Origin: Endomicrobiales bacterium
GTDB lineage: Bacteria > Elusimicrobiota > Endomicrobiia > Endomicrobiales > JAFGIL01
Assembly (NCBI GenBank): GCA_016929635.1
Contig: JAFGIL010000039.1
Span: 3,251 to 67,250 of the forward strand
Length of the DNA: 64,000 bases
Direction: 5' to 3'
Part shown: piece by piece, positions 1-64,000 of the stretch
Layout of the letters: each line of letters begins with the position of its first letter
Position numbering within the stretch: the stretch's first letter is position 1
The notes under the pieces: generated by a model
Seen by the model: only the letters and a program-made list of their open reading frames with translations
Told to the model about the DNA's origin: nothing
Databases searched by the model: none
Translations under genes and position numbers: made by a program

Positions 1-2721
1 GTTGTTTTAAGGCCTGCTTATACGCTCGGCGGAACAGGCGGAGGTATTGCATATAACGTGGAAGAATTAAGGATCATCGTAGCAAGAGGGCTTGCTGCAA
101 GCATGATACACCAGGTACTCGTGGAAGAGTCCGTGCTCGGCTGGGAAGAGCTGGAGCTTGAGGTCGTAAGGGACGCCAAAGGCCAGAAAATCACTGTGTG
201 TTTCATTGAGAACATCGACCCGATGGGAGTGCACACAGGTGACAGTTTCTGCGTTGCGCCAATGCTTACGATTTCCCAGGAGCTTCAGGACAAACTGCAG
301 GAGATGTCTTACAGCATCGTGGACGCAATAGGCGTCGTGGGAGGCACCAACATTCAGTTCGCGCACAACCCCGAAGACGGAAGGATTGTAGTTATAGAAA
401 TCAACCCGAGGACGTCCCGTTCATCAGCATTGGCTTCCAAGGCAACGGGTTTCCCCATAGCGCGCGTATCCGCAAAACTTGCAATAGGTTTGAACCTGGA
501 CGAGCTTCCATACTGGAAGGAAGGGACTCTGGAAAAATACAAACCGAGCGGGGATTACGTGGTGTCGAAATTTGCCAGGTGGGCGTTTGAAAAGTTCCCC
601 GAAGCTGAGGACAGGATAGGCACTCAGATGCAGGCAGTAGGCGAGGTTATGAGCATAGGGAAAGATTTCAAGGAGGCCTTCCAGAAATCCATCCGCTCGC
701 TTGAAATCAAAAGGCACGGGTTGGGCGGGGCAAAAAAATTCTCTCTTTTGACTTTAAACGAGCTGAAAACAAAGCTGGTCAACCCCTCGAGCGAACGGTA
801 TTTCCTTATGTATGAAGCGCTTAGAAAAGGAATAACGGTTGATGAGCTGTTCCAGATGACAAAAGTCAAGCACTGGTTCATAGAACAGATGAAAGAGCTG
901 GTCCTTATCGAAGAAGAACTAAAAACATATAAAGAAAAAAATCTGCCTGATAAGATGCTGATTAAAGCAAAGGAAAACGGTTTCTGCGACAGATACATAG
1001 CGTGGCTGCTTGATAAGCCGGAAACGGAAATCCGCGGCCAGCGTCTTAAACTTAACAAGAAAGAATGTTATGACATAGTCCCGGTAAGCGGGTCAAAAGG
1101 CGAGTACTATTATTCAACATATAAATCCGGAGACAAAGTCGAGGTTTCAGAGAAAAAAAAGGTAATGATTCTGGGCGGCGGGCCGAACAGGATCGGCCAG
1201 GGAATAGAGTTCGATTATACCTGCGTACACGCGGCATTTGCGCTGCGCGAAGAAGGCATAGAATCCGTGATGGTAAACTGCAACCCGGAAACCGTATCTA
1301 CCGATTACGACACTTCGGACAAGCTTTATTTTGAACCTCTTACTGTTGAAGATGTTTTAAGCATCTATGAAAAGGAAAAACCGGAAGGCGTGATTGTACA
1401 GTTCGGCGGGCAAACCCCTTTAAACATTGCGCAGGAGCTTGCGGATGCAGGTTTAAAAATTTTAGGAACAAGCACGGAAAGCATTGCGCTGGCCGAAGAC
1501 AGGGAAAAATTCAGGGAGATAATGACAAAGCTCGGCATACCCCAGCCGGAAAGCGGCACTGCACGCTCGGTGGAGGAAGCCCTTGAGGTAAGCAAGAAAA
1601 TAGGATATCCCCTGATGGTCAGGCCTTCGTTTGTTCTCGGAGGCAGGGGCATGCAGATAGTTTACAACGAGAAGATGCTGCTTGATTACGTGAAACTTGC
1701 AGCGGACGTTTCCCCTGAATACCCTATGCTGATTGATAAATTCCTTGAACAGGCAATCGAAGCCGAAGTGGATGCCATAAGCGACGGCAAGAATGCGGTT
1801 ATCCCTGCCATTATGGAACACATTGAGCTTGCAGGGGTGCATTCCGGAGACTCGGCATGCGTGATACCTGCTCTGAGCATCTCCAAGGAAGCCAAAAAAA
1901 CCATGGAGGAATATTCGATAAAAATCGCAAAAGAGCTTAACGTTGTCGGGCTTATGAATATTCAATATGCGATTGCAAACAACAAGGTGTACATCCTTGA
2001 AGCAAACCCTCGCGCGTCCAGGACAGTTCCCCTTGTCAGCAAGGTCGTAGGAATCTCCATGGCCAAGATAGCAACAAAAATAATGCTCGGGAAAAAACTC
2101 GCAGAAGTTCTTGGTACGTATAACAAAAATATCAAACACGTAGGAGTAAAAGAAGCGGTGTTTCCTTTTAACATGTTCCCTGCGGTTGACCCTGTACTGG
2201 GCCCTGAGATGAAAGCAACCGGTGAAGTTCTGGGTATCGCGCCTTCGTTCGGCATAGCCTTCTATAAAGCCGAGGAAGCTGCGGGAATGAAGCTGCCGAC
2301 AGAGGGAGCCGTGTTTGTTTCAGTAGCCGATAAGGATAAAAAATATATATTGAAAATCGCTAAAAAACTTACTGACCTCGGGTTTAATATTCTTGCCACA
2401 AAAGGAACAAAGGAGTATCTGGAAAACAATAATATAAAAACAGAGCTGACGCTGAAAATGCATGAAGGAAGGCCTTCTATATTCGATGAAATCTTAAACA
2501 GGCGGGTAAGCATGCTTATTAACACGCCCATCGGAGAGGGAGGCAAACACGACGACAGCTATATCAGGAAAGCCGCTATACAGCAGAAAATACCCTATAT
2601 TACTTCCATAGCTGCGGCTGTTGCTGCCGTAAACGGAATCGAAACCATTAAGAACAAGGAAATCGAAGTAAAATCGCTGCAGGAATATAACAGGACTGAA
2701 GAGCTTATAACAGCGAAATAA
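1..2721 (+). CDS. carB: Carbamoyl-phosphate synthase large subunit, paralog 1 (5' end cut by window edge)
   Basis: Frame 1 is open from nt 1 ([19 protein letters not shown]...). Both ATP-grasp halves are present ([22 protein letters not shown]; [18 protein letters not shown]), followed by an MGS-like C-terminus. Confidence 0.9.
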   Translation, partial: VVLRPAYTLGGTGGGIAYNVEELRIIVARGLAASMIHQVLVEESVLGWEELELEVVRDAKGQKITVCFIENIDPMGVHTGDSFCVAPMLTISQELQDKLQEMSYSIVDAIGVVGGTNIQFAHNPEDGRIVVIEINPRTSRSSALASKATGFPIARVSAKLAIGLNLDELPYWKEGTLEKYKPSGDYVVSKFARWAFEKFPEAEDRIGTQMQAVGEVMSIGKDFKEAFQKSIRSLEIKRHGLGGAKKFSLLTLNELKTKLVNPSSERYFLMYEALRKGITVDELFQMTKVKHWFIEQMKELVLIEEELKTYKEKNLPDKMLIKAKENGFCDRYIAWLLDKPETEIRGQRLKLNKKECYDIVPVSGSKGEYYYSTYKSGDKVEVSEKKKVMILGGGPNRIGQGIEFDYTCVHAAFALREEGIESVMVNCNPETVSTDYDTSDKLYFEPLTVEDVLSIYEKEKPEGVIVQFGGQTPLNIAQELADAGLKILGTSTESIALAEDREKFREIMTKLGIPQPESGTARSVEEALEVSKKIGYPLMVRPSFVLGGRGMQIVYNEKMLLDYVKLAADVSPEYPMLIDKFLEQAIEAEVDAISDGKNAVIPAIMEHIELAGVHSGDSACVIPALSISKEAKKTMEEYSIKIAKELNVVGLMNIQYAIANNKVYILEANPRASRTVPLVSKVVGISMAKIATKIMLGKKLAEVLGTYNKNIKHVGVKEAVFPFNMFPAVDPVLGPEMKATGEVLGIAPSFGIAFYKAEEAAGMKLPTEGAVFVSVADKDKKYILKIAKKLTDLGFNILATKGTKEYLENNNIKTELTLKMHEGRPSIFDEILNRRVSMLINTPIGEGGKHDDSYIRKAAIQQKIPYITSIAAAVAAVNGIETIKNKEIEVKSLQEYNRTEELITAK

Positions 2722-2828
2722 GATTGCCTCGTCATCCCGCTGCGCGGGATTCCCCGCCTGCCCTACAGCAGGCGGGCAAAGACACTACGTCATTGCGAGC
2801 CGCATTAGGCAGAGAAGCAATCTCGCAG
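2722..2828. repeat. GC-rich cluster of three short hairpins; shares the acgtcattgcgag / gaagcaatct words with the element at 58555..58651
   Basis: Hairpins atcccgc-tgc-gcgggat and ccgcctgc...gcaggcgg. The 13-mer acgtcattgcgag (2787..2799) and 10-mer gaagcaatct (2814..2823) recur at 58555..58567 and 58580..58589. Confidence 0.6.
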
Positions 2829-2829
2829 T

Positions 2830-2858
2830 TTGACAATCTGATATAATTGTGGTATATT
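2830..2858 (+). promoter_or_regulatory. Sigma70-like promoter candidate (TTGACA-N17-TATATT)
   Basis: TTGACA at 2830..2835, a 17-nt spacer, then TATATT at 2853..2858, in the carB1-carB2 spacer. Confidence 0.3.
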
Positions 2859-2900
2859 AATTGCTAATTATAACGAAGACAAAGGGGTCTTCATATTACT

Positions 2901-2937
2901 GGCACCGACGTCAGCTCTGGAGTGGTGCCTTTTTTTT
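2901..2937 (+). terminator. Rho-independent terminator-like hairpin (carB1 terminator or carB2 attenuator)
   Basis: GGCACC (2901..2906) pairs with GGTGCC (2924..2929) and is followed by a run of 8 T (2930..2937). Confidence 0.55.
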
Positions 2938-2939
2938 AT

Positions 2940-3009
2940 GTAGTGTAGCCCCTTATGGGCGTAAAAATATTGAAAATTAATTGTTGCGGGCATAAAGCCC
3001 TACACTACA
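2940..3009. repeat. GTAGTGTAG...CTACACTAC structured element, short copy
   Basis: A 9-bp outer stem gtagtgtag/ctacactac encloses small gccc/gggc hairpins. The 5' half (gtagtgtagccc-tt-tgg-cgtaaaaatat) is nearly identical to 26910..26940. Confidence 0.6.
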
Positions 3010-3044
3010 AAACTATTAACGAATATTAACTAAGGAGTTATACC

Positions 3045-6000
3045 TTGCCCAAAAGGACTGACATACACAAAATATTAATAATCGGCTCAGGGCCTATCGT
3101 AATAAGCCAGGCGTGCGAGTTTGACTATTCGGGAACCCAGGCATGCAAAGCGCTTAGGGAAGAAGGTTTTAAAGTCGTGCTAATCAATTCTAACCCCGCC
3201 ACTATCATGACTGACCCGGAAATGGCAGACGCTACCTACATAGAACCAATCACCCCAGAGTTCCTGGAAAAAATAATCGAAAAAGAAAGGCCGGACGCGA
3301 TTCTTCCCACCCTCGGAGGACAGACAGGGCTTAACACGGCAATGAAAATCGTTGAAAACGGCGTGCTCGAAAAATACAACGTGAAGATGATAGGAGCCGA
3401 CTATAACGCAATAAAAAAAGCCGAAGACAGGGAACACTTTAAAAAAGCCATGCAGAAAATAGGGCTTGACCTTCCTAAAAGCGCCCTCGCTTACAACATG
3501 GAAGAAGCAAAACAGGCTTTGAAAAAAATAGGGCTGCCCGTAATCATAAGGCCCAGCTTTACTCTGGGCGGGACCGGCGGAGGAATAGCGACAACTCAGG
3601 AAGAGTTTGAAAGAATCGCAGACCTCGGATTAAAGAACAGCATGATAAACGAAATACTGGTGGAAGAAAGCGTGCTGGGATGGAAAGAGTTCGAAATGGA
3701 AGTAATGCGGGATAAAAACGACAACTGCGTAATAATATGCTCCATTGAAAACTTCGACCCTATGGGTATTCATACGGGCGACTCGATAACCGTAGCGCCC
3801 GCGCAGACACTGACCGACAGGGAATACCAGAAAATGAGGGATGCGTCAATTGCAATATTAAGGGAGATCGGAGTTGAAACCGGCGGCTCTAACGTCCAGT
3901 TTGCGATAAATCCCAAAGACGGCAGAATGGTCGTAATCGAGATGAACCCGCGTGTATCCAGAAGCTCTGCGCTTGCAAGCAAGGCAACGGGTTTTCCCAT
4001 AGCGAAGTTTGCGGCAAAACTTGCTGTCGGGTACACTCTTGATGAGATAAGAAACGACATAACCAAAGAAACCCCGGCCTCTTTCGAGCCGATGATAGAT
4101 TACTGCGTAGTCAAAATACCCAGGTTCACGTTCGAAAAATTTCCCGAAGCAGAGGACGTACTCGGTATATCAATGAAATCCGTGGGCGAAACAATGGCAA
4201 TAGGAAGGACTTTCAAGGAAGCCCTTCAAAAAGGATTAAGAGGGCTTGAAATCGGGCACTCGGGGCTGGACAACAAATTGAAGTTTACCCATATCTCGGA
4301 TGAAAAAATCAGGCACAGGCTGCAGGTGCCGAATGCTTCCAGGATATTCTACATAAAATATGCCCTGCAAAAGGGGTACAGCGTCAATGAAATAGTAGAG
4401 CTTACGGGAATAGACCCGTGGTTCATACACAATATGAAAGAAATCGTGGACCTGGAAAACGAAATAATAGACAGCAGAGAAAAAATGCTTTCTAAAACCT
4501 CAAAAAGGCAACATAGCAAATCCCAGACATATCATATACCGTTTGAATTAATGAAGAAGGCAAAACAGTACGGTTTCAGCGACAAGCAGCTTGCTCATCT
4601 GCTTAATTCCACCGAGCTGCATATAAGAAAACTAAGAAAAAAGCACGGAATAAAGGCAACCTTTAAACTAGTGGACACGTGCGCTGCCGAATTCGAGGCG
4701 TATACCCCCTATTATTACTCGACTTACGAGGAAGAGGACGAGGCAAGGGTATCCAGGAAGAAAAAAATAATGATTCTTGGCGGCGGGCCGAACAGGATCG
4801 GCCAGGGAATAGAGTTCGATTACTGCTGCTGCCATGCTTCGTTTGCCTTAAGGGAGCTCGGCTTTGAGACCATAATGGTTAACTCAAACCCCGAGACGGT
4901 CTCTACGGATTATGACACGTCTGATAAGCTTTATTTCGAACCCCTGACGTTCGAAGACGTGATGAATATAATCGACAGGGAAAAACCGCACGGGATAATA
5001 GTCCAGTTCGGGGGCCAGACTCCGCTTAACCTTGCAAGGCAGCTGGAAGATGCGGGAGCGCCCATTATAGGAACCAGCGTTGAATCCATAGACGTAGCCG
5101 AAAACAGGGAAAAATTCGCCAGGGTTTTAAAGAAGCTTAAAATCAACCAGCCGCCAAACGGCTCAACAAACTCCAGAAGCGAGGCAATAAAAATCGCAAG
5201 AAGCATCGGTTACCCGGTTCTGGTCAGGCCTTCTTACGTCCTGGGCGGCAGAGCGATGAGGATTGTGTATGACGAAACAGCGCTGCAGGAATTCATATGG
5301 GAAGCAAAAGAAATTTCACCCGAGCACCCGATTTTAATCGATAAGTTCCTGGAAGATGCCGCGGAAGTCGACGTGGATGCAATATCAGACGGCAAGAAAA
5401 CCGTAATCGGCGGAATTATGGAGCATATAGAGGAAGCAGGAGTGCATTCCGGAGACTCGGCGTGCGTGCTTCCCCCTCATACGCTGACCGATGAGATAAT
5501 CGATGTAATAAAAAAACAAACGTATGCGATATCAAAGGAATTGCAAGTAAAAGGCCTGATCAATATACAGTTTGCGGTAAAAAGCGACAAGGTATATATT
5601 CTTGAAGTGAATCCAAGGGCATCAAGGACGGTTCCCTTTGTAAGCAAATCAACAGGAGTACCCCTTGCAAAAATCGCGGCAAAGGTAATGGTCGGGAAAA
5701 AACTCCCGGAGCTGGGCATAATCAGGGAAAAACAGGTCGGGCATATATCGGTAAAGGAATCCGTGCTTCCTTTTTCAAGGTTTTCCGGTGTTGATATACT
5801 TCTGGGCCCTGAGATGAAATCAACCGGCGAAGTGATGGGAATAGACAGGACATTCGGGACATCCTTTTATAAATCCCAGTTGGCATCAGGACAGGTTCTT
5901 CCCAAAAAAGGCAGGGTTTTCCTGAGCGTTAAAAGCGACCATAAAAGAAACATAGTGTTTATTGCAAAAAAACTGTATGACATGGGTTTTAAAATAACCG

Positions 6001-6302
6001 CAACGGAAGGCACTCACAAGGTGCTTAAATCCAACAATATCCCTGCGGAAATAGTGGGCAAGATAGGAGAGGGAAGCACCAAAATTCTTGATCTTATCAA
6101 AAGTGACAAAATCAATCTTATAATAAATATCCCTTCAGGACGCGGCGGAAGGCATGACATGAAGCCCATGAGGAACCTTGCTGTCCTGCATGGCGTTCCG
6201 TGCATAACGACTATCCAGGGCGCGCAGGCAGTCGTCAACGGGATGGAGTCCGTATTAAAAGAGAGTTTTTCGGTTAAGTCGATACAGGAATACATAAAAT
6301 AA
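3045..6302 (+). CDS. carB: Carbamoyl-phosphate synthase large subunit, paralog 2 (full length, TTG start)
   Basis: Canonical N-terminus [31 protein letters not shown] Shine-Dalgarno (SD) sequence, taaggag, lies upstream of the TTG. 1085 aa with both ATP-grasp halves. Confidence 0.95.
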
Positions 6303-6420
6303 TTCAAAAATTAAAATTAAAAATGTAAAATTACGGTATCCCTCCTTGGCGGGATTATTTAAATAAGAAACCGCAGGCGACACATTAACTTTGATTTTTG
6401 CATTTTGATTTTTGAATTTT
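6301..6420. repeat. Long imperfect hairpin built from A-rich/T-rich heptamer words, with a central GC mini-hairpin
   Basis: The left arm aattcaaaaattaaaattaaaaatgtaaaatta is approximately the reverse complement of the right arm ttaactttgatttttgcattttgatttttgaatt. The centre carries atccc...gggat. It lies between the carB2 stop and the pyrG SD. Confidence 0.55.
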
Positions 6421-6432
6421 ATAAGAGGTATT

Positions 6433-8010
6433 ATGGCTAAATACATTTTTATTACAGGCGGGGTTGTTTCTTCTCTGGGAAAAGGCATTACCGCAGCATC
6501 TGTCGGAGCAATCCTTAAAAGCTGCGGATTAAAAGTCACTGTAATCAAGATTGACCCCTACCTTAACGTTGACCCCGGAACTATGAGCCCTTTCCAGCAC
6601 GGCGAGGTATTTGTAACCGATGACGGGGCCGAAACAGACCTGGATTTAGGGCATTATGAAAGGTTCATGGACATAAGCGTAACAAAAGACTGCAACTTCA
6701 CATCCGGAAGCGTCTATGACTCCATCATAACAAAAGAGCGCAAAGGCGAATTTCTCGGTGGGACCGTCCAGGTGATACCCCACGTTACAAACGAAATAAA
6801 ATCCAGGATAAAGAAACTGGACTCTAAAAACGACGTCGTGATTGTAGAAATCGGCGGCACAACCGGAGACATCGAAGGCCTGCCTTTTCTTGAAGCGATA
6901 CGACAGCTGAAACAGGAGATGGGGCCGCGCAATACGTGTTCGGTACATGTCACGCTTATCCCGTACATCCGTGCTGCCGCAGAGATGAAAACAAAACCCA
7001 CCCAGCAGAGCGTTGCAAAGCTGAGAGAGATAGGAATCCAGCCGGATATAATCGTATGCAGGACGGAGAAGCCCCTGAACTACGACCTTAAGAGAAAAAT
7101 CGCCCTTTTCTGCAACGTCAGGGAGGAAGCGGTAATAGAAGAAAAGGACGTGGATTACACCATTTACGAAGTACCCCTGGTCCTGAAAGAACAGAGGATG
7201 GATAAGCTTATAATGGACATACTTGATTTAAAAAAGAGGTCAAGCAATTTGAAGGTGTGGAGCGACCTGCTTGACAGGATAAAAAATCCGAAAGGAAGCG
7301 TAAACATTGCAATCGCGGGAAAATACACTGAGCTTAAGGATTCATACAAAAGCATCTGGGAAGCCCTGGAACACGCGGCTATCGCAAACAACGTGGAGAT
7401 AGACATTAAATATATAGACGTTGAAAAAAGGAATTTTAAGCAGGTATTGAGGGATATTGACGGCATTCTTGTGCCGGGCGGTTTCGGGGACAGGGGAATA
7501 GAGGAAAAGATCGAAGTTGTACATTTCGCAAGGGAAAACAGAATACCGTTTCTCGGTTTATGCCTCGGAATGCAGTGCGCTGTAATCGAGTTTGCAAGAA
7601 ACGTGTGCGGATTAAAAAATGCCAACAGCACAGAGTTTAACTCCAAAACGCCTTACCCGGTAATTGACCTGATGCTTGAACAGAAAAAAGTTACCAAAAT
7701 GGGCGGAACCATGAGGCTGGGCAAGTATCCATGCAAGCTGAAAAAGAACTCCCTGGCGCATAAAGCCTATAAAAAGGACTTGATTTATGAAAGGCACAGG
7801 CACAGGTATGAGTTCAACAATAAATACAGAAAGAAACTGGAAAAGACGGGGCTTAATATTACTGGAGTATATCAGAAAGGGAATCTTGTTGAGATAATAG
7901 AGCTGAAAAATCACCCGTGGTTTCTTGCAGTGCAGTTCCACCCGGAATTCAAGTCCAGGCCCAACAAAGCCCATCCATTATTCAAAGAGTTCATCAAAGC
8001 TTCCAAGTAA
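6433..8010 (+). CDS. pyrG: CTP synthase
   Basis: [20 protein letters not shown]-terminus and a glutamine amidotransferase C-terminus (GLCLGMQ, HRHRYE). The start is moved to the ATG at 6433, which follows aagagg. Confidence 0.95.
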
Positions 8011-8015
8011 AAAGA

Positions 8016-8070
8016 GGGACAGACACCATTTTTTATGTGTAAAAAATGGTGTCTGTCCCCTTTTTTCTTT
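8016..8070. terminator. Bidirectional intrinsic terminator between convergent pyrG and the V-ATPase operon
   Basis: Perfect 19-bp stem GGGACAGACACCATTTTTT (8016..8034) / AAAAAATGGTGTCTGTCCC (8041..8059) with a 6-nt loop. T-rich tracts follow the hairpin in both reading directions. Confidence 0.8.
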
Positions 8071-8071
8071 T

Positions 8072-9067
8072 TTAGCTTTCCTCGTCTATCATCTGGTCGT
8101 AGAACTCCAGGTAGTTGTTCTTTTTATCTCCCGAACGCAGCTTTATTGCTTCCCTGGGATGCATGTTTAACTGCCCGGTTATCATATAAGGAAGGCTGTA
8201 GCCCCAATCCAGCTTTTCCCTGAGAGGGAGAAAGTATTTCTCTACACATTCGATAACAGGCCTTAACTTGAAACGCGGGTTCTTAAGGAAACCTATTAAT
8301 AACTCCATAGGACAGTTCCCTGCGCCGCGCCCCATACCTTTTATGGTAACATCCAGCCGTGTTGCACCGACAATCAGAGCTTCAATGACGTTTGCATATG
8401 CCAGCTGCTGGTTATTATGCGTATGAACACCCACTTCCTTGCCGGTTCCTTTTAAAATATCAAGGAATTTTTTTGTCAGGTCCCTGATTTGCTCGGAATA
8501 AAGGGCTCCAAAGCTGTCAACGAGGTAAACAGCGCTGACAGGAGTCTGGGCCAGCACCTTTAATGCATCCTCCAGCTCGCGGTCCTTTACAACGGAGATT
8601 GCCATAAGCTGCATGATCGTTTCATAACCTTTATCATGCGCGTCTTTAATCATATCTATGGCAGTAGGTATCTGATGTATATATGCCGCAACCCTTATGG
8701 CGTCGAGTACGCTTTTTTCCTTAGGAAGTATGTCAGTATGATAATCCGTCCTTTCCGCATCCGCCATAGCACTCAGTTTAAGAGACGTTTTATTCTCGCC
8801 TACTATCTTCCTGATATCATCTTCGTCACAGAACTTCCATTTGCCGAATTTATCCGGGGAAAATATCTTTTTTGAAGCCTTATACCCCAGTTCCATGTAA
8901 TTAATACCTGCAGCGACACAGGTTTCATACACGGCTTTTACCAGCTGATCATCAAACTTATGGTCGTTTATGAGGCCTCCGTCCCTGATAGTACAATCCA
9001 GCAACTTGATTTCAGGCCTGTATGTAACCCATGAATCCACCTTCTGTTGTTGTTTCTCCTGAGTCAT
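8072..9067 (-). CDS. HMGL-like / pyruvate carboxyltransferase-fold (DRE-TIM) aldolase family protein
   Basis: LLDCTIRDGG near the N-terminus and a VGVHTHNN metal-ligand motif. A GGAGG SD is present. It is the last gene before the terminator. Confidence 0.6.
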   Translation of the reverse strand: MTQEKQQQKVDSWVTYRPEIKLLDCTIRDGGLINDHKFDDQLVKAVYETCVAAGINYMELGYKASKKIFSPDKFGKWKFCDEDDIRKIVGENKTSLKLSAMADAERTDYHTDILPKEKSVLDAIRVAAYIHQIPTAIDMIKDAHDKGYETIMQLMAISVVKDRELEDALKVLAQTPVSAVYLVDSFGALYSEQIRDLTKKFLDILKGTGKEVGVHTHNNQQLAYANVIEALIVGATRLDVTIKGMGRGAGNCPMELLIGFLKNPRFKLRPVIECVEKYFLPLREKLDWGYSLPYMITGQLNMHPREAIKLRSGDKKNNYLEFYDQMIDEES

Positions 9068-9098
9068 CTAAAATCTACCTCCGTTTCTTTATCCCGTC

Positions 9099-9683
9099 TT
9101 ACCAGGTAACAATATATATGCAGGAATCATCCGCATTTTTCCTGCAGGCTTTTTCTTTTTCCTCTTTCAAATTGATGTTCATTGAATCCTTCGGTTTGAA
9201 TTTTTTTGCAACAGCCAGAATAATCCCCTTATCGAAATCGCAGGGGTACGGATTGTTGCATGTCATTGTAACTTCTTTGTCCCCTGTTTTCTTAAACCCG
9301 TAATGCCCTATGCCTTCCTCCATCGAACCGTTTACAGGATTAAACAAGACCTTACCGCTGACCCTGTGGTTCATGTGATATGCAACGTCAATGGAAGCCA
9401 GGGCATCCTCAATAGTCTTAACCTGAGGCGGCCAGTCGGCATTCTCTGGAATTTTCGAGCCTATCTGCTGGAGCGTGTACGGCCCCAGCCTCTCTGCTAT
9501 CGTTTTAAATGAATCCAGCCATGCCTGCTGGGAATACCACCTTAAAGGCTGTGGGTCGTCTATCCCGTTACTTTTAAGGATGTCCAAAGCCAGCTGTTTG
9601 AACTCGCCCATACCCTGTACTACCGAAAGAATCGTCTGACCGTTTACTTCAACTCCGGATGTAAAAGCAATAAACTGTGCCAT
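9099..9683 (-). CDS. Hypothetical protein (194 aa), co-oriented with and tightly linked to the V-ATPase genes
   Basis: A clean ORF with an AAGGAGG SD 23 nt after the atpK stop. I recognise no family. Confidence 0.5.
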   Translation of the reverse strand: MAQFIAFTSGVEVNGQTILSVVQGMGEFKQLALDILKSNGIDDPQPLRWYSQQAWLDSFKTIAERLGPYTLQQIGSKIPENADWPPQVKTIEDALASIDVAYHMNHRVSGKVLFNPVNGSMEEGIGHYGFKKTGDKEVTMTCNNPYPCDFDKGIILAVAKKFKPKDSMNINLKEEKEKACRKNADDSCIYIVTW

Positions 9684-9706
9684 AATAATCCTCCTTTTCT
9701 AATTAA

Positions 9707-10147
9707 TTATCCCTTTGGTATTGCTGTAAGAAGAAAAACCATCACGAACAAAGCAACGGTTTCAATAACACCTAATACCATTATGTAGTTACCAAACCCT
9801 TTTCCTGTTTCGCTGAACGCATCGCACGCCTTTGCGCCCGCGCAGCCCTGCATCCATGCGGATACACCCATGGCTATGCCTCCGAAAAGGCCCAGCAGTG
9901 CCTGCTGCAGCCATGCTTCAGGCGGCATGTTAGCGTTTCTTATTGCATTGCGCAGTATCATACCATAAATAGTCTGAGACAAAGGAGCGCCGACAAACGC
10001 GATTATTATAAAAGCAGCTGCTTTATTCTGTATAAAAGCTTTTTTCCAGGCCCCGATAGCTGACATGCCTGCGGCTCCTGCTCCAAGCCCTGATCCGACA
10101 GCAGCCAGAGACAACGAAAGCCCTAAATCTCCTAATCCACTAATCAT
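9707..10147 (-). CDS. ntpK: V-type ATPase proteolipid subunit K (c-ring)
   Basis: 146 aa, Gly/Ala-rich, four predicted helices. The carboxylate sits in the last helix (GVIETVALF). Motifs align to Enterococcus hirae NtpK. Confidence 0.85.
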   Translation of the reverse strand: MISGLGDLGLSLSLAAVGSGLGAGAAGMSAIGAWKKAFIQNKAAAFIIIAFVGAPLSQTIYGMILRNAIRNANMPPEAWLQQALLGLFGGIAMGVSAWMQGCAGAKACDAFSETGKGFGNYIMVLGVIETVALFVMVFLLTAIPKG

Positions 10148-10523
10148 TTTTCTGTCCTCCCTTTAATTTATGTTCTACGGCAGTGATGAATTTTTTTAAC
10201 TCGATAGGTTTATGCAGTACGTCATTAATATCATAACCGAGCGCTTCCAAATCCTGCCTATAGGTGTTTACAGCCATACTGGCGGTAAACACGATAACCG
10301 GAACGCCCTTCTTTCTGGTTTCTTTAATGACTTCAATGCCGTTCACTTCAGGCATTTTTAAATCAACAACCGCCAAATCGATTTTTCCTTCTGTATTAAT
10401 TTTCTCTATGGCCTCTGCGCCTCCGTAAGCTTCAAGGATTTCGTAATCATACCTTCTTAAAAACCTTCCCATGACCTCAACTATCCTTGGCTCGTCATCA
10501 ACCAAAAGAATTCTTTCTCCCAT
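10140..10523 (-). CDS. Stand-alone CheY-like response-regulator receiver domain
   Basis: LLVDDEP acidic pair, VVDLKMP phospho-acceptor Asp, VFTAS Thr and HKP Lys are all present. The SD is GGGGGAAG. It overlaps the ntpK start by 8 nt. Confidence 0.85.
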   Translation of the reverse strand: MGERILLVDDEPRIVEVMGRFLRRYDYEILEAYGGAEAIEKINTEGKIDLAVVDLKMPEVNGIEVIKETRKKGVPVIVFTASMAVNTYRQDLEALGYDINDVLHKPIELKKFITAVEHKLKGGQKND

Positions 10524-10538
10524 AGTATTTGCTTCCCC

Positions 10539-12317
10539 CTAACCCTTGAAAGGTTTATACTCCGTCCCTGACCACTGCATATTTAAATGCCCGGAAAACT
10601 CAAGCATGTTGAGCCTGATCCCATGCACTATCACTGCCATACCGCCCAGAACTATGTTTAACCCGTGCCCGAACAGCAGTATAAGCGCGAAACCAAGCCC
10701 GCTTAAAATATTTCCCCAGCCAAGGCTTAAAGCCATGTCGTTGAAACTGCTTGCAATGGTAACTGACGCATAACCCACGGCAAAAAGCCTTAAATAGGAA
10801 ACTATGTGTGCAAAAGAGTTTACGAAATTGTTAAGCAGGTTCCCCAAACCCGAGAATATGCCTTTTATAACGTTCTTTCTGTTAAACTCAGAAAATAGTA
10901 TTACCAAAACAGCGCCTGATATCAGCAGCCACTTGGCTATTTCAGGAAACTGTTTATTCAAAACAACATTGCCTGCAAGAAAATAAAGGCCCCACAGGAC
11001 TAAAATCCATCCAAGCTGCCCGATTATTTTCAGGGTTTTCCTCAAACGCAGGCCGACCATCAGATGAGCGATGCTTAACTGAATCAATCCGATGATAAAA
11101 TTCAGCTTTATAATGTTCTCCATGTTTGAATCGATGTAACTGTTAACGCTGTCTACAATAAATAATTTAAAAAAAGGCATCCCGGCTATTTTTTCATACC
11201 CGAACCAGGTGCCTGAAAGGGCTCCCCAGATTACCGTGCTGAAAGACAATATGTAAAAAAGCAGGAAAGGCTCGGCCGGCGCCTTGGAAAATTTGCGCCT
11301 CAGAATAAAAGTCGCCAGGACAAACAGCAAACCATAGCCAGCATCGCCTATGAGCATAGCGAAAAATACGCTGAAAAATATCAGAAATACCTGGCTTATG
11401 TCATACTCCCTGTAACCGGGGACGGTTCCCATAAAATCAAAAACCGGCTTAATAACACGGCTTAAAAAAGAATCTGATAAAAGGACAGGGGCTTCCTCGT
11501 TTTCATCCAAATCCTGCACCAGCAATCCCCATTTGTTGCCTGACGCTGCCTGTTTAAGGGATTTGATTCTTGTAACCGGGCAGTAGCCCTGCATATAAGA
11601 AAACCCTTCCTCGATGCCCATGCTGTTCTGAACCAGGCTGAACTCAAGCGATTTTTCCAGCTTTTCCTTTTCTTTAACCAGTATATCGCGGAACCCCGCA
11701 AGCTCCGAAATTTCTTTTTCTGTCAGTTTGATATCCAGAGTATTTGCTTTTAACTCTTCCTGCAGCTCATCCAGGCTTTTTTCAGGAATGCTTATTTCAT
11801 TGAACGGCAAGGCCTCATCGGCTTCTCTTGCAACCAGGACGAAATATATAATGCTCCCCTTTTGATTTATTATTCTGACTATTTTATCTTCCGGGATCTT
11901 CTTAAACTCCTTTTTTGTACAGGAATACAGTTTAAAAAAGACTCCGCTTTCATTCAGCATCTTAGCATCTCTAGGCGAGAAAGACCCCCAAATTTTTTGT
12001 TCTGCGATCTTGTCCTTGATGTCTTTTTCGTTCTGGATGAATCTTTTTCTTCTTTCTTCCATAGTTAAAATGCTTCTCGTTATATCGGTATAATCAACAC
12101 CCTTTGAATATTCCTTTTGGTTATCAACCCCTTCAGGAAGGACGTTTATGGCTTTTTCATAATTGAGCAGCTTTGACTTCAGCTCATCAATGCTTTCCGC
12201 TGCGGGCGGCTTGACGTAGCTTACGTGCAAAACGCCTTCCTGCCTGAGCGTAAGGAGGGCGTTCTCCGCTTTTGATTGCGATATTAACAAAGTAACTTTT
12301 TTCATTTCTACAATCAT
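10539..12317 (-). CDS. ntpI: V-type ATPase subunit I (a-subunit, stator/ion channel)
   Basis: 592 aa with a coiled-coil soluble N-terminal half and a polytopic C-terminal half containing the conserved LRL Arg region (HIVSYLRLFAVG). Confidence 0.85.
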   Translation of the reverse strand: MIVEMKKVTLLISQSKAENALLTLRQEGVLHVSYVKPPAAESIDELKSKLLNYEKAINVLPEGVDNQKEYSKGVDYTDITRSILTMEERRKRFIQNEKDIKDKIAEQKIWGSFSPRDAKMLNESGVFFKLYSCTKKEFKKIPEDKIVRIINQKGSIIYFVLVAREADEALPFNEISIPEKSLDELQEELKANTLDIKLTEKEISELAGFRDILVKEKEKLEKSLEFSLVQNSMGIEEGFSYMQGYCPVTRIKSLKQAASGNKWGLLVQDLDENEEAPVLLSDSFLSRVIKPVFDFMGTVPGYREYDISQVFLIFFSVFFAMLIGDAGYGLLFVLATFILRRKFSKAPAEPFLLFYILSFSTVIWGALSGTWFGYEKIAGMPFFKLFIVDSVNSYIDSNMENIIKLNFIIGLIQLSIAHLMVGLRLRKTLKIIGQLGWILVLWGLYFLAGNVVLNKQFPEIAKWLLISGAVLVILFSEFNRKNVIKGIFSGLGNLLNNFVNSFAHIVSYLRLFAVGYASVTIASSFNDMALSLGWGNILSGLGFALILLFGHGLNIVLGGMAVIVHGIRLNMLEFSGHLNMQWSGTEYKPFKG

Positions 12318-12320
12318 TTT

Positions 12321-12923
12321 TTAACTCGCAGCTTTGTTTACCAGCTTTGTTTTTGCTATTTTCCCGCGCACAACGCCGGCTGTCTGTTCATCGCCCAGGA
12401 ATATGTTAATCACGCGTATATTGTCCCTGCTTTCAGGAATTTTAACTTTTTCAAACAGGTTTACGCGCTGTGTTGTTGTACGCAGCTCTTCCCGAAGCAG
12501 ATTTATCTGCTGTTCGATAATCTCTCTTTCTTTTTTCAATGACAGAAACTCCTTAAAAACCTCAACTGCACGGTCTATCCATAACGGTAATCGGAAAATA
12601 TCATATTTTTTTATTGTGAAATTAGCTTTCTTGAAAACCGGGATATCAACACCTGCAATGCTTGCAGCATCCGTCTCAATGTTATCGAGCTTAACGATAT
12701 CCGTAAAACCAACTTCCTCTCCGAAAACCTCCACCCACGACATTATCTCGTTCTTCATATCCGATTCTTTGTCAGAAACAACCTGATAGTTGTTCCTCAC
12801 TCTGTTTATCTCGGTCTGGAGCTGTTTTCTTTTCAGCTCCAAAGTAGGCAGATACCTTGAAAACCTTTTCAATGCATCTTTCTGCTTCTTCAGTTCGTTT
12901 TTTGTATATTTTATTTTGGACAT
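12321..12923 (-). CDS. ntpD: V-type ATPase subunit D
   Basis: 200 aa. N-terminus KNELKKQKDALKRFSRYLPTLELKRKQL, typical of V/A-type D subunits, and the expected operon position. Confidence 0.85.
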   Translation of the reverse strand: MSKIKYTKNELKKQKDALKRFSRYLPTLELKRKQLQTEINRVRNNYQVVSDKESDMKNEIMSWVEVFGEEVGFTDIVKLDNIETDAASIAGVDIPVFKKANFTIKKYDIFRLPLWIDRAVEVFKEFLSLKKEREIIEQQINLLREELRTTTQRVNLFEKVKIPESRDNIRVINIFLGDEQTAGVVRGKIAKTKLVNKAAS

Positions 12924-12924
12924 T

Positions 12925-13005
12925 TTTAAGTTGTAAGTCCTAAGTCGTAAGTGATAACTACATAATAATTTTTTTTTACAACTTACCGCTTATCACTTAA
13001 GGCTT
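12925..13005. repeat. Heptamer-word inverted module (xxTAAGT x4 ... ACTTAxx-type x3-4)
   Basis: tttaagt tgtaagt cctaagt cgtaagt (12925..12952), a 25-nt A/T spacer, then acaactt accgctt atcactt (12978..12998). It fills the whole 73-nt ntpB-ntpD gap. Confidence 0.6.
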
Positions 13006-14295
13006 TTTCGGCCAGAATTTGTTAATCAGGTCCGAGCGGAAGCTCGTCTCCATCGGGTCAAAGCATTCAGCAAGTATCTCCCATCCCGTATCCAATGCCT
13101 TCTCTAAAGGTATATTCACGGAAAGAGACATCAGCCTGGACTCGAACATCTCGCCGTACTTTAATAACTTGTTGTTCCACGCACTCATGCGGAAACCCAT
13201 TGCCTTCTTCTCAAGGGTCTCCTTGAACTGGGCATACAGCTGTATCATGCCGTCCATTATTGCGCGGTGATCCTCGCGCGACTTTTTATTGACTAACTGT
13301 TTCAGCCTGCTCAAGGAACCGAAAGGCTCTATGCGTTTGTTCCTTAAATAAAACTGCCCCTCTGTAATGTATCCTGTATTGTCCGGAACAGGGTGCGTCA
13401 CGTCATCGCCCGGCATGTTCGTAACGGAGATAACCGTTATGGAACCGCTTCCCTCAAAATCCACTGCTTTCTCGTATCTCTGTGCGAGCTGGGTATAAAG
13501 GTCTCCGGGATATCCCCTGTTCGAAGGCACCTGCTCCATTGTAATAGCTATCTGCTTTAAAGCATCAGCAAAATTCGTCATGTCGGTCAAAAGAACAAGC
13601 ACTCTTTTGTTCTTCAATGCAAAACCTTCTGCAACGCTCAGGCACATATCAGGGACCATAAGTCCCTCGACTATGGAATCAGAAGCGGTATGGACGAAGA
13701 AAACAGACCTGGATAAAGCTCCGCCCTGTTCCAGCTGGCTCCGAAAATATAAATACTGGTCATACTTAAGCCCAATTCCGCCAAGTATGATTATGTCAAC
13801 CTCTGCCTGAAGCGCTATGCGCGCAAGAAGCTCGTTGTACGGCTCGCCCGATACGGAAAAAATAGGTATCTTCTGGGACTCGACCAGCGTATTAAACACG
13901 TCAATCATCGGGATGTTCGTGCGTATCATTTTGCTGGGTATTATTCTTTTTGCGGGATTTACTATAGTACCGCCGACTTCGATAAAATTTTCGTTAAGTT
14001 CAGGGCCGTTATCCATTGGCTCGCCAATACCGTTAAAAATTCTTCCGAGCAGGTTTTCGGAAAATGAAACCTGCATCCTGTGACCCAGGAAACGGACCTT
14101 GTCTCCCGTGGAAACGCCGCGGCTTCCCGAAAAAATCTGCAGGGAGACGTTTTCCCCGTCCATGCGGATAACCTGCGACAGGGACTTGCCGTGAGCCGAC
14201 GTCACTTCAGCCAGCTCTTTATACATTATGTCTTTTGCGTTGACGCTGACAACGTTCCCGACTATACTTTCGATTCTATTGTATATTTTTTTCAT
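12997..14295 (-). CDS. ntpB: V-type ATPase subunit B (non-catalytic)
   Basis: 432 aa homologous to A/V-type B subunits ([21 protein letters not shown]..., [20 protein letters not shown]), with no canonical Walker A motif. Confidence 0.9.
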
Positions 14296-14325
14296 TTAAG
14301 TTATCCTTGTTTTATACATGTTTTT

Positions 14326-14400
14326 CGTAGGGTAGGTTTACCTGCCCGTTCCCGCAACGGGACTAGTCCCGTTGCGGGAACGGGCAAAGCCTCGCCCTAC
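14326..14400. repeat. GC-rich nested palindrome; the core is a 42-bp perfect palindrome (14344..14385)
   Basis: gcccgttcccgcaacgggac-ta-gtcccgttgcgggaacgggc is self-complementary. Outer cgtaggg...gccctac arms flank it. It sits inside the operon between ntpA and ntpB. Confidence 0.8.
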
Positions 14401-14401
14401 T

Positions 14402-16129
14402 TCATTTTTTTTCCTCCAGCTTAGTGTTTATCTCTTTTTCCTTCTTTATAAATTCATCCGAATTGAAAGGCATATAGTTCCAGTCTATGAATAGCTGCCT
14501 TAACTCATAAAACGATACCCTTGCTTTTTCTTTATCTTCAAATGAAAACTTCTTTTTTAAAACGTCTACAACCTTTGCAAACATATACTTTTGCCTGTCA
14601 GCAGTCGTTGATGCATCAACGGGATCAAACCCGTTCTGCTGTATGTAAACGTCGTCCAAAAACTCGCTTTTGAGATAAATAATGAAATCATCTATCGAAG
14701 TGCCTTCTTCGCCGACAACGGTCATCATCTGTTTTACCTCGTTGCCCCTGAATAATATATTCTTTGCGTAAGCAACCAGGCCTTCATCCACAAAGGATTT
14801 GTATTTGCTCCAGCTTTCAAGAGGGTCAACTGAGGGAAATTTTCTTGCGTTGGCACGGTCGCGGGACAATCCGTGGAACGCGCCTACCACTTTCAGGGTG
14901 CTCTGGGTAACCGGCTCCTCGAAGTTTCCTCCTGCAGGGCTTACAGTACCGCCGATCGTAAGTGTGCCGTTTTCATTATTATTAAGCTTCACGCTTCCCG
15001 CCCTTTCGTAAAATTCAGCGATTCTTGATTCAAGGTAAGCAGGATATGCTTCCTCTCCGGGTATCTCTTCCAGTCTTCCGGACAGTTCCCTCATTGCCTG
15101 GGCCCATCTTGAAGTAGAATCAGCAAGAAGCAGCACGTTTAATCCCATCTGGCGGTAGTACTCAGCTATTGTAATTGCAGTATATACGCTGGACTCTCTT
15201 GCCGCAACGGGCATTGAGCTAGTATTGCAGATAATAACCGTCCGCTCCATAAGAGACTTTCCTGTCCTGGGGTCAGTAAGTTTCGGGAACTCCCTGAGGG
15301 TCTCGACAACCTCTCCTGCCCTCTCGCCGCAGGCTGCTATGATAACAATATCCACTTCCGCGTGCCTGCTTGTAATCTGCTGCAGAACGGTTTTTCCTGC
15401 CCCAAACGGGCCGGGAATACAGTATGTCCCTCCTTTGTTTACGGGAGAAAACGTATCTATCAAACGTATCTTCGTAACGAGCGTTTCGCTCGGCGCCAGT
15501 TTTTCCTTGTATGCCTTTACGGGGAGTTTTACGGGCCATTCAAACATCATTGTTAAATCAAGCTCATTGCCGTCTTCATCTTTTACTTTCGCGATTTTAT
15601 CATTTACTTTGTATTTTCCTTTCGGAACAATTTTTTCTATCTTATATTTTCCTTTTAAATAAAACGGCACCATCACCTTGTGGTCGAAAATCCCTTCCGG
15701 CACCCGCCCCAGAAAATCGCCGCCTGTCACGACGTCGCCGGCCTTGCAGAGAGGGTTGAACTCCCATGTTTTTTTCATATCAAGGGCATTTTTAAAAACG
15801 CCTCTCGGCAAAAAGAAGCCGTATTCGTCTGCTATATGAACCAGGGGGTTCTGTAAACCGTCGTATATCTGGCTTAATAATCCCGGGCCAAGCTCAACCG
15901 ATAAGAGCTCTCCGGAAAACTCCACCTTGTCTCCAACTTTCAGCCCTGAAGTCTCCTCATAAACCTGAAGGTCCGCAATGTTTTTCCTTACGCGCACAAC
16001 CTCGGATTTTAAACGCGTCTTTCCTTCAAGGAACGCGTAACCGACTTCATTCTGCAGAACGTCGCCGTCAAACTCCACGGATATCATGTTTCCGCTTATA
16101 AACCTGACAACTCCCTGTGTTTTGTTCAT
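14402..16129 (-). CDS. ntpA: V-type ATPase catalytic subunit A
   Basis: 575 aa with Walker A GPFGAGKT and the non-homologous insert typical of A subunits. Confidence 0.95.
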   Translation of the reverse strand: MNKTQGVVRFISGNMISVEFDGDVLQNEVGYAFLEGKTRLKSEVVRVRKNIADLQVYEETSGLKVGDKVEFSGELLSVELGPGLLSQIYDGLQNPLVHIADEYGFFLPRGVFKNALDMKKTWEFNPLCKAGDVVTGGDFLGRVPEGIFDHKVMVPFYLKGKYKIEKIVPKGKYKVNDKIAKVKDEDGNELDLTMMFEWPVKLPVKAYKEKLAPSETLVTKIRLIDTFSPVNKGGTYCIPGPFGAGKTVLQQITSRHAEVDIVIIAACGERAGEVVETLREFPKLTDPRTGKSLMERTVIICNTSSMPVAARESSVYTAITIAEYYRQMGLNVLLLADSTSRWAQAMRELSGRLEEIPGEEAYPAYLESRIAEFYERAGSVKLNNNENGTLTIGGTVSPAGGNFEEPVTQSTLKVVGAFHGLSRDRANARKFPSVDPLESWSKYKSFVDEGLVAYAKNILFRGNEVKQMMTVVGEEGTSIDDFIIYLKSEFLDDVYIQQNGFDPVDASTTADRQKYMFAKVVDVLKKKFSFEDKEKARVSFYELRQLFIDWNYMPFNSDEFIKKEKEINTKLEEKK

Positions 16130-16148
16130 ACCTCTAGATTTTCCTTTA

Positions 16149-16694
16149 TTATTGTAATGTCCTATCCGAATCTAATACTGCTTTCTGGAAATATGTTGTG
16201 CCTCTTTCCTTTGTAAACCTGTTTAACCTTTCAATCAGCTGCAGTTTTAAAAAATAAATTATAAGATAACCCGCATCAAAATGATGGTCTGATTCAAGCA
16301 TGTCCAGAAAATTCCATCTTAATCCGATTAACTTGCGCTCTGCCGTAAACGGAGATCTTTCCTGGCTTATCTCTGTGACTTTCTGCTCAAGAGCGCCGTC
16401 CAAGTCATCGCCGGACCTAGTAAAATGTTTTACCTCAAGCCCCAGTTTTTTTGCCCTGCTGACAACCAGTGTGTTCCTGAGATTTTTTTCAAAATCACTC
16501 CACCTTCTCAACACCTCGTGCGAAGGACCCTTTAAAAACGGTTCTTCTATGCTTGCCCCTGAGACCATGGACAGGTCCTTTTTCCCCACCCACGGCTCAC
16601 AAAGCCCGATAAAATCCGAAGAAGTTATGGAAGGCTCTTCGTTAATCTTCAATAAAGGCAAACTTGAGACAAGATAATAGTATTGCACAGCCAT
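16149..16694 (-). CDS. DUF2764-like V-ATPase accessory protein (occupies the slot of the subunit-C/d-like hypothetical gene in Chlamydia-type operons)
   Basis: 181 aa between ntpE and ntpA, matching the order E-hyp-A-B-D-I-K known from Chlamydia and spirochaetes. The family assignment is from memory of that synteny. Confidence 0.5.
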   Translation of the reverse strand: MAVQYYYLVSSLPLLKINEEPSITSSDFIGLCEPWVGKKDLSMVSGASIEEPFLKGPSHEVLRRWSDFEKNLRNTLVVSRAKKLGLEVKHFTRSGDDLDGALEQKVTEISQERSPFTAERKLIGLRWNFLDMLESDHHFDAGYLIIYFLKLQLIERLNRFTKERGTTYFQKAVLDSDRTLQ

Positions 16695-16697
16695 TTT

Positions 16698-17303
16698 CTA
16701 TTTTTTATCCAGGATTTCTCTTAACTTCGGATTCAGATACTCCTTAAGCATCTCGCTTATTCCCGCATCCGTAATGTCGTAATAAACGTTGCTGCCCTTA
16801 AGCCCTATCATGAATCCTTTTTTAATCTCTTTTACTGGTTTGAACTCAACCCCGTGCTTCATTTTAGCCGGAAGTGCCGAAGTCACCAGTTTCTCGATAT
16901 TTTTCTTGTCCTTATCGTTCAATAAAACTTCAATATCCCTGGTTTTTCCGTCTTTAAGCCAGTTGTCGAAAAATTTTATCAGGATCTCTTTAATAGTACT
17001 ATCAGATAAAACCTCTGCTGTTTTTTCCTTCAGCAGGTTGTCAAATACCTTTGTTATCTCGTTTTTCAATCCCAGAACAATGTTTCTTGCGGACTGCTCC
17101 AGAGCCTTTTCGGAGCTTGATTGAAATTTTTCCACTTCTTTTTTTGCGTTCTTTACGGTCTCTTCCGCATCCTTTTTTGCCTTAGATACTATCTCCGCAG
17201 ACTTATCCTCGGCCTGTCTAATAATTTTGGAAGACTCCTCTTTTGCCTTGGTAACGCCCTCTTCCTTAATCTGGGAAATCAATTCCTGTAGTTGAGATTC
17301 CAT
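16698..17303 (-). CDS. ntpE: V-type ATPase subunit E (peripheral stalk)
   Basis: 201 aa with a Lys/Glu-rich coiled-coil N-terminus (AEIVSKAKKDAEETVKNAKKEVEKF). It is the first gene of the operon. Confidence 0.75.
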   Translation of the reverse strand: MESQLQELISQIKEEGVTKAKEESSKIIRQAEDKSAEIVSKAKKDAEETVKNAKKEVEKFQSSSEKALEQSARNIVLGLKNEITKVFDNLLKEKTAEVLSDSTIKEILIKFFDNWLKDGKTRDIEVLLNDKDKKNIEKLVTSALPAKMKHGVEFKPVKEIKKGFMIGLKGSNVYYDITDAGISEMLKEYLNPKLREILDKK

Positions 17304-17321
17304 ATTAACACCTCGTTATGC

Positions 17322-17365
17322 AGACCGTTCCCGGAACGGGCCTAGGCCCGTTCCGGGAACGGTCT
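17322..17365. repeat. 44-bp perfect palindrome, same family as 14344..14385
   Basis: agaccgttcccggaacgggc-ctag-gcccgttccgggaacggtct. It shares the blocks cgttcccg / aacggg / ctag / cccgtt / cgggaacg with the 14344 copy. It lies between the metF stop and the ntpE start. Confidence 0.8.
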
Positions 17366-17379
17366 TTTTACTTTAACCG

Positions 17380-18243
17380 TTATTTGCTGTTTTCAATTAT
17401 CTCCGGTATGTATTCCTCCATACCGATTGCCATTATATGAACACCGTCAGCGAAACTTCTTAACTCTTTTATTATTTCGGAGCATATCTTCATGCCTTCT
17501 TTTAAAGGGTCCGATGCCTGCTCGATGCGGCGGACAATCTTATCTGGGATATTCACTCCCGGCATGTTCAAAAGGAACTTTATAAACTGCGCAGATTTAA
17601 TCAATATAACACCGGGCAGGATTTTTACTTTATGCTGACTGACCAGTTTCAAAAATCCTTTGTACTGCTCTATATCGTAAATCGGCTGTGTCTGAAAAAA
17701 AGCAGCTCCTGCCTGAGATTTCTTTCCCATCATAATAACCTGCAGGTCAACGGGAGAGGCTGTAGGATTAACAACAGCACCCAGACAAAACTTAGGAGAC
17801 CCTTTGAGGTGCTTGCCTACCATGTCAACTCCTGTTTCAAGCTGCTTTGCAACAGTCAACAGCTGGACCGTATCAAGGTCATAAACAGGTTTTGCATCTT
17901 TATACTCCCCGATTTTATTGTGGTCACCGCTTAGAATCAAAACATTCTCTATACCCAGGACGTAAGCGCTCAATAAATCCGACTGCAGCGCAATCCTGTT
18001 TCTGTCGCGGCACGTCATCTGAAGTATCGGTTCATAACCTTTTTCTTTAATAAGCCGGCAGATAGCCATTGAACCCAGGCGCATCGATGCGCGCTGATTG
18101 TCTGTAACGTTTATACCATCTACAATCGGGCCCAGCAAATCCGACTTCTTCATCAATGATTCTACATCTGTCCCCTTAGGAGGAAAAAGCTCGGCTGTGA
18201 TTACGAATTTATTTTTATTCAGCTTCTCGCAAAATTTGCTCAT
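17380..18243 (-). CDS. metF: Methylenetetrahydrofolate reductase (MetF, acetogen-type small form)
   Basis: 287 aa. The MTHFR-fold motifs TAELFPPKG, DGINVTDN and LQMTCRDRN are present. A 4-nt ATGA overlap links it to the upstream metV-like gene. Confidence 0.85.
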   Translation of the reverse strand: MSKFCEKLNKNKFVITAELFPPKGTDVESLMKKSDLLGPIVDGINVTDNQRASMRLGSMAICRLIKEKGYEPILQMTCRDRNRIALQSDLLSAYVLGIENVLILSGDHNKIGEYKDAKPVYDLDTVQLLTVAKQLETGVDMVGKHLKGSPKFCLGAVVNPTASPVDLQVIMMGKKSQAGAAFFQTQPIYDIEQYKGFLKLVSQHKVKILPGVILIKSAQFIKFLLNMPGVNIPDKIVRRIEQASDPLKEGMKICSEIIKELRSFADGVHIMAIGMEEYIPEIIENSK

Positions 18244-18884
18244 TTCTTCTCTTTGTTATTCAGTTTTACGGGTTTTGAATATGTTTTCGGGGCCATATAT
18301 TTTTTCAATATCCCCTCTTTCACGTTTTTCTTCTTGTTTTTCTCAAATATCAAAACCCAGACACAATCATTATCCCTGTCAACCTCGCATTTTCCTTCTA
18401 CCGCACCTCCACAGGGGCCGTTAAGCATGCCTTTCGGGCACCTCGATATGGGGCAGATCCCGCCAGTTTCGGCAAGTATACAGTCACCGCAAATCTTGCA
18501 GAACTCGTTGTATATACCTATTCTCTCAATTGTACCCAAAAAAACCGGGTTTAACGAAGGATAGAGCGGCATATCTATGACTCTCTCTACCGCCTGAACC
18601 CCTCCGCCGCAGGCCATAATCAGCAAAGCATCTGCTGCTTTGACTTCCGGGAGCCGTGATAAATCTTTTTTTACTATCCTTACATCACAGGGCGTATCCA
18701 AAACTTTATATCCCGTAACCTCTTTTTTATTCTTTTTTAAATCATCCGCCATTTTCTTTACTGCTTCCTCGCCGCCTGTCTGGCATTTGGTTGCACAGGC
18801 AGCGCAGCCGACAACAAATATCTTTTTATATTGTTTTAAACTCTCTATAATTTCTTCTAATGGTTTTTGTACGGTTATAATCAT
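18240..18884 (-). CDS. metV: MTHFR C-terminal zinc-ribbon domain protein (MetV-like partner of MetF)
   Basis: Cys-rich motifs CAACATKCQTGG, CKICGDC and CPKGMLNGPCGG, characteristic of the MetV/MTHFR_C family. Confidence 0.7.
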   Translation of the reverse strand: MIITVQKPLEEIIESLKQYKKIFVVGCAACATKCQTGGEEAVKKMADDLKKNKKEVTGYKVLDTPCDVRIVKKDLSRLPEVKAADALLIMACGGGVQAVERVIDMPLYPSLNPVFLGTIERIGIYNEFCKICGDCILAETGGICPISRCPKGMLNGPCGGAVEGKCEVDRDNDCVWVLIFEKNKKKNVKEGILKKYMAPKTYSKPVKLNNKEKK

Positions 18885-18902
18885 TTTAATTCAAGTTAAA
18901 AT

Positions 18903-19505
18903 TTATTTTAAACTATCTTCTTGTTTTATTGGAGTGTTAATCTTTGATGCGGCTTTCTCCATGCCTTCGGTTAATATCGTTTCAACTACTTTTACAGCTT
19001 CTTCAATTATTCTGCCTATATCGCTTTCTTCGGTGCTGGTAAAATTGCTCAACACATAATCCGAGTGATTTATATCCGAAGGCACCGGACCGATTCCAAG
19101 CCTTAAACGCGGGAAATCAGATGTGTTTATATGTTCAATAATCGATGTAAGCCCGTTATGTCCGCCTGATGAACCTGCAGAACGCAACCGTATTTTTCCG
19201 AAAACAAGGGAAAAATCATCGACGACAACAAGCAGCTCCTGCGGAGATATATTAAAATAATCAATCAGTTTTCTTACCGCAAGGCCGGAGTTATTCATGT
19301 ATTTCTGCGGTTTCGCCAAAGTTAGCTTATAACCCGGCTCAATTAAATCGATGGTGGAAGTCTTGGCTAATCTCTCCCAGTTCCTCCACTTCCCATCCTG
19401 CTTTTCCGCAAACTCATCAACAACGCGGAATCCGAGATTATGGCGAGTTTTTTTATACTCTTCCCCGGGATTGCCAAGACCGACTATTAGTTTTATATTA
19501 GCCAT
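18903..19505 (-). CDS. pth: Peptidyl-tRNA hydrolase
   Basis: LIVGLGNPGEEYKKTRHNLGF N-terminus and a GGHNGL motif. Confidence 0.9.
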   Translation of the reverse strand: MANIKLIVGLGNPGEEYKKTRHNLGFRVVDEFAEKQDGKWRNWERLAKTSTIDLIEPGYKLTLAKPQKYMNNSGLAVRKLIDYFNISPQELLVVVDDFSLVFGKIRLRSAGSSGGHNGLTSIIEHINTSDFPRLRLGIGPVPSDINHSDYVLSNFTSTEESDIGRIIEEAVKVVETILTEGMEKAASKINTPIKQEDSLK

Positions 19506-19522
19506 TTAACAATATTCTAATG

Positions 19523-20266
19523 TTATTCTTTTTTCCCTTTAGCTGCTTCTTTTGGTTTGGCCGCTGCTTTACCTGCTTCCGAAGCAGGAGCGGCACCTTC
19601 AGCGCCTTCCTCTCCTTCTTTCTCCTTCTTGCCTTTGCCTATTACTTCAGGTTCCTGAGGCAGCTCCCCAGCTGCTGCTGCTTCTGCTTCAGGCGTAACC
19701 TCTTCAATCTTTGTAGGAGCAACCACGTTAACAACCATGGATTGAGAATCTGCAAGAACCTCAACACCCTGAGGTATCGTTAAATCCTTTACCGCCAGGC
19801 TCTGGGTAATTTCAAGCTTCGAAACATCAACATCAATTGATTTCGGAATATCCCCGGGCAGACATTTTACTCTGAGCTCACGCAAAATATGCTCAAGAAT
19901 ACCGCCGGAATTTTTTACTCCCGGAGCAGTTCCTACTACGTGCAGAGGAACATTCACTTCTATTTTCTGCTTCATAGAAACAGCCAGAAGATCAATGTGT
20001 ATGGGGTTATGGGTGAAAATATTACGTTGAATCTCTTTGACTATGCAGGTCTTATTCTTGCCTCCAATATTGATATCAATCAAAGCATTTTTTCCCAATC
20101 CCGTATGAATCAGCTTGTCAAAGGCTTTTCCATTGACGACCAGATGCGTTGTTTTCTCGCCATGCCCGTAAAAGACGGCGGGAATTTTTCCCTCTTTGCG
20201 CAGCAACTTCAGATTTTGTTTATTCTCAATTTGCCTTGCCTCTACTTCCAAACTTAACCTTTCCAT
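19523..20266 (-). CDS. rplY: 50S ribosomal protein L25 / general stress protein Ctc, with an Ala/Lys/Glu-rich tail
   Basis: RKEGKIPAVFYG motif and a two-domain Ctc form. The C-terminus is low-complexity (EAEAAAAGE...KGKKE). Confidence 0.9.
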   Translation of the reverse strand: MERLSLEVEARQIENKQNLKLLRKEGKIPAVFYGHGEKTTHLVVNGKAFDKLIHTGLGKNALIDINIGGKNKTCIVKEIQRNIFTHNPIHIDLLAVSMKQKIEVNVPLHVVGTAPGVKNSGGILEHILRELRVKCLPGDIPKSIDVDVSKLEITQSLAVKDLTIPQGVEVLADSQSMVVNVVAPTKIEEVTPEAEAAAAGELPQEPEVIGKGKKEKEGEEGAEGAAPASEAGKAAAKPKEAAKGKKE

Positions 20267-20338
20267 ATTCAGCCTCCCTTGTTATTTTTACATAAAAAAT
20301 CAAAACAAATACCATATTAAGAATTTATTATGTTCGTA

Positions 20339-21268
20339 TTAAACAAACAGCTCGCTAACTGATTCACGGCTGTAGATTCTTTTGATTGCTTCTGCCAGAA
20401 GCGAAGCAACGCTCAGCACAGTTATCTTCTGGGATTTCTTTCCATTAATAGGAATAGAATCGGTTATTATCAACTCCTCCAGACAGGATTCGTTAATTCT
20501 TTCTATCGCTTTTCCCGAAAGAACTCCGTGCGAGCACGCAGCTAAAACACTTTTTGCCCCTTTCTTTTTTACTGCCTGGGCAACTTTCACCAATGTCCCT
20601 GCGGTATCCACCAAGTCATCGAGAATAATAGCAGTTTTATCCTTTACGTTACCGATAACGTGCATAATATCCGCTTCGTTTTCTTTTGGCCTGCGCTTAT
20701 CCGTGATAACCAATCCCGCATCTAATCTCTTGGCAAAAGCGCGTGCTCTCTCCGCTCCCCCGGCATCAGGGGCAACAATAACTATATCCTTCATCTTTTT
20801 TCTGTTAATATAGGATAAAAACACAGGCATGGCATATAGATGGTCAACAGGAATATCAAAGAATCCCTGAATCTGGCCGGCGTGCAAATCCATTGTCACA
20901 ACTCTTTTTACGCCGGACGCTGAAAGCAGATTCGCAATCAGCTTTGCCGTTATAGGAACGCGAGGCTCCGCTTTCCGGTCCTGACGGCCGTACCCGTAAT
21001 ACGGTATCACTGTTGTGATATTGCGTGCTGAAGCGCGCCTTAAAGCGTCAATAATAACCAGAAGCTCCATTACATGCTCGTTAACCGGCGCGCATGTGGG
21101 CTGGACCACAAAACAATCCACTCCCCTTACATTCTCCCTTATTTTTACCAGGACTTCACCGTCGCTGAAACGGTTAACCTCGGCTTTACCCAGGGGAACA
21201 CCCAGATGTTTTACTATTGATTTTGCCAATTCCTTATTTGCATTTCCTGAAAAAACTTTTAATTCCAT
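20339..21268 (-). CDS. prs: Ribose-phosphate pyrophosphokinase
   Basis: MELKVFSGNANKELA, a PRPP-binding loop IIVAPDAGG and DDLVDTAGT. The start is set at the second ATG (21268), which has GGAG 6 nt upstream. Confidence 0.9.
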   Translation of the reverse strand: MELKVFSGNANKELAKSIVKHLGVPLGKAEVNRFSDGEVLVKIRENVRGVDCFVVQPTCAPVNEHVMELLVIIDALRRASARNITTVIPYYGYGRQDRKAEPRVPITAKLIANLLSASGVKRVVTMDLHAGQIQGFFDIPVDHLYAMPVFLSYINRKKMKDIVIVAPDAGGAERARAFAKRLDAGLVITDKRRPKENEADIMHVIGNVKDKTAIILDDLVDTAGTLVKVAQAVKKKGAKSVLAACSHGVLSGKAIERINESCLEELIITDSIPINGKKSQKITVLSVASLLAEAIKRIYSRESVSELFV

Positions 21269-21318
21269 AAAAAACTCCATCTATATATTATTTTTTCCTT
21301 CCGGAAAATCTGTGTTAA

Positions 21319-22677
21319 CTACTTTTTCTTTTTAACTTTATTTACCTGCCTTGCACGGGCAATAGCCATGTGTTTCTTCGGGACGTTATTTGTAATTGTA
21401 GATCCTGCCCCGATTAAAGTCTCCGGCCCTATTTTTACCGGAGCAACGAAGTTAACGTTAGAGCCCACAAACGACCTGTCTCCAATAATTGTCTTATATT
21501 TTTTTACGCCGTCATAGTTGCAGGTAATAGTCCCTGCGCCGATATTTACGTGTTTGCCCAGATATGAATCCCCTATGTATGAAAGATGATTAACCTTGGA
21601 GCCTGCGCCGATCGTCGAGTTCTTTGTCTCGGAGAAATTCCCGACCTTTGCTCCCTCTTTAACTTTAGTGCCGGGCCGCAAATGCGAGAAAGGCCCGATT
21701 TTAACGCGTTTTGAAATACTGGAGCTGTAAATGTAGGAGCTGACAACTTCTACATTGTCCGCCAAAACCGAATCTTTTATATAAGAATAAGGGCCTATCC
21801 TGCAGTTTTTGCCTATTGATGTTTTTCCTTCTATGACAGTGCCGGGAAAGATTACAGTATCTGTTCCTATTTTAGCCTGGCTGGAAACATATGTGTTTTC
21901 CGGGTCAACAATAGTGACGCCGTTTAACATAAGGTTTTTTAAAATATTTCCGCGCACTATTTTCTCGGCCCGCGCGAGATCCGCACGGTTATTTATACCG
22001 AGTATTTCCTCAAATTTTGCATTCGGGTAAGCTCCGATATTTTCTCCCATATCACTCAAGAAGGAAATGGCATCCGTCAAATAATATTCTTTTTTCTTAT
22101 TATCAGATTTTATTTTCTTTAACGCATCCCAGATAACGGGGCTTGAAAAACAATATATCCCGCTGTTAATCTCTTTTATCTCCCTCTGGCGGTCCGTAGC
22201 ATCCTTTTCTTCGATTATGCCCCTGACCTGCCCTGAGGGCAAACGATAAATCCTGCCGTAGCTGAAAGGATTGTCTATCATGGAAGATAAAATAGTAGCT
22301 GCGTTATTCTGCTTTTTATGGATACTAACCAGATTGGACAATGTCTGCTTTTGTATCAACGGCACGTCGCCGCATAAAACAAGAATATTGCCTTTATACC
22401 TTTTGAGATACCTCTCTACCTGTTTTAAGGCATGCCCCGAGCCGAGCTGCTTTTTCTGTTCGACAAAAATAACCTTATCTTTCGATAACTCGCTGCAGAC
22501 CTGCTTTTTATCATGCCCGACAACTATATAGCTTTTGCCCGGTTTCAACGGCGCTACAGCAGATAAAACCCATCTTATCAGAGGCCTGCCGTTTAGTTTA
22601 TGCAAAACCTTCGGGAGAAAGGATTTCATCCTTGTGCCCTCGCCTGCTGCTAAAATGACTACAGTTAATTTATTCAT
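21319..22677 (-). CDS. glmU: Bifunctional UDP-N-acetylglucosamine pyrophosphorylase / GlcN-1-P acetyltransferase
   Basis: LAAGEGTRMKS N-terminus and left-handed beta-helix hexapeptide repeats in the C-terminal half. Confidence 0.9.
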   Translation of the reverse strand: MNKLTVVILAAGEGTRMKSFLPKVLHKLNGRPLIRWVLSAVAPLKPGKSYIVVGHDKKQVCSELSKDKVIFVEQKKQLGSGHALKQVERYLKRYKGNILVLCGDVPLIQKQTLSNLVSIHKKQNNAATILSSMIDNPFSYGRIYRLPSGQVRGIIEEKDATDRQREIKEINSGIYCFSSPVIWDALKKIKSDNKKKEYYLTDAISFLSDMGENIGAYPNAKFEEILGINNRADLARAEKIVRGNILKNLMLNGVTIVDPENTYVSSQAKIGTDTVIFPGTVIEGKTSIGKNCRIGPYSYIKDSVLADNVEVVSSYIYSSSISKRVKIGPFSHLRPGTKVKEGAKVGNFSETKNSTIGAGSKVNHLSYIGDSYLGKHVNIGAGTITCNYDGVKKYKTIIGDRSFVGSNVNFVAPVKIGPETLIGAGSTITNNVPKKHMAIARARQVNKVKKKK

Positions 22678-22702
22678 ATTTATACTTTAATTACTAAAAA
22701 TC

Positions 22703-22773
22703 CTCCGGGACCAGGATTCGAACCTAGACAAAGGGATCCAAATTCCCTTGTGCTACCATTACACCATCCCGGA
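22703..22773 (-). tRNA. tRNA-Gln (anticodon UUG); CCA not encoded
   Basis: The reverse complement folds as a cloverleaf: acceptor tccggga/tcccgga, anticodon stem aggga/tccct with loop aTTTGga, and T arm ctagg-ttcgaat-cctgg. Confidence 0.8.
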
Positions 22774-22847
22774 ATTATAAAACAACCTCAACATTATATT
22801 TAAAAGAGATCATACTTCGGCAGGAAGTCCTAAATTTTAATATATAC

Positions 22848-23108
22848 TTATGCGCCTTTTATTTTATCTTCATAAACTTCCAGAACTTTCTTTTCCAGCT
22901 CATGCCTGAAGTCGTTGGTAATGGGATGGGCTATATCCTTAAAGCTGCCATCCTGCATTTTCCTTGAAGGCATGCATACCATCAGACCCTTTTCACCTTT
23001 AACGATCCGGAGATTGTGAATAACAAAAACATCATCAAACGTTATTGCCGCGTACGCCTTCAGCTTTTGCTCATCCTTAGGAAAAATCCTCACTTCTGTG
23101 ATCTTCAT
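22848..23108 (-). CDS. spoVG: Septation protein SpoVG
   Basis: MKITEVRIFPKDE...LKAYAAITFDDVFVIHNLRIV is the canonical SpoVG N-terminus. The start is moved to the internal Met at 23108. Confidence 0.85.
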   Translation of the reverse strand: MKITEVRIFPKDEQKLKAYAAITFDDVFVIHNLRIVKGEKGLMVCMPSRKMQDGSFKDIAHPITNDFRHELEKKVLEVYEDKIKGA

Positions 23109-23197
23109 CCCGTAAGACCTCCTCAAAATTAGTAGAGAGCAGCTGCTTAAAAACAACGATGGATTTTCAAAGCTTTTTAATAGCTACTCTATAAGTT

Positions 23198-24040
23198 TCA
23201 GGGAACTGTTTTTACTACCCATATATCCCAAAAATCTTCATTAAATTTTGACTTTATTTTCTCCCCTTCGCTTCGGGACTTTATCAACGCAAAAACCGCA
23301 GAACCGGAGCCGGACAATAAATTAAAAAATCCCATATTTTTTAATTCATTTTTTATTTGTCTTATCTTTGCATAATTCAACAGAACCGGCTCTTCAAGGC
23401 GATTGAACAACAGCCGACCCCAGATGCTTGGCAAGGAACCGGCTTCCAATAGTTTTTTAATTTTAGTAATTTTTTGTTGTTTTGTCAATGGAAAACTCAA
23501 TTTTTTGTAAACGGATGCGGTAGGTATGGAAAACCTTGGAAAAATAAGCAAATACCAGGCTGGTTTCACATTATTAATCTTCTTGATTTTTTCACCTATT
23601 CCTGATGCAAAAGCCGTGCCTCCATAAAGAAAAAAAGGGACATCAGCCCCCAGTTTAACAGCTATTTTCAATAATTCCTGCTTTGGAATCCTTTTTTTCC
23701 AGAATTTCAGGAGCCCTTTCAGCACCGATGCGGCATCGCTGGAGCCGCCGCCCAGGCCTGCACCTGCAGGTATGTTTTTCTCCAAAATAATCTTTGCGCC
23801 ATGTTTTACCTTTAGTTTTTCTTTTAAAAGAAATGCGGCTTTAAGCGCTAGATTGTCCCTGCCTTTGGGTATACCCCTCTTACTGCATACCAAAGATAAA
23901 GCGTTTTTCTGCGGTAGAATTTTTATTTTATCGTACAGGCTTACGGTCTGGAAGATTGTTTCTAAGTTATGATACCCGTCGTTTCTTTTGGATACAACTT
24001 CTAGGAAAAGATTAATTTTGGCAGGGGCAAGAATCTGCAT
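23198..24040 (-). CDS. ispE: 4-diphosphocytidyl-2-C-methyl-D-erythritol kinase
   Basis: APAKINLFLEV N-terminus and the GHMP-kinase motif PAGAGLGGGSSDAA. Confidence 0.85.
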   Translation of the reverse strand: MQILAPAKINLFLEVVSKRNDGYHNLETIFQTVSLYDKIKILPQKNALSLVCSKRGIPKGRDNLALKAAFLLKEKLKVKHGAKIILEKNIPAGAGLGGGSSDAASVLKGLLKFWKKRIPKQELLKIAVKLGADVPFFLYGGTAFASGIGEKIKKINNVKPAWYLLIFPRFSIPTASVYKKLSFPLTKQQKITKIKKLLEAGSLPSIWGRLLFNRLEEPVLLNYAKIRQIKNELKNMGFFNLLSGSGSAVFALIKSRSEGEKIKSKFNEDFWDIWVVKTVP

Positions 24041-24094
24041 TTTTTTGATTGTTATTAACCCTCGCGCTTCAAAAACGGGAGTTTAGCATTTAGA

Positions 24095-26263
24095 TTACTC
24101 TGTTTTATTGCCTTCCAAAGGCTCAAAAACATTGTCCTTTATGGTTTCATTGAGAATAAAATTCTTAATTTTAATTTCCGCTGTCGTGTTTTCTCCCGGC
24201 AAGACTATATCTATGTCAGACGGCAGATAAAGGCCCTCAAACAGAGTCTGTTTCCGGAACTTCATTATTATCTGTTTTTCCTTTCTGTATTCCTTTATCA
24301 TGCCGATTTTTTTATCGATTAAAAGCGTCTTCTTGCCCAGTTTGTAAAGATAGTCGGAGCCTTTAACTGTAACCTCCGTATCCTCGGAATCAAACTGCTC
24401 CAGAAGGTCTGCGTTGAAATAATCCTTTATTCTGCTTAAATACTGAAGGTTCTCAACAGATATATTTCTATTCATAGCCTGGGGATATACGTTGATGTCA
24501 TGGTTCTCCATAATGACAATCTGGGGAGCAAACAGGTTGCCCAGAATATCTATCCGCCATTTATCGGGCCTGCTGTACTGGAATGTCCCGAACGATCTGT
24601 AGTTATATTCGGGGGTTTTGGCGGATATGGCGAAATTTGTTTTCAATGATTTTACCTGCAGAAGATTCCCCACGGCTCTTTTTAAAATCTTCCTGTGAAG
24701 TGTTTTCGGTAAAACAAATTTCTCCAGCTGGGAGATTTTTTTTGCAAGTATTTTATTGTTCGGGTCCAACTCCATTGCTTTTTGATAAGCGTCCCAGGCC
24801 TGGGACGTATTATCCAGTTTGAACCTTACATCACCCAGATGCTCCCAAACAATCGGGTCAGCTATTTTTCCGACGGCTCTATTTAATATCTCCTCCGCTT
24901 CCTTAAACGACCCTCTCCTGAAATAGACCCAGCCGAGTGAATCAATATATGCCCCGTTGTCCGGGTCGATTTTAAGCGCCTTGTTTATTAAATCCTCGGC
25001 TTCATCAAGTTTCATATTGCGGTCTGCATAGGAATATCCCAGATAGTTCAAGGCAGTTGCATTTTCCGGATTCAGGCTGATAACCTTTTCAAATTTAGAA
25101 ACAGCTTTATCGAACCTGCCCCAGCTGTCATAAAGCACTCCGAGATGAAAGTAGATTTCCTCAAAATCAGGTTTCAGCTCTATTGCTTTGAGGAAGTTTT
25201 TCTCGGCAGATTTGTATTTCTTCATATCAAAATAAGCCAAACCCAGCAAATAGTAAGAGTTCGGGTTATCGGGTTCAATCTCTGCCACTTTTTTCAGGTA
25301 CTTGATTGCCCGGGATACGTTTTTCATTGCGGAATAATAAAAACTCAACCTTGTTAAAACAACCGAACTCTCGTTTTTTTCCCTTATTAACTCGAAATGG
25401 CTTATTGCTTTTCTCCAATCCTGCCTTTGCTCGGCAAGTATCCCCAGCCAGAAATTTATGTTTGTGTCGATTGGATTTAGTTCAAGAGCACGGGTAAAAA
25501 CCTTCTCCGATTCCTCGAACCTGTTGAGCCTGAAGTACAATCCTCCCAGATAGAGCAGTACAGTCAGGTTGTCAGGTACTACCTCAAGATAATGCTCATA
25601 CTCCTTGATGGCAGCATCTGTTTCGCCCTTCTGTTCATAGATTCCTGCCAAGGACAAATGTGCTTCAGCTTCATTCGGTTCAAGGTCAACTGCTTTCTTG
25701 AATGAATCCTTTGCCTCTTCAAGATGCCCCAGTTTTTCGTGAGACGCGCCTAATTGATAATAACCCCTGGCGGAATCAGGCCTCTGTTTGATAAATTTCT
25801 CCCAGTATATGACAGCTTTTTCCGGATACCTGTCAGAATAATATGCTGCCAAATAAAGTATTGCAGTTTCGTTTTCAGGCTCTATTTCCAGAGCTGTCTC
25901 CCAGGCCTTTCTGGCTAATGCCGATTGCCCTGTCATTAAATAAAAACTTCCCAGGAACAGCTGTGTTTCTACCTGATCTCCGGCCAGTTCATTATATTTT
26001 TCGGCAGCATAAAAGGAATCATTAAACCTTCCGAACTGCCAGTAGAGATATGCCAGTTCGCGATACGCAAGCACTGCATTCTTGTCAAGCATAATTACTC
26101 GCTGATACTGTTCAAGCGCATATTTTAAATCCCCGGCCCTGCTTGCAAGCAGCCCTCTGACATAAAAGTGATATGCTTCTGTCGGAATAGCGTAAGCGCT
26201 TGCAGCAACCAGCAAATTGAATATCAAAATATAGGCAGTGATTTTTTTGAAATTTTTCAACAT
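24095..26263 (-). CDS. TPR-repeat protein with a LolB/DUF4292-like C-terminal domain; N-terminal signal peptide
   Basis: About 14 TPR-like 34-aa units (AxxxYxxAlelxPxn pattern) over roughly 480 aa, followed by a beta-rich C-terminal domain. Confidence 0.7.
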   Translation of the reverse strand: MLKNFKKITAYILIFNLLVAASAYAIPTEAYHFYVRGLLASRAGDLKYALEQYQRVIMLDKNAVLAYRELAYLYWQFGRFNDSFYAAEKYNELAGDQVETQLFLGSFYLMTGQSALARKAWETALEIEPENETAILYLAAYYSDRYPEKAVIYWEKFIKQRPDSARGYYQLGASHEKLGHLEEAKDSFKKAVDLEPNEAEAHLSLAGIYEQKGETDAAIKEYEHYLEVVPDNLTVLLYLGGLYFRLNRFEESEKVFTRALELNPIDTNINFWLGILAEQRQDWRKAISHFELIREKNESSVVLTRLSFYYSAMKNVSRAIKYLKKVAEIEPDNPNSYYLLGLAYFDMKKYKSAEKNFLKAIELKPDFEEIYFHLGVLYDSWGRFDKAVSKFEKVISLNPENATALNYLGYSYADRNMKLDEAEDLINKALKIDPDNGAYIDSLGWVYFRRGSFKEAEEILNRAVGKIADPIVWEHLGDVRFKLDNTSQAWDAYQKAMELDPNNKILAKKISQLEKFVLPKTLHRKILKRAVGNLLQVKSLKTNFAISAKTPEYNYRSFGTFQYSRPDKWRIDILGNLFAPQIVIMENHDINVYPQAMNRNISVENLQYLSRIKDYFNADLLEQFDSEDTEVTVKGSDYLYKLGKKTLLIDKKIGMIKEYRKEKQIIMKFRKQTLFEGLYLPSDIDIVLPGENTTAEIKIKNFILNETIKDNVFEPLEGNKTE

Positions 26264-26274
26264 GTTTTATTTAG

Positions 26275-26772
26275 TTATGTTTTGGATAATTGACAATCCG
26301 GATTTGCAGTTTGTTTGGAATTTGATTTGAAATCTTTTATATTTTTTTCCATAAGGACTGCATTTTCTGTTCCGTAGTACTTCGGCCTTAATCCAGTTAC
26401 GTTAAAACCCATTGAAATATAAAGTCTTTTTGCTGCTTCATTGCTTTCACGGACTTCCAAAAGTATTTTTTCAATATCCTGTTGAGTTACATTATTAATT
26501 ACATAAGCCAGAAGTTTTCTTCCCAGCCCCATTCCTCTGTATTCCGGATGAATGGCAAGATTAGTCAAATGTGCCTCATTAAGAATCTTCCAATAGCCTG
26601 TATAACCGACAATCCTGTAATCAGTTTTTGCAATAAAAAAACGGGAAATCGGTAAAGAGATTTCCCTTTCAAACATCTCTCGCGACCAGGGTTCCGGAAA
26701 CGACAGGTTTTCTATACTCAAAACTTCCGGTATATGTTCCTTTCCAAAAGGCAAAAATTTAAGTTCTGGCAA
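26275..26772 (-). CDS. rimI: Ribosomal-protein-alanine N-acetyltransferase (GNAT), TTG start
   Basis: GNAT motif A is present (HPEYRGMGLGRKLL), with a RimI-like N-terminus (ENLSFPEPWS). Confidence 0.75.
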   Translation of the reverse strand: MPELKFLPFGKEHIPEVLSIENLSFPEPWSREMFEREISLPISRFFIAKTDYRIVGYTGYWKILNEAHLTNLAIHPEYRGMGLGRKLLAYVINNVTQQDIEKILLEVRESNEAAKRLYISMGFNVTGLRPKYYGTENAVLMEKNIKDFKSNSKQTANPDCQLSKT

Positions 26773-26831
26773 TTAAACAACCCCCGAGCATTTCTTAGAC
26801 CGAAGATTTCATTAAAAACAACCCTATGCAA

Positions 26832-26860
26832 ATTATAACAAAAAGTTATAGATTTTTCAA
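26832..26860 (-). promoter_or_regulatory. Sigma70-like promoter for the rimI-TPR-ispE unit (TTGAAA-N17-TATAAT)
   Basis: On the minus strand, TTGAAA lies at 26860..26855 and TATAAT at 26837..26832, separated by 17 nt. This is about 55 nt upstream of the rimI start. Confidence 0.45.
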
Positions 26861-26909
26861 GGATTTTAAGTGAAATATTTGCAAAATTGTAATGAAATAC
26901 AAATTCTTT

Positions 26910-27017
26910 GTAGTGTAGCCCTTGTGGACGTAAAAATATCGTAAACCAATTATTACGGGGACCCATTCGACAAGCTCAGGGCACTGAGCAAAGTCGAAGT
27001 GCAAGCCCCTCCACTAC
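26910..27017. repeat. GTAGTGTAG...CCACTAC structured element, long copy with an inserted ttcgac-gctcag...ctgagc-gtcgaa hairpin
   Basis: The 5' 31 nt nearly match 2940..2970. The internal nested hairpin is ttcgacaagctcagggcactgagcaaagtcgaa. It lies 18 nt beyond the giant ORF stop. Confidence 0.6.
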
Positions 27018-27034
27018 AATTGAGTGTTGATTGA

Positions 27035-30000
27035 TTAGCCTGCGGCATTGATGGCTTGTTGAAGTGCGGCAATGGCTGCCTGCGGTGCTTCCTCTACTAT
27101 GAAAGGTTCCTGGCGCTGATAGTGCGTAAAAAGAATATTTAAAAGGTCTGTAACTAAAACACCTCTACCTCTATCACCCCATGTCCTAATATCACCAAAA
27201 TTACCAATATAAGGAGCTATTATTTGATGAGGTGATTGTCTCTGAAGCCTTTCAGGTAGAGTGTGTTCGTATTCAACCGAAGTAACTCTTTTTAATACTT
27301 CATTGATATCTATTCCTTCATCTAGGTTTGCTATTTCTATTAGCAGAAGTTTCAAGAAAGCAGATTCATATTCCGGAGCCTCGAACTTTATATCACTAAT
27401 ATATCTTGCTTTTGCCATAGCACATGCTATTCCAACTAAAAATCCTCTAAACTCAGCATATGCATTTACTTGTTCTTCCATATCATCATTATGTCTAATT
27501 CTATCAACTAGCCTATCGAACTCCTGTCTGATACGCCCTTCTTCAGCAAACATTTCAGGCACTTCTATTAACAATCCCTCATCTATTATTTCATTTTCTA
27601 AACACATATCGGAAATCTCGCACAGACGCTTGAATTTATCCGGATAGAAATCCATGTTAACGTCAAGAAGTTCCCCGCTCCGTTTCATGAAAAACGCCTC
27701 TCCGCTTTTACTGCTTTGCTCGAAGCACTCCTGAGGATTTTGCGGCTCATAACGCGTGATTAACCTCATTATTTTTGTCCTGACACCTATTGTAGTAACT
27801 CTTTCTCCTTTTTCCGCCTGACTTAAAGCTCTTTCATAATAATCGCTCGGGATAACGACGCATTTCATATTAACAGCCCTGCTTTTTACCATCCTTATCA
27901 TCCTGTCAAGCTCCCGCGGGCTTTCTATCATAACAGCGTTGTCCTCGCTTAAATCCTGCAGCCCTTGAGGCAATACAAAATATACCTTCTTTATGGGAAG
28001 CTTTGATAAAACTTCCCTGCTGAAACCCTGATACCAGGTTCTGACCGCCTGCTGCTGTGCCGGTGCTGTCATAGCCCTAAAGTCCAGATAGACTTCATCG
28101 TAAGCTATGCCGTTTAATCCCGCAGTCAACATATTGGTGATAAGGTTATTTAATCCCTGCCCCTGCAGCTGCTCCTCCTTAGTTACACGGACAGGCACAG
28201 AAACTTTTATCTTTGCTTGTTTTAATTTTGTCACGGCTGCCTGCAGCTCTGCCGTTTTTTCTGCAATCTCCGGAGTTAAAACTCCCGGAGAATCTTCAAC
28301 GTAAATATCCCGCAGCATTAAAGTGCTTAACGGTGTCCACATGGAATTATCCCTGTCCCTGAGTTCTGTAATACGTTCTGCCAGATTGGAAACGCCAAAT
28401 TCATCCACGCTCATATCCATAACTAAAGCTACTTCCCAGCTTGTTACGGATTGAATAGTATTAGTTAAAAATCCCTGCCATATCTTACGGAATCTTTGCA
28501 TAAAAGACATTCCTCTTTCAAGGACAAGATTAACTCTTCTGGATGCTTTTGCCTGCCTTACAAAACCTTGCATATTTTCGTGCACTCCGGAGGCATCAGC
28601 TATGACTTCCGCATCTCTTAATAAATCTTCTGCTTTATCAACATCCGGAAAAGTGACTTTCAGAGCATCGAAAGAAAGCGTCACGCTTCCATCTTCGTTA
28701 TAAACAGGATTAAATGACTGAAGCGCCTCGCCCGGGACCATGCCCATATTATCGATAAAAATAACTTCGGGCAAGCTCTGCCTGTTGCTTGCCCGACTTT
28801 TTGGCTGGCCCGCAATCAGCATTTCATTTACATCATCGTCTATAATTCCTCTGTAAAGCAGCTGGCATGTAAGCAAATACAGCGTCAATGCTTCCTGGTT
28901 AACAAGCCGCCTTTGTATCAGAATCATGCCCGTAGATTCATTCTTCCAGACATCTATTGGTACACTTCTATCGTTGATTCTCACAACAAGGTTCGGAATC
29001 CCGGTTTGTTTCCTGAATCCGTTCTTCCTTAAATTATAACCTTTAGGTATAAACCCTACTCCGTGAGCGTTCACCCCGGCTTCTTTTAAAGCTGCCAGTT
29101 CCTTCTGCTTGGACTCCAGATTCCTTTCATCATAAACAATGTGGACAGTATCCCTGTTAACCGCGTAAGGATACTGCTGCCTCAACCCAGAAAACCCGTC
29201 CATTTGTGCCTCAACACTTTCCCGGGCTATCCTATTAACATTCGCTGTCCTTCTTGCAGCAAACAGCGCTCTTCTAATTATGTCTCTAATTACATTAGGT
29301 AATATAGAAATTGAGCCAATCACCTGATTAGTATAAGGCGCAACTTCGGCTCTCCATCCGCTTTTCTTTTCTTTATCTCCTGCATTAACTTCATCTCGAA
29401 TAGTACTTACATTTCCATTAGCTACTTCTACCATGTTGCTGGGCATAGCCATATGGTCTCTAAGAATATTCCAGTCAAACTGTTCTCTGCTTAGTTTATG
29501 ATACTCTTGCTTAACACGATATACTATACAATCATCATCCCGCCCCACTCTTTCCAGTATTCCTGCATCGACAAACTCCTGCGCTATGTCCAGAAGCACC
29601 CATTCCCTTTCAATAATAAGGAACTCCTTATTCCATGAAGGGTCATCAACTGCGATTATAGAAAGGATATGATTTCTTGCTTTATCCCAGAAACCAGCAG
29701 TGAACGAATCCCGCAATAAATGTATTGCTTTATCCTTAATTGAATCGATTAATTCAGCTCTGTCATACATTCCTGCATAACCTGCAAGATCTGTTATCAT
29801 TCTTAAGACTATGTCCAAACTCATTAAATCCATATCCACTATATCGAAGTTTACGGGCTTTGCAGTGGCAAGATCCCGCAAATGGCCGTTAATAGAAATA
29901 TTCTGCCTGCTTATCATCCCGTGCGTATAACCCTTTTCATACCACAAAGCGACCTGGCTTGTAACATTTTTTAACAAGAAATCAATATATAAGTCAAACA

Positions 30001-33000
30001 GGGTTTTCTTATCTATTTTCTTTCTGAACATTCCTTTTTTAATAACGCCTTTTTTCTCCAGCAACGACCTTATCACTCTTTCCTGCATCTCAGCAGGCAT
30101 TTCCAGGACATCTTCCAGTGTTATTATATCTTCCAAAGGCTGGGGCTTGTAACTTACAAAAACAGGGTCTACCCAATCAGTATTATTTTTTTCTCCCGGA
30201 ATAAAAAAGTCACCCAGATCTTCAACTCCCACTAAGCCCGTGTTTCTTGACCATACATGTTCCAAGCCAACAATACTGTCAACTTCAGGAATAATTACTG
30301 CAGAGTCAGCACTTGTTAGCTTTTTAGACATGTCACTTCGTTTTTCTGCTTCATCGCGCGCCATAAAACCGGAATAAACCGGGCCTACCGCAAAATTTCT
30401 GCCCGGATTATGGACAAAAGAAGGAGTAAGCCCGATACCATGGTAACAAATGAATCTGTCTTCGCCCTCAATAGTACAGGGATGGAAAAGTGCCCTGCCC
30501 TGATAACCAACCAATTCACCTTCTCTATTCTCAAAAGCTGTCTCAAATAAAACCGAAACTTGATATTTTTCAGGTGAGTCATAAACCCTTCTTGCTTCCT
30601 CTGAATCGGAAGATATAACGAAATATGCCTGTTTCCCGTCTGAGTTAGGCTTTGCCAAAACATAAACAGGATTAAACCAGGGATATTTTTTGCTGATTTT
30701 TGCACCATACTTTACAAGTTCATCGAAGTCCGTTCCACTGCCTTTCCTTGCAACCGGGGGCAGGATGTCAGCAAACTGTCTAAGATGCACGGCTTCATGT
30801 TTTTCTATTATGTGCTTTTTCAGGTATTCCGGCAGCAGGCCAAAGGCAAGAGCATCGATATAAATAACTTTGCGCCTTTTCTCATCAACCAGATTGTTTG
30901 GATCAATACCCGCAATACCGTCGATTTTTTCACCCGGCGGGTTCTCTCTATCCTCGAAATCCCTGAACACATACCCCTGCTTTTCATATTTTTTATTTAA
31001 TTCTTCTATGACTTCCCGGATTTCCAGATTAAGTTCTTCCTGCTTCCGGGATATTGCATCATTATTTCTTTTTGAATCAGAAATGTTTATAGCGTCCTTT
31101 ATATACCCGGACTGATTCATCATTGCTAAAGAACCGGAAATTAAAACCAAGCCTGCGCTTATAGATAATGCCCTGATTAAATACATAATCCACGGCACTC
31201 CTATCCAGTTTCCAACAAGCCACAGAATTACAGGAACCAAAACTGCTCCGATTCCCGATATTACAGCTGCTATTTTTGAACCTCTGGCTGATGCAGGCAA
31301 ATTTGACATCTCTGACTGCATGGCAGCTATTTTTTCCGCTGTTTCTATATCCTCTATGTTTGCAGCAGCTTCCGGGGAAGGTTCGGTTTCAAGCCATGCT
31401 TTAATGATTTCCAGAACTTCATCAATGTGCACACTCTTATCATCTTCAGTGAAAATACGTCCACCTAAAGCTATAACATTTGCATCAAATTTTTCCCTTG
31501 CAACTACTGCAGCATCCACATTGTTTGTTACTACTCCTCTCATACCGGCAAATTTTTCCAAAGACATACAAATCCCAAATCCGGTACCACACTGAACTAT
31601 ACCCAAATCGCTTTCTCCTGATAAAACTATTCGCGCAACTTTTTGGCCGTACTCCGGATAATTTATGTTTTCACCTGCAGCTTTCTTGCTGGCTATTGTA
31701 TCCCTGTCAACACCAACAGGCTGTAAAACTATTTCTATGCCACGTTCCTTTAAAGATAGACCTAATTCTTCCACTAGTTTTTCCTGTAACGCTTCCATTA
31801 ACTCAATGGCTCCATGGTCGCAGCCAATTGCAATCCTTGTCTTACCCGCCTGCTTTTTTGCTGTCGGGCTTGGAGGAACCGGTTCCGGTATTTCCATAAA
31901 CATATCCAATCTTTCCTGGTGCCTTGGCTCTTCTATACCCTCATATGCAGTTTCGAGCCACTCCTTTTCAATCTGCGCTCTTTCTTCCGCAGTGCCTTTG
32001 CTTCTGTCTATTATCAAAATATTTGTGTCATTATGAGCCCTGCTGAGAACGGTTGTGTTTCTTTTGTCATAAGTTATAGTTGGAGTCAGATCCGCAATTA
32101 CAGCCCTGACTGCGCGGAATTTGTTTGCAGCAACAAATGTACCTATAGCCTGTTCTGTTGTGTCGCAATAAATAATCGCCCTTTCTCGTTCCCCTCTTGA
32201 TACTTCCTGCGCAACTTCTACTGCATGCCTTATGTAATCATGATTTATTTTATTGATCAGAGTCTGTAAGGACTCTGCCATGCTATTAGCAACAGGTTCA
32301 GTTTCAGTCTTTAAAGGAAAGGTAACTTTAATGGTATAGTTCTTTTTCCCGCGTTTAGTAACCGCTAGTGCACCGCCCAACTCTTCAAGCACAGCATCTA
32401 TAAAATCAGCTCCTATTTGTTTAAATCTTGTAGGGCTGAATACATTGTTTGTGTCTATTTGAATAACCAGATTTCCATCTTCATTATATGTATTGATATA
32501 AAACTCAAGCCCATTCTGGTTCCTGAAGGGTACGAACAAAGCTAATAAAAGATAAGCAAGTTTATCCTGAGATACATCCAACTCGCCTTCCGCGCGCAAT
32601 CCGGTTCTCACTGTTATATCATAACGATCTGCATAGTATTTTGAGAAAACCAATCCGGATATTTTTGACACAACATCATTTACATCAACAGATCCTCTGG
32701 CTTTATGCTCAAGCAGAAGTTTTATTCCATCTGCAAAATTGCTGACATCTTCCATGCCTTCAATTATTTCTTCAACATTGTCAGGCTCCTGTTCTATTAA
32801 GGCTTTAAGAATGTATAAATTTCTTTCTATATAATCTATTATCTCCTTAAAATGCTCTATAGCACCTTTGCTGTCAACTTTCCCCAGAGATATCTTCTTA
32901 TCCCGGTTGGCAGCAGGTGAGATGTAATCCCATTGAGCCCTGAGTTCTTTAAATACTTTTTTAGCCTTTAAACCTTGTACTTGTAAATCTTCATTGTTGA

Positions 33001-36000
33001 CGATTAACTGACTACCGAAACCATACAAATAAAGGTATTCCAGATAATCCTGATGAGGGAAAATTTCCAGAAGCGCGCGGCGGTCAACATTGGTCGATAC
33101 TGATTTACCCGCTTTTGACCCGGCTAAAGCAAACAAGCCGAAAAGTCTGGCTATAACGTTGTTCCAGACAAGGTGCAAAACAAAAATTGATACAAACAAT
33201 CCAGGAATAGTTAAAAACTGAGGAAGTAAAATGGGAAGCAAGGATGATATGTTTATCCCAAATATGTGAAGCAGTACAGGCGTATGTATTGTTAATGCTC
33301 CTATTAATCCAACACCGAATCTGGCAGGTATACTTGCTGGTTTTTCATCCGGTAGCCACTCCACTAAATCTCTATTGTATCTGAATAATCTTTTATGTAA
33401 CAAACCAAATATTGTATTTAATCCTGCATAAAGCACTAACCTGAAAGTCTTACTCATTAATACATCTTTTATGCTCAAAACAATGCTTGCATCCACTCCT
33501 AAAAACCCGAGAATCAAAGGCACACCGTAAACCACACCTATATAACCAATCCAGAAACCCAAAGATTCAAACAGCGGTTTCCATAAACGGATGAGTCTGT
33601 CCGATCGCTTTTTTTCTTTCATTCCATTTTCGGTTACTGCGAATGCACTGTAAATACACAGCGCCTTCCATAATTCAGTTGCCGGGTTGTTTGCATTAAT
33701 CGCACCTAAATCCCGGTCTTGACTATTATATGAATTGCCTATCATTAGTCCGTTACGCGGACTCTTCTTCCTGAAATACTCTCTTTTTGGATCCAATTCC
33801 TCTAACGTTTCCAGAGAAAGTATTTCAACTTCGGAACCGGGAAACATGGAATGGAGTCTTTCCATGGCTTCCTCATCCTGTGAAGCAACGTCTTCTGCAT
33901 GCTGGCCGCTTAAGAAATAAACAAGCTGGTCTGCCATTAATTGCCATCCTTCATCACCAATGACAGAATCCAACCCGGATATTTCACTTCCACTGAAATC
34001 AACAAATGCCTGATTAAAAGTATCTTTTAAGGAAACAGCCAATTTCTGTCTCCTATCCTCTGCACCTAAATAAACAAAAGGCTCTTCAGTATCCATCCAC
34101 GACAATCTTGTCAGCACAAGAGAAAGTAAATATGCTCCAAAATAGTAGTAAGCTATCTTTTTCGGATCAGCACCTACTAAACCCGTATCTGTCCTATCAT
34201 GGGGCCTTTCGCGCCCTACCGTGGAGAAATACCGACGATTATATCGGCCTTCGGAGATTGCAGAAATTGTTGTAAGTTTTTCAACGTCCGCAAATCCTGC
34301 TAACCTATAATTTGAGAACCTGGCCGATTTCAACGGTGCAGACATCCTGCCGAACAGCATCCAGTTCCAAGAAGCCTCGTCAAGCCTGTTTGCCGCTGTG
34401 TTTGCGCCGGTTCTTGCTCTCTCTTCCCCCCGAAGCATTAATTCTTCATGGTATAAATAAATTGTATCCGGATGTACTATCCCGTATTCTAAAAGCTTCA
34501 TCATATCATTAATAATCATCCTGTTTGCATTTTCAAATTGTGTCGAATCAATATCTTCTCCAAGAAGTTCCCTGACTAACTCCATGTCTGCCTTACTACT
34601 GTCCATTCCGGCTGATCCATCAAGATACATAAGAGTCTCTCTGGTTTCTTCAAGTACCAAAACAGTGTAGTAACCATCTGCCTGTGCTAGGCTGATTTGC
34701 TCCCCGGTCTTAGTCACGGTTTCACTTTCCGGAATTCTTACACGATAAATGCTCCCATCGTTTCCTGCAGGTCTTGCCCATTCTCCTTTTAAACCATCTT
34801 TTATACCCGCTGCCCGTTCCCTGTCTTTAAGGGCATGCAGGAACTCCAGATTATTTCTTTCCCTGGCCAATGCTTCGACATCTTCGTCTTCTTTTTGAAT
34901 CTTAAGGGAAAAATATGTGCCATCCTGCCTTTTATACAGGACTTTACGCCCCCATGTTGTAACATAAGTCCCCATGCGTTCAACCCCTTCTGCAGCATCT
35001 ATAGTTTTAAAAAGACTGTTTACATCCTCATATGCCGGCAATAAATCGGCATCAACGGGTTCGGGTTCTTCCGGAAATTTCACACCCCTGGGCAATGGCT
35101 TGAACTTCAATGATGGGGAGTTACGCAACAGGGAGCGAGTAAATTCATACCAGTTTTCCCTTGCCTGCCCCTCAGCTCTTAAGACTATCGATTGCAAACG
35201 CAAAAACCGTCTTAATACATCCGATCTTACAGTTTGAATAATCTCTCGGACCCCTCTGTTTGCCGGAGCATTAATAATCCTGTTTACTGTTGACAGAGTG
35301 ATATTACCTGACACGGTTCCGATTCTTGCCCTCAGGTTTGCATTGTCAAGCGGAACGCTTTCCAGAATCTCTGCAAGATAAGGGACAGCAGCCTGATCCC
35401 CGATTCTTTCCAATGCACCAACCGCATACATTTTTACTGTATTATCTTCATCATATCTTACCCTGTCAAGCAGAGGACCTACTGCTTCTGTAGTCCTTAT
35501 TTCCCCCAAAGCGTCCGCCGAAGCGAGCCGCACGTCGGGACTCTCATCTGTAGATAATTTTTCAATCAGAATTGAAACAGCCCTTGGACTTCTAATCAGC
35601 CCCAATGACTTAGCTGAAACTGTTCTTACCTTATAGTCCTCATCATTGCGCAGCCTCTCAACAAGATAATCAACCGCTTTCGGACTTCCCTGCTCTCCTA
35701 AAGCCTCGGCAGCAGAAACTCTAACCTCACTGATCGGGTCATTTAACAGGCTATTAGCAAGAGCTTTAAATACTTTTGATTTTCTTACTTTACCCAGCGC
35801 AGCGGCAGCTTTTGCCCGCACATCACCACTTTGATCATTCTCCAGTAGCTCAATAATGAAATCAGTTTCTCTTCTAATATCGGCTTCGCGCATATGCCCG
35901 ATTAAAACGCTTCTTTCATTATCTTTCTTGCCGCTATTATTCTTCAACCAGGCAATTAACTCAGGGAACATAGGCCTATTAAAATCAAGAATGCCATATA

Positions 36001-39000
36001 ACGTAAGATAAAAACCTTCATCCAATAACTCAACGGCAAATTCGGCAACCCTTTGGGTCCCTATGCCGGCAAGGGCATAACCAATAACATAAGATAAGTC
36101 TTTGCTCGGGATTCCGATTGATAAATTCCTATGGAACAAATCTATTATAGGCCCTACTGCTTTTTCATCATTTATTTCTCCCAATAATCGAACGGCAAAA
36201 ATCTGCACGACGATGGCTTCATCTTCATTCACTCTCTCAATAATGACATCAACCGCTTTCGGATATTTCATTTTTACTAATGATTCCATGGCTTCGTTTC
36301 TAACAAACGGATCTGAATCATTTCTCAACCTGTCTAAAAGAATCTCATATGCTTCATCTGTTTCCATGCCAGCCATTGATTTTAGAGTTAGATAACGTAT
36401 ACTTGCATCATCTTTACTTTCAATATATCTGCTTAATATAAATTTATGTATCGCGGTGTCTTTCTTATCCTGTATTCTTCCTATGGCTCTTACCGTTCGC
36501 TGGATAACTTCGCTATCCTTTTCTTCCTTCACTATTTCGCCGAATACGTCAAGGGCTTCCTTATAATTATTTTCTCCCAACCAATCAACAGCCAACATTC
36601 TGGCTTCTTTTTCCTTATTATGCGTTTGTCTCAGCCATTCGATGATAACTGGAACCGCAGGTCTGCCTAATTCAAAAAGGTCGCGAAGTATTTTTAAGGG
36701 ATATCTGCTTGCTATTAATTTCTCAGATAAATTTTGCAGGCGTTTCTCCAATTTCTCGTCTTTTAATTCCTGAATGCGCCTTCTTCTCCATGCCATGAAC
36801 TCATACCAGCTTATCAAAGCAGTAATTACAGGAATAGAAACTGCTATTGCTATCAGTACCCAAACACCCGATGCAAATCCGCTAAAGACTAAAATCATCC
36901 CTATGCCGGCTCCTAAAAATACTGGCAATATGCGGTTAATCAAATATGCCGGGAACTCAATTTTTAAGGTACTTTTTGATTTATCTGGATGGATTAAATG
37001 ATATGCTTCGAATCCTATAATGCCTTGTGCATAAAGAAATGCTTTACCCAATCTCGGGTATTCTGAAAGGATTGCATGTACGAAAGGATTAACATGAATT
37101 GTATTTTTACTTGCTTCCGGAACTTCAAAGAAACCTGTTTTTTCTCTTGAAACGAATTTTATGCCCTCTATGCCTTTTATTAATGTTTCCTTTCCTTCAG
37201 GGCTTGCTCTCATTCCAAGAGCCCGAGTTATCCATACTACTACGTTACTCCTGCCCATAAACCATACCGGCCATAATAAAAGGGCTGCGGTTAATAATAT
37301 GACAAGAGGTAAAGAAGCGGCAGAAGCCATCGATATTTCCTGTGTTGCAAAATATCCACCTTCTCTTTCCTTAACGGAAACAATTCCGTCATTGCCCGGC
37401 CCGTCAAACCAGTAAAGTATCTTGTAATCCCCCGTTCTTTCATCATGAACACCTGCTCTTACTGTATATTTGAATGTTCCGGTTTCAAGCGGCGTAAAGG
37501 TAATCCCATACTGCCATACTTCGCGGCCTTCGATGCTGCTTATCTGTCTTAAAGGTGTCATCTTATGAGCCCGCCATTCTCCCGTGAAATTAGACCACAG
37601 CTCCACGGTTGCAGCGCGCGGCGATAAATCATGAATTCCTAAATCAACCGTTACGGTTACTTCTCCCCCCTGCTCCACATTGGTTATTACAGAACGGCCC
37701 GGCTGCATATTTTCTAGAGAATCAATTTTCCCGGCTTTGTATACCGGCAGGTATAAATGATTGTAATAATCCTTAACCATTCTTACCGCAGACATTTCGC
37801 CTTCGCTTGATTTAAACGCATTCCAAGAGACATCTCTCCATGCGTCTGCATCGTTATAATAAATATCTGATATCTTCCTCAGCATGTCCATTAGTGCTTC
37901 CCTGTTGTCTTGGGCCATCATAAAACCGTTCCCATTGCCTGTTTCAGGATCAAACTCTTTAATATGCTCAAGAGGCGCTCCGTCCTGAGAGTTAGCTGAA
38001 GGCACCCCGTTTATCGAAGCCATCTGGAAGCTTGTACCTGATGCTTCTTCCCTGAGCCTCGGTATATGTAATATGAAATCTCCTCCGGCAAACAACATAC
38101 GGTTAACGGATAAATCGCCTTCGTCATATCCGGGAATATATACTATTTTTCCGGGATACTTTTCCTGTAACGATTTTATTGATTTAATCATCCACAATCC
38201 GTAATCTCCATAGGGATTTCCTGCAACCACAAGCTGCATGCCAAGCCCGCCTTCCTCTTTATCCTTTAACATAAGATCTACAATCCCATCATCACTTAAT
38301 ATCATCCACAACCTTTTGTACTCCACCATCCTTCTGGTAAACAAAGCAACCGGTTTATCTTCGTCAAGTTCCACGCCGGTGAGCTCTTTTACTCTTCCAA
38401 TCATATCTCCTTTTAATCTCTTTTTGACTTCAGCCAGCTTTGCTTTACTCCTCACCTTTTTCAAATCAGGATGCCTCCAGAATCCTATGTGAGACCCGTT
38501 TGTTACTGAATGAATGACGTGAGAAAACTCCGGGAACATGTCGCGAGAAACTTCTTCGTGTTTTTCGCTAACCCCATAAATCATACCATGATCACCCTGC
38601 ATCAGGTTCATAGCTCCCTGGGTTAGCTGCATCCTGCCGTCTCTTACAAATGCTCCCCTGTACTTATCAGGTATTCCTGTCCGGTTCCACCAGCCTTCTT
38701 CATAGCTTCTTAATGCTGCTTTTACAGGGGTATGCGTGGCAAATACATATCGTGTATCTTTGAAATGCTCATCATCCATAGCAAAAGGCGCTGTAAATGA
38801 GGTAGCTGCTTCATTCATATGTATTACTGTAGGTTGAATTTGTAATGCTTTTAAAACCTCCACGGAACCCTTACCGAGAAGCAGCTCCTGCCTGAATCTA
38901 TCCCAAGGCCAATCCGGGTACAATTCATAGTTGATACTCGGACAATCAAGATAATATACGGTTGAAGCACCTTTTTCTCCTTTTATTACCTGTTTCCATA

Positions 39001-42000
39001 CTTTTACCTTTATTTTTTCACCAGTTATATCTAACTCCACTTCTAACGGAACTTCTTCGCCTCTTTCATCACGTGCCATTACCTGTTCTATTCCATCTAC
39101 CTTGCTGTAATCTGATTTATAGAAACCCCTGGTATATGTACCATTTTCCTGTTCTACCGGATGCCTTCCTCCCTGATATAAAAGTGTCATAAATATCATG
39201 TTCGAATCAGCAACGTCTGATGCGGCATAAGCTGTATCAGCTGCCAGCTTCCCGAGCCCGCCGGCAAAAACCGTATTTTGTATGGCTATTTCTGAGGTTA
39301 CATATACAATCGGTTTCTGCTTTAGTTCATTAGGTATGCCTGCGATCAACCTGTTTTTTATAGAGTTGTATAGAGGATTAATTATTACATTAAAAGTCAT
39401 ACCTACCAAACCACCTACAAAGTTTATCACAGGCACTACCGGCAACAGGATTATATTCACTGCATAATGCGGGACTACTGTGAGGGATTCAAAGAATGTC
39501 AGGTCCATTTTCAAATTTATGATTCCTAATAAAATCATGTATATAAATGAACCTATCCATAAACCAGGCGAGATTCCTGCTAAACCTGCACTTACCAATG
39601 TAGCTACACTTACTATGGGCAGAGCTATGCTTAATCCGTATATTACTAATGTTACAAGCCCAAGCCACCCGGCATACAAAACTGATAATTTTTCCCCTTC
39701 ACGGGCATGGCCTTGTATAAACTCCCTAAAATTCCATATCTTCGGAGCTTCATGAACGCCTGCAATGCTGAACGAAACAATGCCAACCACTGCTTTGAAC
39801 AATGCATAAACCCACAAATTCAATCTTGCAGGCGGTTGTTCTATATCAACATCTGTATTTCGTTGCACCCATTGCCAGAATTTTGAATTTAATACAATTT
39901 CTTCGGCTTGGTACTTTGTATCAGTCTGAATCCCGTATCCAGCAACACGTGATTCTTCTGAAGTAATAATAGTGACTTTAAGCCCTATCTTTTTTCCTTC
40001 ATCTAAACCCTGCAGAACATATGAATTCCACATCGATTTAATATACGATTGAAAACCCTGTACATTTCCTCTTTTTGAATTGACAATGACTTCAATGGTC
40101 CCCCTGGGATATCTGGACGTCCTGGCCCATTTTACATCATATACCTTTACAAACATTCTTCTGGCTAAATCCTTAATTACCGCTGTAGCTTTTTTAAGAA
40201 CAAGTGCTTTTTCTTCCGGGCCGAAATCTTTTATTTCTTCAGTTCTTTTTGAAACAGGGCGCGCTTGAGGTGTTCTATCAGATAACTCGCCGGTTTTTTC
40301 TAAATATTTAATTACTCCATTAAAAGTAATGTCATCCCTTATAGAGCTGAGCAGATATCCTGCAGGCCAGTCTTCCTTATCCAGAGAGCCGTCTTCTAAA
40401 AGCTTTACATAGAACGGATGCTCTTCCCATTCCCACTCGATACCTTCAAGATCAATCCCATGCCTTTCAACAATTATGCCATACTTCTTCTCCTGAGCGT
40501 ACTTTGTCAAACCATCTGTTTTTATATCTACCAGACTAGGGCTTGAGGCTAAACCATCACGTCTAAGCAGGATATTGAATGGCTCTGAAACAACATCCTC
40601 CATTCTTGTCTCTTCCCTGAAATACTCAAAAACTGCAGACACAAAAAGAGGGGTCTTGCCTGAACCAAAAGTATCTACAAACTTTACCCTTTTCCTTCCT
40701 GAAGCAAGAACCCCTGTGTCCAGAATCTGCCTGTAGAGCCTGCTCGCCTGTTCAAAAGCCTCCAGGTCGCTATCAAACAATCTTTTGGCCCGTGCATTAA
40801 ATTCTTTTTGAAACGCAGCAAAGTCATCTTCCCCAATATCTTCCTTAACCGATAAATATACACCATGCATTTTAGAGTATATCTCTTGTTCATTTTTAAA
40901 CGGATAAACTAATCCGGCCCTTTTCGGTCCGTCTCTGATCTCCTGCATATAAACATCGGTTTCAAATAAATAGCCTGCATCTCTGGCTATATAAACAGCA
41001 AACACTTCATCAGAACCTTCATGTATTATATTATCAACAACTGCTGCTGCTTGCCTTGATTTTTCAACCGTTCCATCTAAATCCGTAAAATCATCCATAG
41101 AGGCAACAAGTGAAAAGCAATCTCTAAACCTTTCCGGGGAAACACCCTTCCTGTCCAGATAATCTTCTACAAACCCATCAATAATGCTGCTAAGGATTGT
41201 CTTACCACCAAAAATCTCTCCCATAATCTCCTGAACTATTCCGACTTCCAGTCTTTCTTGTTCAGTTATGTCTCCGGCTCTTACTTCGGCCAGTTTCCTG
41301 CGAAATCTTTTTCTCATTTCTGTTCTGTTTATTGCATTCCTTCTGCCTTTTGATATCTCAGCAGCTAATCCCGTATAAGCATCTTCAAGCTCTTTATGAT
41401 TCATATTCGCCGTTACAGGAACATCCCACGGTTCTGAAGGGAAACATTCCTTTCTTATTACTTCAAGCATAAAATACAGTTTTCCAAATCCCCTTAATAC
41501 AACATCTGCAACACTAGGCAATAAATCCAATGTCTCCGTTCCTGTGTACAACTCGAGAAATCCCCGCGCTCCTGCAATCGAAGTCCTTGACCAATGGCTG
41601 AAGTGACTCAAAAATTCATCCATATTTAAAACTTCGCCTATTGCCACTATATTTGCAAACTCAAAATTTATTCTATCTATTGCAACAAGCAGATCATTAA
41701 CACTCTGCCGAATTAACTCCATATCAGCGGCTTTGCCCCTGCTACTCTCTGCCAATATTCGGTTTATGGTTTCTTCAACGACAGATGTTTCCTTCTCAAT
41801 ATAAGAGATTAACTCGTTTAATCCATTCCTTAAATCGCTTTCTTCCCATGCCCTGCCGTAATACTGCGTAAACCACAGCAAAAACCACTGGCCGGCAAGC
41901 CTTTCTGCAAGCTTAATATTCTCCGGGTAGTACTCGGCAAGTTTTCTTTGCATCTCTAATTCATGGAGGAACTCAATAAAATGATGGAAATTATCAGTGG

Positions 42001-45000
42001 TTCTTGACTGGGAAAGCTGCCCCGGGTTTACTCTCAATTCTTTCAAGAGATATTCATCAAACAATCTTCTGTTTGATGACCCTTCAATGTTTATCGCCAT
42101 GTATTCGTCTGCTTCATGCTGTCCGTTTAATTTTGCAAATTGAAGGTTACGATGTTCTGTATCCATTCTTGTATCTTTATATCTCTTGTTCCATAGCTCC
42201 GGAGAACCGATATTTTTTAACCGATCAATAAACTCTGTATTCTCTAAAATCTCAACTCTTTGCTCTGAAACTTTTCTTGTAACAGTTGCAATGCCGCCAT
42301 TTTGCGCTGTGCCCATAAGATTTTCTGTTTCGCTGAATTTGACCTCAACTTCACTTATCGGGCATGCAGCTTCACCTTCAAACACTTCCATTGCGCCCTT
42401 TTGTAAAGCCTCTTCAAAAGAAGCCAATTCCGCTGTCGTATCTATTAGCCCATATTCCATAATCGCAATAGCCGCATTATATATGAATCCGCGGTGAGTT
42501 TTATCGTATTTAGACAAAGCTTCTGCAAACTCTTCAACTGTGCCGACATCTCTTCTAATGTCTCTTAACTCGTAAAACAGCTGCGGAGAGAATATATGTA
42601 AAAAATACAGTATATCTGTATCACCGGAAATAGAAAATGTAAACTCCGCTACTTTTAACGCCATATTCCATGCCAATGCTACTGGCTCTGCTTTTGGTGT
42701 TGAGGTACCGAGATCATTTTTTGATTCTTCTTTATCTAGTAATATCCCCAGAAGCTCTGAAGTCTCCCTTGGGCCGGAGACCCATGCACAATAAACTCCG
42801 GTTTTAAACACATCCCGTGCAGCGCTACCTCTGTGCATCGAACCATCAAAGTATATTGCACTCTTCCTGCTAAATCCATTATACCTGAGCGTTCTTAAAA
42901 TTGTATCTGCCTTATTAGTCAGGCTAATCTGAATATAATCATGCATCGGGGATATGAGGGGCATTGCATGATAAATTTCCACCATTGCAGACATTGCCAG
43001 TTCAAGCTCATCTTCTGATAAATCATAGTGCTGGAGCATCTCTTCTCTTTGAGAGGACATAAAGCTGCTGACTTCTTCGAGAAAATCATCAGGATCAGTT
43101 CCCGGACGCTCTCTTTCAAGTGCTTCCTGATTCAGATATATTCTGCCTTCATAACCCATTCTATCGTCTCTTCTAAAGAATTGCCCGTATTCTGATTCCA
43201 ATACTGCCTGAATTATATCCTGCTTAAGTGCCCCAAATAAAAACTCATTAGTATCCACCCGCATTATTGGTATAGTTCTTTCTTCTATCTCGCTTAACTC
43301 GCCCAATTGAGTGACCCTGTATACTTTTAAGCCTGATTCTGCATGCAAAGAAAACAATGAACGAAATTCTTCTTTATCTTTAATATATTTAATAAATTTA
43401 TCCAGATATACATATATATACGAGGCCCGAGGAGTATCTGTTTCAAATGCTGCTGTTGTTACTATCTCAACTTTTATCCCCTGTCTCATTAGTTCAAGCA
43501 TTAGTTCAAAGTTGGGATTATCCTTACGCATATACATAAATTCATAATCGTAACCACCCACCAAAGTCCCGTCCAAATCAAAAAATGCTACTTTAACACC
43601 TCTTGCTTTTGCCGCCGCAACATTTAAAAAGTTATAATTTCTTTGCCTTTCATCTTTTGATACTAAGCCTTCCCTTATCGATTTCACCCCCAATGCCATT
43701 GGATTAAAATGTTTATCAGTTCTACCGATTTTTATTAATTCACGATTGAGGGATATCAAATCTTTCAGCTCGGAATCATTCATATCGCTTCTTGGTTTAA
43801 ATGGAACCTGACGCAGGTAAAAAGCAATATTAAATACATACTCTTTTAAAGCATATGTTTCTGCATATTCGGAAAGTTTTTGGATTACTGCATTATCTAT
43901 ACGCTGGTCCTGGAAAATATTAATAAGCGCCATTACTTCATCCACGTTCCACGTCCCGGGGGTTGTTAGTAATATATTGAAAATTCCTTCATGTATTGCG
44001 TATCTTTCATTTACTGTTTTTAAAAAATCTAATACCTGCTGGCCATGTTTATCCTTAACCTGCCTCCACTTCTCTTCCAATTCAGTTTGCGATGTGCCAA
44101 AAACCTGTATCTCAATAATCCTCGCTAACTCCTCTTCTCCGATTTCCTCCGGATCAAAAATATCTAGTAAATCTTCAATAGATTTTCTTAATTCAGGCCC
44201 AAAAATTCTCGGCGACTCACCCCTGTTTAGTTTATATTTATAGTCAACGTATAAATTACGTATCTTAGTCTGTAATTCTACTTCTCCTAAAATATGTGCT
44301 AAAAATGCTAATCTTTTTAATGATTTAAGCCAATCCTCAACCGGTTTGTCTTTATTTGATAACTTGAAACCATTAGTATAGTTTCTTTTATAATGAGCTA
44401 TTACATTATTTATAATCTCATCTCTGCTCATCTGTTGAATTGACTCATTCAGGATAGTTAAATCCCCATAATAACCTGCAAATGGATCAATATACGGTTT
44501 TTTTGAAACCCCGATATCTATTGTTAGTTCTGGAATCCCCCTGCCTGACACGGTTACATTCGCACCTTTTTCCCCAATTGTTACTTCAAAACCAAATAAA
44601 CGCAATTGATTTGCAAACTCCTTTGCCAGCTCCACGCGTAATTCATTCATCAATACTTTAGTTAATTCGACATCTTCTAATCTTAAACAAATCCTTGTAT
44701 CAAGATCACTAATATAATCCCAATCAATCTGATCATCTGAATTTATATCAGTATATGCGCTCCCGAATACCTCAATAAAAAATCTTCCCTTGAAATTATA
44801 TCCTTCCAGCAACTTGTTAACGGATGTCTGCAATATTTCAACCACCCTTACATCCCCATCCTGAGATTCTTTAACCGGCAACATATAAGCTTCATTAATT
44901 GAGACTGTTTCGATATACCCTATTGGAGTGCCATCAAGGGAAGTCTCTATCCGTTTTGCCCTGACATGATATGTATCAACCGAACGGATAGCAGGCGGTG

Positions 45001-48000
45001 CTATATCAAGAAGTTCTTTTTTTGTGGCTTTAGGCCTTTCAATTCCCGGTAAAGCCGGAATATAAACAAAACCGGCATCGGGTGAATCATCATCAATAAT
45101 TCTGAAGTCTGCATCAATATGTGTGGAGATTGGATTAAAACAAGGTAGAATGACTAAATCCTGCTCAATACTTAAATCTGCAGGCACTTGCGCTAACTCA
45201 ACTAACACAGGAGGGCCTCTAACATCCTTGCTATCTTCTAACCATTTCAGCATATTTGCTTTTATATCATCACTAACAACGCCTGCAATCCAGTAAAATA
45301 AATCAGGATAATTATTATAAAGCGCTTCGTAGATTTCCGGATTATACGGATCATTCTCTACCATTTCTAAGAATTTTTTGACATCTCTGCCCCTCTCACC
45401 TTTTTTCATAAGAGATTCTGGTGTTATGCTTAAAACCATGCGGATCGGCTCTTCACCGGTGAGGATATTTTTAAGAAATCTTCTGCTTTTTGACGAGTCA
45501 CTATCAAAAAATAATCTTGTAAATTCCCTTTTCATCGTACGGTTGGAAGGGTCATTCAGCGTTTCTATAAATTTAATAACTTTGCCATATTTTAAGCCAT
45601 ACTCAGAGTGTTCGATTAATTCCTTTGCTGTATTTGTAGTACTTACAACATAGTTTTTTATTTCTATAAAATATAACTGGCCGTCCTTCCTTGCCACAAT
45701 ATCTATTTCCGCTGTAACCATAGATAATCCCAGGTATATTATTTCAAAACCGGCTCCTTCAAGGGCTTCTGCGTGTTTAAGCTCCCCCAATTCTCCGAAT
45801 ATACTTGTACTTCTTTCATAAACAACGCTCAACCCTGATTCTATCCTGAATATCTTATTTTCCATGCCAGGAACATTTACAAATTTTTCTATAAGGCTAA
45901 AACTTTCTTCGCTTAACACATCAGAATGATAGATATTTCTCGACGCCTTTAATAATTTCAGAATTAATGCATATTGTCTATTTTCAAGTATTTTCCTAAA
46001 CCAGTCAGCTTTCGCCATTTTTAACAAGAATAATAACAGTCTAACCGATGATGTTTTTTCCGGTATGTCTATTAATTTTTCCAACGTCTCCAGTTCTTCT
46101 ATATCTCCTGACAAAATAGCAGCAGCGAATCTTGCTTCTTGGTCTTTTTTAACTAATCCGCTTTCTCTTAATAGATCAAAAATCCGATCCAGGATTTCAT
46201 ATGCTGTTTCCAGTTTTGTAGATGATAGTTTTGTCCCATCCAAATTTTCTATTATTGATTTTTTATAAGGTCCTTCAGGTATAGCATGTAAATCCAAAAA
46301 TTCTCTCAATTTTTCTTCCATATTTGGATTAAGATTTCTTCGGAATATTATTCTACACTGCCTAACCTGCTCTTTAGAAAGTCCTAATTTATGTACAATT
46401 CTCATAAAATCTACGGTTTTCTGTTTAAAACTAGACAACAGAGCTTGACTTTTTTGTGCTTCAGAAAAGATTATAGGAGAATCTGATAGGCTGGATTCCC
46501 TCTCAATTAGCGTAATAAAACTTGATACTAAAGCCGCTCTTCTTTCAACTTCTGCAATGGTTTTTGAATTTTTCAAAATATATCCTATCTCCTCTTTATA
46601 TTTAACCTCAATTCCTAGCTCTGCTAATTTTTGTCTAATTTTATGTTCATTGCTTGTAGGCAATGTTGAAGCAACTTTCATCCACTTGGGGAGTTTGCCA
46701 ATTGAAACCAGATACAAATATAATGAATTCCATATAAAATGCGCTAATGTGCTTGCTATGTAAGATATTAAAGGCGAAAGCAGGGGTGATATTGGCAGGG
46801 TAATATACGAAACTAAAATATAAACTGAGGTAAATATAGTAGCAGGTATAAAAATCAATAAATCTCCAGCTGTTGGAGGTTCTTTCTCAACTATCCATCT
46901 GACAATTATATGTATTGCTGAAAAAACTATTATGCTTGCTGCCCAGGATATTAAATAACTGTATGCGTTCGCTCCCAATAAAGAGAAAATGCCTTGTATT
47001 ATTAAACCTCTGAGCAAATACTCTTCCCAGAAAGGCGCTGCCAGAATAGTTGCAATATGAGCTTTTGTGCCTTCCCCGAGCCATCTCTTTGCTATCGGGT
47101 CAACCACCGAACCGGGTTTGGAAGTGATACGAGCAATTAAATCAGCCAGCCTGCTGCCAGTCCCTGGAATGGAATCTGATATATCATCAAGACCGGTAGC
47201 CTGATATATGTCTGTCTTTTGTTCTGTTTCGGGATCAAACTGGTTTATGTCTCCGGTTTCGATGCTGTAAATAAAAGTTTCCGGGTTCTGGAGATCGCTG
47301 CAGGTAACCGTAATTAATATTGAATCATCCCCTTTTTCTTCCAGTCCTATATTTAAGCCTGAGCCCTTAAAAGTCACATCCAATATCTCCTGAACTTTTT
47401 CTATACCTCCTTTTTTGACTTCGGCCCCTAACTTTTTTACGTTCTCTAAAACCTCTTTATCAAGAATTGTTTTGGTATAGACCCTGCCCGCTAAAACCTT
47501 TTCTCCGGGAGATGACTCGTCGGTATGCATTAATCTTGTTAACGTTTCAAGCGCCAGCATGTCAACAGGTGCTGGCCCGGAGATATTAGACAAAATCCTG
47601 CTTTGCTGCTGAATCAAATCAGAATATACTGATTCGGCAAATGTTGTATCCTCCGTTACATTTGGAGTGATTACAATATATGGAACACCTTTTTCTTTAA
47701 ATATCCCCTTTAAACCTGATGTATGGAAACCACCGGTAATAAGCACAACCACATTCTCGTAATCAGTAACTGGTAATCGGTCATCAGTTTGTATTTGTTG
47801 ACTGATTACTGATGACTGATGACCGATTACTTTGCAGTTTGCAAACAGGCAGTCATTTCTTTTCAAGTTTACCGCATAGTAATCATTTAAAAGTTGCAAA
47901 TATGCTGAGATTCCGGAAAGTTTGCCGTTACCAACGTAACGCGTCCATAATAGCTCAAATTTTGCGAAGTTTTTATTTATATATTCATAATCTTCGGCTG

Positions 48001-49171
48001 ATATTTTATATGACAAATAATCCCCAAGATAACGCGTAAATTCAATAAGAAACAATATCTCGCGCTCGCTTTCTTTTTGCGCCAGGCGCAACCTGATCTC
48101 ATCCAATAATCTCTGTTCCTCTTTAATAAGCTCAAGAGGATTGATTCTTTGATTTAAATCAAGATTTGCAAAAAACGTCTTAAGATTCGGGAATTTATCT
48201 AATACCGAAGGTTTTTTATCTGCTATCCTGGAAAGATATATATAAAGCTCATTTGCTTTCGAAAAATTCGCAGTCCTTTCAATTAATAAGCTGTAAGTGT
48301 TATAAGGAAGCTTGCTCTTTAAAAAAATAATGAATTCCTTCATCTCCCTTGCAACAGCTTTATAATCGACTCTCTTCGATGTTTCAATCGAATCCGTAAA
48401 ATCAGACAGATTTTTGAAAGAACCAAGATCCACACCCAGCTTTTCAGCTTTTCTAATAAGGTAGTCATAATATTTTTCAGGTTTTAATTTTCCGGCTTTA
48501 AACTTCTTAACTACTTTATTCAGTTTTTTATTACTTCTGTTATAGTACCTGTCTTCCAGCCCGGTTAAATCGTCTTTGATGTCTTCTAACTTTTCTTTTA
48601 TCTGCGGCTGCTCCCTAACAATCCTGCTCAGCCTTAACATATTTTCCGTATGCAATTTTTTATTTTCCACTCCGATTAAAAGGTCATTTCTCTCTGACAC
48701 GGCAGCATAATGCTCGGCACCTGTAAGTTTACCGCTGTTTAGAAGCGCATCCAGAATTTCATTTCTAAGTTTTTTATCCCTGATACGGGTAAGCCAGGAA
48801 GTATTGAGCGCACCGCAGCTCCCTTCTATGTACACGTTCTTCAATGAATACTTTTTGTCCAGCACTTCCAATATTTTAGAAATATTTCTTTGCACCTCGG
48901 GGTGGCAATGCAGGTCTTGGATGTTTACTACTAGCGTAGAGCGTTTAGCGGATAGTGGATAGTTATCCTCCCCTATACGCTCTACGCTCTCCGCTATCCG
49001 CTGTTCTGTGATTCTCCCATATGAGGAAGGAAGCACAAAGCTGTCAAAAACATCTTTGTATCCGTTTATAGCACGCCTTTTTTCGACAACCGCATGTAAA
49101 GGCTGGCTTATTATAAACGTAAACGTGAAACAACTTATGGTTAATAGTGCGATGATTTTTTTATAGTTCAT
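27035..49171 (-). CDS. Giant (7,378 aa) signal-anchored polytopic multidomain protein of unknown function
   Basis: A single open frame of 22,137 nt. Every other frame across the interval is broken, and the longest competing ORF is 139 aa. Several independent conserved motifs fall in the same frame (see the sub-features). Confidence 0.9.
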   Translation of the reverse strand: MNYKKIIALLTISCFTFTFIISQPLHAVVEKRRAINGYKDVFDSFVLPSSYGRITEQRIAESVERIGEDNYPLSAKRSTLVVNIQDLHCHPEVQRNISKILEVLDKKYSLKNVYIEGSCGALNTSWLTRIRDKKLRNEILDALLNSGKLTGAEHYAAVSERNDLLIGVENKKLHTENMLRLSRIVREQPQIKEKLEDIKDDLTGLEDRYYNRSNKKLNKVVKKFKAGKLKPEKYYDYLIRKAEKLGVDLGSFKNLSDFTDSIETSKRVDYKAVAREMKEFIIFLKSKLPYNTYSLLIERTANFSKANELYIYLSRIADKKPSVLDKFPNLKTFFANLDLNQRINPLELIKEEQRLLDEIRLRLAQKESEREILFLIEFTRYLGDYLSYKISAEDYEYINKNFAKFELLWTRYVGNGKLSGISAYLQLLNDYYAVNLKRNDCLFANCKVIGHQSSVISQQIQTDDRLPVTDYENVVVLITGGFHTSGLKGIFKEKGVPYIVITPNVTEDTTFAESVYSDLIQQQSRILSNISGPAPVDMLALETLTRLMHTDESSPGEKVLAGRVYTKTILDKEVLENVKKLGAEVKKGGIEKVQEILDVTFKGSGLNIGLEEKGDDSILITVTCSDLQNPETFIYSIETGDINQFDPETEQKTDIYQATGLDDISDSIPGTGSRLADLIARITSKPGSVVDPIAKRWLGEGTKAHIATILAAPFWEEYLLRGLIIQGIFSLLGANAYSYLISWAASIIVFSAIHIIVRWIVEKEPPTAGDLLIFIPATIFTSVYILVSYITLPISPLLSPLISYIASTLAHFIWNSLYLYLVSIGKLPKWMKVASTLPTSNEHKIRQKLAELGIEVKYKEEIGYILKNSKTIAEVERRAALVSSFITLIERESSLSDSPIIFSEAQKSQALLSSFKQKTVDFMRIVHKLGLSKEQVRQCRIIFRRNLNPNMEEKLREFLDLHAIPEGPYKKSIIENLDGTKLSSTKLETAYEILDRIFDLLRESGLVKKDQEARFAAAILSGDIEELETLEKLIDIPEKTSSVRLLLFLLKMAKADWFRKILENRQYALILKLLKASRNIYHSDVLSEESFSLIEKFVNVPGMENKIFRIESGLSVVYERSTSIFGELGELKHAEALEGAGFEIIYLGLSMVTAEIDIVARKDGQLYFIEIKNYVVSTTNTAKELIEHSEYGLKYGKVIKFIETLNDPSNRTMKREFTRLFFDSDSSKSRRFLKNILTGEEPIRMVLSITPESLMKKGERGRDVKKFLEMVENDPYNPEIYEALYNNYPDLFYWIAGVVSDDIKANMLKWLEDSKDVRGPPVLVELAQVPADLSIEQDLVILPCFNPISTHIDADFRIIDDDSPDAGFVYIPALPGIERPKATKKELLDIAPPAIRSVDTYHVRAKRIETSLDGTPIGYIETVSINEAYMLPVKESQDGDVRVVEILQTSVNKLLEGYNFKGRFFIEVFGSAYTDINSDDQIDWDYISDLDTRICLRLEDVELTKVLMNELRVELAKEFANQLRLFGFEVTIGEKGANVTVSGRGIPELTIDIGVSKKPYIDPFAGYYGDLTILNESIQQMSRDEIINNVIAHYKRNYTNGFKLSNKDKPVEDWLKSLKRLAFLAHILGEVELQTKIRNLYVDYKYKLNRGESPRIFGPELRKSIEDLLDIFDPEEIGEEELARIIEIQVFGTSQTELEEKWRQVKDKHGQQVLDFLKTVNERYAIHEGIFNILLTTPGTWNVDEVMALINIFQDQRIDNAVIQKLSEYAETYALKEYVFNIAFYLRQVPFKPRSDMNDSELKDLISLNRELIKIGRTDKHFNPMALGVKSIREGLVSKDERQRNYNFLNVAAAKARGVKVAFFDLDGTLVGGYDYEFMYMRKDNPNFELMLELMRQGIKVEIVTTAAFETDTPRASYIYVYLDKFIKYIKDKEEFRSLFSLHAESGLKVYRVTQLGELSEIEERTIPIMRVDTNEFLFGALKQDIIQAVLESEYGQFFRRDDRMGYEGRIYLNQEALERERPGTDPDDFLEEVSSFMSSQREEMLQHYDLSEDELELAMSAMVEIYHAMPLISPMHDYIQISLTNKADTILRTLRYNGFSRKSAIYFDGSMHRGSAARDVFKTGVYCAWVSGPRETSELLGILLDKEESKNDLGTSTPKAEPVALAWNMALKVAEFTFSISGDTDILYFLHIFSPQLFYELRDIRRDVGTVEEFAEALSKYDKTHRGFIYNAAIAIMEYGLIDTTAELASFEEALQKGAMEVFEGEAACPISEVEVKFSETENLMGTAQNGGIATVTRKVSEQRVEILENTEFIDRLKNIGSPELWNKRYKDTRMDTEHRNLQFAKLNGQHEADEYMAINIEGSSNRRLFDEYLLKELRVNPGQLSQSRTTDNFHHFIEFLHELEMQRKLAEYYPENIKLAERLAGQWFLLWFTQYYGRAWEESDLRNGLNELISYIEKETSVVEETINRILAESSRGKAADMELIRQSVNDLLVAIDRINFEFANIVAIGEVLNMDEFLSHFSHWSRTSIAGARGFLELYTGTETLDLLPSVADVVLRGFGKLYFMLEVIRKECFPSEPWDVPVTANMNHKELEDAYTGLAAEISKGRRNAINRTEMRKRFRRKLAEVRAGDITEQERLEVGIVQEIMGEIFGGKTILSSIIDGFVEDYLDRKGVSPERFRDCFSLVASMDDFTDLDGTVEKSRQAAAVVDNIIHEGSDEVFAVYIARDAGYLFETDVYMQEIRDGPKRAGLVYPFKNEQEIYSKMHGVYLSVKEDIGEDDFAAFQKEFNARAKRLFDSDLEAFEQASRLYRQILDTGVLASGRKRVKFVDTFGSGKTPLFVSAVFEYFREETRMEDVVSEPFNILLRRDGLASSPSLVDIKTDGLTKYAQEKKYGIIVERHGIDLEGIEWEWEEHPFYVKLLEDGSLDKEDWPAGYLLSSIRDDITFNGVIKYLEKTGELSDRTPQARPVSKRTEEIKDFGPEEKALVLKKATAVIKDLARRMFVKVYDVKWARTSRYPRGTIEVIVNSKRGNVQGFQSYIKSMWNSYVLQGLDEGKKIGLKVTIITSEESRVAGYGIQTDTKYQAEEIVLNSKFWQWVQRNTDVDIEQPPARLNLWVYALFKAVVGIVSFSIAGVHEAPKIWNFREFIQGHAREGEKLSVLYAGWLGLVTLVIYGLSIALPIVSVATLVSAGLAGISPGLWIGSFIYMILLGIINLKMDLTFFESLTVVPHYAVNIILLPVVPVINFVGGLVGMTFNVIINPLYNSIKNRLIAGIPNELKQKPIVYVTSEIAIQNTVFAGGLGKLAADTAYAASDVADSNMIFMTLLYQGGRHPVEQENGTYTRGFYKSDYSKVDGIEQVMARDERGEEVPLEVELDITGEKIKVKVWKQVIKGEKGASTVYYLDCPSINYELYPDWPWDRFRQELLLGKGSVEVLKALQIQPTVIHMNEAATSFTAPFAMDDEHFKDTRYVFATHTPVKAALRSYEEGWWNRTGIPDKYRGAFVRDGRMQLTQGAMNLMQGDHGMIYGVSEKHEEVSRDMFPEFSHVIHSVTNGSHIGFWRHPDLKKVRSKAKLAEVKKRLKGDMIGRVKELTGVELDEDKPVALFTRRMVEYKRLWMILSDDGIVDLMLKDKEEGGLGMQLVVAGNPYGDYGLWMIKSIKSLQEKYPGKIVYIPGYDEGDLSVNRMLFAGGDFILHIPRLREEASGTSFQMASINGVPSANSQDGAPLEHIKEFDPETGNGNGFMMAQDNREALMDMLRKISDIYYNDADAWRDVSWNAFKSSEGEMSAVRMVKDYYNHLYLPVYKAGKIDSLENMQPGRSVITNVEQGGEVTVTVDLGIHDLSPRAATVELWSNFTGEWRAHKMTPLRQISSIEGREVWQYGITFTPLETGTFKYTVRAGVHDERTGDYKILYWFDGPGNDGIVSVKEREGGYFATQEISMASAASLPLVILLTAALLLWPVWFMGRSNVVVWITRALGMRASPEGKETLIKGIEGIKFVSREKTGFFEVPEASKNTIHVNPFVHAILSEYPRLGKAFLYAQGIIGFEAYHLIHPDKSKSTLKIEFPAYLINRILPVFLGAGIGMILVFSGFASGVWVLIAIAVSIPVITALISWYEFMAWRRRRIQELKDEKLEKRLQNLSEKLIASRYPLKILRDLFELGRPAVPVIIEWLRQTHNKEKEARMLAVDWLGENNYKEALDVFGEIVKEEKDSEVIQRTVRAIGRIQDKKDTAIHKFILSRYIESKDDASIRYLTLKSMAGMETDEAYEILLDRLRNDSDPFVRNEAMESLVKMKYPKAVDVIIERVNEDEAIVVQIFAVRLLGEINDEKAVGPIIDLFHRNLSIGIPSKDLSYVIGYALAGIGTQRVAEFAVELLDEGFYLTLYGILDFNRPMFPELIAWLKNNSGKKDNERSVLIGHMREADIRRETDFIIELLENDQSGDVRAKAAAALGKVRKSKVFKALANSLLNDPISEVRVSAAEALGEQGSPKAVDYLVERLRNDEDYKVRTVSAKSLGLIRSPRAVSILIEKLSTDESPDVRLASADALGEIRTTEAVGPLLDRVRYDEDNTVKMYAVGALERIGDQAAVPYLAEILESVPLDNANLRARIGTVSGNITLSTVNRIINAPANRGVREIIQTVRSDVLRRFLRLQSIVLRAEGQARENWYEFTRSLLRNSPSLKFKPLPRGVKFPEEPEPVDADLLPAYEDVNSLFKTIDAAEGVERMGTYVTTWGRKVLYKRQDGTYFSLKIQKEDEDVEALARERNNLEFLHALKDRERAAGIKDGLKGEWARPAGNDGSIYRVRIPESETVTKTGEQISLAQADGYYTVLVLEETRETLMYLDGSAGMDSSKADMELVRELLGEDIDSTQFENANRMIINDMMKLLEYGIVHPDTIYLYHEELMLRGEERARTGANTAANRLDEASWNWMLFGRMSAPLKSARFSNYRLAGFADVEKLTTISAISEGRYNRRYFSTVGRERPHDRTDTGLVGADPKKIAYYYFGAYLLSLVLTRLSWMDTEEPFVYLGAEDRRQKLAVSLKDTFNQAFVDFSGSEISGLDSVIGDEGWQLMADQLVYFLSGQHAEDVASQDEEAMERLHSMFPGSEVEILSLETLEELDPKREYFRKKSPRNGLMIGNSYNSQDRDLGAINANNPATELWKALCIYSAFAVTENGMKEKKRSDRLIRLWKPLFESLGFWIGYIGVVYGVPLILGFLGVDASIVLSIKDVLMSKTFRLVLYAGLNTIFGLLHKRLFRYNRDLVEWLPDEKPASIPARFGVGLIGALTIHTPVLLHIFGINISSLLPILLPQFLTIPGLFVSIFVLHLVWNNVIARLFGLFALAGSKAGKSVSTNVDRRALLEIFPHQDYLEYLYLYGFGSQLIVNNEDLQVQGLKAKKVFKELRAQWDYISPAANRDKKISLGKVDSKGAIEHFKEIIDYIERNLYILKALIEQEPDNVEEIIEGMEDVSNFADGIKLLLEHKARGSVDVNDVVSKISGLVFSKYYADRYDITVRTGLRAEGELDVSQDKLAYLLLALFVPFRNQNGLEFYINTYNEDGNLVIQIDTNNVFSPTRFKQIGADFIDAVLEELGGALAVTKRGKKNYTIKVTFPLKTETEPVANSMAESLQTLINKINHDYIRHAVEVAQEVSRGERERAIIYCDTTEQAIGTFVAANKFRAVRAVIADLTPTITYDKRNTTVLSRAHNDTNILIIDRSKGTAEERAQIEKEWLETAYEGIEEPRHQERLDMFMEIPEPVPPSPTAKKQAGKTRIAIGCDHGAIELMEALQEKLVEELGLSLKERGIEIVLQPVGVDRDTIASKKAAGENINYPEYGQKVARIVLSGESDLGIVQCGTGFGICMSLEKFAGMRGVVTNNVDAAVVAREKFDANVIALGGRIFTEDDKSVHIDEVLEIIKAWLETEPSPEAAANIEDIETAEKIAAMQSEMSNLPASARGSKIAAVISGIGAVLVPVILWLVGNWIGVPWIMYLIRALSISAGLVLISGSLAMMNQSGYIKDAINISDSKRNNDAISRKQEELNLEIREVIEELNKKYEKQGYVFRDFEDRENPPGEKIDGIAGIDPNNLVDEKRRKVIYIDALAFGLLPEYLKKHIIEKHEAVHLRQFADILPPVARKGSGTDFDELVKYGAKISKKYPWFNPVYVLAKPNSDGKQAYFVISSDSEEARRVYDSPEKYQVSVLFETAFENREGELVGYQGRALFHPCTIEGEDRFICYHGIGLTPSFVHNPGRNFAVGPVYSGFMARDEAEKRSDMSKKLTSADSAVIIPEVDSIVGLEHVWSRNTGLVGVEDLGDFFIPGEKNNTDWVDPVFVSYKPQPLEDIITLEDVLEMPAEMQERVIRSLLEKKGVIKKGMFRKKIDKKTLFDLYIDFLLKNVTSQVALWYEKGYTHGMISRQNISINGHLRDLATAKPVNFDIVDMDLMSLDIVLRMITDLAGYAGMYDRAELIDSIKDKAIHLLRDSFTAGFWDKARNHILSIIAVDDPSWNKEFLIIEREWVLLDIAQEFVDAGILERVGRDDDCIVYRVKQEYHKLSREQFDWNILRDHMAMPSNMVEVANGNVSTIRDEVNAGDKEKKSGWRAEVAPYTNQVIGSISILPNVIRDIIRRALFAARRTANVNRIARESVEAQMDGFSGLRQQYPYAVNRDTVHIVYDERNLESKQKELAALKEAGVNAHGVGFIPKGYNLRKNGFRKQTGIPNLVVRINDRSVPIDVWKNESTGMILIQRRLVNQEALTLYLLTCQLLYRGIIDDDVNEMLIAGQPKSRASNRQSLPEVIFIDNMGMVPGEALQSFNPVYNEDGSVTLSFDALKVTFPDVDKAEDLLRDAEVIADASGVHENMQGFVRQAKASRRVNLVLERGMSFMQRFRKIWQGFLTNTIQSVTSWEVALVMDMSVDEFGVSNLAERITELRDRDNSMWTPLSTLMLRDIYVEDSPGVLTPEIAEKTAELQAAVTKLKQAKIKVSVPVRVTKEEQLQGQGLNNLITNMLTAGLNGIAYDEVYLDFRAMTAPAQQQAVRTWYQGFSREVLSKLPIKKVYFVLPQGLQDLSEDNAVMIESPRELDRMIRMVKSRAVNMKCVVIPSDYYERALSQAEKGERVTTIGVRTKIMRLITRYEPQNPQECFEQSSKSGEAFFMKRSGELLDVNMDFYPDKFKRLCEISDMCLENEIIDEGLLIEVPEMFAEEGRIRQEFDRLVDRIRHNDDMEEQVNAYAEFRGFLVGIACAMAKARYISDIKFEAPEYESAFLKLLLIEIANLDEGIDINEVLKRVTSVEYEHTLPERLQRQSPHQIIAPYIGNFGDIRTWGDRGRGVLVTDLLNILFTHYQRQEPFIVEEAPQAAIAALQQAINAAG
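29750..30560 (-). other. Giant protein: SelO/YdiU-like or other protein-kinase-fold module (tentative, aa ~6204-6474)
   Basis: YTHGMISRQNISINGHLRDLA aligns position by position to SelO HGVMNTDNMSILGLTIDYG. Upstream, ICYHGIGLTPS...GR......G.MARDEAEK resembles LQLKGaGrTPys..GDGR....ssiREfl.sEA. Confidence 0.3.
31120..31285 (-). other. Giant protein: hydrophobic cluster (2-3 TM helices, aa ~5963-6018)
   Basis: SKIAAVISGIGAVLVPVILWLVGNWIGVPWIMYLIRALSISAGLVLISGSLAMM. Confidence 0.5.
31385..31850 (-). other. Giant protein: RpiB/LacAB-family sugar-phosphate isomerase-like module 2 (aa ~5774-5929)
   Basis: RIAIGCDHGAIELMEAL (IAIGsDHaG.eLKe), YPEYGQKVARIVLSGESDLGIVQCGTGFGICMSLEKFAGMRG, and AREKFDANVIALGGR. 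Confidence 0.7.
31940..32190 (-). other. Giant protein: partial RpiB/LacAB-like module 1 (C-terminal half of the fold only)
   Basis: AIGTFVAANKFRAVRAVIA......VLSRAHNDTNILIIDRS parallels RpiB GiG.SIAANK..GIRAA......a...ReHNdaNVL.lG.R. Confidence 0.4.
33120..33600 (-). other. Giant protein: degenerate CPBP-like membrane domain 2 (aa ~5191-5351)
   Basis: Hydrophobic helices carry IFGLLHKRL (FxxxH) and FVLHLVWNN (HxxxN). The EExxxR position is reduced to FESLGFW. Confidence 0.4.
35360..36650 (-). other. Giant protein: HEAT / PBS-lyase-type repeat array (aa ~4174-4604)
   Basis: The unit D..VR..AA.ALG.i....Av..Li..L.d is repeated at least 8 times, for example DPISEVRVSAAEALGEQGSPKAVDYLVERLRND and SPDVRLASADALGEIRTTEAVGPLLDRVRYD. 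Confidence 0.7.
37370..37700 (-). other. Giant protein: beta-sandwich (E-set/CBM-like) module after the GT35 domain (tentative)
   Basis: GGEVTVTVDLG...ATVELWSNFTGEW...MTP......WQYGITF.PLETGTFKYTVRAG has the alternating beta-strand pattern of carbohydrate-binding or E-set domains. Confidence 0.3.
37740..39315 (-). other. Giant protein: alpha-glucan phosphorylase (GT35, GlgP-type) domain lacking the PLP lysine (aa ~3286-3811)
   Basis: Collinear family motifs are present: SEIA..GGLGKLAAD, IHMNEAATSF, FATHTPV, GVSEKHEEVSRDMF, VTNGSHIGFW, FTRRMVEYKR and EASGTSFQMASING. The last is canonically EASGTSGMKAALNG. Confidence 0.75.
39330..39825 (-). other. Giant protein: hydrophobic cluster (about 5-6 predicted TM helices, aa ~3116-3281)
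   Basis: LNLWVYALFKAVVGIVSFSIAGV ... LVTLVIYGLSIALPIVSVATLVSAGLAGI ... FIYMILLGIINL ... VNIILLPVVPVINFVGGLVGMTF. Confidence 0.5.
42780..43600 (-). other. Giant protein: HAD-superfamily-like hydrolase module (aa ~1860-2130)
   Basis: Motif I is VAFFDLDGTLVGG (D1865-x-D1867). A motif II-like EIVTTAAF follows. The distal AIYFDGSMHRGSAARD is only loosely like motif IV. Confidence 0.45.
44500..44850 (-). other. Giant protein: possible Pol-beta-type nucleotidyltransferase-like module (weak)
   Basis: FIEVFGSAYTDINSDDQIDWDYISDLDTRICL has a G-S ... D-x-D arrangement, but the 17-aa spacer is longer than the usual 9-13. Confidence 0.2.
45645..45800 (-). other. Giant protein: YraN/UPF0102-like PD-(D/E)xK nuclease-fold module (aa ~1125-1175)
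   Basis: GELGELKHAEALEGAGFEIIYLG...AEIDIVARKDGQLYFIEIKNY matches the YraN pattern G.GE..A...L...G..I......GEIDlia......fVEVK. Confidence 0.45.
46690..47090 (-). other. Giant protein: CPBP (CAAX/Abi-type) intramembrane protease-like domain 1 (aa ~695-825)
   Basis: All three family motifs sit in hydrophobic helices: FWEEYLLRG (EExxxR), FSAIHII (FxxxH) and AHFIWN (HxxxN). Confidence 0.6.
47670..48931 (-). other. Giant protein: ChaN / TraB / Tiki / EreA-superfamily-like domain (tentative, aa ~81-500)
   Basis: VVNIQDLHCHPEVQRNISKILEVLDKK..NVYIEG resembles the ChaN N-terminal pattern (vvllGE.Hdnp.hH..q...L....lalE). VVVLITGGFHTSGL resembles the C-terminal vvv.G.gH..G motif. Confidence 0.3.
49091..49171 (-). 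other. Giant protein: N-terminal signal peptide / signal anchor (aa 1-27)
   Basis: MNYKKIIALLTISCFTFTFIISQPLHA has a basic n-region, a hydrophobic core and an A-x-A-like end. Confidence 0.6.
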
Positions 49172-49700
49172 TTTTCTGCAAATAAAAAACCCGATTTATT
49201 AAGGAATAAATCGGGTTTGCATATCTTTTATTCAAAAATGACATAATAATGCTATCTATTGCACCTCGCGGTAAAAGATAAAACAGCAACATAAATAAAG
49301 TAAAAAGCCATAGTTCCTGCTTGTACCTTGATTTTGGTATAACCTCTATATTAAAAAGATCCCGGGAGCAATCGGCGTATTTAATAAAGCCATCTGCTTT
49401 ATTAATCCTGGATGCCTTGAGAATCAAGTTATTCGTATTGGGAACTAAACAAGAATCTTTTTCAGGTTTTACCGGCTTCCTTGAGTGTTTGCCTTTTTCC
49501 TGATTGGGTAAAGAACTCTCTTCCATCATCGAATCCAGCATTTTAACTGCTATATCTGATATGTACTTTGAAAGGAAGAAGCTTGTCCCCAGCGATGACG
49601 GGTTGGAAACAGTATCAACCTGAAAATCAACCGACAGAAGGGTTGAGAAAGGATTAAGTATCAAACAGGAAATAATGACTAATATAAGTTTTTGTTTCAT
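49161..49700 (-). CDS. Hypothetical bitopic membrane protein (179 aa) overlapping the giant ORF start
   Basis: An N-terminal signal sequence (MKQKLILVIISCLILNPFSTLLS) and a C-proximal TM helix (LWLFTLFMLLFYLL). The stop TAA at 49163..49161 overlaps the giant start (AUGAACUAUAA). Confidence 0.6.
   Translation of the reverse strand: MKQKLILVIISCLILNPFSTLLSVDFQVDTVSNPSSLGTSFFLSKYISDIAVKMLDSMMEESSLPNQEKGKHSRKPVKPEKDSCLVPNTNNLILKASRINKADGFIKYADCSRDLFNIEVIPKSRYKQELWLFTLFMLLFYLLPRGAIDSIIMSFLNKRYANPIYSLINRVFYLQKNEL
49176..49218 (-). terminator. Intrinsic-terminator-like hairpin plus U-tract immediately upstream of the giant ORF start, inside the 3' end of the upstream ORF
   Basis: Minus-sense RNA reads AAACCCGAUUUAUU-CCUU-AAUAAAUCGGGUUU, then UUUAUUUG. 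The stem is a perfect 14 bp with a CCCG/CGGG base. The giant ATG is at 49171. Confidence 0.5.
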
Positions 49701-49736
49701 AAACTGGTCTATTATATAGTATTTAATATTATTATA

Positions 49737-49764
49737 ATTATAAACAAAATTTATGAAATTTCAA
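49737..49764 (-). promoter_or_regulatory. Sigma70-like promoter candidate for the small-ORF + giant-ORF unit (TTGAAA-N16-TATAAT)
   Basis: On the minus strand, TTGAAA lies at 49764..49759 and TATAAT at 49742..49737. This is about 37 nt upstream of the ATG at 49700. Confidence 0.35.
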
Positions 49765-49819
49765 GGGAATTTTTGTGAAATCTTTGTAAAAGTTATTGAA
49801 TTGGCAGGCTATTTTTGAT

Positions 49820-50767
49820 TTAGGTGTGTTTTTGGCACATATATGAGGCCAGTTTGATCGCTTCAATCATTGGTTTGGGGTCAGCGGTGTTCTTGCCTGC
49901 TATATCAAAACCTGTTCCGTGACCCGGGGATGTGCGTATAAAAGGGATTCCTGCTGTTACGTTTACAACTTTTCTTGGATCCAGGCACTTTAATCCTATC
50001 ATTGCCTGGTCATGATACATAGTGACCAATAAGTCAAACTCACCTTTTTTCATCTTAACCCAGGCGCTGTCACAGGGGATCGGCCCTGAAATATTCAATC
50101 CCAGATCCTTCAAAATATTTACAGCGGGTAAAATGAACATCCTGTCTTCTTTTCCTAAAATACCGCCCTCTCCTCCGTGAGGATTTAAGGAACATACTGC
50201 AATTTTAGGGTTCCTTATGTTCAATCTTTTTTTGAGGAATTCTGAACTCATAAGAGTCGTATTTTTTATTTTATCTATTGTAAGGTTCCTGCCCACCTCT
50301 GAAACAGGCATGTGCCGCGTAACCATGGCTGTCCGGAGCTTACCGGCAATCATTAACATCGCAAACTCTTTTGAGCTTGTTATGGCTGCCAAAAGTTCGG
50401 TCTGCCCGGGATAATTAACCCCCGCCAGTTTCATTGCTTCCTTCGAAACTGGGGCGGTGACCATGGCGTCCGCAACTCCGTTTTCTGCGACCTCAACTGC
50501 TTTAAGCAAAAGTTCATATGAATACCTGCCCGACTCTTTGGAGATTCTGCCCGGCTTAATTCTTTCCTTGTTATCAAAAGAGACTTCCAAAAAGTTTAGT
50601 TTGAATTTTTTCTTTATGTTTTGATAGTTCGGAATTAACTGGCGGTCACATATTACGATTGGTTTGCATGCTTTGTAGATATCTTTGCTGGAAAGAGATT
50701 TGCTTACAACTTCAGGTCCAATACCTGCCGGATCTCCTATGGTAATTGCTATGCGGGGAAGTAACAT
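49820..50767 (-). CDS. pdxA: 4-hydroxythreonine-4-phosphate dehydrogenase
   Basis: IAITIGDPAGIGPEV N-terminus, plus HDQAMIGLK and TSPGHGTGFDIAG motifs. Confidence 0.9.
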   Translation of the reverse strand: MLLPRIAITIGDPAGIGPEVVSKSLSSKDIYKACKPIVICDRQLIPNYQNIKKKFKLNFLEVSFDNKERIKPGRISKESGRYSYELLLKAVEVAENGVADAMVTAPVSKEAMKLAGVNYPGQTELLAAITSSKEFAMLMIAGKLRTAMVTRHMPVSEVGRNLTIDKIKNTTLMSSEFLKKRLNIRNPKIAVCSLNPHGGEGGILGKEDRMFILPAVNILKDLGLNISGPIPCDSAWVKMKKGEFDLLVTMYHDQAMIGLKCLDPRKVVNVTAGIPFIRTSPGHGTGFDIAGKNTADPKPMIEAIKLASYMCQKHT

Positions 50768-50772
50768 CTTTT

Positions 50773-50843
50773 TAGATACTTAATTCTCGATTCTCGATTT
50801 CAAAAACTTAGCATCGAGCATCTGGCATCGAGTATCGAGTATC
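50773..50843. repeat. Heptamer-word inverted module (t-x-GAT-x-C x4 ... g-y-ATCGA x4)
   Basis: tagatac ttaattc tcgattc tcgattt, a spacer caaaaactta, then gcatcga gcatctg gcatcga gtatcga gtatc. It lies between the pdxA start and the surA-like stop. Confidence 0.6.
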
Positions 50844-50849
50844 TATACG

Positions 50850-51902
50850 TTATTCGAGTTCGTTTATTTTAATAGTTGCCTTTGATCTTAGTTTTTCAAT
50901 CCACTTTTCGTATTTTTTCTGAGCATTTTTCTGATATAAATACTGCTGCAGGTCAGGTTGGGCATCTTCATATTTAAACTTGCGGCTGGCTCTTTTCTCT
51001 TCCACCTTGATAATGTGATATCCAAAATCAGTCAATACGGGTTCTGAAATCCCGCCAACGTCAAGGGAAAACGCGGCTTTTTCAAATTCCGGGACCATAT
51101 CGCCCTTGGCAAAATACCCCAAATCACCGCCGCGGTTTGCAGAACCTGAATCCTCTGAGTATTCTTCCACCATATCCCTGAAATCAGCTCCATTATCAAG
51201 TTTCCTTTTAATCTCCTTTATCTTCTTGAGAGCCGCGGATTTCTCCTTCATGGACGCATTTTTATCCAGCTGAATTAATATATGGCTTGCCCTGATTTGT
51301 TCAGACGTCGCACGCTTAAAGATCTGGGCCAGCTTTTCAAGATCCTCTTCATCCTCTTTTTTCAATCCCAGGTTCTTTCCGTCCATTTTTGCCTTAATCT
51401 GGTCAAACAATTTCTTGGTCTGTTCTTCGGTCGGCGTTTCAGTCTTTGCTTTTATCTCCTGTTCGGTCAGTTTCATAACCATCAGCTGTTCCTTGATTCT
51501 TTTTTCGAACTCAACCATTGAGATATCTTCTTTTTTTAACTCGCTTTGAAACTCGGATTCCGTTGTAAAACGGCTTTTCACCTGCTTTATGCCTTCCTCA
51601 ACATCCCTTTTTGAAACCCTTATCTTCTGGTTCCTGGCTTCCTGTTTCAGAATCCTGTCATCTATCATCTGGTCGAGGAGCCTCTGTTTCAACTCCCGGG
51701 TTTTCTCGGGAGTCTGTTCTCCAAGGGGTGTTGCCATTTTATATTGTTCAAGTACCGGCTCGACAATTTTATCAAACTCAGATAGCATAATTGCCTCACC
51801 GTTTACTATAGCCAGCGTCCTGTCAACGACCTTGGCGCTCAGATAATTAAAGGAAAATATAAATAATAATAAAGCCAGAAACAAATAACGTAAAACAAAC
51901 AT
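50850..51902 (-). CDS. surA: SurA-like periplasmic chaperone / parvulin-type peptidyl-prolyl isomerase
   Basis: Signal peptide, SurA_N-like helical region and a PpiC parvulin domain (ASHILI...GGDLGYFAKGDMVPEFEKAAF...GYHIIKV). The synteny surA-pdxA is conserved. Confidence 0.7.
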   Translation of the reverse strand: MFVLRYLFLALLLFIFSFNYLSAKVVDRTLAIVNGEAIMLSEFDKIVEPVLEQYKMATPLGEQTPEKTRELKQRLLDQMIDDRILKQEARNQKIRVSKRDVEEGIKQVKSRFTTESEFQSELKKEDISMVEFEKRIKEQLMVMKLTEQEIKAKTETPTEEQTKKLFDQIKAKMDGKNLGLKKEDEEDLEKLAQIFKRATSEQIRASHILIQLDKNASMKEKSAALKKIKEIKRKLDNGADFRDMVEEYSEDSGSANRGGDLGYFAKGDMVPEFEKAAFSLDVGGISEPVLTDFGYHIIKVEEKRASRKFKYEDAQPDLQQYLYQKNAQKKYEKWIEKLRSKATIKINELE

Positions 51903-51927
51903 TTATGCCCTCCCGAAAATTCAAAAA

Positions 51928-52842
51928 TTATTCTTCAGTTTTATATTCTGCGCCCATCTCATCTTCATCAATCGATTCAGATTCAAACGGTATCTGTGCA
52001 ATTGCATCATTGTCGATTTTCATGTTATATCTTTCTTTAACCAGCTCAAGCCATGCGTCAAACTTGTTTTTTTCCAAAACTTTAATAATTTCGTCTCTCG
52101 CATCTTCCAATGAACGCTCAGGCAAGACCTTTTCGCTTATTTTTTCAATAATATGATATCCAAACTGCGTCTCTACTACATCCGAAATCTTTCCTTTTTT
52201 TAAAGGAAAAACCACTTTTTCGAATTCAGGTATCAAATCACCCTTCCTGAAAGGGCCGATCTCCCCTCCGCGGCTGGAAGATATGGGATCAATGGAAAGC
52301 TCCCTGGCAACCTTCCCGAAATTTTCGCCGGATTTTATTCTAGACAATGCTTTTTCTGCATCTTCCCTTGTTGCCAGGAGAATATGCCTTGCTTTTATCT
52401 CCAGGGGCTTTTTATATTCAGCTTCATGTTCCTGGTAGTACTTCTCGATTTCATCGTCGGATGAACTGATCTCCTGTTCATGCAAATCCTTTATAAAAAG
52501 CTCAACAAGGAGGCTCTCTTTATATTCTTCAAACTGTTTTTTCTGGTCTTTTTCGAAACCTTCAACAGCTTCCTTATAATCTTTCCTTTTATCGTACTTC
52601 TTTTGTCTGGCTGCCTCAACAACAGCTCTTTCCCTGGATAACAAGTCAATAAACTGCTTTCTCCCGGCAGAGGTATTCAAATAGCTCTTTAATGTTGACG
52701 GGGCGTTATTTATACGTTCTTCAACCATCTCCAGTGTCATTTTATCGTTGCCTACCTGCAAAACAACTTTTTTCTTATCAGACTTGGCGCAAGCCGATAA
52801 TATAACCATAAATAAACAGCTAAAATATAAATATTTTGACAT
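51928..52842 (-). CDS. PrsA/PpiC-type parvulin peptidyl-prolyl isomerase lipoprotein
   Basis: A lipobox-like ILSAC, then a parvulin domain ARHILL...GGEIGPFRKGDLIPEFEKVVF...GYHIIEK. Confidence 0.7.
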   Translation of the reverse strand: MSKYLYFSCLFMVILSACAKSDKKKVVLQVGNDKMTLEMVEERINNAPSTLKSYLNTSAGRKQFIDLLSRERAVVEAARQKKYDKRKDYKEAVEGFEKDQKKQFEEYKESLLVELFIKDLHEQEISSSDDEIEKYYQEHEAEYKKPLEIKARHILLATREDAEKALSRIKSGENFGKVARELSIDPISSSRGGEIGPFRKGDLIPEFEKVVFPLKKGKISDVVETQFGYHIIEKISEKVLPERSLEDARDEIIKVLEKNKFDAWLELVKERYNMKIDNDAIAQIPFESESIDEDEMGAEYKTEE

Positions 52843-52900
52843 TAATTAATCCCCTTTATTTATTAGTGAGTTTTTATATTAACATATTTATATATTAAAG

Positions 52901-55093
52901 TCAAATAATTTTCTTAAATCTGTACCACCATTGAAAACTCAGCAATTTCAGCAAAAAAAACAGCAATAATGTCCTACCGAGGCCCCAGGCGGGCATTAAA
53001 ACTGCGCTTCCAATAAGGCCTGCTGCCCATCCGCCAATTAAATCAGCGGCGTAAATACCCCCTGCAACCGCCCCTTCCTTCACATTTAAAAACCTTGACT
53101 TTGCTGATACGATAAGCGGAAACTCAAGCCCCAAAATCATTCCGGAACCGCATGAGAAAACAAATAATAACGGCCAGCTAACCAGGAAAACCTTTATGGC
53201 AACCCACCAAACAACGATCCAGAGACAAAAAACAGACTCTAGATTCATCAATATTTTGAAAACCGGCCGCCCTAAATCAACTTTCCTGATTATTCCTGAA
53301 CCCAGAGCCAGTCCAGCCATAAAAACAGCGCTTAAAAGACCTATCCAGTAATAGATGTTTCCGCTGTAAACCTGCAGAGCCCATATGCTGGCCATCTGCA
53401 ACCCCATACCAGCAGCGCCTGATGTAAATGCAGTTCCTGCAAACCCGATCCTGTTTGACAGCAGCCACAAAAACACTAGTATCCAAAAAATCCATGAATA
53501 TTTTATGATTAAGCTGTAGATTTTAGAGAATTTCGGCGAGAAAACCGACTGCCAGTCAGAAAGAGTATAGAGCAGCGCAAAAGGAGCAAAATCCCTGTTT
53601 ACCAAATTATAGGGTTTCCCTGTATAGTCCTTTAATCTTGAGTTCAGCCATTCCTCTTTCTCTGGATCCAGCCTGTATTTTATATATGTATCGGATATAA
53701 ACTCCGTTTTCAGATTCCTTTCCAAAAATCTGTTTATGACTGTCCGGTTTTCTGCAATGCCGGAATCATTGGAAGCAATAAATATTGTATTTTCACCCGG
53801 TATTATTTTTAAGGAGGCAAATACCTGTTCGATGGTTCTTCTCATTAGGGAAAAAAGTTTTGCCTGGTTATCATTGATATAAACCAGTGAGCCCGGCAAT
53901 TTAAAAGCGAATAAACCGTTATCTTTTAGTCTATTTTTTATTAACTTGAAAAATTCAACTGAAAAAAATCTATTTAACGATAGGGTCGCAGGCGATGAAA
54001 CCCCCAGCAATATAACATCAAATTTATTTTCAGTCTTTTTAAGGAAATTCCTGCCGTCAGAATAATGTATCTCAAGACGCTGATTCTCAAACTCGTTTTC
54101 CATGCCTTCCGGCCGGTTATTCTTTAGTGTCTTTATAAGCCAGGGATCCTGCTCAACGTAGTCTATCTTACCTGCAGAGTGGTTTAATATCGCAGGAATA
54201 TATTTAGCTGCCCCGCCTATCAACAATACGCTTTCGGGGTTGCTGTGAAATAACAGGGTAAGGTGACCGAATTCCTCAATACCTGCAACATCCCTGTAAG
54301 GAAAGGTAAGCAAAGGCAGGCTGTTTGACAAAAAATACTTTTCGCTGTCTTTTTGGGCAACAACAATCTGGGAATAAGGCGAGTTTACCAGCTCTTTAAC
54401 CTCGTAATTTCTGTATAATCTAGAAATAGTTATATCTTCGAGCTTTGCAGATATGAAAGGTATGATTATACTTGCAGCTAATACAACCAAATTCATAATA
54501 TTGCGGATCCTTCTCTGTTCAATCAGCCGTATAGCCATAAAAACACATAAAAACATCAGTATTAAAACTGTTGTTGAGGCATTGCTAAATTTCAGGAATA
54601 TAAATGTAAAGCAGACCCCTCCTGCAAGATAACCCAGAGACTCCCATAAATAAATTCTTCCCGCAGGTAGCTTTGTTTCATATTCCTCTATCCATCTGAC
54701 CCCCAAACTAAATTGTGCTCCTATAAACGCACTCAAAGAAAACAAAACAACAAATGAGCTCCATATTGTATCGCCAAGAGAAATCCCTTCTCCCGGGAAT
54801 AATCTGAGCACGTAACGCAGATTCCTTATCAGAATAAAAGAGAAAAAAACATTCGCAGCAATCAATAAAAAAGTTATTATCAACCCGGTTCTTGGCTTTA
54901 TTCTTTTACTGAAAAAAGAAGAGCCTGCGATAAAACTTCCCGAAGCCACCCCTATAAGCCAGTTTGACAGAATCACCCCTATTGAAAGCTCGTTGCCGCA
55001 GAAAATAACCAGCATCTCCCGCAGGAACAGGGTTTGAATGATTACAGAAATAAATCCCGCAAAAAAGAATATTAAATTTGGCATAATCCCCAT
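52901..55093 (-). CDS. Polytopic membrane protein fused to a spermidine/spermine synthase-like methyltransferase-fold domain
   Basis: About 7 TM helices at the N-terminus and about 5 at the C-terminus flank LLIGGAAKYIP....IDYVEQDP...DVILLGVSSPATLSLNRFFSVEFF, which resembles the aminopropyltransferase core. Confidence 0.6.
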   Translation of the reverse strand: MGIMPNLIFFFAGFISVIIQTLFLREMLVIFCGNELSIGVILSNWLIGVASGSFIAGSSFFSKRIKPRTGLIITFLLIAANVFFSFILIRNLRYVLRLFPGEGISLGDTIWSSFVVLFSLSAFIGAQFSLGVRWIEEYETKLPAGRIYLWESLGYLAGGVCFTFIFLKFSNASTTVLILMFLCVFMAIRLIEQRRIRNIMNLVVLAASIIIPFISAKLEDITISRLYRNYEVKELVNSPYSQIVVAQKDSEKYFLSNSLPLLTFPYRDVAGIEEFGHLTLLFHSNPESVLLIGGAAKYIPAILNHSAGKIDYVEQDPWLIKTLKNNRPEGMENEFENQRLEIHYSDGRNFLKKTENKFDVILLGVSSPATLSLNRFFSVEFFKLIKNRLKDNGLFAFKLPGSLVYINDNQAKLFSLMRRTIEQVFASLKIIPGENTIFIASNDSGIAENRTVINRFLERNLKTEFISDTYIKYRLDPEKEEWLNSRLKDYTGKPYNLVNRDFAPFALLYTLSDWQSVFSPKFSKIYSLIIKYSWIFWILVFLWLLSNRIGFAGTAFTSGAAGMGLQMASIWALQVYSGNIYYWIGLLSAVFMAGLALGSGIIRKVDLGRPVFKILMNLESVFCLWIVVWWVAIKVFLVSWPLLFVFSCGSGMILGLEFPLIVSAKSRFLNVKEGAVAGGIYAADLIGGWAAGLIGSAVLMPAWGLGRTLLLFFLLKLLSFQWWYRFKKII

Positions 55094-55127
55094 ATGTACT
55101 CCTCAATTATTTGAAACTTAAAGAAAA

Positions 55128-55198
55128 CACGTAGGGACAGGCGCTTGCCTGCCCGCTTTTTCGTTCATTTTCAGGGCGACCAAGGTCGCCACTACGTG
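55128..55198. repeat. GC-rich nested-hairpin element (cacgtaggg...ccactacgtg), related to 14326..14400
   Basis: It shares cgtaggg and cctgcccg with the 14326 element and has an inner hairpin gggcgacc-aa-ggtcgcc. It lies in the divergent intergenic region. Confidence 0.55.
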
Positions 55199-55256
55199 CT
55201 TAAAGATCAAAATGAAAAAACTGCTCTATTCCCTATTCTATCAAAAATTAATTGTA

Positions 55257-55284
55257 TTGAAAACAATTTATATTTTGCTATAAT
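55257..55284 (+). promoter_or_regulatory. Sigma70-like promoter (TTGAAA-N16-TATAAT) ending 9 nt before the radical-SAM ATG
   Basis: TTGAAA at 55257..55262 and TATAAT at 55279..55284; the ATG is at 55294. No SD lies between them. Confidence 0.4.
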
Positions 55285-55293
55285 ATAAATACA

Positions 55294-56370
55294 ATGAGCA
55301 CAAAGAAAAAAATCACGATATCCTTCACTATTTTGTTCCTTTTTTCAGTTTCCGCAGCCCTTTCAAAAGAAGCCAAATATTACGAAAAACTGCCGTCAGG
55401 AGAGGTTCAATGCCTTTTATGCCCAAGGGAGTGCCTGATAAAGGAAGGGCAGGTCGGCAACTGCCGGGTAAGAAAAAACGTAAACGGAGTGCTTGAATCT
55501 ATTGTATATGCCAAACCCTGTTCCGTAAACCTTGACCCTATCGAAAAAAAACCCTTGTTTCATTTCCTGCCCGGCACGCCTTCCTTGTCAATAGCTACTG
55601 TCGGTTGCAACTTAAGATGTGTGTTCTGTCAGAACTGGAGCATATCACAGGTCGAACCTGATGATGTGAGATATACCAAATTGTTTCCTGAAGACATAGT
55701 TAAAATCGCAAAGGATAAAGGTGCTCCTTCAATATCATACACGTACAGCGAGCCAACCTCATTCTTCGAATATATGTACGACTGCTCACTTTTGGCAAGA
55801 AAAAACGGCATAAAAAATGTCTGGATAACATGCGGATACATTAATCAGGATCCTCTAAAGGAGCTCTGCACCGTGCTGGACGCTGCCAACGTTGACATTA
55901 AAGGCTTTTACAACAAAACGTACCGCTGGATTGCAGGGGCAAAAATAGACCCCATACTTGAAACCCTGAAAACCTTAAAGGAAAAGGGGGTCTGGCTTGA
56001 GGTTGGATACCTGGTGATACCCACAGTAAACGACAGCGACGAGGAAATAGATGCAATGCTTGAATGGTTTATCCAGAATCTGGGGCCGGATGTCCCGCTC
56101 CATTTCCTGCGTTTTTTTCCCCAGCATAAACTCACCAACCTGCCCCCTACTCCGATAACCACGCTCGAAAAGATATACGAGAAAGCGAAAAAATCAGGCA
56201 TTAACTATGTATATATAGGTAACGTGCCCGGACATAAGGCAAATCATACATACTGTCCTAAATGCAAAAAAATGATAATAGAGAGGAAAGGGTATTTCCT
56301 GAAGCAATTCAATATAAAAAACGGACGGTGTAAGTACTGCGGACAAAAAATTTCAGGAGTATGGGAATGA
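55294..56370 (+). CDS. amrS: AmmeMemoRadiSam system radical SAM enzyme with an N-terminal hydrophobic signal/anchor
   Basis: CNLRCVFCQNW radical-SAM cluster motif and an upstream Cys-rich QCLLCPRECLIKEGQVGNCRVR. It is adjacent to the Memo/AMMECR1 gene. Confidence 0.85.
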   Translation: MSTKKKITISFTILFLFSVSAALSKEAKYYEKLPSGEVQCLLCPRECLIKEGQVGNCRVRKNVNGVLESIVYAKPCSVNLDPIEKKPLFHFLPGTPSLSIATVGCNLRCVFCQNWSISQVEPDDVRYTKLFPEDIVKIAKDKGAPSISYTYSEPTSFFEYMYDCSLLARKNGIKNVWITCGYINQDPLKELCTVLDAANVDIKGFYNKTYRWIAGAKIDPILETLKTLKEKGVWLEVGYLVIPTVNDSDEEIDAMLEWFIQNLGPDVPLHFLRFFPQHKLTNLPPTPITTLEKIYEKAKKSGINYVYIGNVPGHKANHTYCPKCKKMIIERKGYFLKQFNIKNGRCKYCGQKISGVWE

Positions 56371-57947
56371 AATCCACGGGATTGCATAAAATTTTAAGCT
56401 ATAATATATTTAATAGACACAGATTTATTGTCTTTTTGCTGCTTTTGTCCCTTTTTGGATGCACGTATGCGGGCGATAAATCTGAAAATGTAAGGGCACC
56501 TGCTGTTGCAGGAAGGTTCTATCCGGGAAGCGCATCGGAACTCACCATTGCCGTTGATGACTTTCTTGGCAGAGTCCCTGACCAGAAAATAAAAGGTAAA
56601 CTCATAGCCCTGGTTTCCCCGCATGCAGGTTATGTATACTCCGGGCAAACAGCAGCGTACAGTTTCCAGCTCCTTAAAGATAAAAATATCGATACAGTGA
56701 TACTTATAGGAAACAGCCACAACACACTTTTAGACAAGGGGGCTGTATATACAAAAGGAAGTTTTAAAACGCCCCTGGGCAATGTACCAATTGACGAAAA
56801 GCTTGCCGCCAGTTTAATAAACAAGACTGATTTACTTGAGAAAAATACATATCCCCATAAACCCGAACACTCACTGGAAGTCGAGCTTCCTTTCCTGCAG
56901 CGCACGCTCAAAGAGTTTAAATTTGTACCGATACTTTTAAGCGGAAATTTTTCAATGGACGAATGTAAAAGACTGGGAAACGCGATATCCGAAGTCCTGA
57001 ACGAACTTAAATTAGCAAATAAGACAATTTTAGTCTGCTCTACGGACATGTCTCATTACCCCGCATGGGCAAACGCAAACATGTGTGACGGAAAAGCTTT
57101 AAAAGCAATAGAAAAATTCGACCCAGTATACCTGAAAAACGTTATCTCTGATATTATGGCTTTAAGAATCTCGAATTTAGCCTGCGTATTCTGCGGCGAG
57201 GAAGCTTTATACACTACAATGTATGCGGCAAAAAACCTTGGCGCAGACACCGTAAAAGTTCTGAATTATTCCAATTCGGGGGATATCTCCGGTGACAAAT
57301 CGCGCGTTGTCGGGTACGGAGCTATAGCATTACTAAATTCAAAAGAAAAAAATTCGGTTCTTGGAAGCAGTACAAGGAAAAAGGAGGGGAATGTGGACGA
57401 GTTTAAAATCAGTGAAAAAAATCAGAAAGAACTTCTAAAAATTGCAAGGGAGTCCATAAAGCAATATCTGACTACAAGAAAACTTCCAAAATTTGACACT
57501 AAAGATCCGGAATTATCTACCCCCAGGGCAGTTTTTGTCACTTTAAATAAAAATAAAAGACTTCGCGGATGTATCGGCACAACCGAACCGCAGGCTCCGT
57601 TGTGCGAAGCTGTAAGCCAGATGGCAATAGCTGCTGCTGTACAGGATTACCGTTTCCCTAAAGTAACTTTAGACGAACTGGACGATATACACATTGAAAT
57701 CTCAATTCTATCCCCGATGACCCGCACAAAAAACCCCGATGATATAATACCGCACAAACACGGCGTGGTTGTGCGCAGCGGCATGAGCCGCGGCGGCCTT
57801 TTTCTCCCTCAGGTCTGGGAGCATTTTGAAAACAAAGAGGACTTTATGGGAGAACTGTGTTCCCAAAAAGCGGGCTTGAGCAGAAATGCCTGGAAAGACC
57901 CTGCAACACAGCTTTATATTTTCACAGTCTTTGCCTTTGAAGAATAA
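56361..57947 (+). CDS. Fusion of AmmeMemoRadiSam protein B (MEMO1-like) and protein A (AMMECR1 domain); predicted lipoprotein signal
   Basis: The Memo part has AGRFYPG, SPHAGYVYSG and STDMSHY. The AMMECR1 part has FVTLNKNKRLRGCIGT and GLFLPQV. The N-terminus FLLLLSLFGC is lipobox-like. There is a 10-nt overlap with amrS. Confidence 0.8.
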   Translation: MGMKSTGLHKILSYNIFNRHRFIVFLLLLSLFGCTYAGDKSENVRAPAVAGRFYPGSASELTIAVDDFLGRVPDQKIKGKLIALVSPHAGYVYSGQTAAYSFQLLKDKNIDTVILIGNSHNTLLDKGAVYTKGSFKTPLGNVPIDEKLAASLINKTDLLEKNTYPHKPEHSLEVELPFLQRTLKEFKFVPILLSGNFSMDECKRLGNAISEVLNELKLANKTILVCSTDMSHYPAWANANMCDGKALKAIEKFDPVYLKNVISDIMALRISNLACVFCGEEALYTTMYAAKNLGADTVKVLNYSNSGDISGDKSRVVGYGAIALLNSKEKNSVLGSSTRKKEGNVDEFKISEKNQKELLKIARESIKQYLTTRKLPKFDTKDPELSTPRAVFVTLNKNKRLRGCIGTTEPQAPLCEAVSQMAIAAAVQDYRFPKVTLDELDDIHIEISILSPMTRTKNPDDIIPHKHGVVVRSGMSRGGLFLPQVWEHFENKEDFMGELCSQKAGLSRNAWKDPATQLYIFTVFAFEE

Positions 57948-57949
57948 AA

Positions 57950-58543
57950 ATGTTAAAAGGACTTCTGCTTGGACTTGCCAACAATATCGGATGTTTGACC
58001 GTATGCTCACCCATACTCCTGCCTTTCTTGCTTTCTGAAAAAACAAAGCCTGTAATGCCCATCTTGAAATTTATGGCAGGCAGATTAATCGCCTATTTGT
58101 TCTTCTCTGCAACCTTTGGTTACATAGGGCTGTATTTCGAAGGAAGGATAAACCCGAAGATATTCTCTTTTTTTCTGATTATCCTGAGCATCTGGCTCAT
58201 CGGATATTCATTATCCAAAACAAATCTAAATATACCTTTATGCAGCTGGTTAAGTAAATATTTTTCGGGACAGAATTTTCCTCTATTTGCAGGCATTGTG
58301 ATGGGACTAAACATATGTCCGCCGTTTTTAATCGGCTTGAGCCAGACCCTGGTTCTGGGAAGCGTATTCAAGTCAGTTATTTTTTTCATCGGATTCTATA
58401 TTGGTTCAAGCGCATGGCTGGTTCTGTTTCTTCTGGCAGGACCGTTATCCAGTAAAAAAGCAATAAGGATTACGGGTCAGGCGTTAACTTTAAGTGTAGG
58501 ATTATGGTATTTATACAAAGGGATTATCATTCTAATTGAATGA
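57950..58543 (+). CDS. Integral membrane protein, DsbD_2/CcdA-like (tentative)
   Basis: 197 aa with about 6 TM helices and a Cys pair in the first helix (GCLTVCSPILLP). It starts 3 nt after the Memo-AMMECR1 stop. Confidence 0.35.
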   Translation: MLKGLLLGLANNIGCLTVCSPILLPFLLSEKTKPVMPILKFMAGRLIAYLFFSATFGYIGLYFEGRINPKIFSFFLIILSIWLIGYSLSKTNLNIPLCSWLSKYFSGQNFPLFAGIVMGLNICPPFLIGLSQTLVLGSVFKSVIFFIGFYIGSSAWLVLFLLAGPLSSKKAIRITGQALTLSVGLWYLYKGIIILIE

Positions 58544-58554
58544 TTCCCCGTTAA

Positions 58555-58651
58555 ACGTCATTGCGAGGAGCATAGCGACGAAGCAATCTATCTTTGAAGA
58601 ACAAGATTGCTTCCTGTCTGCCGGCGGGCACGGCGCTACGCTCGCAATGAC
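58555..58651. repeat. Long GC-rich hairpin element (gtcattgcgag...ctcgcaatgac); probable bidirectional terminator
   Basis: The outer 11-bp perfect stem is gtcattgcgag/ctcgcaatgac and the inner stem is gaagcaatct/agattgcttc. It lies between convergent genes and shares words with 2787..2823. Confidence 0.6.
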
Positions 58652-58677
58652 ATAACTTTTCATCTTAAAATCAGGTT

Positions 58678-59253
58678 CTAGTAATTCTCGCAGAACAATT
58701 CGTAATATGCTCTCGGATGAGCGCATGCAGGACACTCTTCAGGGGCTTCTGGCCCTTCATGAATATATCCGCAGTTCCTGCATTTCCATTTTACTTTCTG
58801 TTCCCGCTTAAACACTTTTCCTGACTCCAGGTTATTAAGCAGCTTTAGGTATCTTTTCTCATGCGCAACTTCAACTAATGCTATTTCCCTGAAAATCTTT
58901 GCAATTTCCGGGAAACCTTCCTCATCAGCAACTTTTGCCGCTTCCGGATAAAGCTTAGTATGCTCTTCGTTCTCGCCTGCAGCAGCAGCTTTCAGGTTAT
59001 CTTTAGTCTTTCCGATAACTCCGGCCGGAAAAATACCTGAAATCTCAACAGCTCCTCCTTCAAGAAACTTAAAGAATTTCTTTGCGTGCTCTTTCTCGTT
59101 ATCCGCGGTCTCAATAAAAAAGCCCATTATCTGCTCGTAACCCTCCTTTTTAGCAGCAGATGCAAAATAAGTATAGCGGTTCCTTGCCTGAGACTCGCCT
59201 GCAAATGATGCTAAAAGATTTTTTTCTGTTTTTGTTCCTTTAACGCTCTTCAT
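58678..59253 (-). CDS. rbr: Rubrerythrin
   Basis: A ferritin-like diiron domain (EGESQARNRYTYFA, ENEEH) plus a C-terminal rubredoxin motif (CRNCGY...CPACAHP). Confidence 0.9.
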   Translation of the reverse strand: MKSVKGTKTEKNLLASFAGESQARNRYTYFASAAKKEGYEQIMGFFIETADNEKEHAKKFFKFLEGGAVEISGIFPAGVIGKTKDNLKAAAAGENEEHTKLYPEAAKVADEEGFPEIAKIFREIALVEVAHEKRYLKLLNNLESGKVFKREQKVKWKCRNCGYIHEGPEAPEECPACAHPRAYYELFCENY

Positions 59254-59268
59254 ACCATCCTCCTTTTA

Positions 59269-60171
59269 CTATTTTTTTCTTGTTATATAATTAAATGCCG
59301 ACAACGTTGCTTTTGTTCCTTCCCCGCACGCAGTTACTATTTGTTTAGCCGGTACGTTCGTTACGTCGCCGCATGCAAATATTCCTTCAATATTGGTCCT
59401 GCATCCGCAATCAACGAATATTTCGCCCGCTTCATTCTTTAACACGCCTTTTGTAAAATTCGATGATGCGACGGAACCTGCCTCAATAAAAACACCCTGC
59501 ACCTTCAGATCGCTGGTTTTACCCTTTATATCGAGCTTTACGCCGCTTACAAGTTTTTCTCCGTATATCTCTTTAAGCGAACTATTGTTGTAAATCCTTA
59601 CTTTTTCGTTATTCTTTATCTTTTCAACCATTATAGGATCAGCTTTAAGCTGTGAATCAATGTCTGCTATATACACCTTATTTGCTATTTTCATTAACTG
59701 AATAGCAGCGTCAATCGCTGCATTACCGCCGCCAACCACTAAAACATCCTTACCTGCAAACATCGGGGCATCGCAGGTTGCGCAGTATGCAACTCCTTTA
59801 TTCCTGAACTCCTCTTCCCCTTTGACACCCAGTTTTCTCGGGGTTCTCCCCGATGCTATAATAACTGCTTTGGTTTTATATTCATTTTTTTCAGTAATTA
59901 CTTTTATAAAATCTTCTTCTTTTTCAACAGCCGTAACGCTTTCAAATTCCTTTATCTGAATATTAAACCTCTTAAGGTGTTCGCTGAATTTCTTGACTAA
60001 ATCGTCCCCGGTAATAAACAAGTATCCCGTATAGTTTTCGATGTTCTTGGTCCAGTTGGTCTGGCCGCCAATGTCTTTTGAAATAACCAAGAAATTCATT
60101 TTCTTCCTTGCAGCATATATGCTTGCAGTAATACCCGCAGGCCCGGCACCTATTATTATTAAATCATACAT
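59269..60171 (-). CDS. Thioredoxin-reductase-family FAD/NAD(P)H disulfide oxidoreductase
   Basis: MYDLIIIGAGPAG FAD motif, redox-active CATCD and VVGGGNAAIDAA NAD(P)H motif. The start is set at the internal Met (60171); the ORF extends to 60210. Confidence 0.75.
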   Translation of the reverse strand: MYDLIIIGAGPAGITASIYAARKKMNFLVISKDIGGQTNWTKNIENYTGYLFITGDDLVKKFSEHLKRFNIQIKEFESVTAVEKEEDFIKVITEKNEYKTKAVIIASGRTPRKLGVKGEEEFRNKGVAYCATCDAPMFAGKDVLVVGGGNAAIDAAIQLMKIANKVYIADIDSQLKADPIMVEKIKNNEKVRIYNNSSLKEIYGEKLVSGVKLDIKGKTSDLKVQGVFIEAGSVASSNFTKGVLKNEAGEIFVDCGCRTNIEGIFACGDVTNVPAKQIVTACGEGTKATLSAFNYITRKK

Positions 60172-60181
60172 ACGTTTTTCT

Positions 60182-60424
60182 CTATTGTTGTATTCCCAGC
60201 TCTTTTGCAATCTTTTCCTTGTTGAAACCGATAATTATTTTCCCTTCGATATCCAGGACGGGAACGCCCATCTGCCCTGACTTGGTTATCATTTCCTGCG
60301 CCTTTTGCTGGTCTTTGCCTACATCCAGGTTTTCAAATACGATGTTGTTTTCATTTAAGTATTCCTTTGCCCTTCTGCAATAAGGGCAAGTCTCAGTCGA
60401 ATATACTTTTACGTTTTTAGTCAT
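60182..60424 (-). CDS. Glutaredoxin-like (NrdH/YruB-type) small redox protein
   Basis: VKVYSTETCPYCRRAKEYL CPYC active site and a GVPVLDIEGKIIIGF motif. GGAGG lies 6 nt upstream of the ATG at 60424. Confidence 0.7.
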   Translation of the reverse strand: MTKNVKVYSTETCPYCRRAKEYLNENNIVFENLDVGKDQQKAQEMITKSGQMGVPVLDIEGKIIIGFNKEKIAKELGIQQ

Positions 60425-60445
60425 TCTGCACCTCCATACCACTTT

Positions 60446-60946
60446 TTAGTTGGTTCTTCCCGAACTTTTCAATAACTCAAGTTTTAAATTTGTTAGCTTC
60501 GCAAAATGCTCCTGTTCCTGTTTAATAACCTCATCCAAGGCAGGAATCTTTCTTCCCAATATGAGCCCTTTCATTTCATAATAGAATATTATGGAGTCCT
60601 TCTCTATCCCTATAGCAAAATCAATTATATCTATATCGTTCTTTAATGATTTAACTATTGCTTCCGCATTTTTGCTTTTTGTAAAAACATGTTCTCCTGC
60701 CAGAATTTTAAGGTATGAAAAATACTCAGGCGTATATGATTCGGAAGGCTCATAATTCTCAATCTGTGAAAGGACTTTTTGAAAAGCATCGATATGCTTT
60801 TTTTCCTCTTCAGCCAGGTATTTAAATGTTTCCCTGTTCGTCTCATTTTGCGTGTTCTTTGCAGCTGAACTATAAAAATCCCTGCCGTTTTTTTCTATCT
60901 GCACAGCCATCTCAACTACTTCGTTTACTGAAAATTCTTCTGCCAT
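60446..60946 (-). CDS. Ferritin-like / rubrerythrin-family diiron four-helix-bundle protein (no rubredoxin domain)
   Basis: AVQIEKNGRDFY and LAEEEKKHIDAF (ExxH) in the first half, and GIEKDSIIFY...EQEH in the second. An AAGGAGAAG SD precedes the ATG at 60946. Confidence 0.65.
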   Translation of the reverse strand: MAEEFSVNEVVEMAVQIEKNGRDFYSSAAKNTQNETNRETFKYLAEEEKKHIDAFQKVLSQIENYEPSESYTPEYFSYLKILAGEHVFTKSKNAEAIVKSLKNDIDIIDFAIGIEKDSIIFYYEMKGLILGRKIPALDEVIKQEQEHFAKLTNLKLELLKSSGRTN

Positions 60947-60956
60947 TTTCTTCTCC

Positions 60957-62678
60957 TTATACAAATTTTGCAAAATACTTCTCGGCTTCTTCCTTGGATT
61001 TTATTTTATAAAAACTATCCAACATCTCTCTATCCTTTAATTCCTTTACATGCAATAATTCACACTTAATATCAGAAAACTTGGAGACAGAAACACTGAA
61101 ACTTTTCAGGCCTATCTTTAAGAAAAGCGGATAGAACTCCTCAAACGAAGCCGCCTCGCCGCAAAGACATATTTCTTTTTTTGCTTTTTTTCCTTCCTTT
61201 ACAACCAGCTCCAGCAATCTGACAAGCGCGGGATGAAGGATATGATACCTCTTTTCCGCCAAAGCATTCCCGCGCGATGCTGCCAAAGTATACTGAAGCA
61301 AATCATTTGAGCCGACATTAATGAAATCCGCGTTTTTTAAAAGCTCATCAGCCATTATGACTGCCGCAGGGGTTTCAACCATAACCCCTTCCTGAATATC
61401 TTTATTGTAAAATTTCACATTTTCTTTCTTAAGTATTTTTTTCGCTTCATTAAGGGCACTTCTGTATGTATTTATATCATTAACATCCGCAACCATTGGA
61501 TACAATAATCTTAAGTTTCCATTTTCGTTTGCCCTTAATAATGCTTTAAACTGGGCAACATAAATATCCCTGAACATATCTACCGCCATCGCTCCCCGAA
61601 AACCCAGATCATTTCTCGAGTCAACAGACGATTCCAGGTATGAAGGAAGTTTGTCGTTGCTTAAATCCAGTATCCGGGCCGTAACGGGGCCTTTAACCTC
61701 ATCCAATATTTTCCTGTAAACCTGGTATTGTTCTTCTTCAGACGGCGCTTCATCCTTCTTTATAAACAGAAATTCCGTTCTTAAAAGGCCGATGCCGTCA
61801 TGAGGCAACCCTGCAATCAGGTTTAATTCATCGGGTATGCTTACATTCAGTTTTAGCGTAATGTTTTTTCCTTCTTTTGTACGTGCATGAACTTTTTTAT
61901 CCACTGTATCGCATACAAATTTCTTTTTTTTAATATTTTCTATTTTTTTGTCATAATAACTTTCTGTTTTTTCATCCGGAGAAATAATGACCTTGCCGAT
62001 TGAACCGTCAACAATAGCATTTGTGCCGCAGTCGAGCTCTTTCTCGACATCTATGCCAAAAACAATCGGGACCCCGTATGAGCGGGCAAGAATAGTTGCA
62101 TGGCTTGTAATCCCTCCTTCTCTGGATACAAAAGCCAGGACATGCTCCCTTGGTATGTTTAAAACCATCGAAGGGGTCAGCAGATTTGCAGCAACTATAA
62201 CCGGTTTCTGTTCGCCAACAGAACACCTGAAATGCCCGGTTTCCATATTAAACGACATTAAAACCCTTTCTCTTGTATCAACAAGGTCATGGACCAGCTC
62301 CTTAAAATGCCCTTCAGCTTTACTGTATTTATCTATGTAAATCTCAAACACATCGCTTACTGCATGCTCTGCGTTTATATTTCTTGTCCTTATTAAATCC
62401 GTAATTTTGTCAAAAAGGCCTTTGTCTCCCAGCATCATTAAATGTATGCCGAATATCTCCTGGGCATTTTTGTCACTTTGAGATTTGGCCTTTTCAATCA
62501 TATCCCGCATTTCGGTTTTTGCGTGCTCAAAAACTTCTTTTAACCGTTCAATTTCACGCTCTACCTGATTCGGTTCGATATTATAGTGCGGAACCGTATC
62601 TTTCACTTTATTATCGTAAATACAAACTACCCCTCTTACAATTCCGCTTGCTGCTGTCGTTCCTTTCAACGTTTTCAT
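60957..62678 (-). CDS. ptsI: Phosphoenolpyruvate-protein phosphotransferase (PTS Enzyme I family)
   Basis: GGITSHATILARSYGVPIV phospho-His loop, plus LLRTEFLF, FINVGSNDLLQYTLA and CGEAAS motifs. Confidence 0.85.
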   Translation of the reverse strand: MKTLKGTTAASGIVRGVVCIYDNKVKDTVPHYNIEPNQVEREIERLKEVFEHAKTEMRDMIEKAKSQSDKNAQEIFGIHLMMLGDKGLFDKITDLIRTRNINAEHAVSDVFEIYIDKYSKAEGHFKELVHDLVDTRERVLMSFNMETGHFRCSVGEQKPVIVAANLLTPSMVLNIPREHVLAFVSREGGITSHATILARSYGVPIVFGIDVEKELDCGTNAIVDGSIGKVIISPDEKTESYYDKKIENIKKKKFVCDTVDKKVHARTKEGKNITLKLNVSIPDELNLIAGLPHDGIGLLRTEFLFIKKDEAPSEEEQYQVYRKILDEVKGPVTARILDLSNDKLPSYLESSVDSRNDLGFRGAMAVDMFRDIYVAQFKALLRANENGNLRLLYPMVADVNDINTYRSALNEAKKILKKENVKFYNKDIQEGVMVETPAAVIMADELLKNADFINVGSNDLLQYTLAASRGNALAEKRYHILHPALVRLLELVVKEGKKAKKEICLCGEAASFEEFYPLFLKIGLKSFSVSVSKFSDIKCELLHVKELKDREMLDSFYKIKSKEEAEKYFAKFV

Positions 62679-62705
62679 TTATGATTCATCCTTAATGAAA
62701 TTAGT

Positions 62706-63149
62706 TTACAAATCCACTTCGCTTATCCAGGCACCGTGGATGTTGCATTTCTCTATTGCAGTAAATTTTCCATTTTTAACCTTCAAGTGCAAGCCCGCTG
62801 CCGGGTATAACCTTCCCGCGGTGAGATGTGTTCTGGATAAGAACTTTTTATCAACATAACAGTCAATATACATAATATGATGCTCAGGAAGTATGGGGTG
62901 TGTTATTTCTCCGATTTTAACATTAACATCCACACATCCTTCGGGAATCAATTCACACTTTTTATTTACTGTAATCTTTGGTATATGCTTTTTATTTGCT
63001 TCAACCTTATCCGTAGCATCGCTCGGAGTTACTATGGCATCCTCTTTTTCCTTAAACGCCTTTTTTGGAGCTCCGCAAACCGGGCATGCCTCCGGCGTGC
63101 TCCCGTCTATTGAAATAAACCCGCAAACCGAACAAACTATTCCTTTCAT
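62706..63149 (-). CDS. Superoxide reductase (neelaredoxin-type centre II) with an N-terminal rubredoxin-like CxxC...CxxC domain
   Basis: The N-terminus is CSVCGF...CPVCGAP. The SOR ligand motifs KKHIPKI, THPILPEHHIMYID and CNIHGAW are present. Confidence 0.75.
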   Translation of the reverse strand: MKGIVCSVCGFISIDGSTPEACPVCGAPKKAFKEKEDAIVTPSDATDKVEANKKHIPKITVNKKCELIPEGCVDVNVKIGEITHPILPEHHIMYIDCYVDKKFLSRTHLTAGRLYPAAGLHLKVKNGKFTAIEKCNIHGAWISEVDL

Positions 63150-63170
63150 CTTATTCCTCCTTTTTCAAAT

Positions 63171-63398
63171 TTATTTTTTCTTTACATATCCTTTTAAAAC
63201 AGCGCCTTCCTTCTTGATTTCAAGAAACTGGTGTCCTGTAACCTTGCACCACGCAGGTAAATCTTTTTCAAAACCGGGGTCATCGGCAATTATTTCGATT
63301 ATATCACCGGAGTTTATTTTTTCAATCTCCGTCTTCGCATTAATTATGGGCATAGGGCAGAAAAGCCCCGTACAATCTAATGTTTTATTTGGTTTCAT
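63171..63398 (-). CDS. tusA: TusA-like sulfurtransferase
   Basis: LDCTGLFCPMPI active-site motif in a 75-aa protein. Confidence 0.75.
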   Translation of the reverse strand: MKPNKTLDCTGLFCPMPIINAKTEIEKINSGDIIEIIADDPGFEKDLPAWCKVTGHQFLEIKKEGAVLKGYVKKK

Positions 63399-63411
63399 AT
63401 ACCACCTGTTG

Positions 63412-63888
63412 TCATATAAATAAATTTACTTTTGATTTTCTGGCTTCTTCTATATAAGTCATTGCGCCGGCAAATTCATCGACATCTTCAATCAAATTTT
63501 CCTTGTTTAATCCCATAACCCCACAGCTCGTTGTACACGCTATATACTTCACATTGAGCTGTTTGGCTATCTTCATCAAATCTTCCAAGGATGCCATTTT
63601 GGATTTTTTCATTAATCTCTTCATCATCCATGGCCCCAACCCGAACATATTCAGCTTTGAGATCGGAAGCTTTGAAGTACTAAAAACGTTAAACATTTTT
63701 TGCAGGATATTCTGGGCTCTTGTTATAGAAAGTTTTGTTTTCTTTAAAACATTTAATCCCCAAAAAGTAAAATATATGGTTACATCCATGTTGCTGGAAG
63801 CAGCGGTAGTTGCAAGTATAAACGCAGCTATTGCTTTATCGAGTTCACCTGAAAAAAGAATAATGGACATTTTCTCTTTTTGATCCAT
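63412..63888 (-). CDS. DsrE/DsrF-like family protein
   Basis: KMSIILFSGELDKAIAAFILATTAASSNMDVTIYFTFWGL and YIACTTSCGVMG. The start is set at MDQKEK (63888); the open frame continues to 63984 near the window edge. Confidence 0.6.
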   Translation of the reverse strand: MDQKEKMSIILFSGELDKAIAAFILATTAASSNMDVTIYFTFWGLNVLKKTKLSITRAQNILQKMFNVFSTSKLPISKLNMFGLGPWMMKRLMKKSKMASLEDLMKIAKQLNVKYIACTTSCGVMGLNKENLIEDVDEFAGAMTYIEEARKSKVNLFI

Positions 63889-64000
63889 CTTTATTTCCCG
63901 CAACCCGGACAGACGCCGGTCCTGCTGCTGTGCAGCTTCCCGCATTTTGCGCACCTTATCAACTCCGCATGGCACGGCTCGCAAAACATAGGTTGAAAAC

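Follow-up and report, generated by a model that had tools for sequence, protein, structure and literature searches.

The window analyzed here, a 64-kb stretch of DNA from an Endomicrobiales bacterium, contains a giant ORF whose 5′ part carries two modules built from tandem 7-nt units and their complements. How such palindromes came to lie in frame within a protein-coding gene, and whether they serve any function there, is the question raised by this locus. The original prediction had offered two answers, namely that the modules are insertions of a mobile or templated repeat tolerated as surface loops, or that they are RNA or DNA structures with a regulatory role. The features concerned are listed below.

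27035..49171, minus strand: giant ORF of 7378 aa, host of M1 and M2
48931..49002, minus strand: module M1, giant ORF codons 57-80 (sequence reading, folding, shuffle test)
49002..48975, minus strand: M1 left arm, four AGCGKAK units
48974..48963, minus strand: M1 spacer, 12 nt
48962..48933, minus strand: M1 right arm, complementary word
48902..48931, minus strand: conserved motif VVNIQDLHCH, aa 81-90, directly downstream of M1
47759..47830, minus strand: module M2, codons 448-471, exactly 72 nt (sequence reading, folding, shuffle test)
47830..47801, minus strand: M2 left arm, four GTMATCA units plus gt
47800..47789, minus strand: M2 spacer, 12 nt
47788..47759, minus strand: M2 right arm, ACYGATK-type units
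47723..47752, minus strand: conserved motif VVVLITGGFH, aa 474-483, two codons downstream of M2

In the minus sense, M1 reads agcggat agcggag agcgtag agcgtat / aggggaggataa / ctatcca ctatccg ctaaacg ctctacg ct; its first base is the second base of codon 57 and it encodes the peptide QRIAESVERIGEDNYPLSAKRSTL. M2 reads gtaatcg gtcatca gtcatca gtaatca gt / caacaaatacaa / actgatg accgatt accagtt actgatt ac. Both follow the predicted plan, in which some four heptamers in tandem are separated by 12 nt of spacer from some four of the complementary word, except that the arms are not simple mirror images, their complementary blocks lying in permuted or shifted register. The longest exact blocks are 12 bp in M1 and 16 bp in M2, lengths already given in the original prediction; in M2 the initial 16 nt of the two arms pair with each other around a 26-nt loop. 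A period of 7 was also called by TRF at 47799-47831 and 48969-49002. The units are degenerate, the longest perfect tract in the arrays of the window being 2.3 units (gtcatca gtcatca gt). The reading frame of the giant ORF is uninterrupted across both modules; were the unit variants of an arm swapped, in-frame stops would arise at units 2 and 3 of the M1 left arm, units 1 and 4 of the M1 right arm, unit 3 of the M2 left arm and unit 2 of the M2 right arm. At the last of these, a TGA-to-CGA change is mirrored in the left arm, within the 16-bp perfect stem.

Analysis of the whole window showed a lag-7 self-match of at least 16/21 at 54 positions, the corresponding count for lags 4-6 and 8-12 being 0-6. 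Thirteen period-7 clusters were found, compared with 3.2-3.5 in dinucleotide shuffles, and ten of them formed five adjacent complementary pairs (6297-6425, 12919-13005, 47758-47836, 48931-49013, and 50770-50856) with exact complementary blocks of 10-16 bp. No such complementary pair occurred in 200 shuffles of the 64 kb. RNA folding gave -35.0 kcal/mol for M1 (z -5.66) and -23.9 for M2 (z -4.97), with z values of -3.3 to -4.2 for the three intergenic modules, and no shuffled sequence folded as well as the real ones. The two in-frame heptamer inverted modules of the original prediction are confirmed, and their predicted hairpins are strong. Both marks of heptanucleotide simple sequence repeats (SSRs) of this kind, tandem 7-nt units above chance and inverted pairing, are present. 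An Rfam scan of the window returned a tRNA only, the modules matching no known family, and there is no U-tract in the sequence 3′ of M1 or M2.

The three remaining pairs lie between genes.

50770..50856, minus strand: GATRCTC / GAGAATC module, filling the spacer from the surA stop to the pdxA start
12919..13005, minus strand: TAAGNNG / CTTANNA module, filling the spacer from the V-ATPase B stop to the D start
6297..6425, plus strand: AATTMAA / TTKAATT module (A/T-rich word, 50-nt spacer), lying between the stop codon of carB and the start codon of pyrG

All three separate co-oriented genes, which is the usual place of heptamer palindromes. The first TAA of the second module is itself the V-ATPase B stop codon, and the third begins at the carB stop and ends just 5′ of the pyrG ribosome-binding site. 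That M1 and M2 share the plan of these elements, earlier placed at 50773, 12925 and 6301, proved correct as to build, with the exception of the long spacer of the last. The modules of the window are enriched outside coding sequence, between co-oriented ORFs, with three per ~4 kb of intergenic DNA vs. two per ~60 kb of coding DNA. The five modules consist of five different words with unrelated spacers, and no family consensus unites them.

The giant ORF was found to comprise an N-terminal helix and an NIQDLHC...GGFH domain, followed by glycosyltransferase-like, HEAT-repeat and RpiB-like regions; both modules lie within its first 6%. Their position directly N-terminal to the two motifs had been read correctly, and the motifs were invariant in the homologue alignment (columns N83-C89 for the first). 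The ChaN/Tiki-like label once given to the domain found no support, no match having been obtained in Pfam, PDB sequences or Foldseek-PDB. In an AlphaFold model built on only 9 sequences (pLDDT 74), values below 50 within the conserved region (residues 1-530) were confined to residues 62-76 and 450-467, both of which adjoin beta strands. The description of the M1 and M2 peptides as non-conserved segments predicted to form low-confidence loops is supported by this model, in keeping with the earlier notion of tolerated surface loops. Lineage-specific insertion, which had also been proposed, agrees with the alignment at site 1 (the M1 position), where 58 of 69 homologues have a linker of exactly 12 aa and the window protein has one of 27 aa. 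At site 2 (the M2 position) the linker is unconserved and varies from 22 to 58 aa; since the 40 aa of the window protein are ordinary among these, the site would, on the aligned sequences, be better described as overwritten than as inserted.

In Elusimicrobiota homologues the same two sites were found to carry heptamer arrays built from other words. In L011, site 2 is occupied by a complete inverted-repeat module (CCGGAGN), and site 1 by an array with a single arm; L001 has a full CAAGATG module at site 2, and L007 has a one-arm array there. Of 25 arrays found across 846 kb of homologous loci, five fell within the two sites, which account for ~2% of the sequence. Most homologues have no module at either site, and those with one differ in its word and position. 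Site 1 of the homologue P0001 was considered as a further module and dropped, as its periodicity test by back-translation was not significant.

By back-translation, peptides of P0001 and P0002, from the Endomicrobiales MAG JW871, could be matched to AGCGKAK, GATRCTC and their complements at a cost of 0-2 mismatches per 27 nt, the null minimum being 5. These are the words of M1 and of the 50770 module, at different sites and in a genome only 46-48% identical, and the window word families appear, from these peptides rather than from DNA, to be present in that genome also. GATRCTC arrays were detected in at least 120 metagenome contigs with a GC content of 0.33-0.71, the complementary arm lying downstream in 20 of 110 cases and upstream in none of the 110. 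Approximately 18% were in long ORFs, including the inter-domain linkers of DNA polymerase I and AroD-AroE. The copies of this family have unrelated spacers and no conserved core, and several metagenome copies have unequal numbers of units in their two arms. Contigs with one array hold many, of different words. Co-orientation statistics for the metagenome modules were set aside, as a crude ORF caller classed too many of them as edge or embedded cases. Between related contigs, units were gained or lost and words replaced at fixed sites: two units vs. four in one pair (L197 and L143), four vs. five with differing nested inner modules in another (L133 and L104), and a different word at the same site in a third (L100 and L158). 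Four units was the commonest array length for non-G-rich words, in a count biased by the search pattern. A look-up with pdxA recovered one Logan contig (L081), which is identical to the window, including the 50770..50856 sequence, and ends before the giant gene, and no second allele of the locus; the neighboring 179-aa ORF matched no record. All window words can be rotated to a GAT start; a GAT/ATC anchor was nevertheless dropped, as GAT/ATC was not enriched in an unbiased count of the trinucleotides of 116 other array words taken from fetched contigs.

Heptamer SSRs are over-represented in bacteria and prokaryotes according to work cited in PMC4692102. A literature search gave no hit for the literal repeat sequences or for heptamers in Endomicrobium. 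Inverted pairs of heptameric SSRs were described by Rehm et al. (2015; PMC4692102), with GGGAATC in Xanthomonas and GGGGAYT in Nostoc; in Xanthomonas four units are preferred, and each genome has 70-75 inverted pairs, located between aligned ORFs (PMC4692102). The modules resemble these pairs in their tandem 7-nt units, of which four are commonest, in nearby opposite-strand arrays able to form a stem-loop, and in their location between co-oriented ORFs. Length varies between relatives there, as unit number does between the related metagenome contigs. In Xanthomonas and Nostoc, however, one dominant G-rich word is read as forming G-quadruplexes, whereas the window holds five non-G-rich words in 64 kb (AGCGKAK, GTMATCA, GATRCTC, TAAGNNG, AATTMAA); none has a G3 tract, and they therefore fall outside the G-quadruplex-type GGGNATC class. 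Those repeats are also under-represented in coding sequence, whereas complete in-frame modules occur here and recur at the same homologue loops. Cyanobacterial STRR heptamers were reportedly described in Calothrix and Anabaena by Mazel in 1990, and STRR are said to have been located in the P12 helix of RNase P RNA by Vioque in 1997. They too comprise several heptamer words per genome and may form the two strands of a helix in a gene that remains functional; they belong to another phylum, and their host gene is an RNA gene, where here it encodes a protein. STRR receive a mention in PMC4692102.

TAACTGA direct repeats of Beggiatoaceae, Cyanobacteria and Bacteroidetes hold stops in all frames, are mostly intergenic by start codons with some in ORFs at the protein periphery, and were proposed as binding sites for a translational regulator (MacGregor, 2015; PMC4679880). 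The likeness lies in a heptamer common to distant phyla, with some copies in ORFs at the protein periphery. TAACTGA repeats nearly always consist of a single fixed word in direct orientation, with one inverted case reported. Two M2 right-arm units, TTACTGA and AAACTGA, are each one mismatch from that word; with at least one mismatch and an inverted, intragenic arrangement, M2 falls outside the family. Rickettsia palindromic elements (RPEs) are selfish palindromes in frame in protein genes (mentioned in PMC1779305 and PMC10969869). Like them, the modules are hairpin-forming repeats that are also intergenic and that genes tolerate in frame, where they add surface segments to the protein, and M1 and M2 share the in-frame, non-disrupting placement at a non-conserved surface position (open ORF, low-pLDDT loops, non-conserved in homologues). 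RPEs are 100-150 bp long and have a conserved family consensus, whereas the modules are 72-130 nt long, lack a consensus and are made of tandem heptamers. The Xanthomonas/Nostoc pairs, cyanobacterial STRR, Beggiatoa TAACTGA repeats and RPEs are the closest described relatives; the heptamer-repeat class is widespread and little studied, and M1 and M2 are real and not a new kind of system.

We favor, with a probability of roughly 0.55, the explanation that M1 and M2 are heptanucleotide SSR palindromes of a genome-wide class that became fixed at two tolerant places of the N-terminal domain by the mechanism proposed here. Heptamer palindromes probably arise through slippage combined with strand switching or copying. 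Slipped-strand mispairing would lengthen or shorten arrays in 7-nt steps, as is seen between related contigs and as we infer for the window. Intrastrand template switching (fold-back copying), or copying from another module, would create and keep the complementary arm, as suggested by mirrored unit variants, fixed arm order and word families apparently common to genomes. Within an ORF, a version survives only if its overall length maintains the reading frame and its units have lost any in-frame TAA, TAG or TGA, as the pattern of unit variants shows. The translated product would be a disordered surface loop next to the His motifs, not needed for any function itself, consistent with the structure model and the lack of conservation. 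Lastly, a site that holds a palindrome would tend to be re-seeded, so that the site persists and its word turns over; nested and replaced modules in related contigs, together with different words at the same two homologue loops, argue for this step. The strong mRNA or single-stranded DNA hairpins would be a by-product that may slow ribosomes or polymerases, and no dedicated regulatory role for them is indicated. In the window genome itself, slippage and template switching are postulated, the locus being represented by a single sequence, with which L081 is identical.

Pure local slippage leaves unexplained the same word variants at different sites in two genomes and the 20 to 0 arm order, and some copying, mobility or functional constraint is therefore needed. 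The high complementarity of the window arms despite their degenerate units could reflect selection for the hairpin, i.e., function. A bolder proposal, which we hold to be doubtful, is a widespread and so far undescribed class of word-variable palindromes, mostly of 7-nt units, with a fixed arm order per word family, that is renewed at fixed sites by a dedicated process and is a regular source of new peptide loops. Hairpin-tip breakage followed by slippage synthesis on both ends, or a copying enzyme, would be candidates for such a process; loops that it might supply are exemplified by those of the giant protein and by the linkers of DNA polymerase I and AroD-AroE.

An unlikely explanation is a miniature mobile element of the MITE, REPIN or RPE type, each copy brought in by a transposase acting in trans and landing in frame. 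The same word variants inferred at other sites of another genome, an arm order fixed as with terminal inverted repeats, and in-frame copies within unrelated housekeeping genes would all suit such an element, as would the nested modules, nesting being known from REPINs (REP doublets; Bertels and Rainey, 2011; PMC3116915) and from small dispersed repeats. REPINs further resemble the modules in pairing two inverted short repeats as a hairpin, in fixed orientation and in extragenic location. They are, however, conserved in sequence, depend on a cognate RAYT transposase and lack a tandem 7-nt substructure; those ORFs of the window that were scanned against Pfam include no transposase or RAYT-like gene. 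Of the terminal inverted repeats, target-site duplication and conserved interior that mark MITEs and REPINs, no flanking duplication was seen on reading the ends of the 50770 module, the one module read for it, and the GATRCTC family has neither a common core nor related spacers. Five different words within 64 kb, arms of unequal unit number and differences in unit number between related contigs at the same site also argue against transposition. The mobile-or-templated claim is supported indirectly, by the apparent recurrence of words on back-translation and by the 20 to 0 arm order.

We consider it rather improbable that the modules are functional nucleic-acid structures, i.e., mRNA hairpins, DNA cruciforms or protein-binding sites. 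At the mRNA level, this could mean processing by RNase III, stabilization of the long transcript, or a ribosome pause following the N-terminal membrane helix. The predicted hairpins are very stable (z -5.0 to -5.7), a mirrored unit variant keeps the 16-bp stem perfect, and the fixed arm order of GATRCTC hints at a factor that reads one strand. The intergenic relatives occupy stop-start junctions in operons, a common place for hairpins that modulate expression. Word and spacer, however, differ from module to module, such stems are unwound by ribosomes, and the modules have no U-tract or Rfam family. Most homologues manage with no module at these sites, the others using other words and positions, and a conserved regulatory role for the modules is not supported. 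Several further candidates, namely attC sites, HutP-type UAG-N4 sites, programmed frameshift signals and intrinsic terminators, were likewise rejected because core sequences, spacing or U-tracts did not fit.

A phase-variation switch, in which gain or loss of one heptamer shifts the frame and turns the 7378-aa protein off or on, and in which arm changes could also rewrite the loop, is improbable. A unit of 7 nt is not a multiple of 3 and the modules are early in the ORF, and in these two respects they resemble phase-variable loci; such loci typically contain a perfect tract of at least 5-6 units, and the window tracts (at most 2.3 units) are too short. In Haemophilus influenzae, heptanucleotide SSRs contribute to phase variation (PMC2651432; PMC12721329), and unit numbers differ between related contigs. 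The L001 homologue changes frame within its array of six CAAGATG units at site 2, and removal of one unit would restore the frame. Frame changes at site 2 of two others (L057 and L021) fall where there is no heptamer array; we suspect, from the assembly names only, that they are long-read indel errors, and they were dropped as evidence of switching, L001 being the one candidate left. Against a switch, the window units are degenerate and fixed by stop-avoiding substitutions, so that slippage should be rare, and a switch would need no inverted partner. It is highly improbable that the 24-residue segments are functional loops by the catalytic His motifs, with an incidental DNA periodicity: both modules directly precede strands bearing invariant His/Cys residues, but the segments are conserved in neither sequence nor length, are modeled with low confidence, and a 7-nt period with reverse-complement arms is meaningless for a protein.

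For the giant gene itself, the consequence of the SSR palindromes is modest, namely two predicted disordered loops and two strong predicted mRNA hairpins. Beyond it, heptanucleotide repeat palindromes, earlier known mainly as intergenic oddities of Xanthomonas and cyanobacteria, are extended to Elusimicrobiota. If the four-unit preference of non-G-rich words holds, the G-quadruplex explanation of the Xanthomonas repeats would be called into question. Complete palindromes can persist in frame within genes, and the frame edits them, with stops removed and at least one change mirrored in the other arm. Other words at the same two loops, together with replaced and nested modules in related contigs, point to a mutational process that persists at a site and renews its sequence. 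Such a process could cause assembly and annotation problems such as split genes, and it could also be a general route to new surface loops.

The heptamer inverted modules M1 and M2 of the giant ORF, each composed of tandem 7-nt units, a spacer and an array of complementary units, are best explained as heptanucleotide-repeat palindromes whose home is the inter-ORF spacer and which became fixed at the two positions of the encoded N-terminal domain where any sequence will do. Re-reading of the sequence showed both to be in frame and as described in the original prediction; the first base of M1 is the second base of codon 57, and M2 corresponds exactly to codons 448-471.

Repeat and palindrome features of the window
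27035..49171, minus strand: giant ORF (7378 aa), host of M1 and M2
49002..48931, minus strand: M1, agcggat agcggag agcgtag agcgtat, then aggggaggataa, then ctatcca ctatccg ctaaacg ctctacg ct
47830..47759, minus strand: M2, gtaatcg gtcatca gtcatca gtaatca gt, then caacaaatacaa, then actgatg accgatt accagtt actgatt ac
12919-13005: intergenic module, V-ATPase B to D spacer, spanning stop codon to start codon
50770-50856: intergenic module, surA to pdxA spacer, spanning stop codon to start codon
6297-6425: intergenic module, from the carB stop to just upstream of the pyrG ribosome-binding site
14346-14383 and 17325-17362: near-identical pair of GC-rich palindromes, operon spacers of the V-ATPase and MTHFR region

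Analysis of self-similarity across the window at a lag of 7 nt yielded 54 positions with at least 16 of 21 matches, compared with 0-6 at lags 4-6 and 8-12. Thirteen period-7 clusters were found (~3.3 in dinucleotide shuffles), ten of which formed five adjacent reverse-complement pairs (6297-6425, 12919-13005, 47758-47836, 48931-49013, and 50770-50856). Of 200 shuffles of the window, not one produced such a pair, so M1 and M2 do share a non-random architecture with the intergenic modules, as had been proposed. The complementary blocks of 12 bp in M1 and 16 bp in M2 were likewise found to be exact. Predicted RNA folds had energies of -35.0 kcal/mol for M1 (z -5.7) and -23.9 kcal/mol for M2 (z -5.0), with z-scores of -3.3 to -4.2 for the three intergenic modules. 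The arms of M1 and M2 are not clean mirror images and, being periodic, pair in a shifted register; the M2 stem joins the first 16 nt of one arm to the first 16 nt of the other and leaves a 26-nt loop. A functional mRNA or DNA structure could be read into these folds, and this explanation is not better supported than that of a spacer palindrome.

An AlphaFold model of residues 1-620 of the giant protein (alignment of 9 sequences; mean pLDDT 74) placed only two segments of the conserved region (residues 1-530) below a pLDDT of 50, namely 62-76 and 450-467, which are the peptides encoded by M1 and M2. These low-confidence loops (sites 1 and 2, respectively) adjoin strands bearing the invariant motifs NIQDLHC and GGFH. 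Loop lengths were compared across 69 N-terminal domains of homologues in which the anchors could be recognised. From G(R/K)(I/V)T to NIQDLHC, the segment was exactly 12 aa in 58 of the 69 homologues and 27 aa in the window, which makes M1 a lineage-specific lengthening. At site 2, the linker is unconserved, ranging from 22 to 58 aa, and the 40 aa of the window are ordinary. The proposal that the modules may be insertions thus fits site 1, and site 2 is better regarded as overwritten; the same peptides encoded without heptamer periodicity did not turn up in distant orthologues. A functional protein loop, a reading favoured by the neighbouring motifs and disfavoured by the low-confidence, variable linkers, is again no better supported. 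The 'ChaN/Tiki-like' label originally given to the domain was supported neither by Pfam nor by PDB sequences nor by Foldseek against PDB. All homologues of residues 1-620 belong to Elusimicrobiota/Endomicrobiales MAGs and are at most 48% identical. The NIQDLHC...GGFH domain, which had no match in Pfam or PDB, is an uncharacterised domain at the head of giant proteins and is multi-copy in Elusimicrobiota MAGs: tblastn confirmed 227 stretches (contigs L002-L080), with up to ~10 copies per MAG.

The same two loops carry heptamer arrays with other words (7-nt unit consensuses) in homologous genes.

Arrays at sites 1 and 2 of homologues
L011 (Endomicrobiales MAG), site 2: in-frame inverted module, GGAGCCC GGAGTCC ... 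ACTCCGG ACTCCGG
L011, site 1: one-arm array with the same word as its site 2
L001 (contig encoding homologue P0003), site 2: CAAGATG x6 ... GATCTTG TATCCTG GATCCTG
L007, site 2: one-arm array

Sites 1 and 2, which make up ~2% of the 846 kb of homologous loci, hold 5 of the 25 arrays detected there. In L001 (1560-1680), the homologue of the giant-gene N-terminus is split by a frameshift within the six-unit CAAGATG array at site 2, and removal of one heptamer would bring the two parts back into frame. The split may be an assembly error, or else an 'off' allele that occurs naturally; a phase-variation switch, which the latter would suggest, is not better supported than a tolerated palindrome. Insert peptides of the two closest homologues, P0001 and P0002, were back-translated and fitted to the words of the window, a comparison based on peptides and not on DNA. 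At site 2 of P0002, AYSVERIAD and STLSAIRYPL can be encoded over 27 nt by the M1 word AGCGKAK and its complement without a mismatch, and DTRYSMLDA at its site 1 fits GATRCTC, the word of the surA-pdxA spacer module, with 0 mismatches; from site 2 of P0001, DARSSMLDA and NIEHRESSI match GATRCTC and its complement apart from 1-2 mismatches. Among 2290 control windows, none came closer than 5 mismatches. Words of the window are therefore apparently present at other sites elsewhere: site 2 of another genome seems to carry the word of M1, which occupies site 1 here, and its giant-gene loops seem to carry that of the surA-pdxA spacer. Separately, a termite-gut Endomicrobia MAG contig (L077) has heptamer modules with TTACYTN and GTGAAGA words (90-230, 1165-1195, 4110-4190); a 20-mer, TATTACTTGCCTTTTATTTA, is repeated upstream of its homologue of the giant gene.

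Coding has left its mark on the units. The words contain potential stops, TAG (AGCGTAG), TAA (GTAATCA), and TGA (ACTGATK), and if unit variants of the same arm traded places, stops would appear in frame at units 2 and 3 of the M1 left arm, 1 and 4 of the M1 right arm, 3 of the M2 left arm, and 2 of the M2 right arm. Units therefore differ from one another at the positions that had to stay free of stops. In unit 2 of the M2 right arm, TGA has become CGA, and unit 1 of the left arm has the complementary base, within the perfect 16-bp stem, although coding does not call for the left-arm change; either one arm was subsequently copied from the other or pairing is maintained.

The window contains housekeeping genes (carB, pyrG, a V-type ATPase operon, MTHFR, pth, prs, glmU, surA, and pdxA), and no transposase or reverse transcriptase was found among its ORFs scanned against Pfam. 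Positions 49735-55563 were matched at 100% by a Logan contig from run SRR13394437. All three intergenic modules sit in spacers of co-oriented genes. The perfect GC-rich palindromes, CCGTTCCCG(C/G)AACGGG-N6-CCCGTT(G/C)CGGGAACGG, whose predicted folds reach -47 to -57 kcal/mol and which lack heptamer periodicity, are a second, REP-like hairpin family of this genome; as they lie in other operon spacers, operon-spacer hairpins are a habit of this genome. Elsewhere in the window, a perfect ~20-bp hairpin with A- and T-runs on its flanks (8011-8071), between convergent pyrG and HMGL-like genes, resembles a bidirectional terminator, and two tandem ORFs (58-2721 and 3045-6302) are both carbamoyl-phosphate synthase large-subunit-like, the former without the N-terminal half of full carB.

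JGI metagenome contigs were scanned for GATRCTCGATRCTCGATRC, and GATRCTC arrays were found in at least 120 of them, with GC contents of 0.33-0.71 among the matches listed. In the 110 usable cases among these matches, an (NAGNATC)n arm followed the array within 120 nt in 20 and preceded it in none; the order of the arms is therefore fixed in this word family. Contigs with this order lie within L082-L201 (e.g., L113, L120, L124, L127, L163, L168; also L170-L172, L176, L177, L185, L201). About 18% of the GATRCTC arrays among the matches listed fall within long ORFs. Two such arrays are translated in frame between Pfam domains of housekeeping enzymes (EHPVSSIEHRVSSIEHP; RASSIEHRVS): in the linker between the 5'-3' and 3'-5' exonuclease domains of DNA polymerase I (L118), and in the loop between two shikimate-dehydrogenase domains of an AroD-AroE fusion (L181). 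AGCGKAK arrays occurred in 34 IMG/VR contigs, some with inverted partners. Contigs with one array hold many, with differing words (540 arrays and 33 inverted modules in 0.99 Mb). Another word, TAAGTCC, found in the V-ATPase spacer module (window 12934-12952), also forms an inverted module in L215 (5553-5641), an unrelated GC-rich, viral-labelled IMG/VR contig that holds several modules built from different words.

Related contig pairs (82-91% identity) differed in unit number at the same site (2 vs. 4; 4 vs. 5). In two pairs, the site persists and the word turns over: L100:5915-5975 and L158:6410-6480 share a site beside a start codon with entirely different words, and L104:2285-2500 and L133:3455-3640 (82-83% identity) keep GATGCTC/GAGTATC outer arms around differing inner repeat palindromes, one with 9-nt units. 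By the reading we favor, arrays would grow by 7-nt slippage, the second arm would be created and kept matched by strand switching or copying, and sites may persist by renewal from the palindrome centre. Shared words and the 20-to-0 arm order go beyond pure local slippage, and some copying, mobility or functional constraint must exist; a miniature mobile element is not better supported than the favored reading.

The closest description is that of heptamer SSRs in Xanthomonas and Nostoc, where four units are preferred and 70-75 inverted pairs per Xanthomonas genome lie between aligned ORFs, under-represented in coding regions (Rehm et al., 2015; PMC4692102). Those repeats have a single G-rich word, explained by G-quadruplexes, whereas a diversity of words occurs here, none of them G-rich. 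The TAACTGA heptamer repeats of Beggiatoaceae are in some cases within ORFs, at the protein periphery (MacGregor, 2015; PMC4679880), and M2 right-arm units (TTACTGA, AAACTGA) differ from them by one mismatch. Rickettsia RPE, known in-frame palindromic repeats, also resemble M1 and M2. As a further parallel, cyanobacterial STRR heptamers lie inside RNase P RNA helix P12. RPE and REPINs, the latter inverted REP doublets and known mobile units (PMC3116915), have conserved consensus sequences, whereas the modules here have none.

Taken as a whole, M1 and M2 are probably tolerated repeat palindromes rather than a dedicated regulatory device. Their interest is moderate and lies mainly in how such repeats enter coding sequence and are shaped there, and also in three unexplained regularities, namely that words are shared, that arm order is fixed, and that sites persist as their words change.

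Follow-up and report, generated by a model that had tools for sequence, protein, structure and literature searches.

How is a 22-kb gene entered when a smaller reading frame runs across its start codon and a terminator-like hairpin lies just ahead of it? This question is raised by a 64-kb stretch of DNA (the window) from an Endomicrobiales MAG, in which the following features were located:

49737..49764 (-), sigma-70-type promoter candidate: TTGAAA 49764..49759, 16-nt spacer, TATAAT 49742..49737; 11/12 matches
49161..49700 (-), small ORF, 179 aa: ATG 49700, TAA 49163..49161
49187..49218 (-), hairpin: perfect 14-bp stem, 4-nt loop, within the final 20 small-ORF codons
49180..49189 (-), U-tract UUUUUUAUUU, whose opening UUU also forms the last three bases of the stem
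49161..49179 (-), junction GCAGAAAAAUGAACUAUAA: A-rich, without a Shine-Dalgarno sequence (SD)
27035..49171 (-), giant ORF, 7378 aa: ATG 49171..49169

The junction in the window

The perfect terminator-like hairpin described in a first-pass annotation was confirmed by its letters (DNA AAACCCGATTTATT-CCTT-AATAAATCGGGTTT, 49218..49187; RNA AAACCCGAUUUAUU-CCUU-AAUAAAUCGGGUUU), with TTTATTTG directly 3' of it. Folding of 49240..49150 gave an MFE of -20.7 kcal/mol (z = -4.2; 0 of 200 shuffles as stable), and the hairpin by itself gave -15.5 kcal/mol. An out-of-frame TAATAA (49201..49196) lies where the loop meets the 3' arm. Were the hairpin to end transcription, release would be expected in the U-tract. 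The giant ATG is found 15 nt beyond the stem end and 8 nt beyond the end of the U-tract, while an outer UGCA/UGCA pairing reaches to 5 nt before it, in agreement with the annotated distance of about 5 nt. When both strands of the 64 kb were scanned under strict terminator criteria, only three hairpins at -15 kcal/mol or stronger emerged, and this is the only one of them within an ORF. Its sequence occurs nowhere else, either in the window or among the fetched loci, and so does not belong to a repeat element.

The annotated coordinates of the small ORF and its 11-nt overlap with the giant ATG (AUGAACUAUAA) were also correct. The giant start codon is supported by alignment of the N-terminus with those of homologues (MNYKKIIALLTISCF versus MNFKKIIAVLTTLCF and similar). 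As had been claimed, this ATG lacks an SD (anti-SD match -2.2 kcal/mol), but the accompanying statement that most other genes have GGAG-type sequences did not hold: of the window's 36 plausible ORFs, only 14 have a strong match (at least as strong as -6 kcal/mol), and essentially none is present at 17, among them the small ORF and the neighbouring pdxA. SD-less starts are thus ordinary here, and in most homologues the stretch from the U-tract to the big-gene ATG contains GGAG or GGAGG, so the missing SD is not a conserved part of a gated design.

The two proteins

The small protein comprises a hydrophobic helix at the N-terminus, an amphipathic helix, a disordered linker rich in Lys and a C-proximal transmembrane helix (LWLFTLFMLLFYLL) followed by LPRGAIDS, its tail (…NPIYSLINRVFYLQKNEL) being encoded by the hairpin and U-tract. 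It had no match in Pfam or NCBIfam and its AF2 model contains helices only (mean pLDDT 66), leaving no recognisable fold or family from these sources. The giant protein begins with a hydrophobic helix containing an invariant CF; its conserved N-terminal domain of ~530 aa (NIQDLHC invariant, GGFH conserved) was not recognised as a known family, and is followed by Rce1-like, GT-B-like, HEAT-repeat and RpiB-like stretches. The small protein may be a partner or chaperone of the giant one, conserved co-occurrence being the one observation that points to this.

Conservation across homologous loci

We used the N-terminal domain of the giant protein to define a gene family, which proved to be multi-copy, with 227 genome and 386 metagenome matches. 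Of 148 loci, 101 have a diverged small-ORF homologue immediately upstream of the big gene, and an HMM made from 35 ORFs lying upstream at homologous loci matched the window's small ORF at E = 9e-12. Terminator hairpins are 45-fold enriched at the junction; hairpins of at least -14 kcal/mol strength occur in 41 of 46 loci with a member of the small-ORF family versus 2 of 28 without one, and they covary through compensatory base changes. By the first-pass annotation's own test, the absence of both hairpin and small ORF upstream of orthologous giant genes would have spoken against its reading; both are present upstream of homologous big genes, so this test does not refute it, and this conservation is a new result.

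Among 63 strict hairpins, 60 have the small-ORF stop codon inside or past them, and the other three have it at most 12 nt ahead of them. Most commonly the stop falls in the loop (36/63), whereas the overlap architecture is a minority (16/63). In homologues with this read-through arrangement the overlap is +4 to +14 nt, and a signature of the translated U-tract, R/G-V/F-F-Y, recurs among them.

The annotated TTGAAA-N16-TATAAT promoter upstream of the small ORF was recovered; a second TATAAT (49736..49731) adjoins it. At homologous loci, promoters with at least 11/12 matches lie upstream of the small ORF in 32 of 81 cases, in its last 150 nt in one, and in the big ORF in none. Strong promoters therefore precede the small ORF rather than standing between it and the big gene, and big-gene transcripts must cross the hairpin.

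A putative intra-operon attenuator

The arrangement is best read as an intra-operon attenuator that would be suppressed by ribosomes completing the small ORF. Transcription from the upstream promoter would meet the terminator hairpin before the giant gene, and a ribosome finishing the small ORF, by stopping in the hairpin or reading through it, would suppress termination. In E. coli, ribosomes with such stop-codon/hairpin geometry can suppress an intrinsic terminator: a stop 5 bp before the terminator lowered termination efficiency from ~90% to <10%, and a terminator late in an ORF lowered it to 40% of the reference construct (PMC4824070).

The proposed mechanism is already known for the E. 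coli pyrimidine genes rph-pyrE and pyrBI. Translation-driven antitermination, and with it a "licensing" of the giant gene by the small ORF, are what we infer; termination-reinitiation at the giant start is plausible only where the small ORF reads through the hairpin, a minority arrangement to which the window belongs. The unit of small membrane-protein gene, terminator-type RNA hairpin and start of a 22-kb gene recurs throughout the Endomicrobia, an uncultured bacterial group, and ribosomes completing the small gene are probably what allows the giant one to be read.

The junction between the small ORF and the giant gene

The junction lies on the minus strand, where an ORF for a small membrane protein (the small ORF) runs into a far longer one (the giant ORF). 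Its upstream neighbours are pdxA and genes for SurA-like PPIases, while a GNAT acetyltransferase, a TPR protein and a GHMP kinase are encoded downstream; no pyr genes are present at the locus. The elements of the junction are these:

49764..49737, minus strand: promoter candidate TTGAAA-N16-TATAAT, 11/12 matches to consensus
ATG 49700 to TAA 49163..49161, minus strand: small ORF, 179 codons
49218..49187, minus strand: junction hairpin AAACCCGAUUUAUU-CCUU-AAUAAAUCGGGUUU, perfect 14-bp stem with a 4-nt loop
49189..49180, coding strand of both ORFs: U-tract UUUUUUAUUU
ATG 49171 to 27035, minus strand: giant ORF, 7378 codons

The coordinates of the ORFs, overlap, hairpin, U-run and promoter in the first-pass annotation were all reproduced in the sequence. 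The two ORFs share 11 nt, the small-ORF stop falling 8 nt after the giant AUG, in a MAG sequence where a 1-base indel would shift that stop to TAATAA at 49201..49196 or to an ATGA overlap. The hairpin lies within the final 20 codons of the small ORF and leads into UUUAUUUG; the CCCG/CGGG near its stem base, flanked by three A-U pairs, adjoins the U-tract, and its energy is -15.5 kcal/mol. It thus has the stable stem, the G+C-rich pairs by the 3' tail and the U-tract (a rule of ~7-9 nt) by which intrinsic terminators are recognised. The giant ATG follows 15 nt past the end of the stem and 8 nt past the end of the U-tract. The fold calculation that had been proposed for this site, run on a 91-nt junction region, gave an MFE of -20.7 kcal/mol (z = -4.2), and none of 200 shuffled sequences folded as well; the MFE structure also contains a weak outer helix that joins CAUUUUU (49240..49234) to the A-rich leader and to the first two bases of the AUG. 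When the 64 kb were scanned on both strands under strict criteria, only three terminator-type hairpins of at least -15 kcal/mol strength emerged, and the one at the junction is the only one of them inside an ORF. We conclude that the features of the junction are real and non-random. An origin of the hairpin in a repeat or mobile element was considered and rejected, since its sequence is unique in the window and in the fetched loci.

On the minus strand between 49700 and 49171 no promoter-like site was found in a scan for consensus matches, as distinct from mapped starts. The giant AUG has no SD of its own (anti-SD duplex -2.2 kcal/mol) and is preceded by an A-rich leader. The view that most other genes of the window carry GGAG-type SD sequences did not hold up on counting: of the 36 ORFs counted, 14 are preceded by a strong SD and 17 by none, the small ORF itself among the latter. 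The stop/start overlap and the SD-less downstream start together give the window junction the form of a reinitiation pair, a form that is not family-wide. A further TATAAT (49716-49711) precedes the ATG of the small ORF by 10 nt, and at the plus-strand gene starting at 55294 a TATAAT ends 9 nt before the ATG with no SD (55270-55296); both genes possibly give rise to leaderless or near-leaderless mRNAs.

The other two hairpins of the strict scan and a tRNA gene may be recorded here. A bidirectional terminator of ~-32 kcal/mol with T-runs on both strands (8015-8060) separates the convergent ORFs 6412-8010(+) and 8072-9067(-), beginning 5 and 11 nt past their two stop codons, and shows that this organism uses canonical intrinsic terminators very near stop codons. 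At 17322-17365, within the 76-nt gap between the co-directional minus-strand ORFs 17380-18243 and 16698-17303, there is a perfect 20-bp G+C-rich palindrome (AGACCGTTCCCGGAACGGGCC/TAGG…; -43.9 kcal/mol) whose T-run is on the plus strand only, antisense to the flanking genes. One tRNA gene, 22703-22773(-), is the sole Rfam family above gathering score in the whole window. The junction had no Rfam 15 match at gathering score, the best being PyrR with 28.2 bits against a gathering score of 54, and all of its sub-threshold matches were to families that end in a terminator.

A conserved cassette in uncultured Endomicrobia

The existing annotation calls the small protein merely hypothetical and assigns it to an Endomicrobiales MAG (Elusimicrobiota), and a direct search with it among 5.8 billion proteins returned only itself. 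Its relatives were instead revealed by synteny. Among the ORFs directly upstream of big-gene homologues (genes whose products share the N-terminal domain of the giant protein), 35 of 49 cluster by BLASTP, and an HMM of these clustered ORFs matches the window small ORF with E = 9e-12 against a background of ~320 decoy window ORFs. As this profile of syntenic upstream ORFs recovers it, the possibility that the small ORF is spurious was rejected. The family is present in 101 of the 148 loci that have at least 500 nt of upstream sequence, and the cassette in about 100 of 164 fetched loci of uncultured Endomicrobia. Whether the hairpin and the small ORF are conserved had been raised as a check on the annotation, and both do recur upstream of homologous big genes. 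Members are 160-220 aa long and have a common architecture: the hydrophobic helix at the N-terminus carries a near-invariant Asn, and beyond it come an amphipathic helix, a linker rich in Lys and Asn, a TM helix and the motif LPR[SG]. Neither the window small protein nor 17 homologues gave a Pfam or NCBIfam match above the curated cut-off, only 32 cluster representatives among 1.84 billion clusters belong to the family at E <= 0.001, and the AF2 model of the small protein is of low confidence (pTM 0.28). In the gene calls of two big-protein homologues, P0002 (JW871_00005, from the same MAG) and P0039, the small and big ORFs are joined into a single reading frame and the hairpin and U-run are translated (…GLGFFIG… and …SRVFYF…); such fusions are either a genuine third architecture or an artefact of gene calling.

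The giant protein begins with a hydrophobic helix and a domain of ~530 aa (47582-49171) that has no Pfam or PDB relative but carries an invariant NIQDLHC and a conserved GGFH motif; further along are Rce1-like, GT-B glycosyltransferase/phosphorylase-like, HEAT-repeat and RpiB-like stretches. The AF2 model of the N-terminal domain (pTM 0.70) has as its best PDB match the erythromycin esterase EreC, at a non-significant E of 0.33, which hints at membership of an Ere/Tiki/TraB-like superfamily. The domain family is multi-copy, with 227 matches in GTDB species genomes and 386 in JGI metagenomes (about 600), often several per genome and many of them in ORFs of more than 1800 aa; two paralogues of the giant protein, P0002 and P0003, are encoded in the same MAG. 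A single-protein scan of metagenomes found no close orthologues. At 52% identity, the nearest locus offers only 163 nt of upstream sequence; LPRGTID is encoded there, the hairpin AACCCGGCU/AGCCGGGUU bears a TAG in its loop, and past a U-run comes a spacer of 33 nt containing GGAG. Two unannotated families, that of the small membrane protein and that of the ~530-aa N-terminal domain, are thus defined; judged by their co-occurrence, they are evidently functional partners. Their N-terminal hydrophobic helices carry, in alignments A1, A2 and A5, the near-invariant Asn (small protein, 49653-49700) and an invariant Cys-Phe (big protein, 49100-49171), residues unusual for plain signal peptides, and the helices may be recognised or may interact with each other.

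For a comparison of hairpin strength we took the best hairpin in the 110 nt before each big-gene ATG, with start codons assigned by alignment, simple hairpin criteria and loci that comprise paralogues as well as orthologues and are thus related rather than independent samples. The median junction hairpin is -18.8 kcal/mol in family loci (those with a small-ORF homologue upstream) and -8.7 in loci without the small ORF; hairpins of -14 kcal/mol or stronger were found in 41/46 family loci, 2/28 non-family loci and 11/90 ORF-internal control windows. Under a strict definition (a perfect stem of at least 8 bp with at least 3 G-C pairs, and at least 6 T in 8 nt), the 110-nt junction zone holds a hairpin in 53 of 89 unique loci, while the remaining 527 kb of the same loci holds only 63, a 45-fold higher density at the junction than elsewhere.

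The stems vary widely in sequence between loci, and it is their pairing that has been kept. We aligned 23 sequences from one alignable subclass with MAFFT: 95.7% of the cells are paired, while sliding the partners leaves no more than 60% paired. Both bases have changed in six pairs (AU to GC, UA to CG and GC to UA among the changes), and the covariation score was reached by none of 500 shuffles. Since the 5' arm is coding and the 3' arm non-coding, it is the 3' arm that tracks the 5' arm to keep the structure. RNAalifold gave no consensus for 19 diverse junctions, because loop lengths shift the register. In the homologues a U-run follows the stem directly on the sense strand, and the median distance from the hairpin to the big-gene ATG is 19 nt, too short to hold a promoter. 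A subclass with a long N-terminus has its SD and ATG 25-35 nt after the hairpin; a promoter-sized spacer of 110-135 nt, which had seemed to be present in one subclass, was rejected once this real start with its SD was recognised. Loci L098, L099, L105, L112 and L115-L121 have a second small hairpin ~1-30 nt after the terminator and before the big-gene SD, formed for example by TTGCGTT…AACGCAA or by CACAAAAAC-type repeats, and the big proteins of this subclass have ~30 extra N-terminal residues.

The position of the small-ORF stop was recorded for 63 strict hairpins in a census that allowed offsets for stems absorbing the U-run; the remaining 26 of the 89 unique family loci lack a strict hairpin, some of them through failure of the criterion. 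The stop lies in the loop in 36 cases, in an arm in 8, beyond the hairpin in 16 (including the window) and no more than 12 nt upstream in 3, so that the upstream ORF runs into the hairpin or to within a few nt of it, as in an attenuator. To judge from these sequences, the end of the small ORF thus appears free to move provided that translation enters the hairpin. The first-pass annotation had built its model in part on a stop/start overlap and a missing SD. The overlap recurs in the homologues that read through, that is, whose small ORF stops beyond the hairpin (from +4 nt, as ATGA, to +14 nt), but these are the minority of 16 of the 63, most stops being in the loop; the missing SD is no part of a shared design, as most homologues carry GGAG or GGAGG for the big gene.

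Promoters matching the consensus at 11/12 or better were found upstream of the small ORF in 32 of 81 loci, in its last 150 nt in 1 of 81 and inside the big ORF in 0 of 81. With no detectable promoter of the big gene's own, its transcripts must cross the hairpin. On these consensus scans the cassette has the layout of an attenuator, with a terminator between the promoter and the regulated gene and no promoter in between. Big genes that follow a small ORF and those that do not showed no clear difference in the scores of their upstream promoters.

A proposed mechanism and its rivals

From the anatomy, its conservation, the stem covariation, the promoter placement and the stop geometry we infer termination in vivo, its suppression by translation and, for the window, reinitiation. 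The most likely reading in our analysis, which we hold with middling confidence, is that the hairpin is an attenuator of the intrinsic-terminator type placed between two cistrons and suppressed by the ribosome that finishes the small ORF. Promoter, small ORF, hairpin with U-tract and giant ORF would form one transcription unit. A ribosome close behind RNA polymerase would reach the end of the small ORF, cover the 5' arm and block formation of the hairpin, and with the 5' arm so occupied the polymerase would continue into the 22-kb gene; polymerases without a trailing ribosome would terminate at ~49180..49185. As the window small ORF reads through and stops 8 nt past the SD-less giant AUG, the same terminating ribosomes would probably start translation of the giant ORF, and the A-rich leader could also serve as an independent ribosome entry site. 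Reinitiation in the window is plausible, as is entry on the leader, and judging from the homologous junctions it would be no more than a local variant: a good SD, from which independent initiation of the big gene would be the rule, is retained in most homologues. Terminated window transcripts would lack the small-ORF stop codon and so be non-stop mRNAs.

This reading presupposes that ribosomes keep pace with the polymerase. The polymerase of Bacillus subtilis outruns its ribosomes, and under such uncoupling a ribosome could not act on the hairpin. The leading competitor is a constitutive partial terminator that sets the stoichiometry of the two products, with a fixed leak-through giving low giant expression, small-ORF translation having no regulatory role and genome compaction having brought the stop into the hairpin. 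We regard such a design as possible although rather unlikely. Anatomy and conservation fit it equally well, most homologues have an SD of their own for the big gene, and with the stop in the loop or an arm in 44 of the 63 hairpins terminated transcripts would still encode a complete small protein; close spacing of stop and terminator may, moreover, be simply a habit of this genome, the other bona fide terminator of the window likewise lying 5 and 11 nt from stop codons. However, a ribosome at a stop within a few nt strongly suppresses termination in E. coli, so that independence from translation would need uncoupled transcription, and the 16 of 63 that read through, including the window, would make non-stop mRNAs, which are costly for a constitutive design.

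A post-transcriptional role, in which the hairpin stabilises the 3' end of a processed small-gene mRNA or forms a structure by the big-gene RBS that small-ORF ribosomes melt (classical translational coupling), seems improbable to us. It would agree with a hairpin whose end, in most loci, is 1-20 nt away from the SD or ATG that follows, with the weak outer helix seen in the MFE structure of the window junction, and with overlap or ATGA-type junctions, which are typical of coupled pairs; yet the stem itself leaves SD and AUG uncovered, and the conserved sense-strand U-run, which defines intrinsic terminators, is needless for stability or occlusion. Processive antitermination, in trans or in cis, for example by a NusG paralogue of the RfaH/LoaP/UpxY type, would make small-ORF translation incidental. 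Long operons often have leader terminators that are bypassed by specialised NusG paralogues, and a downstream gene of 22 kb would suit such a system, but no recruitment element or dedicated factor happened to come to light in the window, the proposal leaves unexplained why the small-ORF end is in every case tied to the hairpin, and we consider it a distant prospect. That the hairpin is a functionless chance palindrome in AT-rich sequence would be in keeping with its AU-rich stem (10 of 14 pairs) and a window of 41% G+C, but hardly with a fold that no shuffle equals (0/200, z = -4.2), with its being one of three such hairpins in 64 kb, or with a conserved position and covariation over dozens of diverged loci, and by these comparative data the idea is effectively refuted.

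If the hairpin is a translation-suppressed attenuator, the cassette could further be a commitment checkpoint for very long genes, a suggestion that we offer tentatively and think unlikely to be right. A polymerase would be admitted only with a ribosome trailing it as it leaves the small ORF, so that each giant transcript would be coupled from the outset and protected from premature termination; in the read-through class the small partner would be made productively only from giant-carrying transcripts, and the small protein and the N-terminal helix of the giant protein, each with its unusual conserved residues, would act together in the membrane.

Relation to known attenuators and significance

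The nearest experimental parallels come from E. coli. In synthetic tR2 constructs a stop codon 5 bp upstream of the terminator lowered termination efficiency from ~90% to <10%, a terminator late in the coding region kept 40% of the efficiency of the reference construct, and when translation was uncoupled the repression of the terminator was lost and termination restored (Li et al. 2016, PMC4824070). This quantitative rule fits the anatomy described here, although those constructs were engineered in E. coli whereas ours is a natural, conserved module. At rph-pyrE, also in E. coli, the position of the rph stop relative to the loop of the pyrE attenuator sets pyrE expression (PMC2784333). There, as here, the regulated gene shares a transcript with a full-length upstream gene and is separated from it by an intrinsic terminator, and the closeness of stop to loop is matched by a stop in the loop or beyond it in 52 of our 63 strict hairpins. 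However, rph-pyrE senses UTP through polymerase pausing and regulates a pyrimidine gene, whereas the genes here are for a small membrane protein and a giant secreted one; the present module is also, unlike rph-pyrE, multi-copy within genomes.

In E. coli pyrBI an ORF is translated through the terminator hairpin and ends close to the downstream start, and the coupled ribosome blocks termination. This geometry is that of the window's read-through architecture, but the pyrBI ORF is a 44-codon leader peptide without a function of its own, whereas the small ORF belongs to a conserved family of 160-220-aa proteins, and UTP-sensitive pausing is a feature of pyrBI. The likeness to termination-reinitiation pairs lies in the 11-nt overlap and SD-less downstream cistron of the window; it does not define the module, most members of which stop in the loop and have a separate SD. 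On the reading that we favour, the cassette works like rph-pyrE and pyrBI but is no member of the pyr attenuators, as its downstream gene is not a pyrimidine gene. A literature search found no published description of the cassette or of either protein family. The proposed mechanism is a textbook one; the novelty lies in the conserved cassette, in its link to a giant-gene family of Endomicrobia and in the rule that the stop falls in the loop.

Expression of giant bacterial genes is costly and easily disrupted, and to our knowledge the control of entry into them is essentially unstudied. The module offers a concrete, sequence-defined and mutable control point, consisting of a promoter, an ORF of 160-220 aa, a terminator with a stop-bearing loop and a big gene. 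Were the hairpin a plain leaky terminator, it would represent ordinary operon-internal tuning of expression; if the attenuator reading is true, ribosome-controlled attenuation would reach beyond short leader peptides and the pyrimidine operons to genes for full-length proteins, in a phylum that has received little study.
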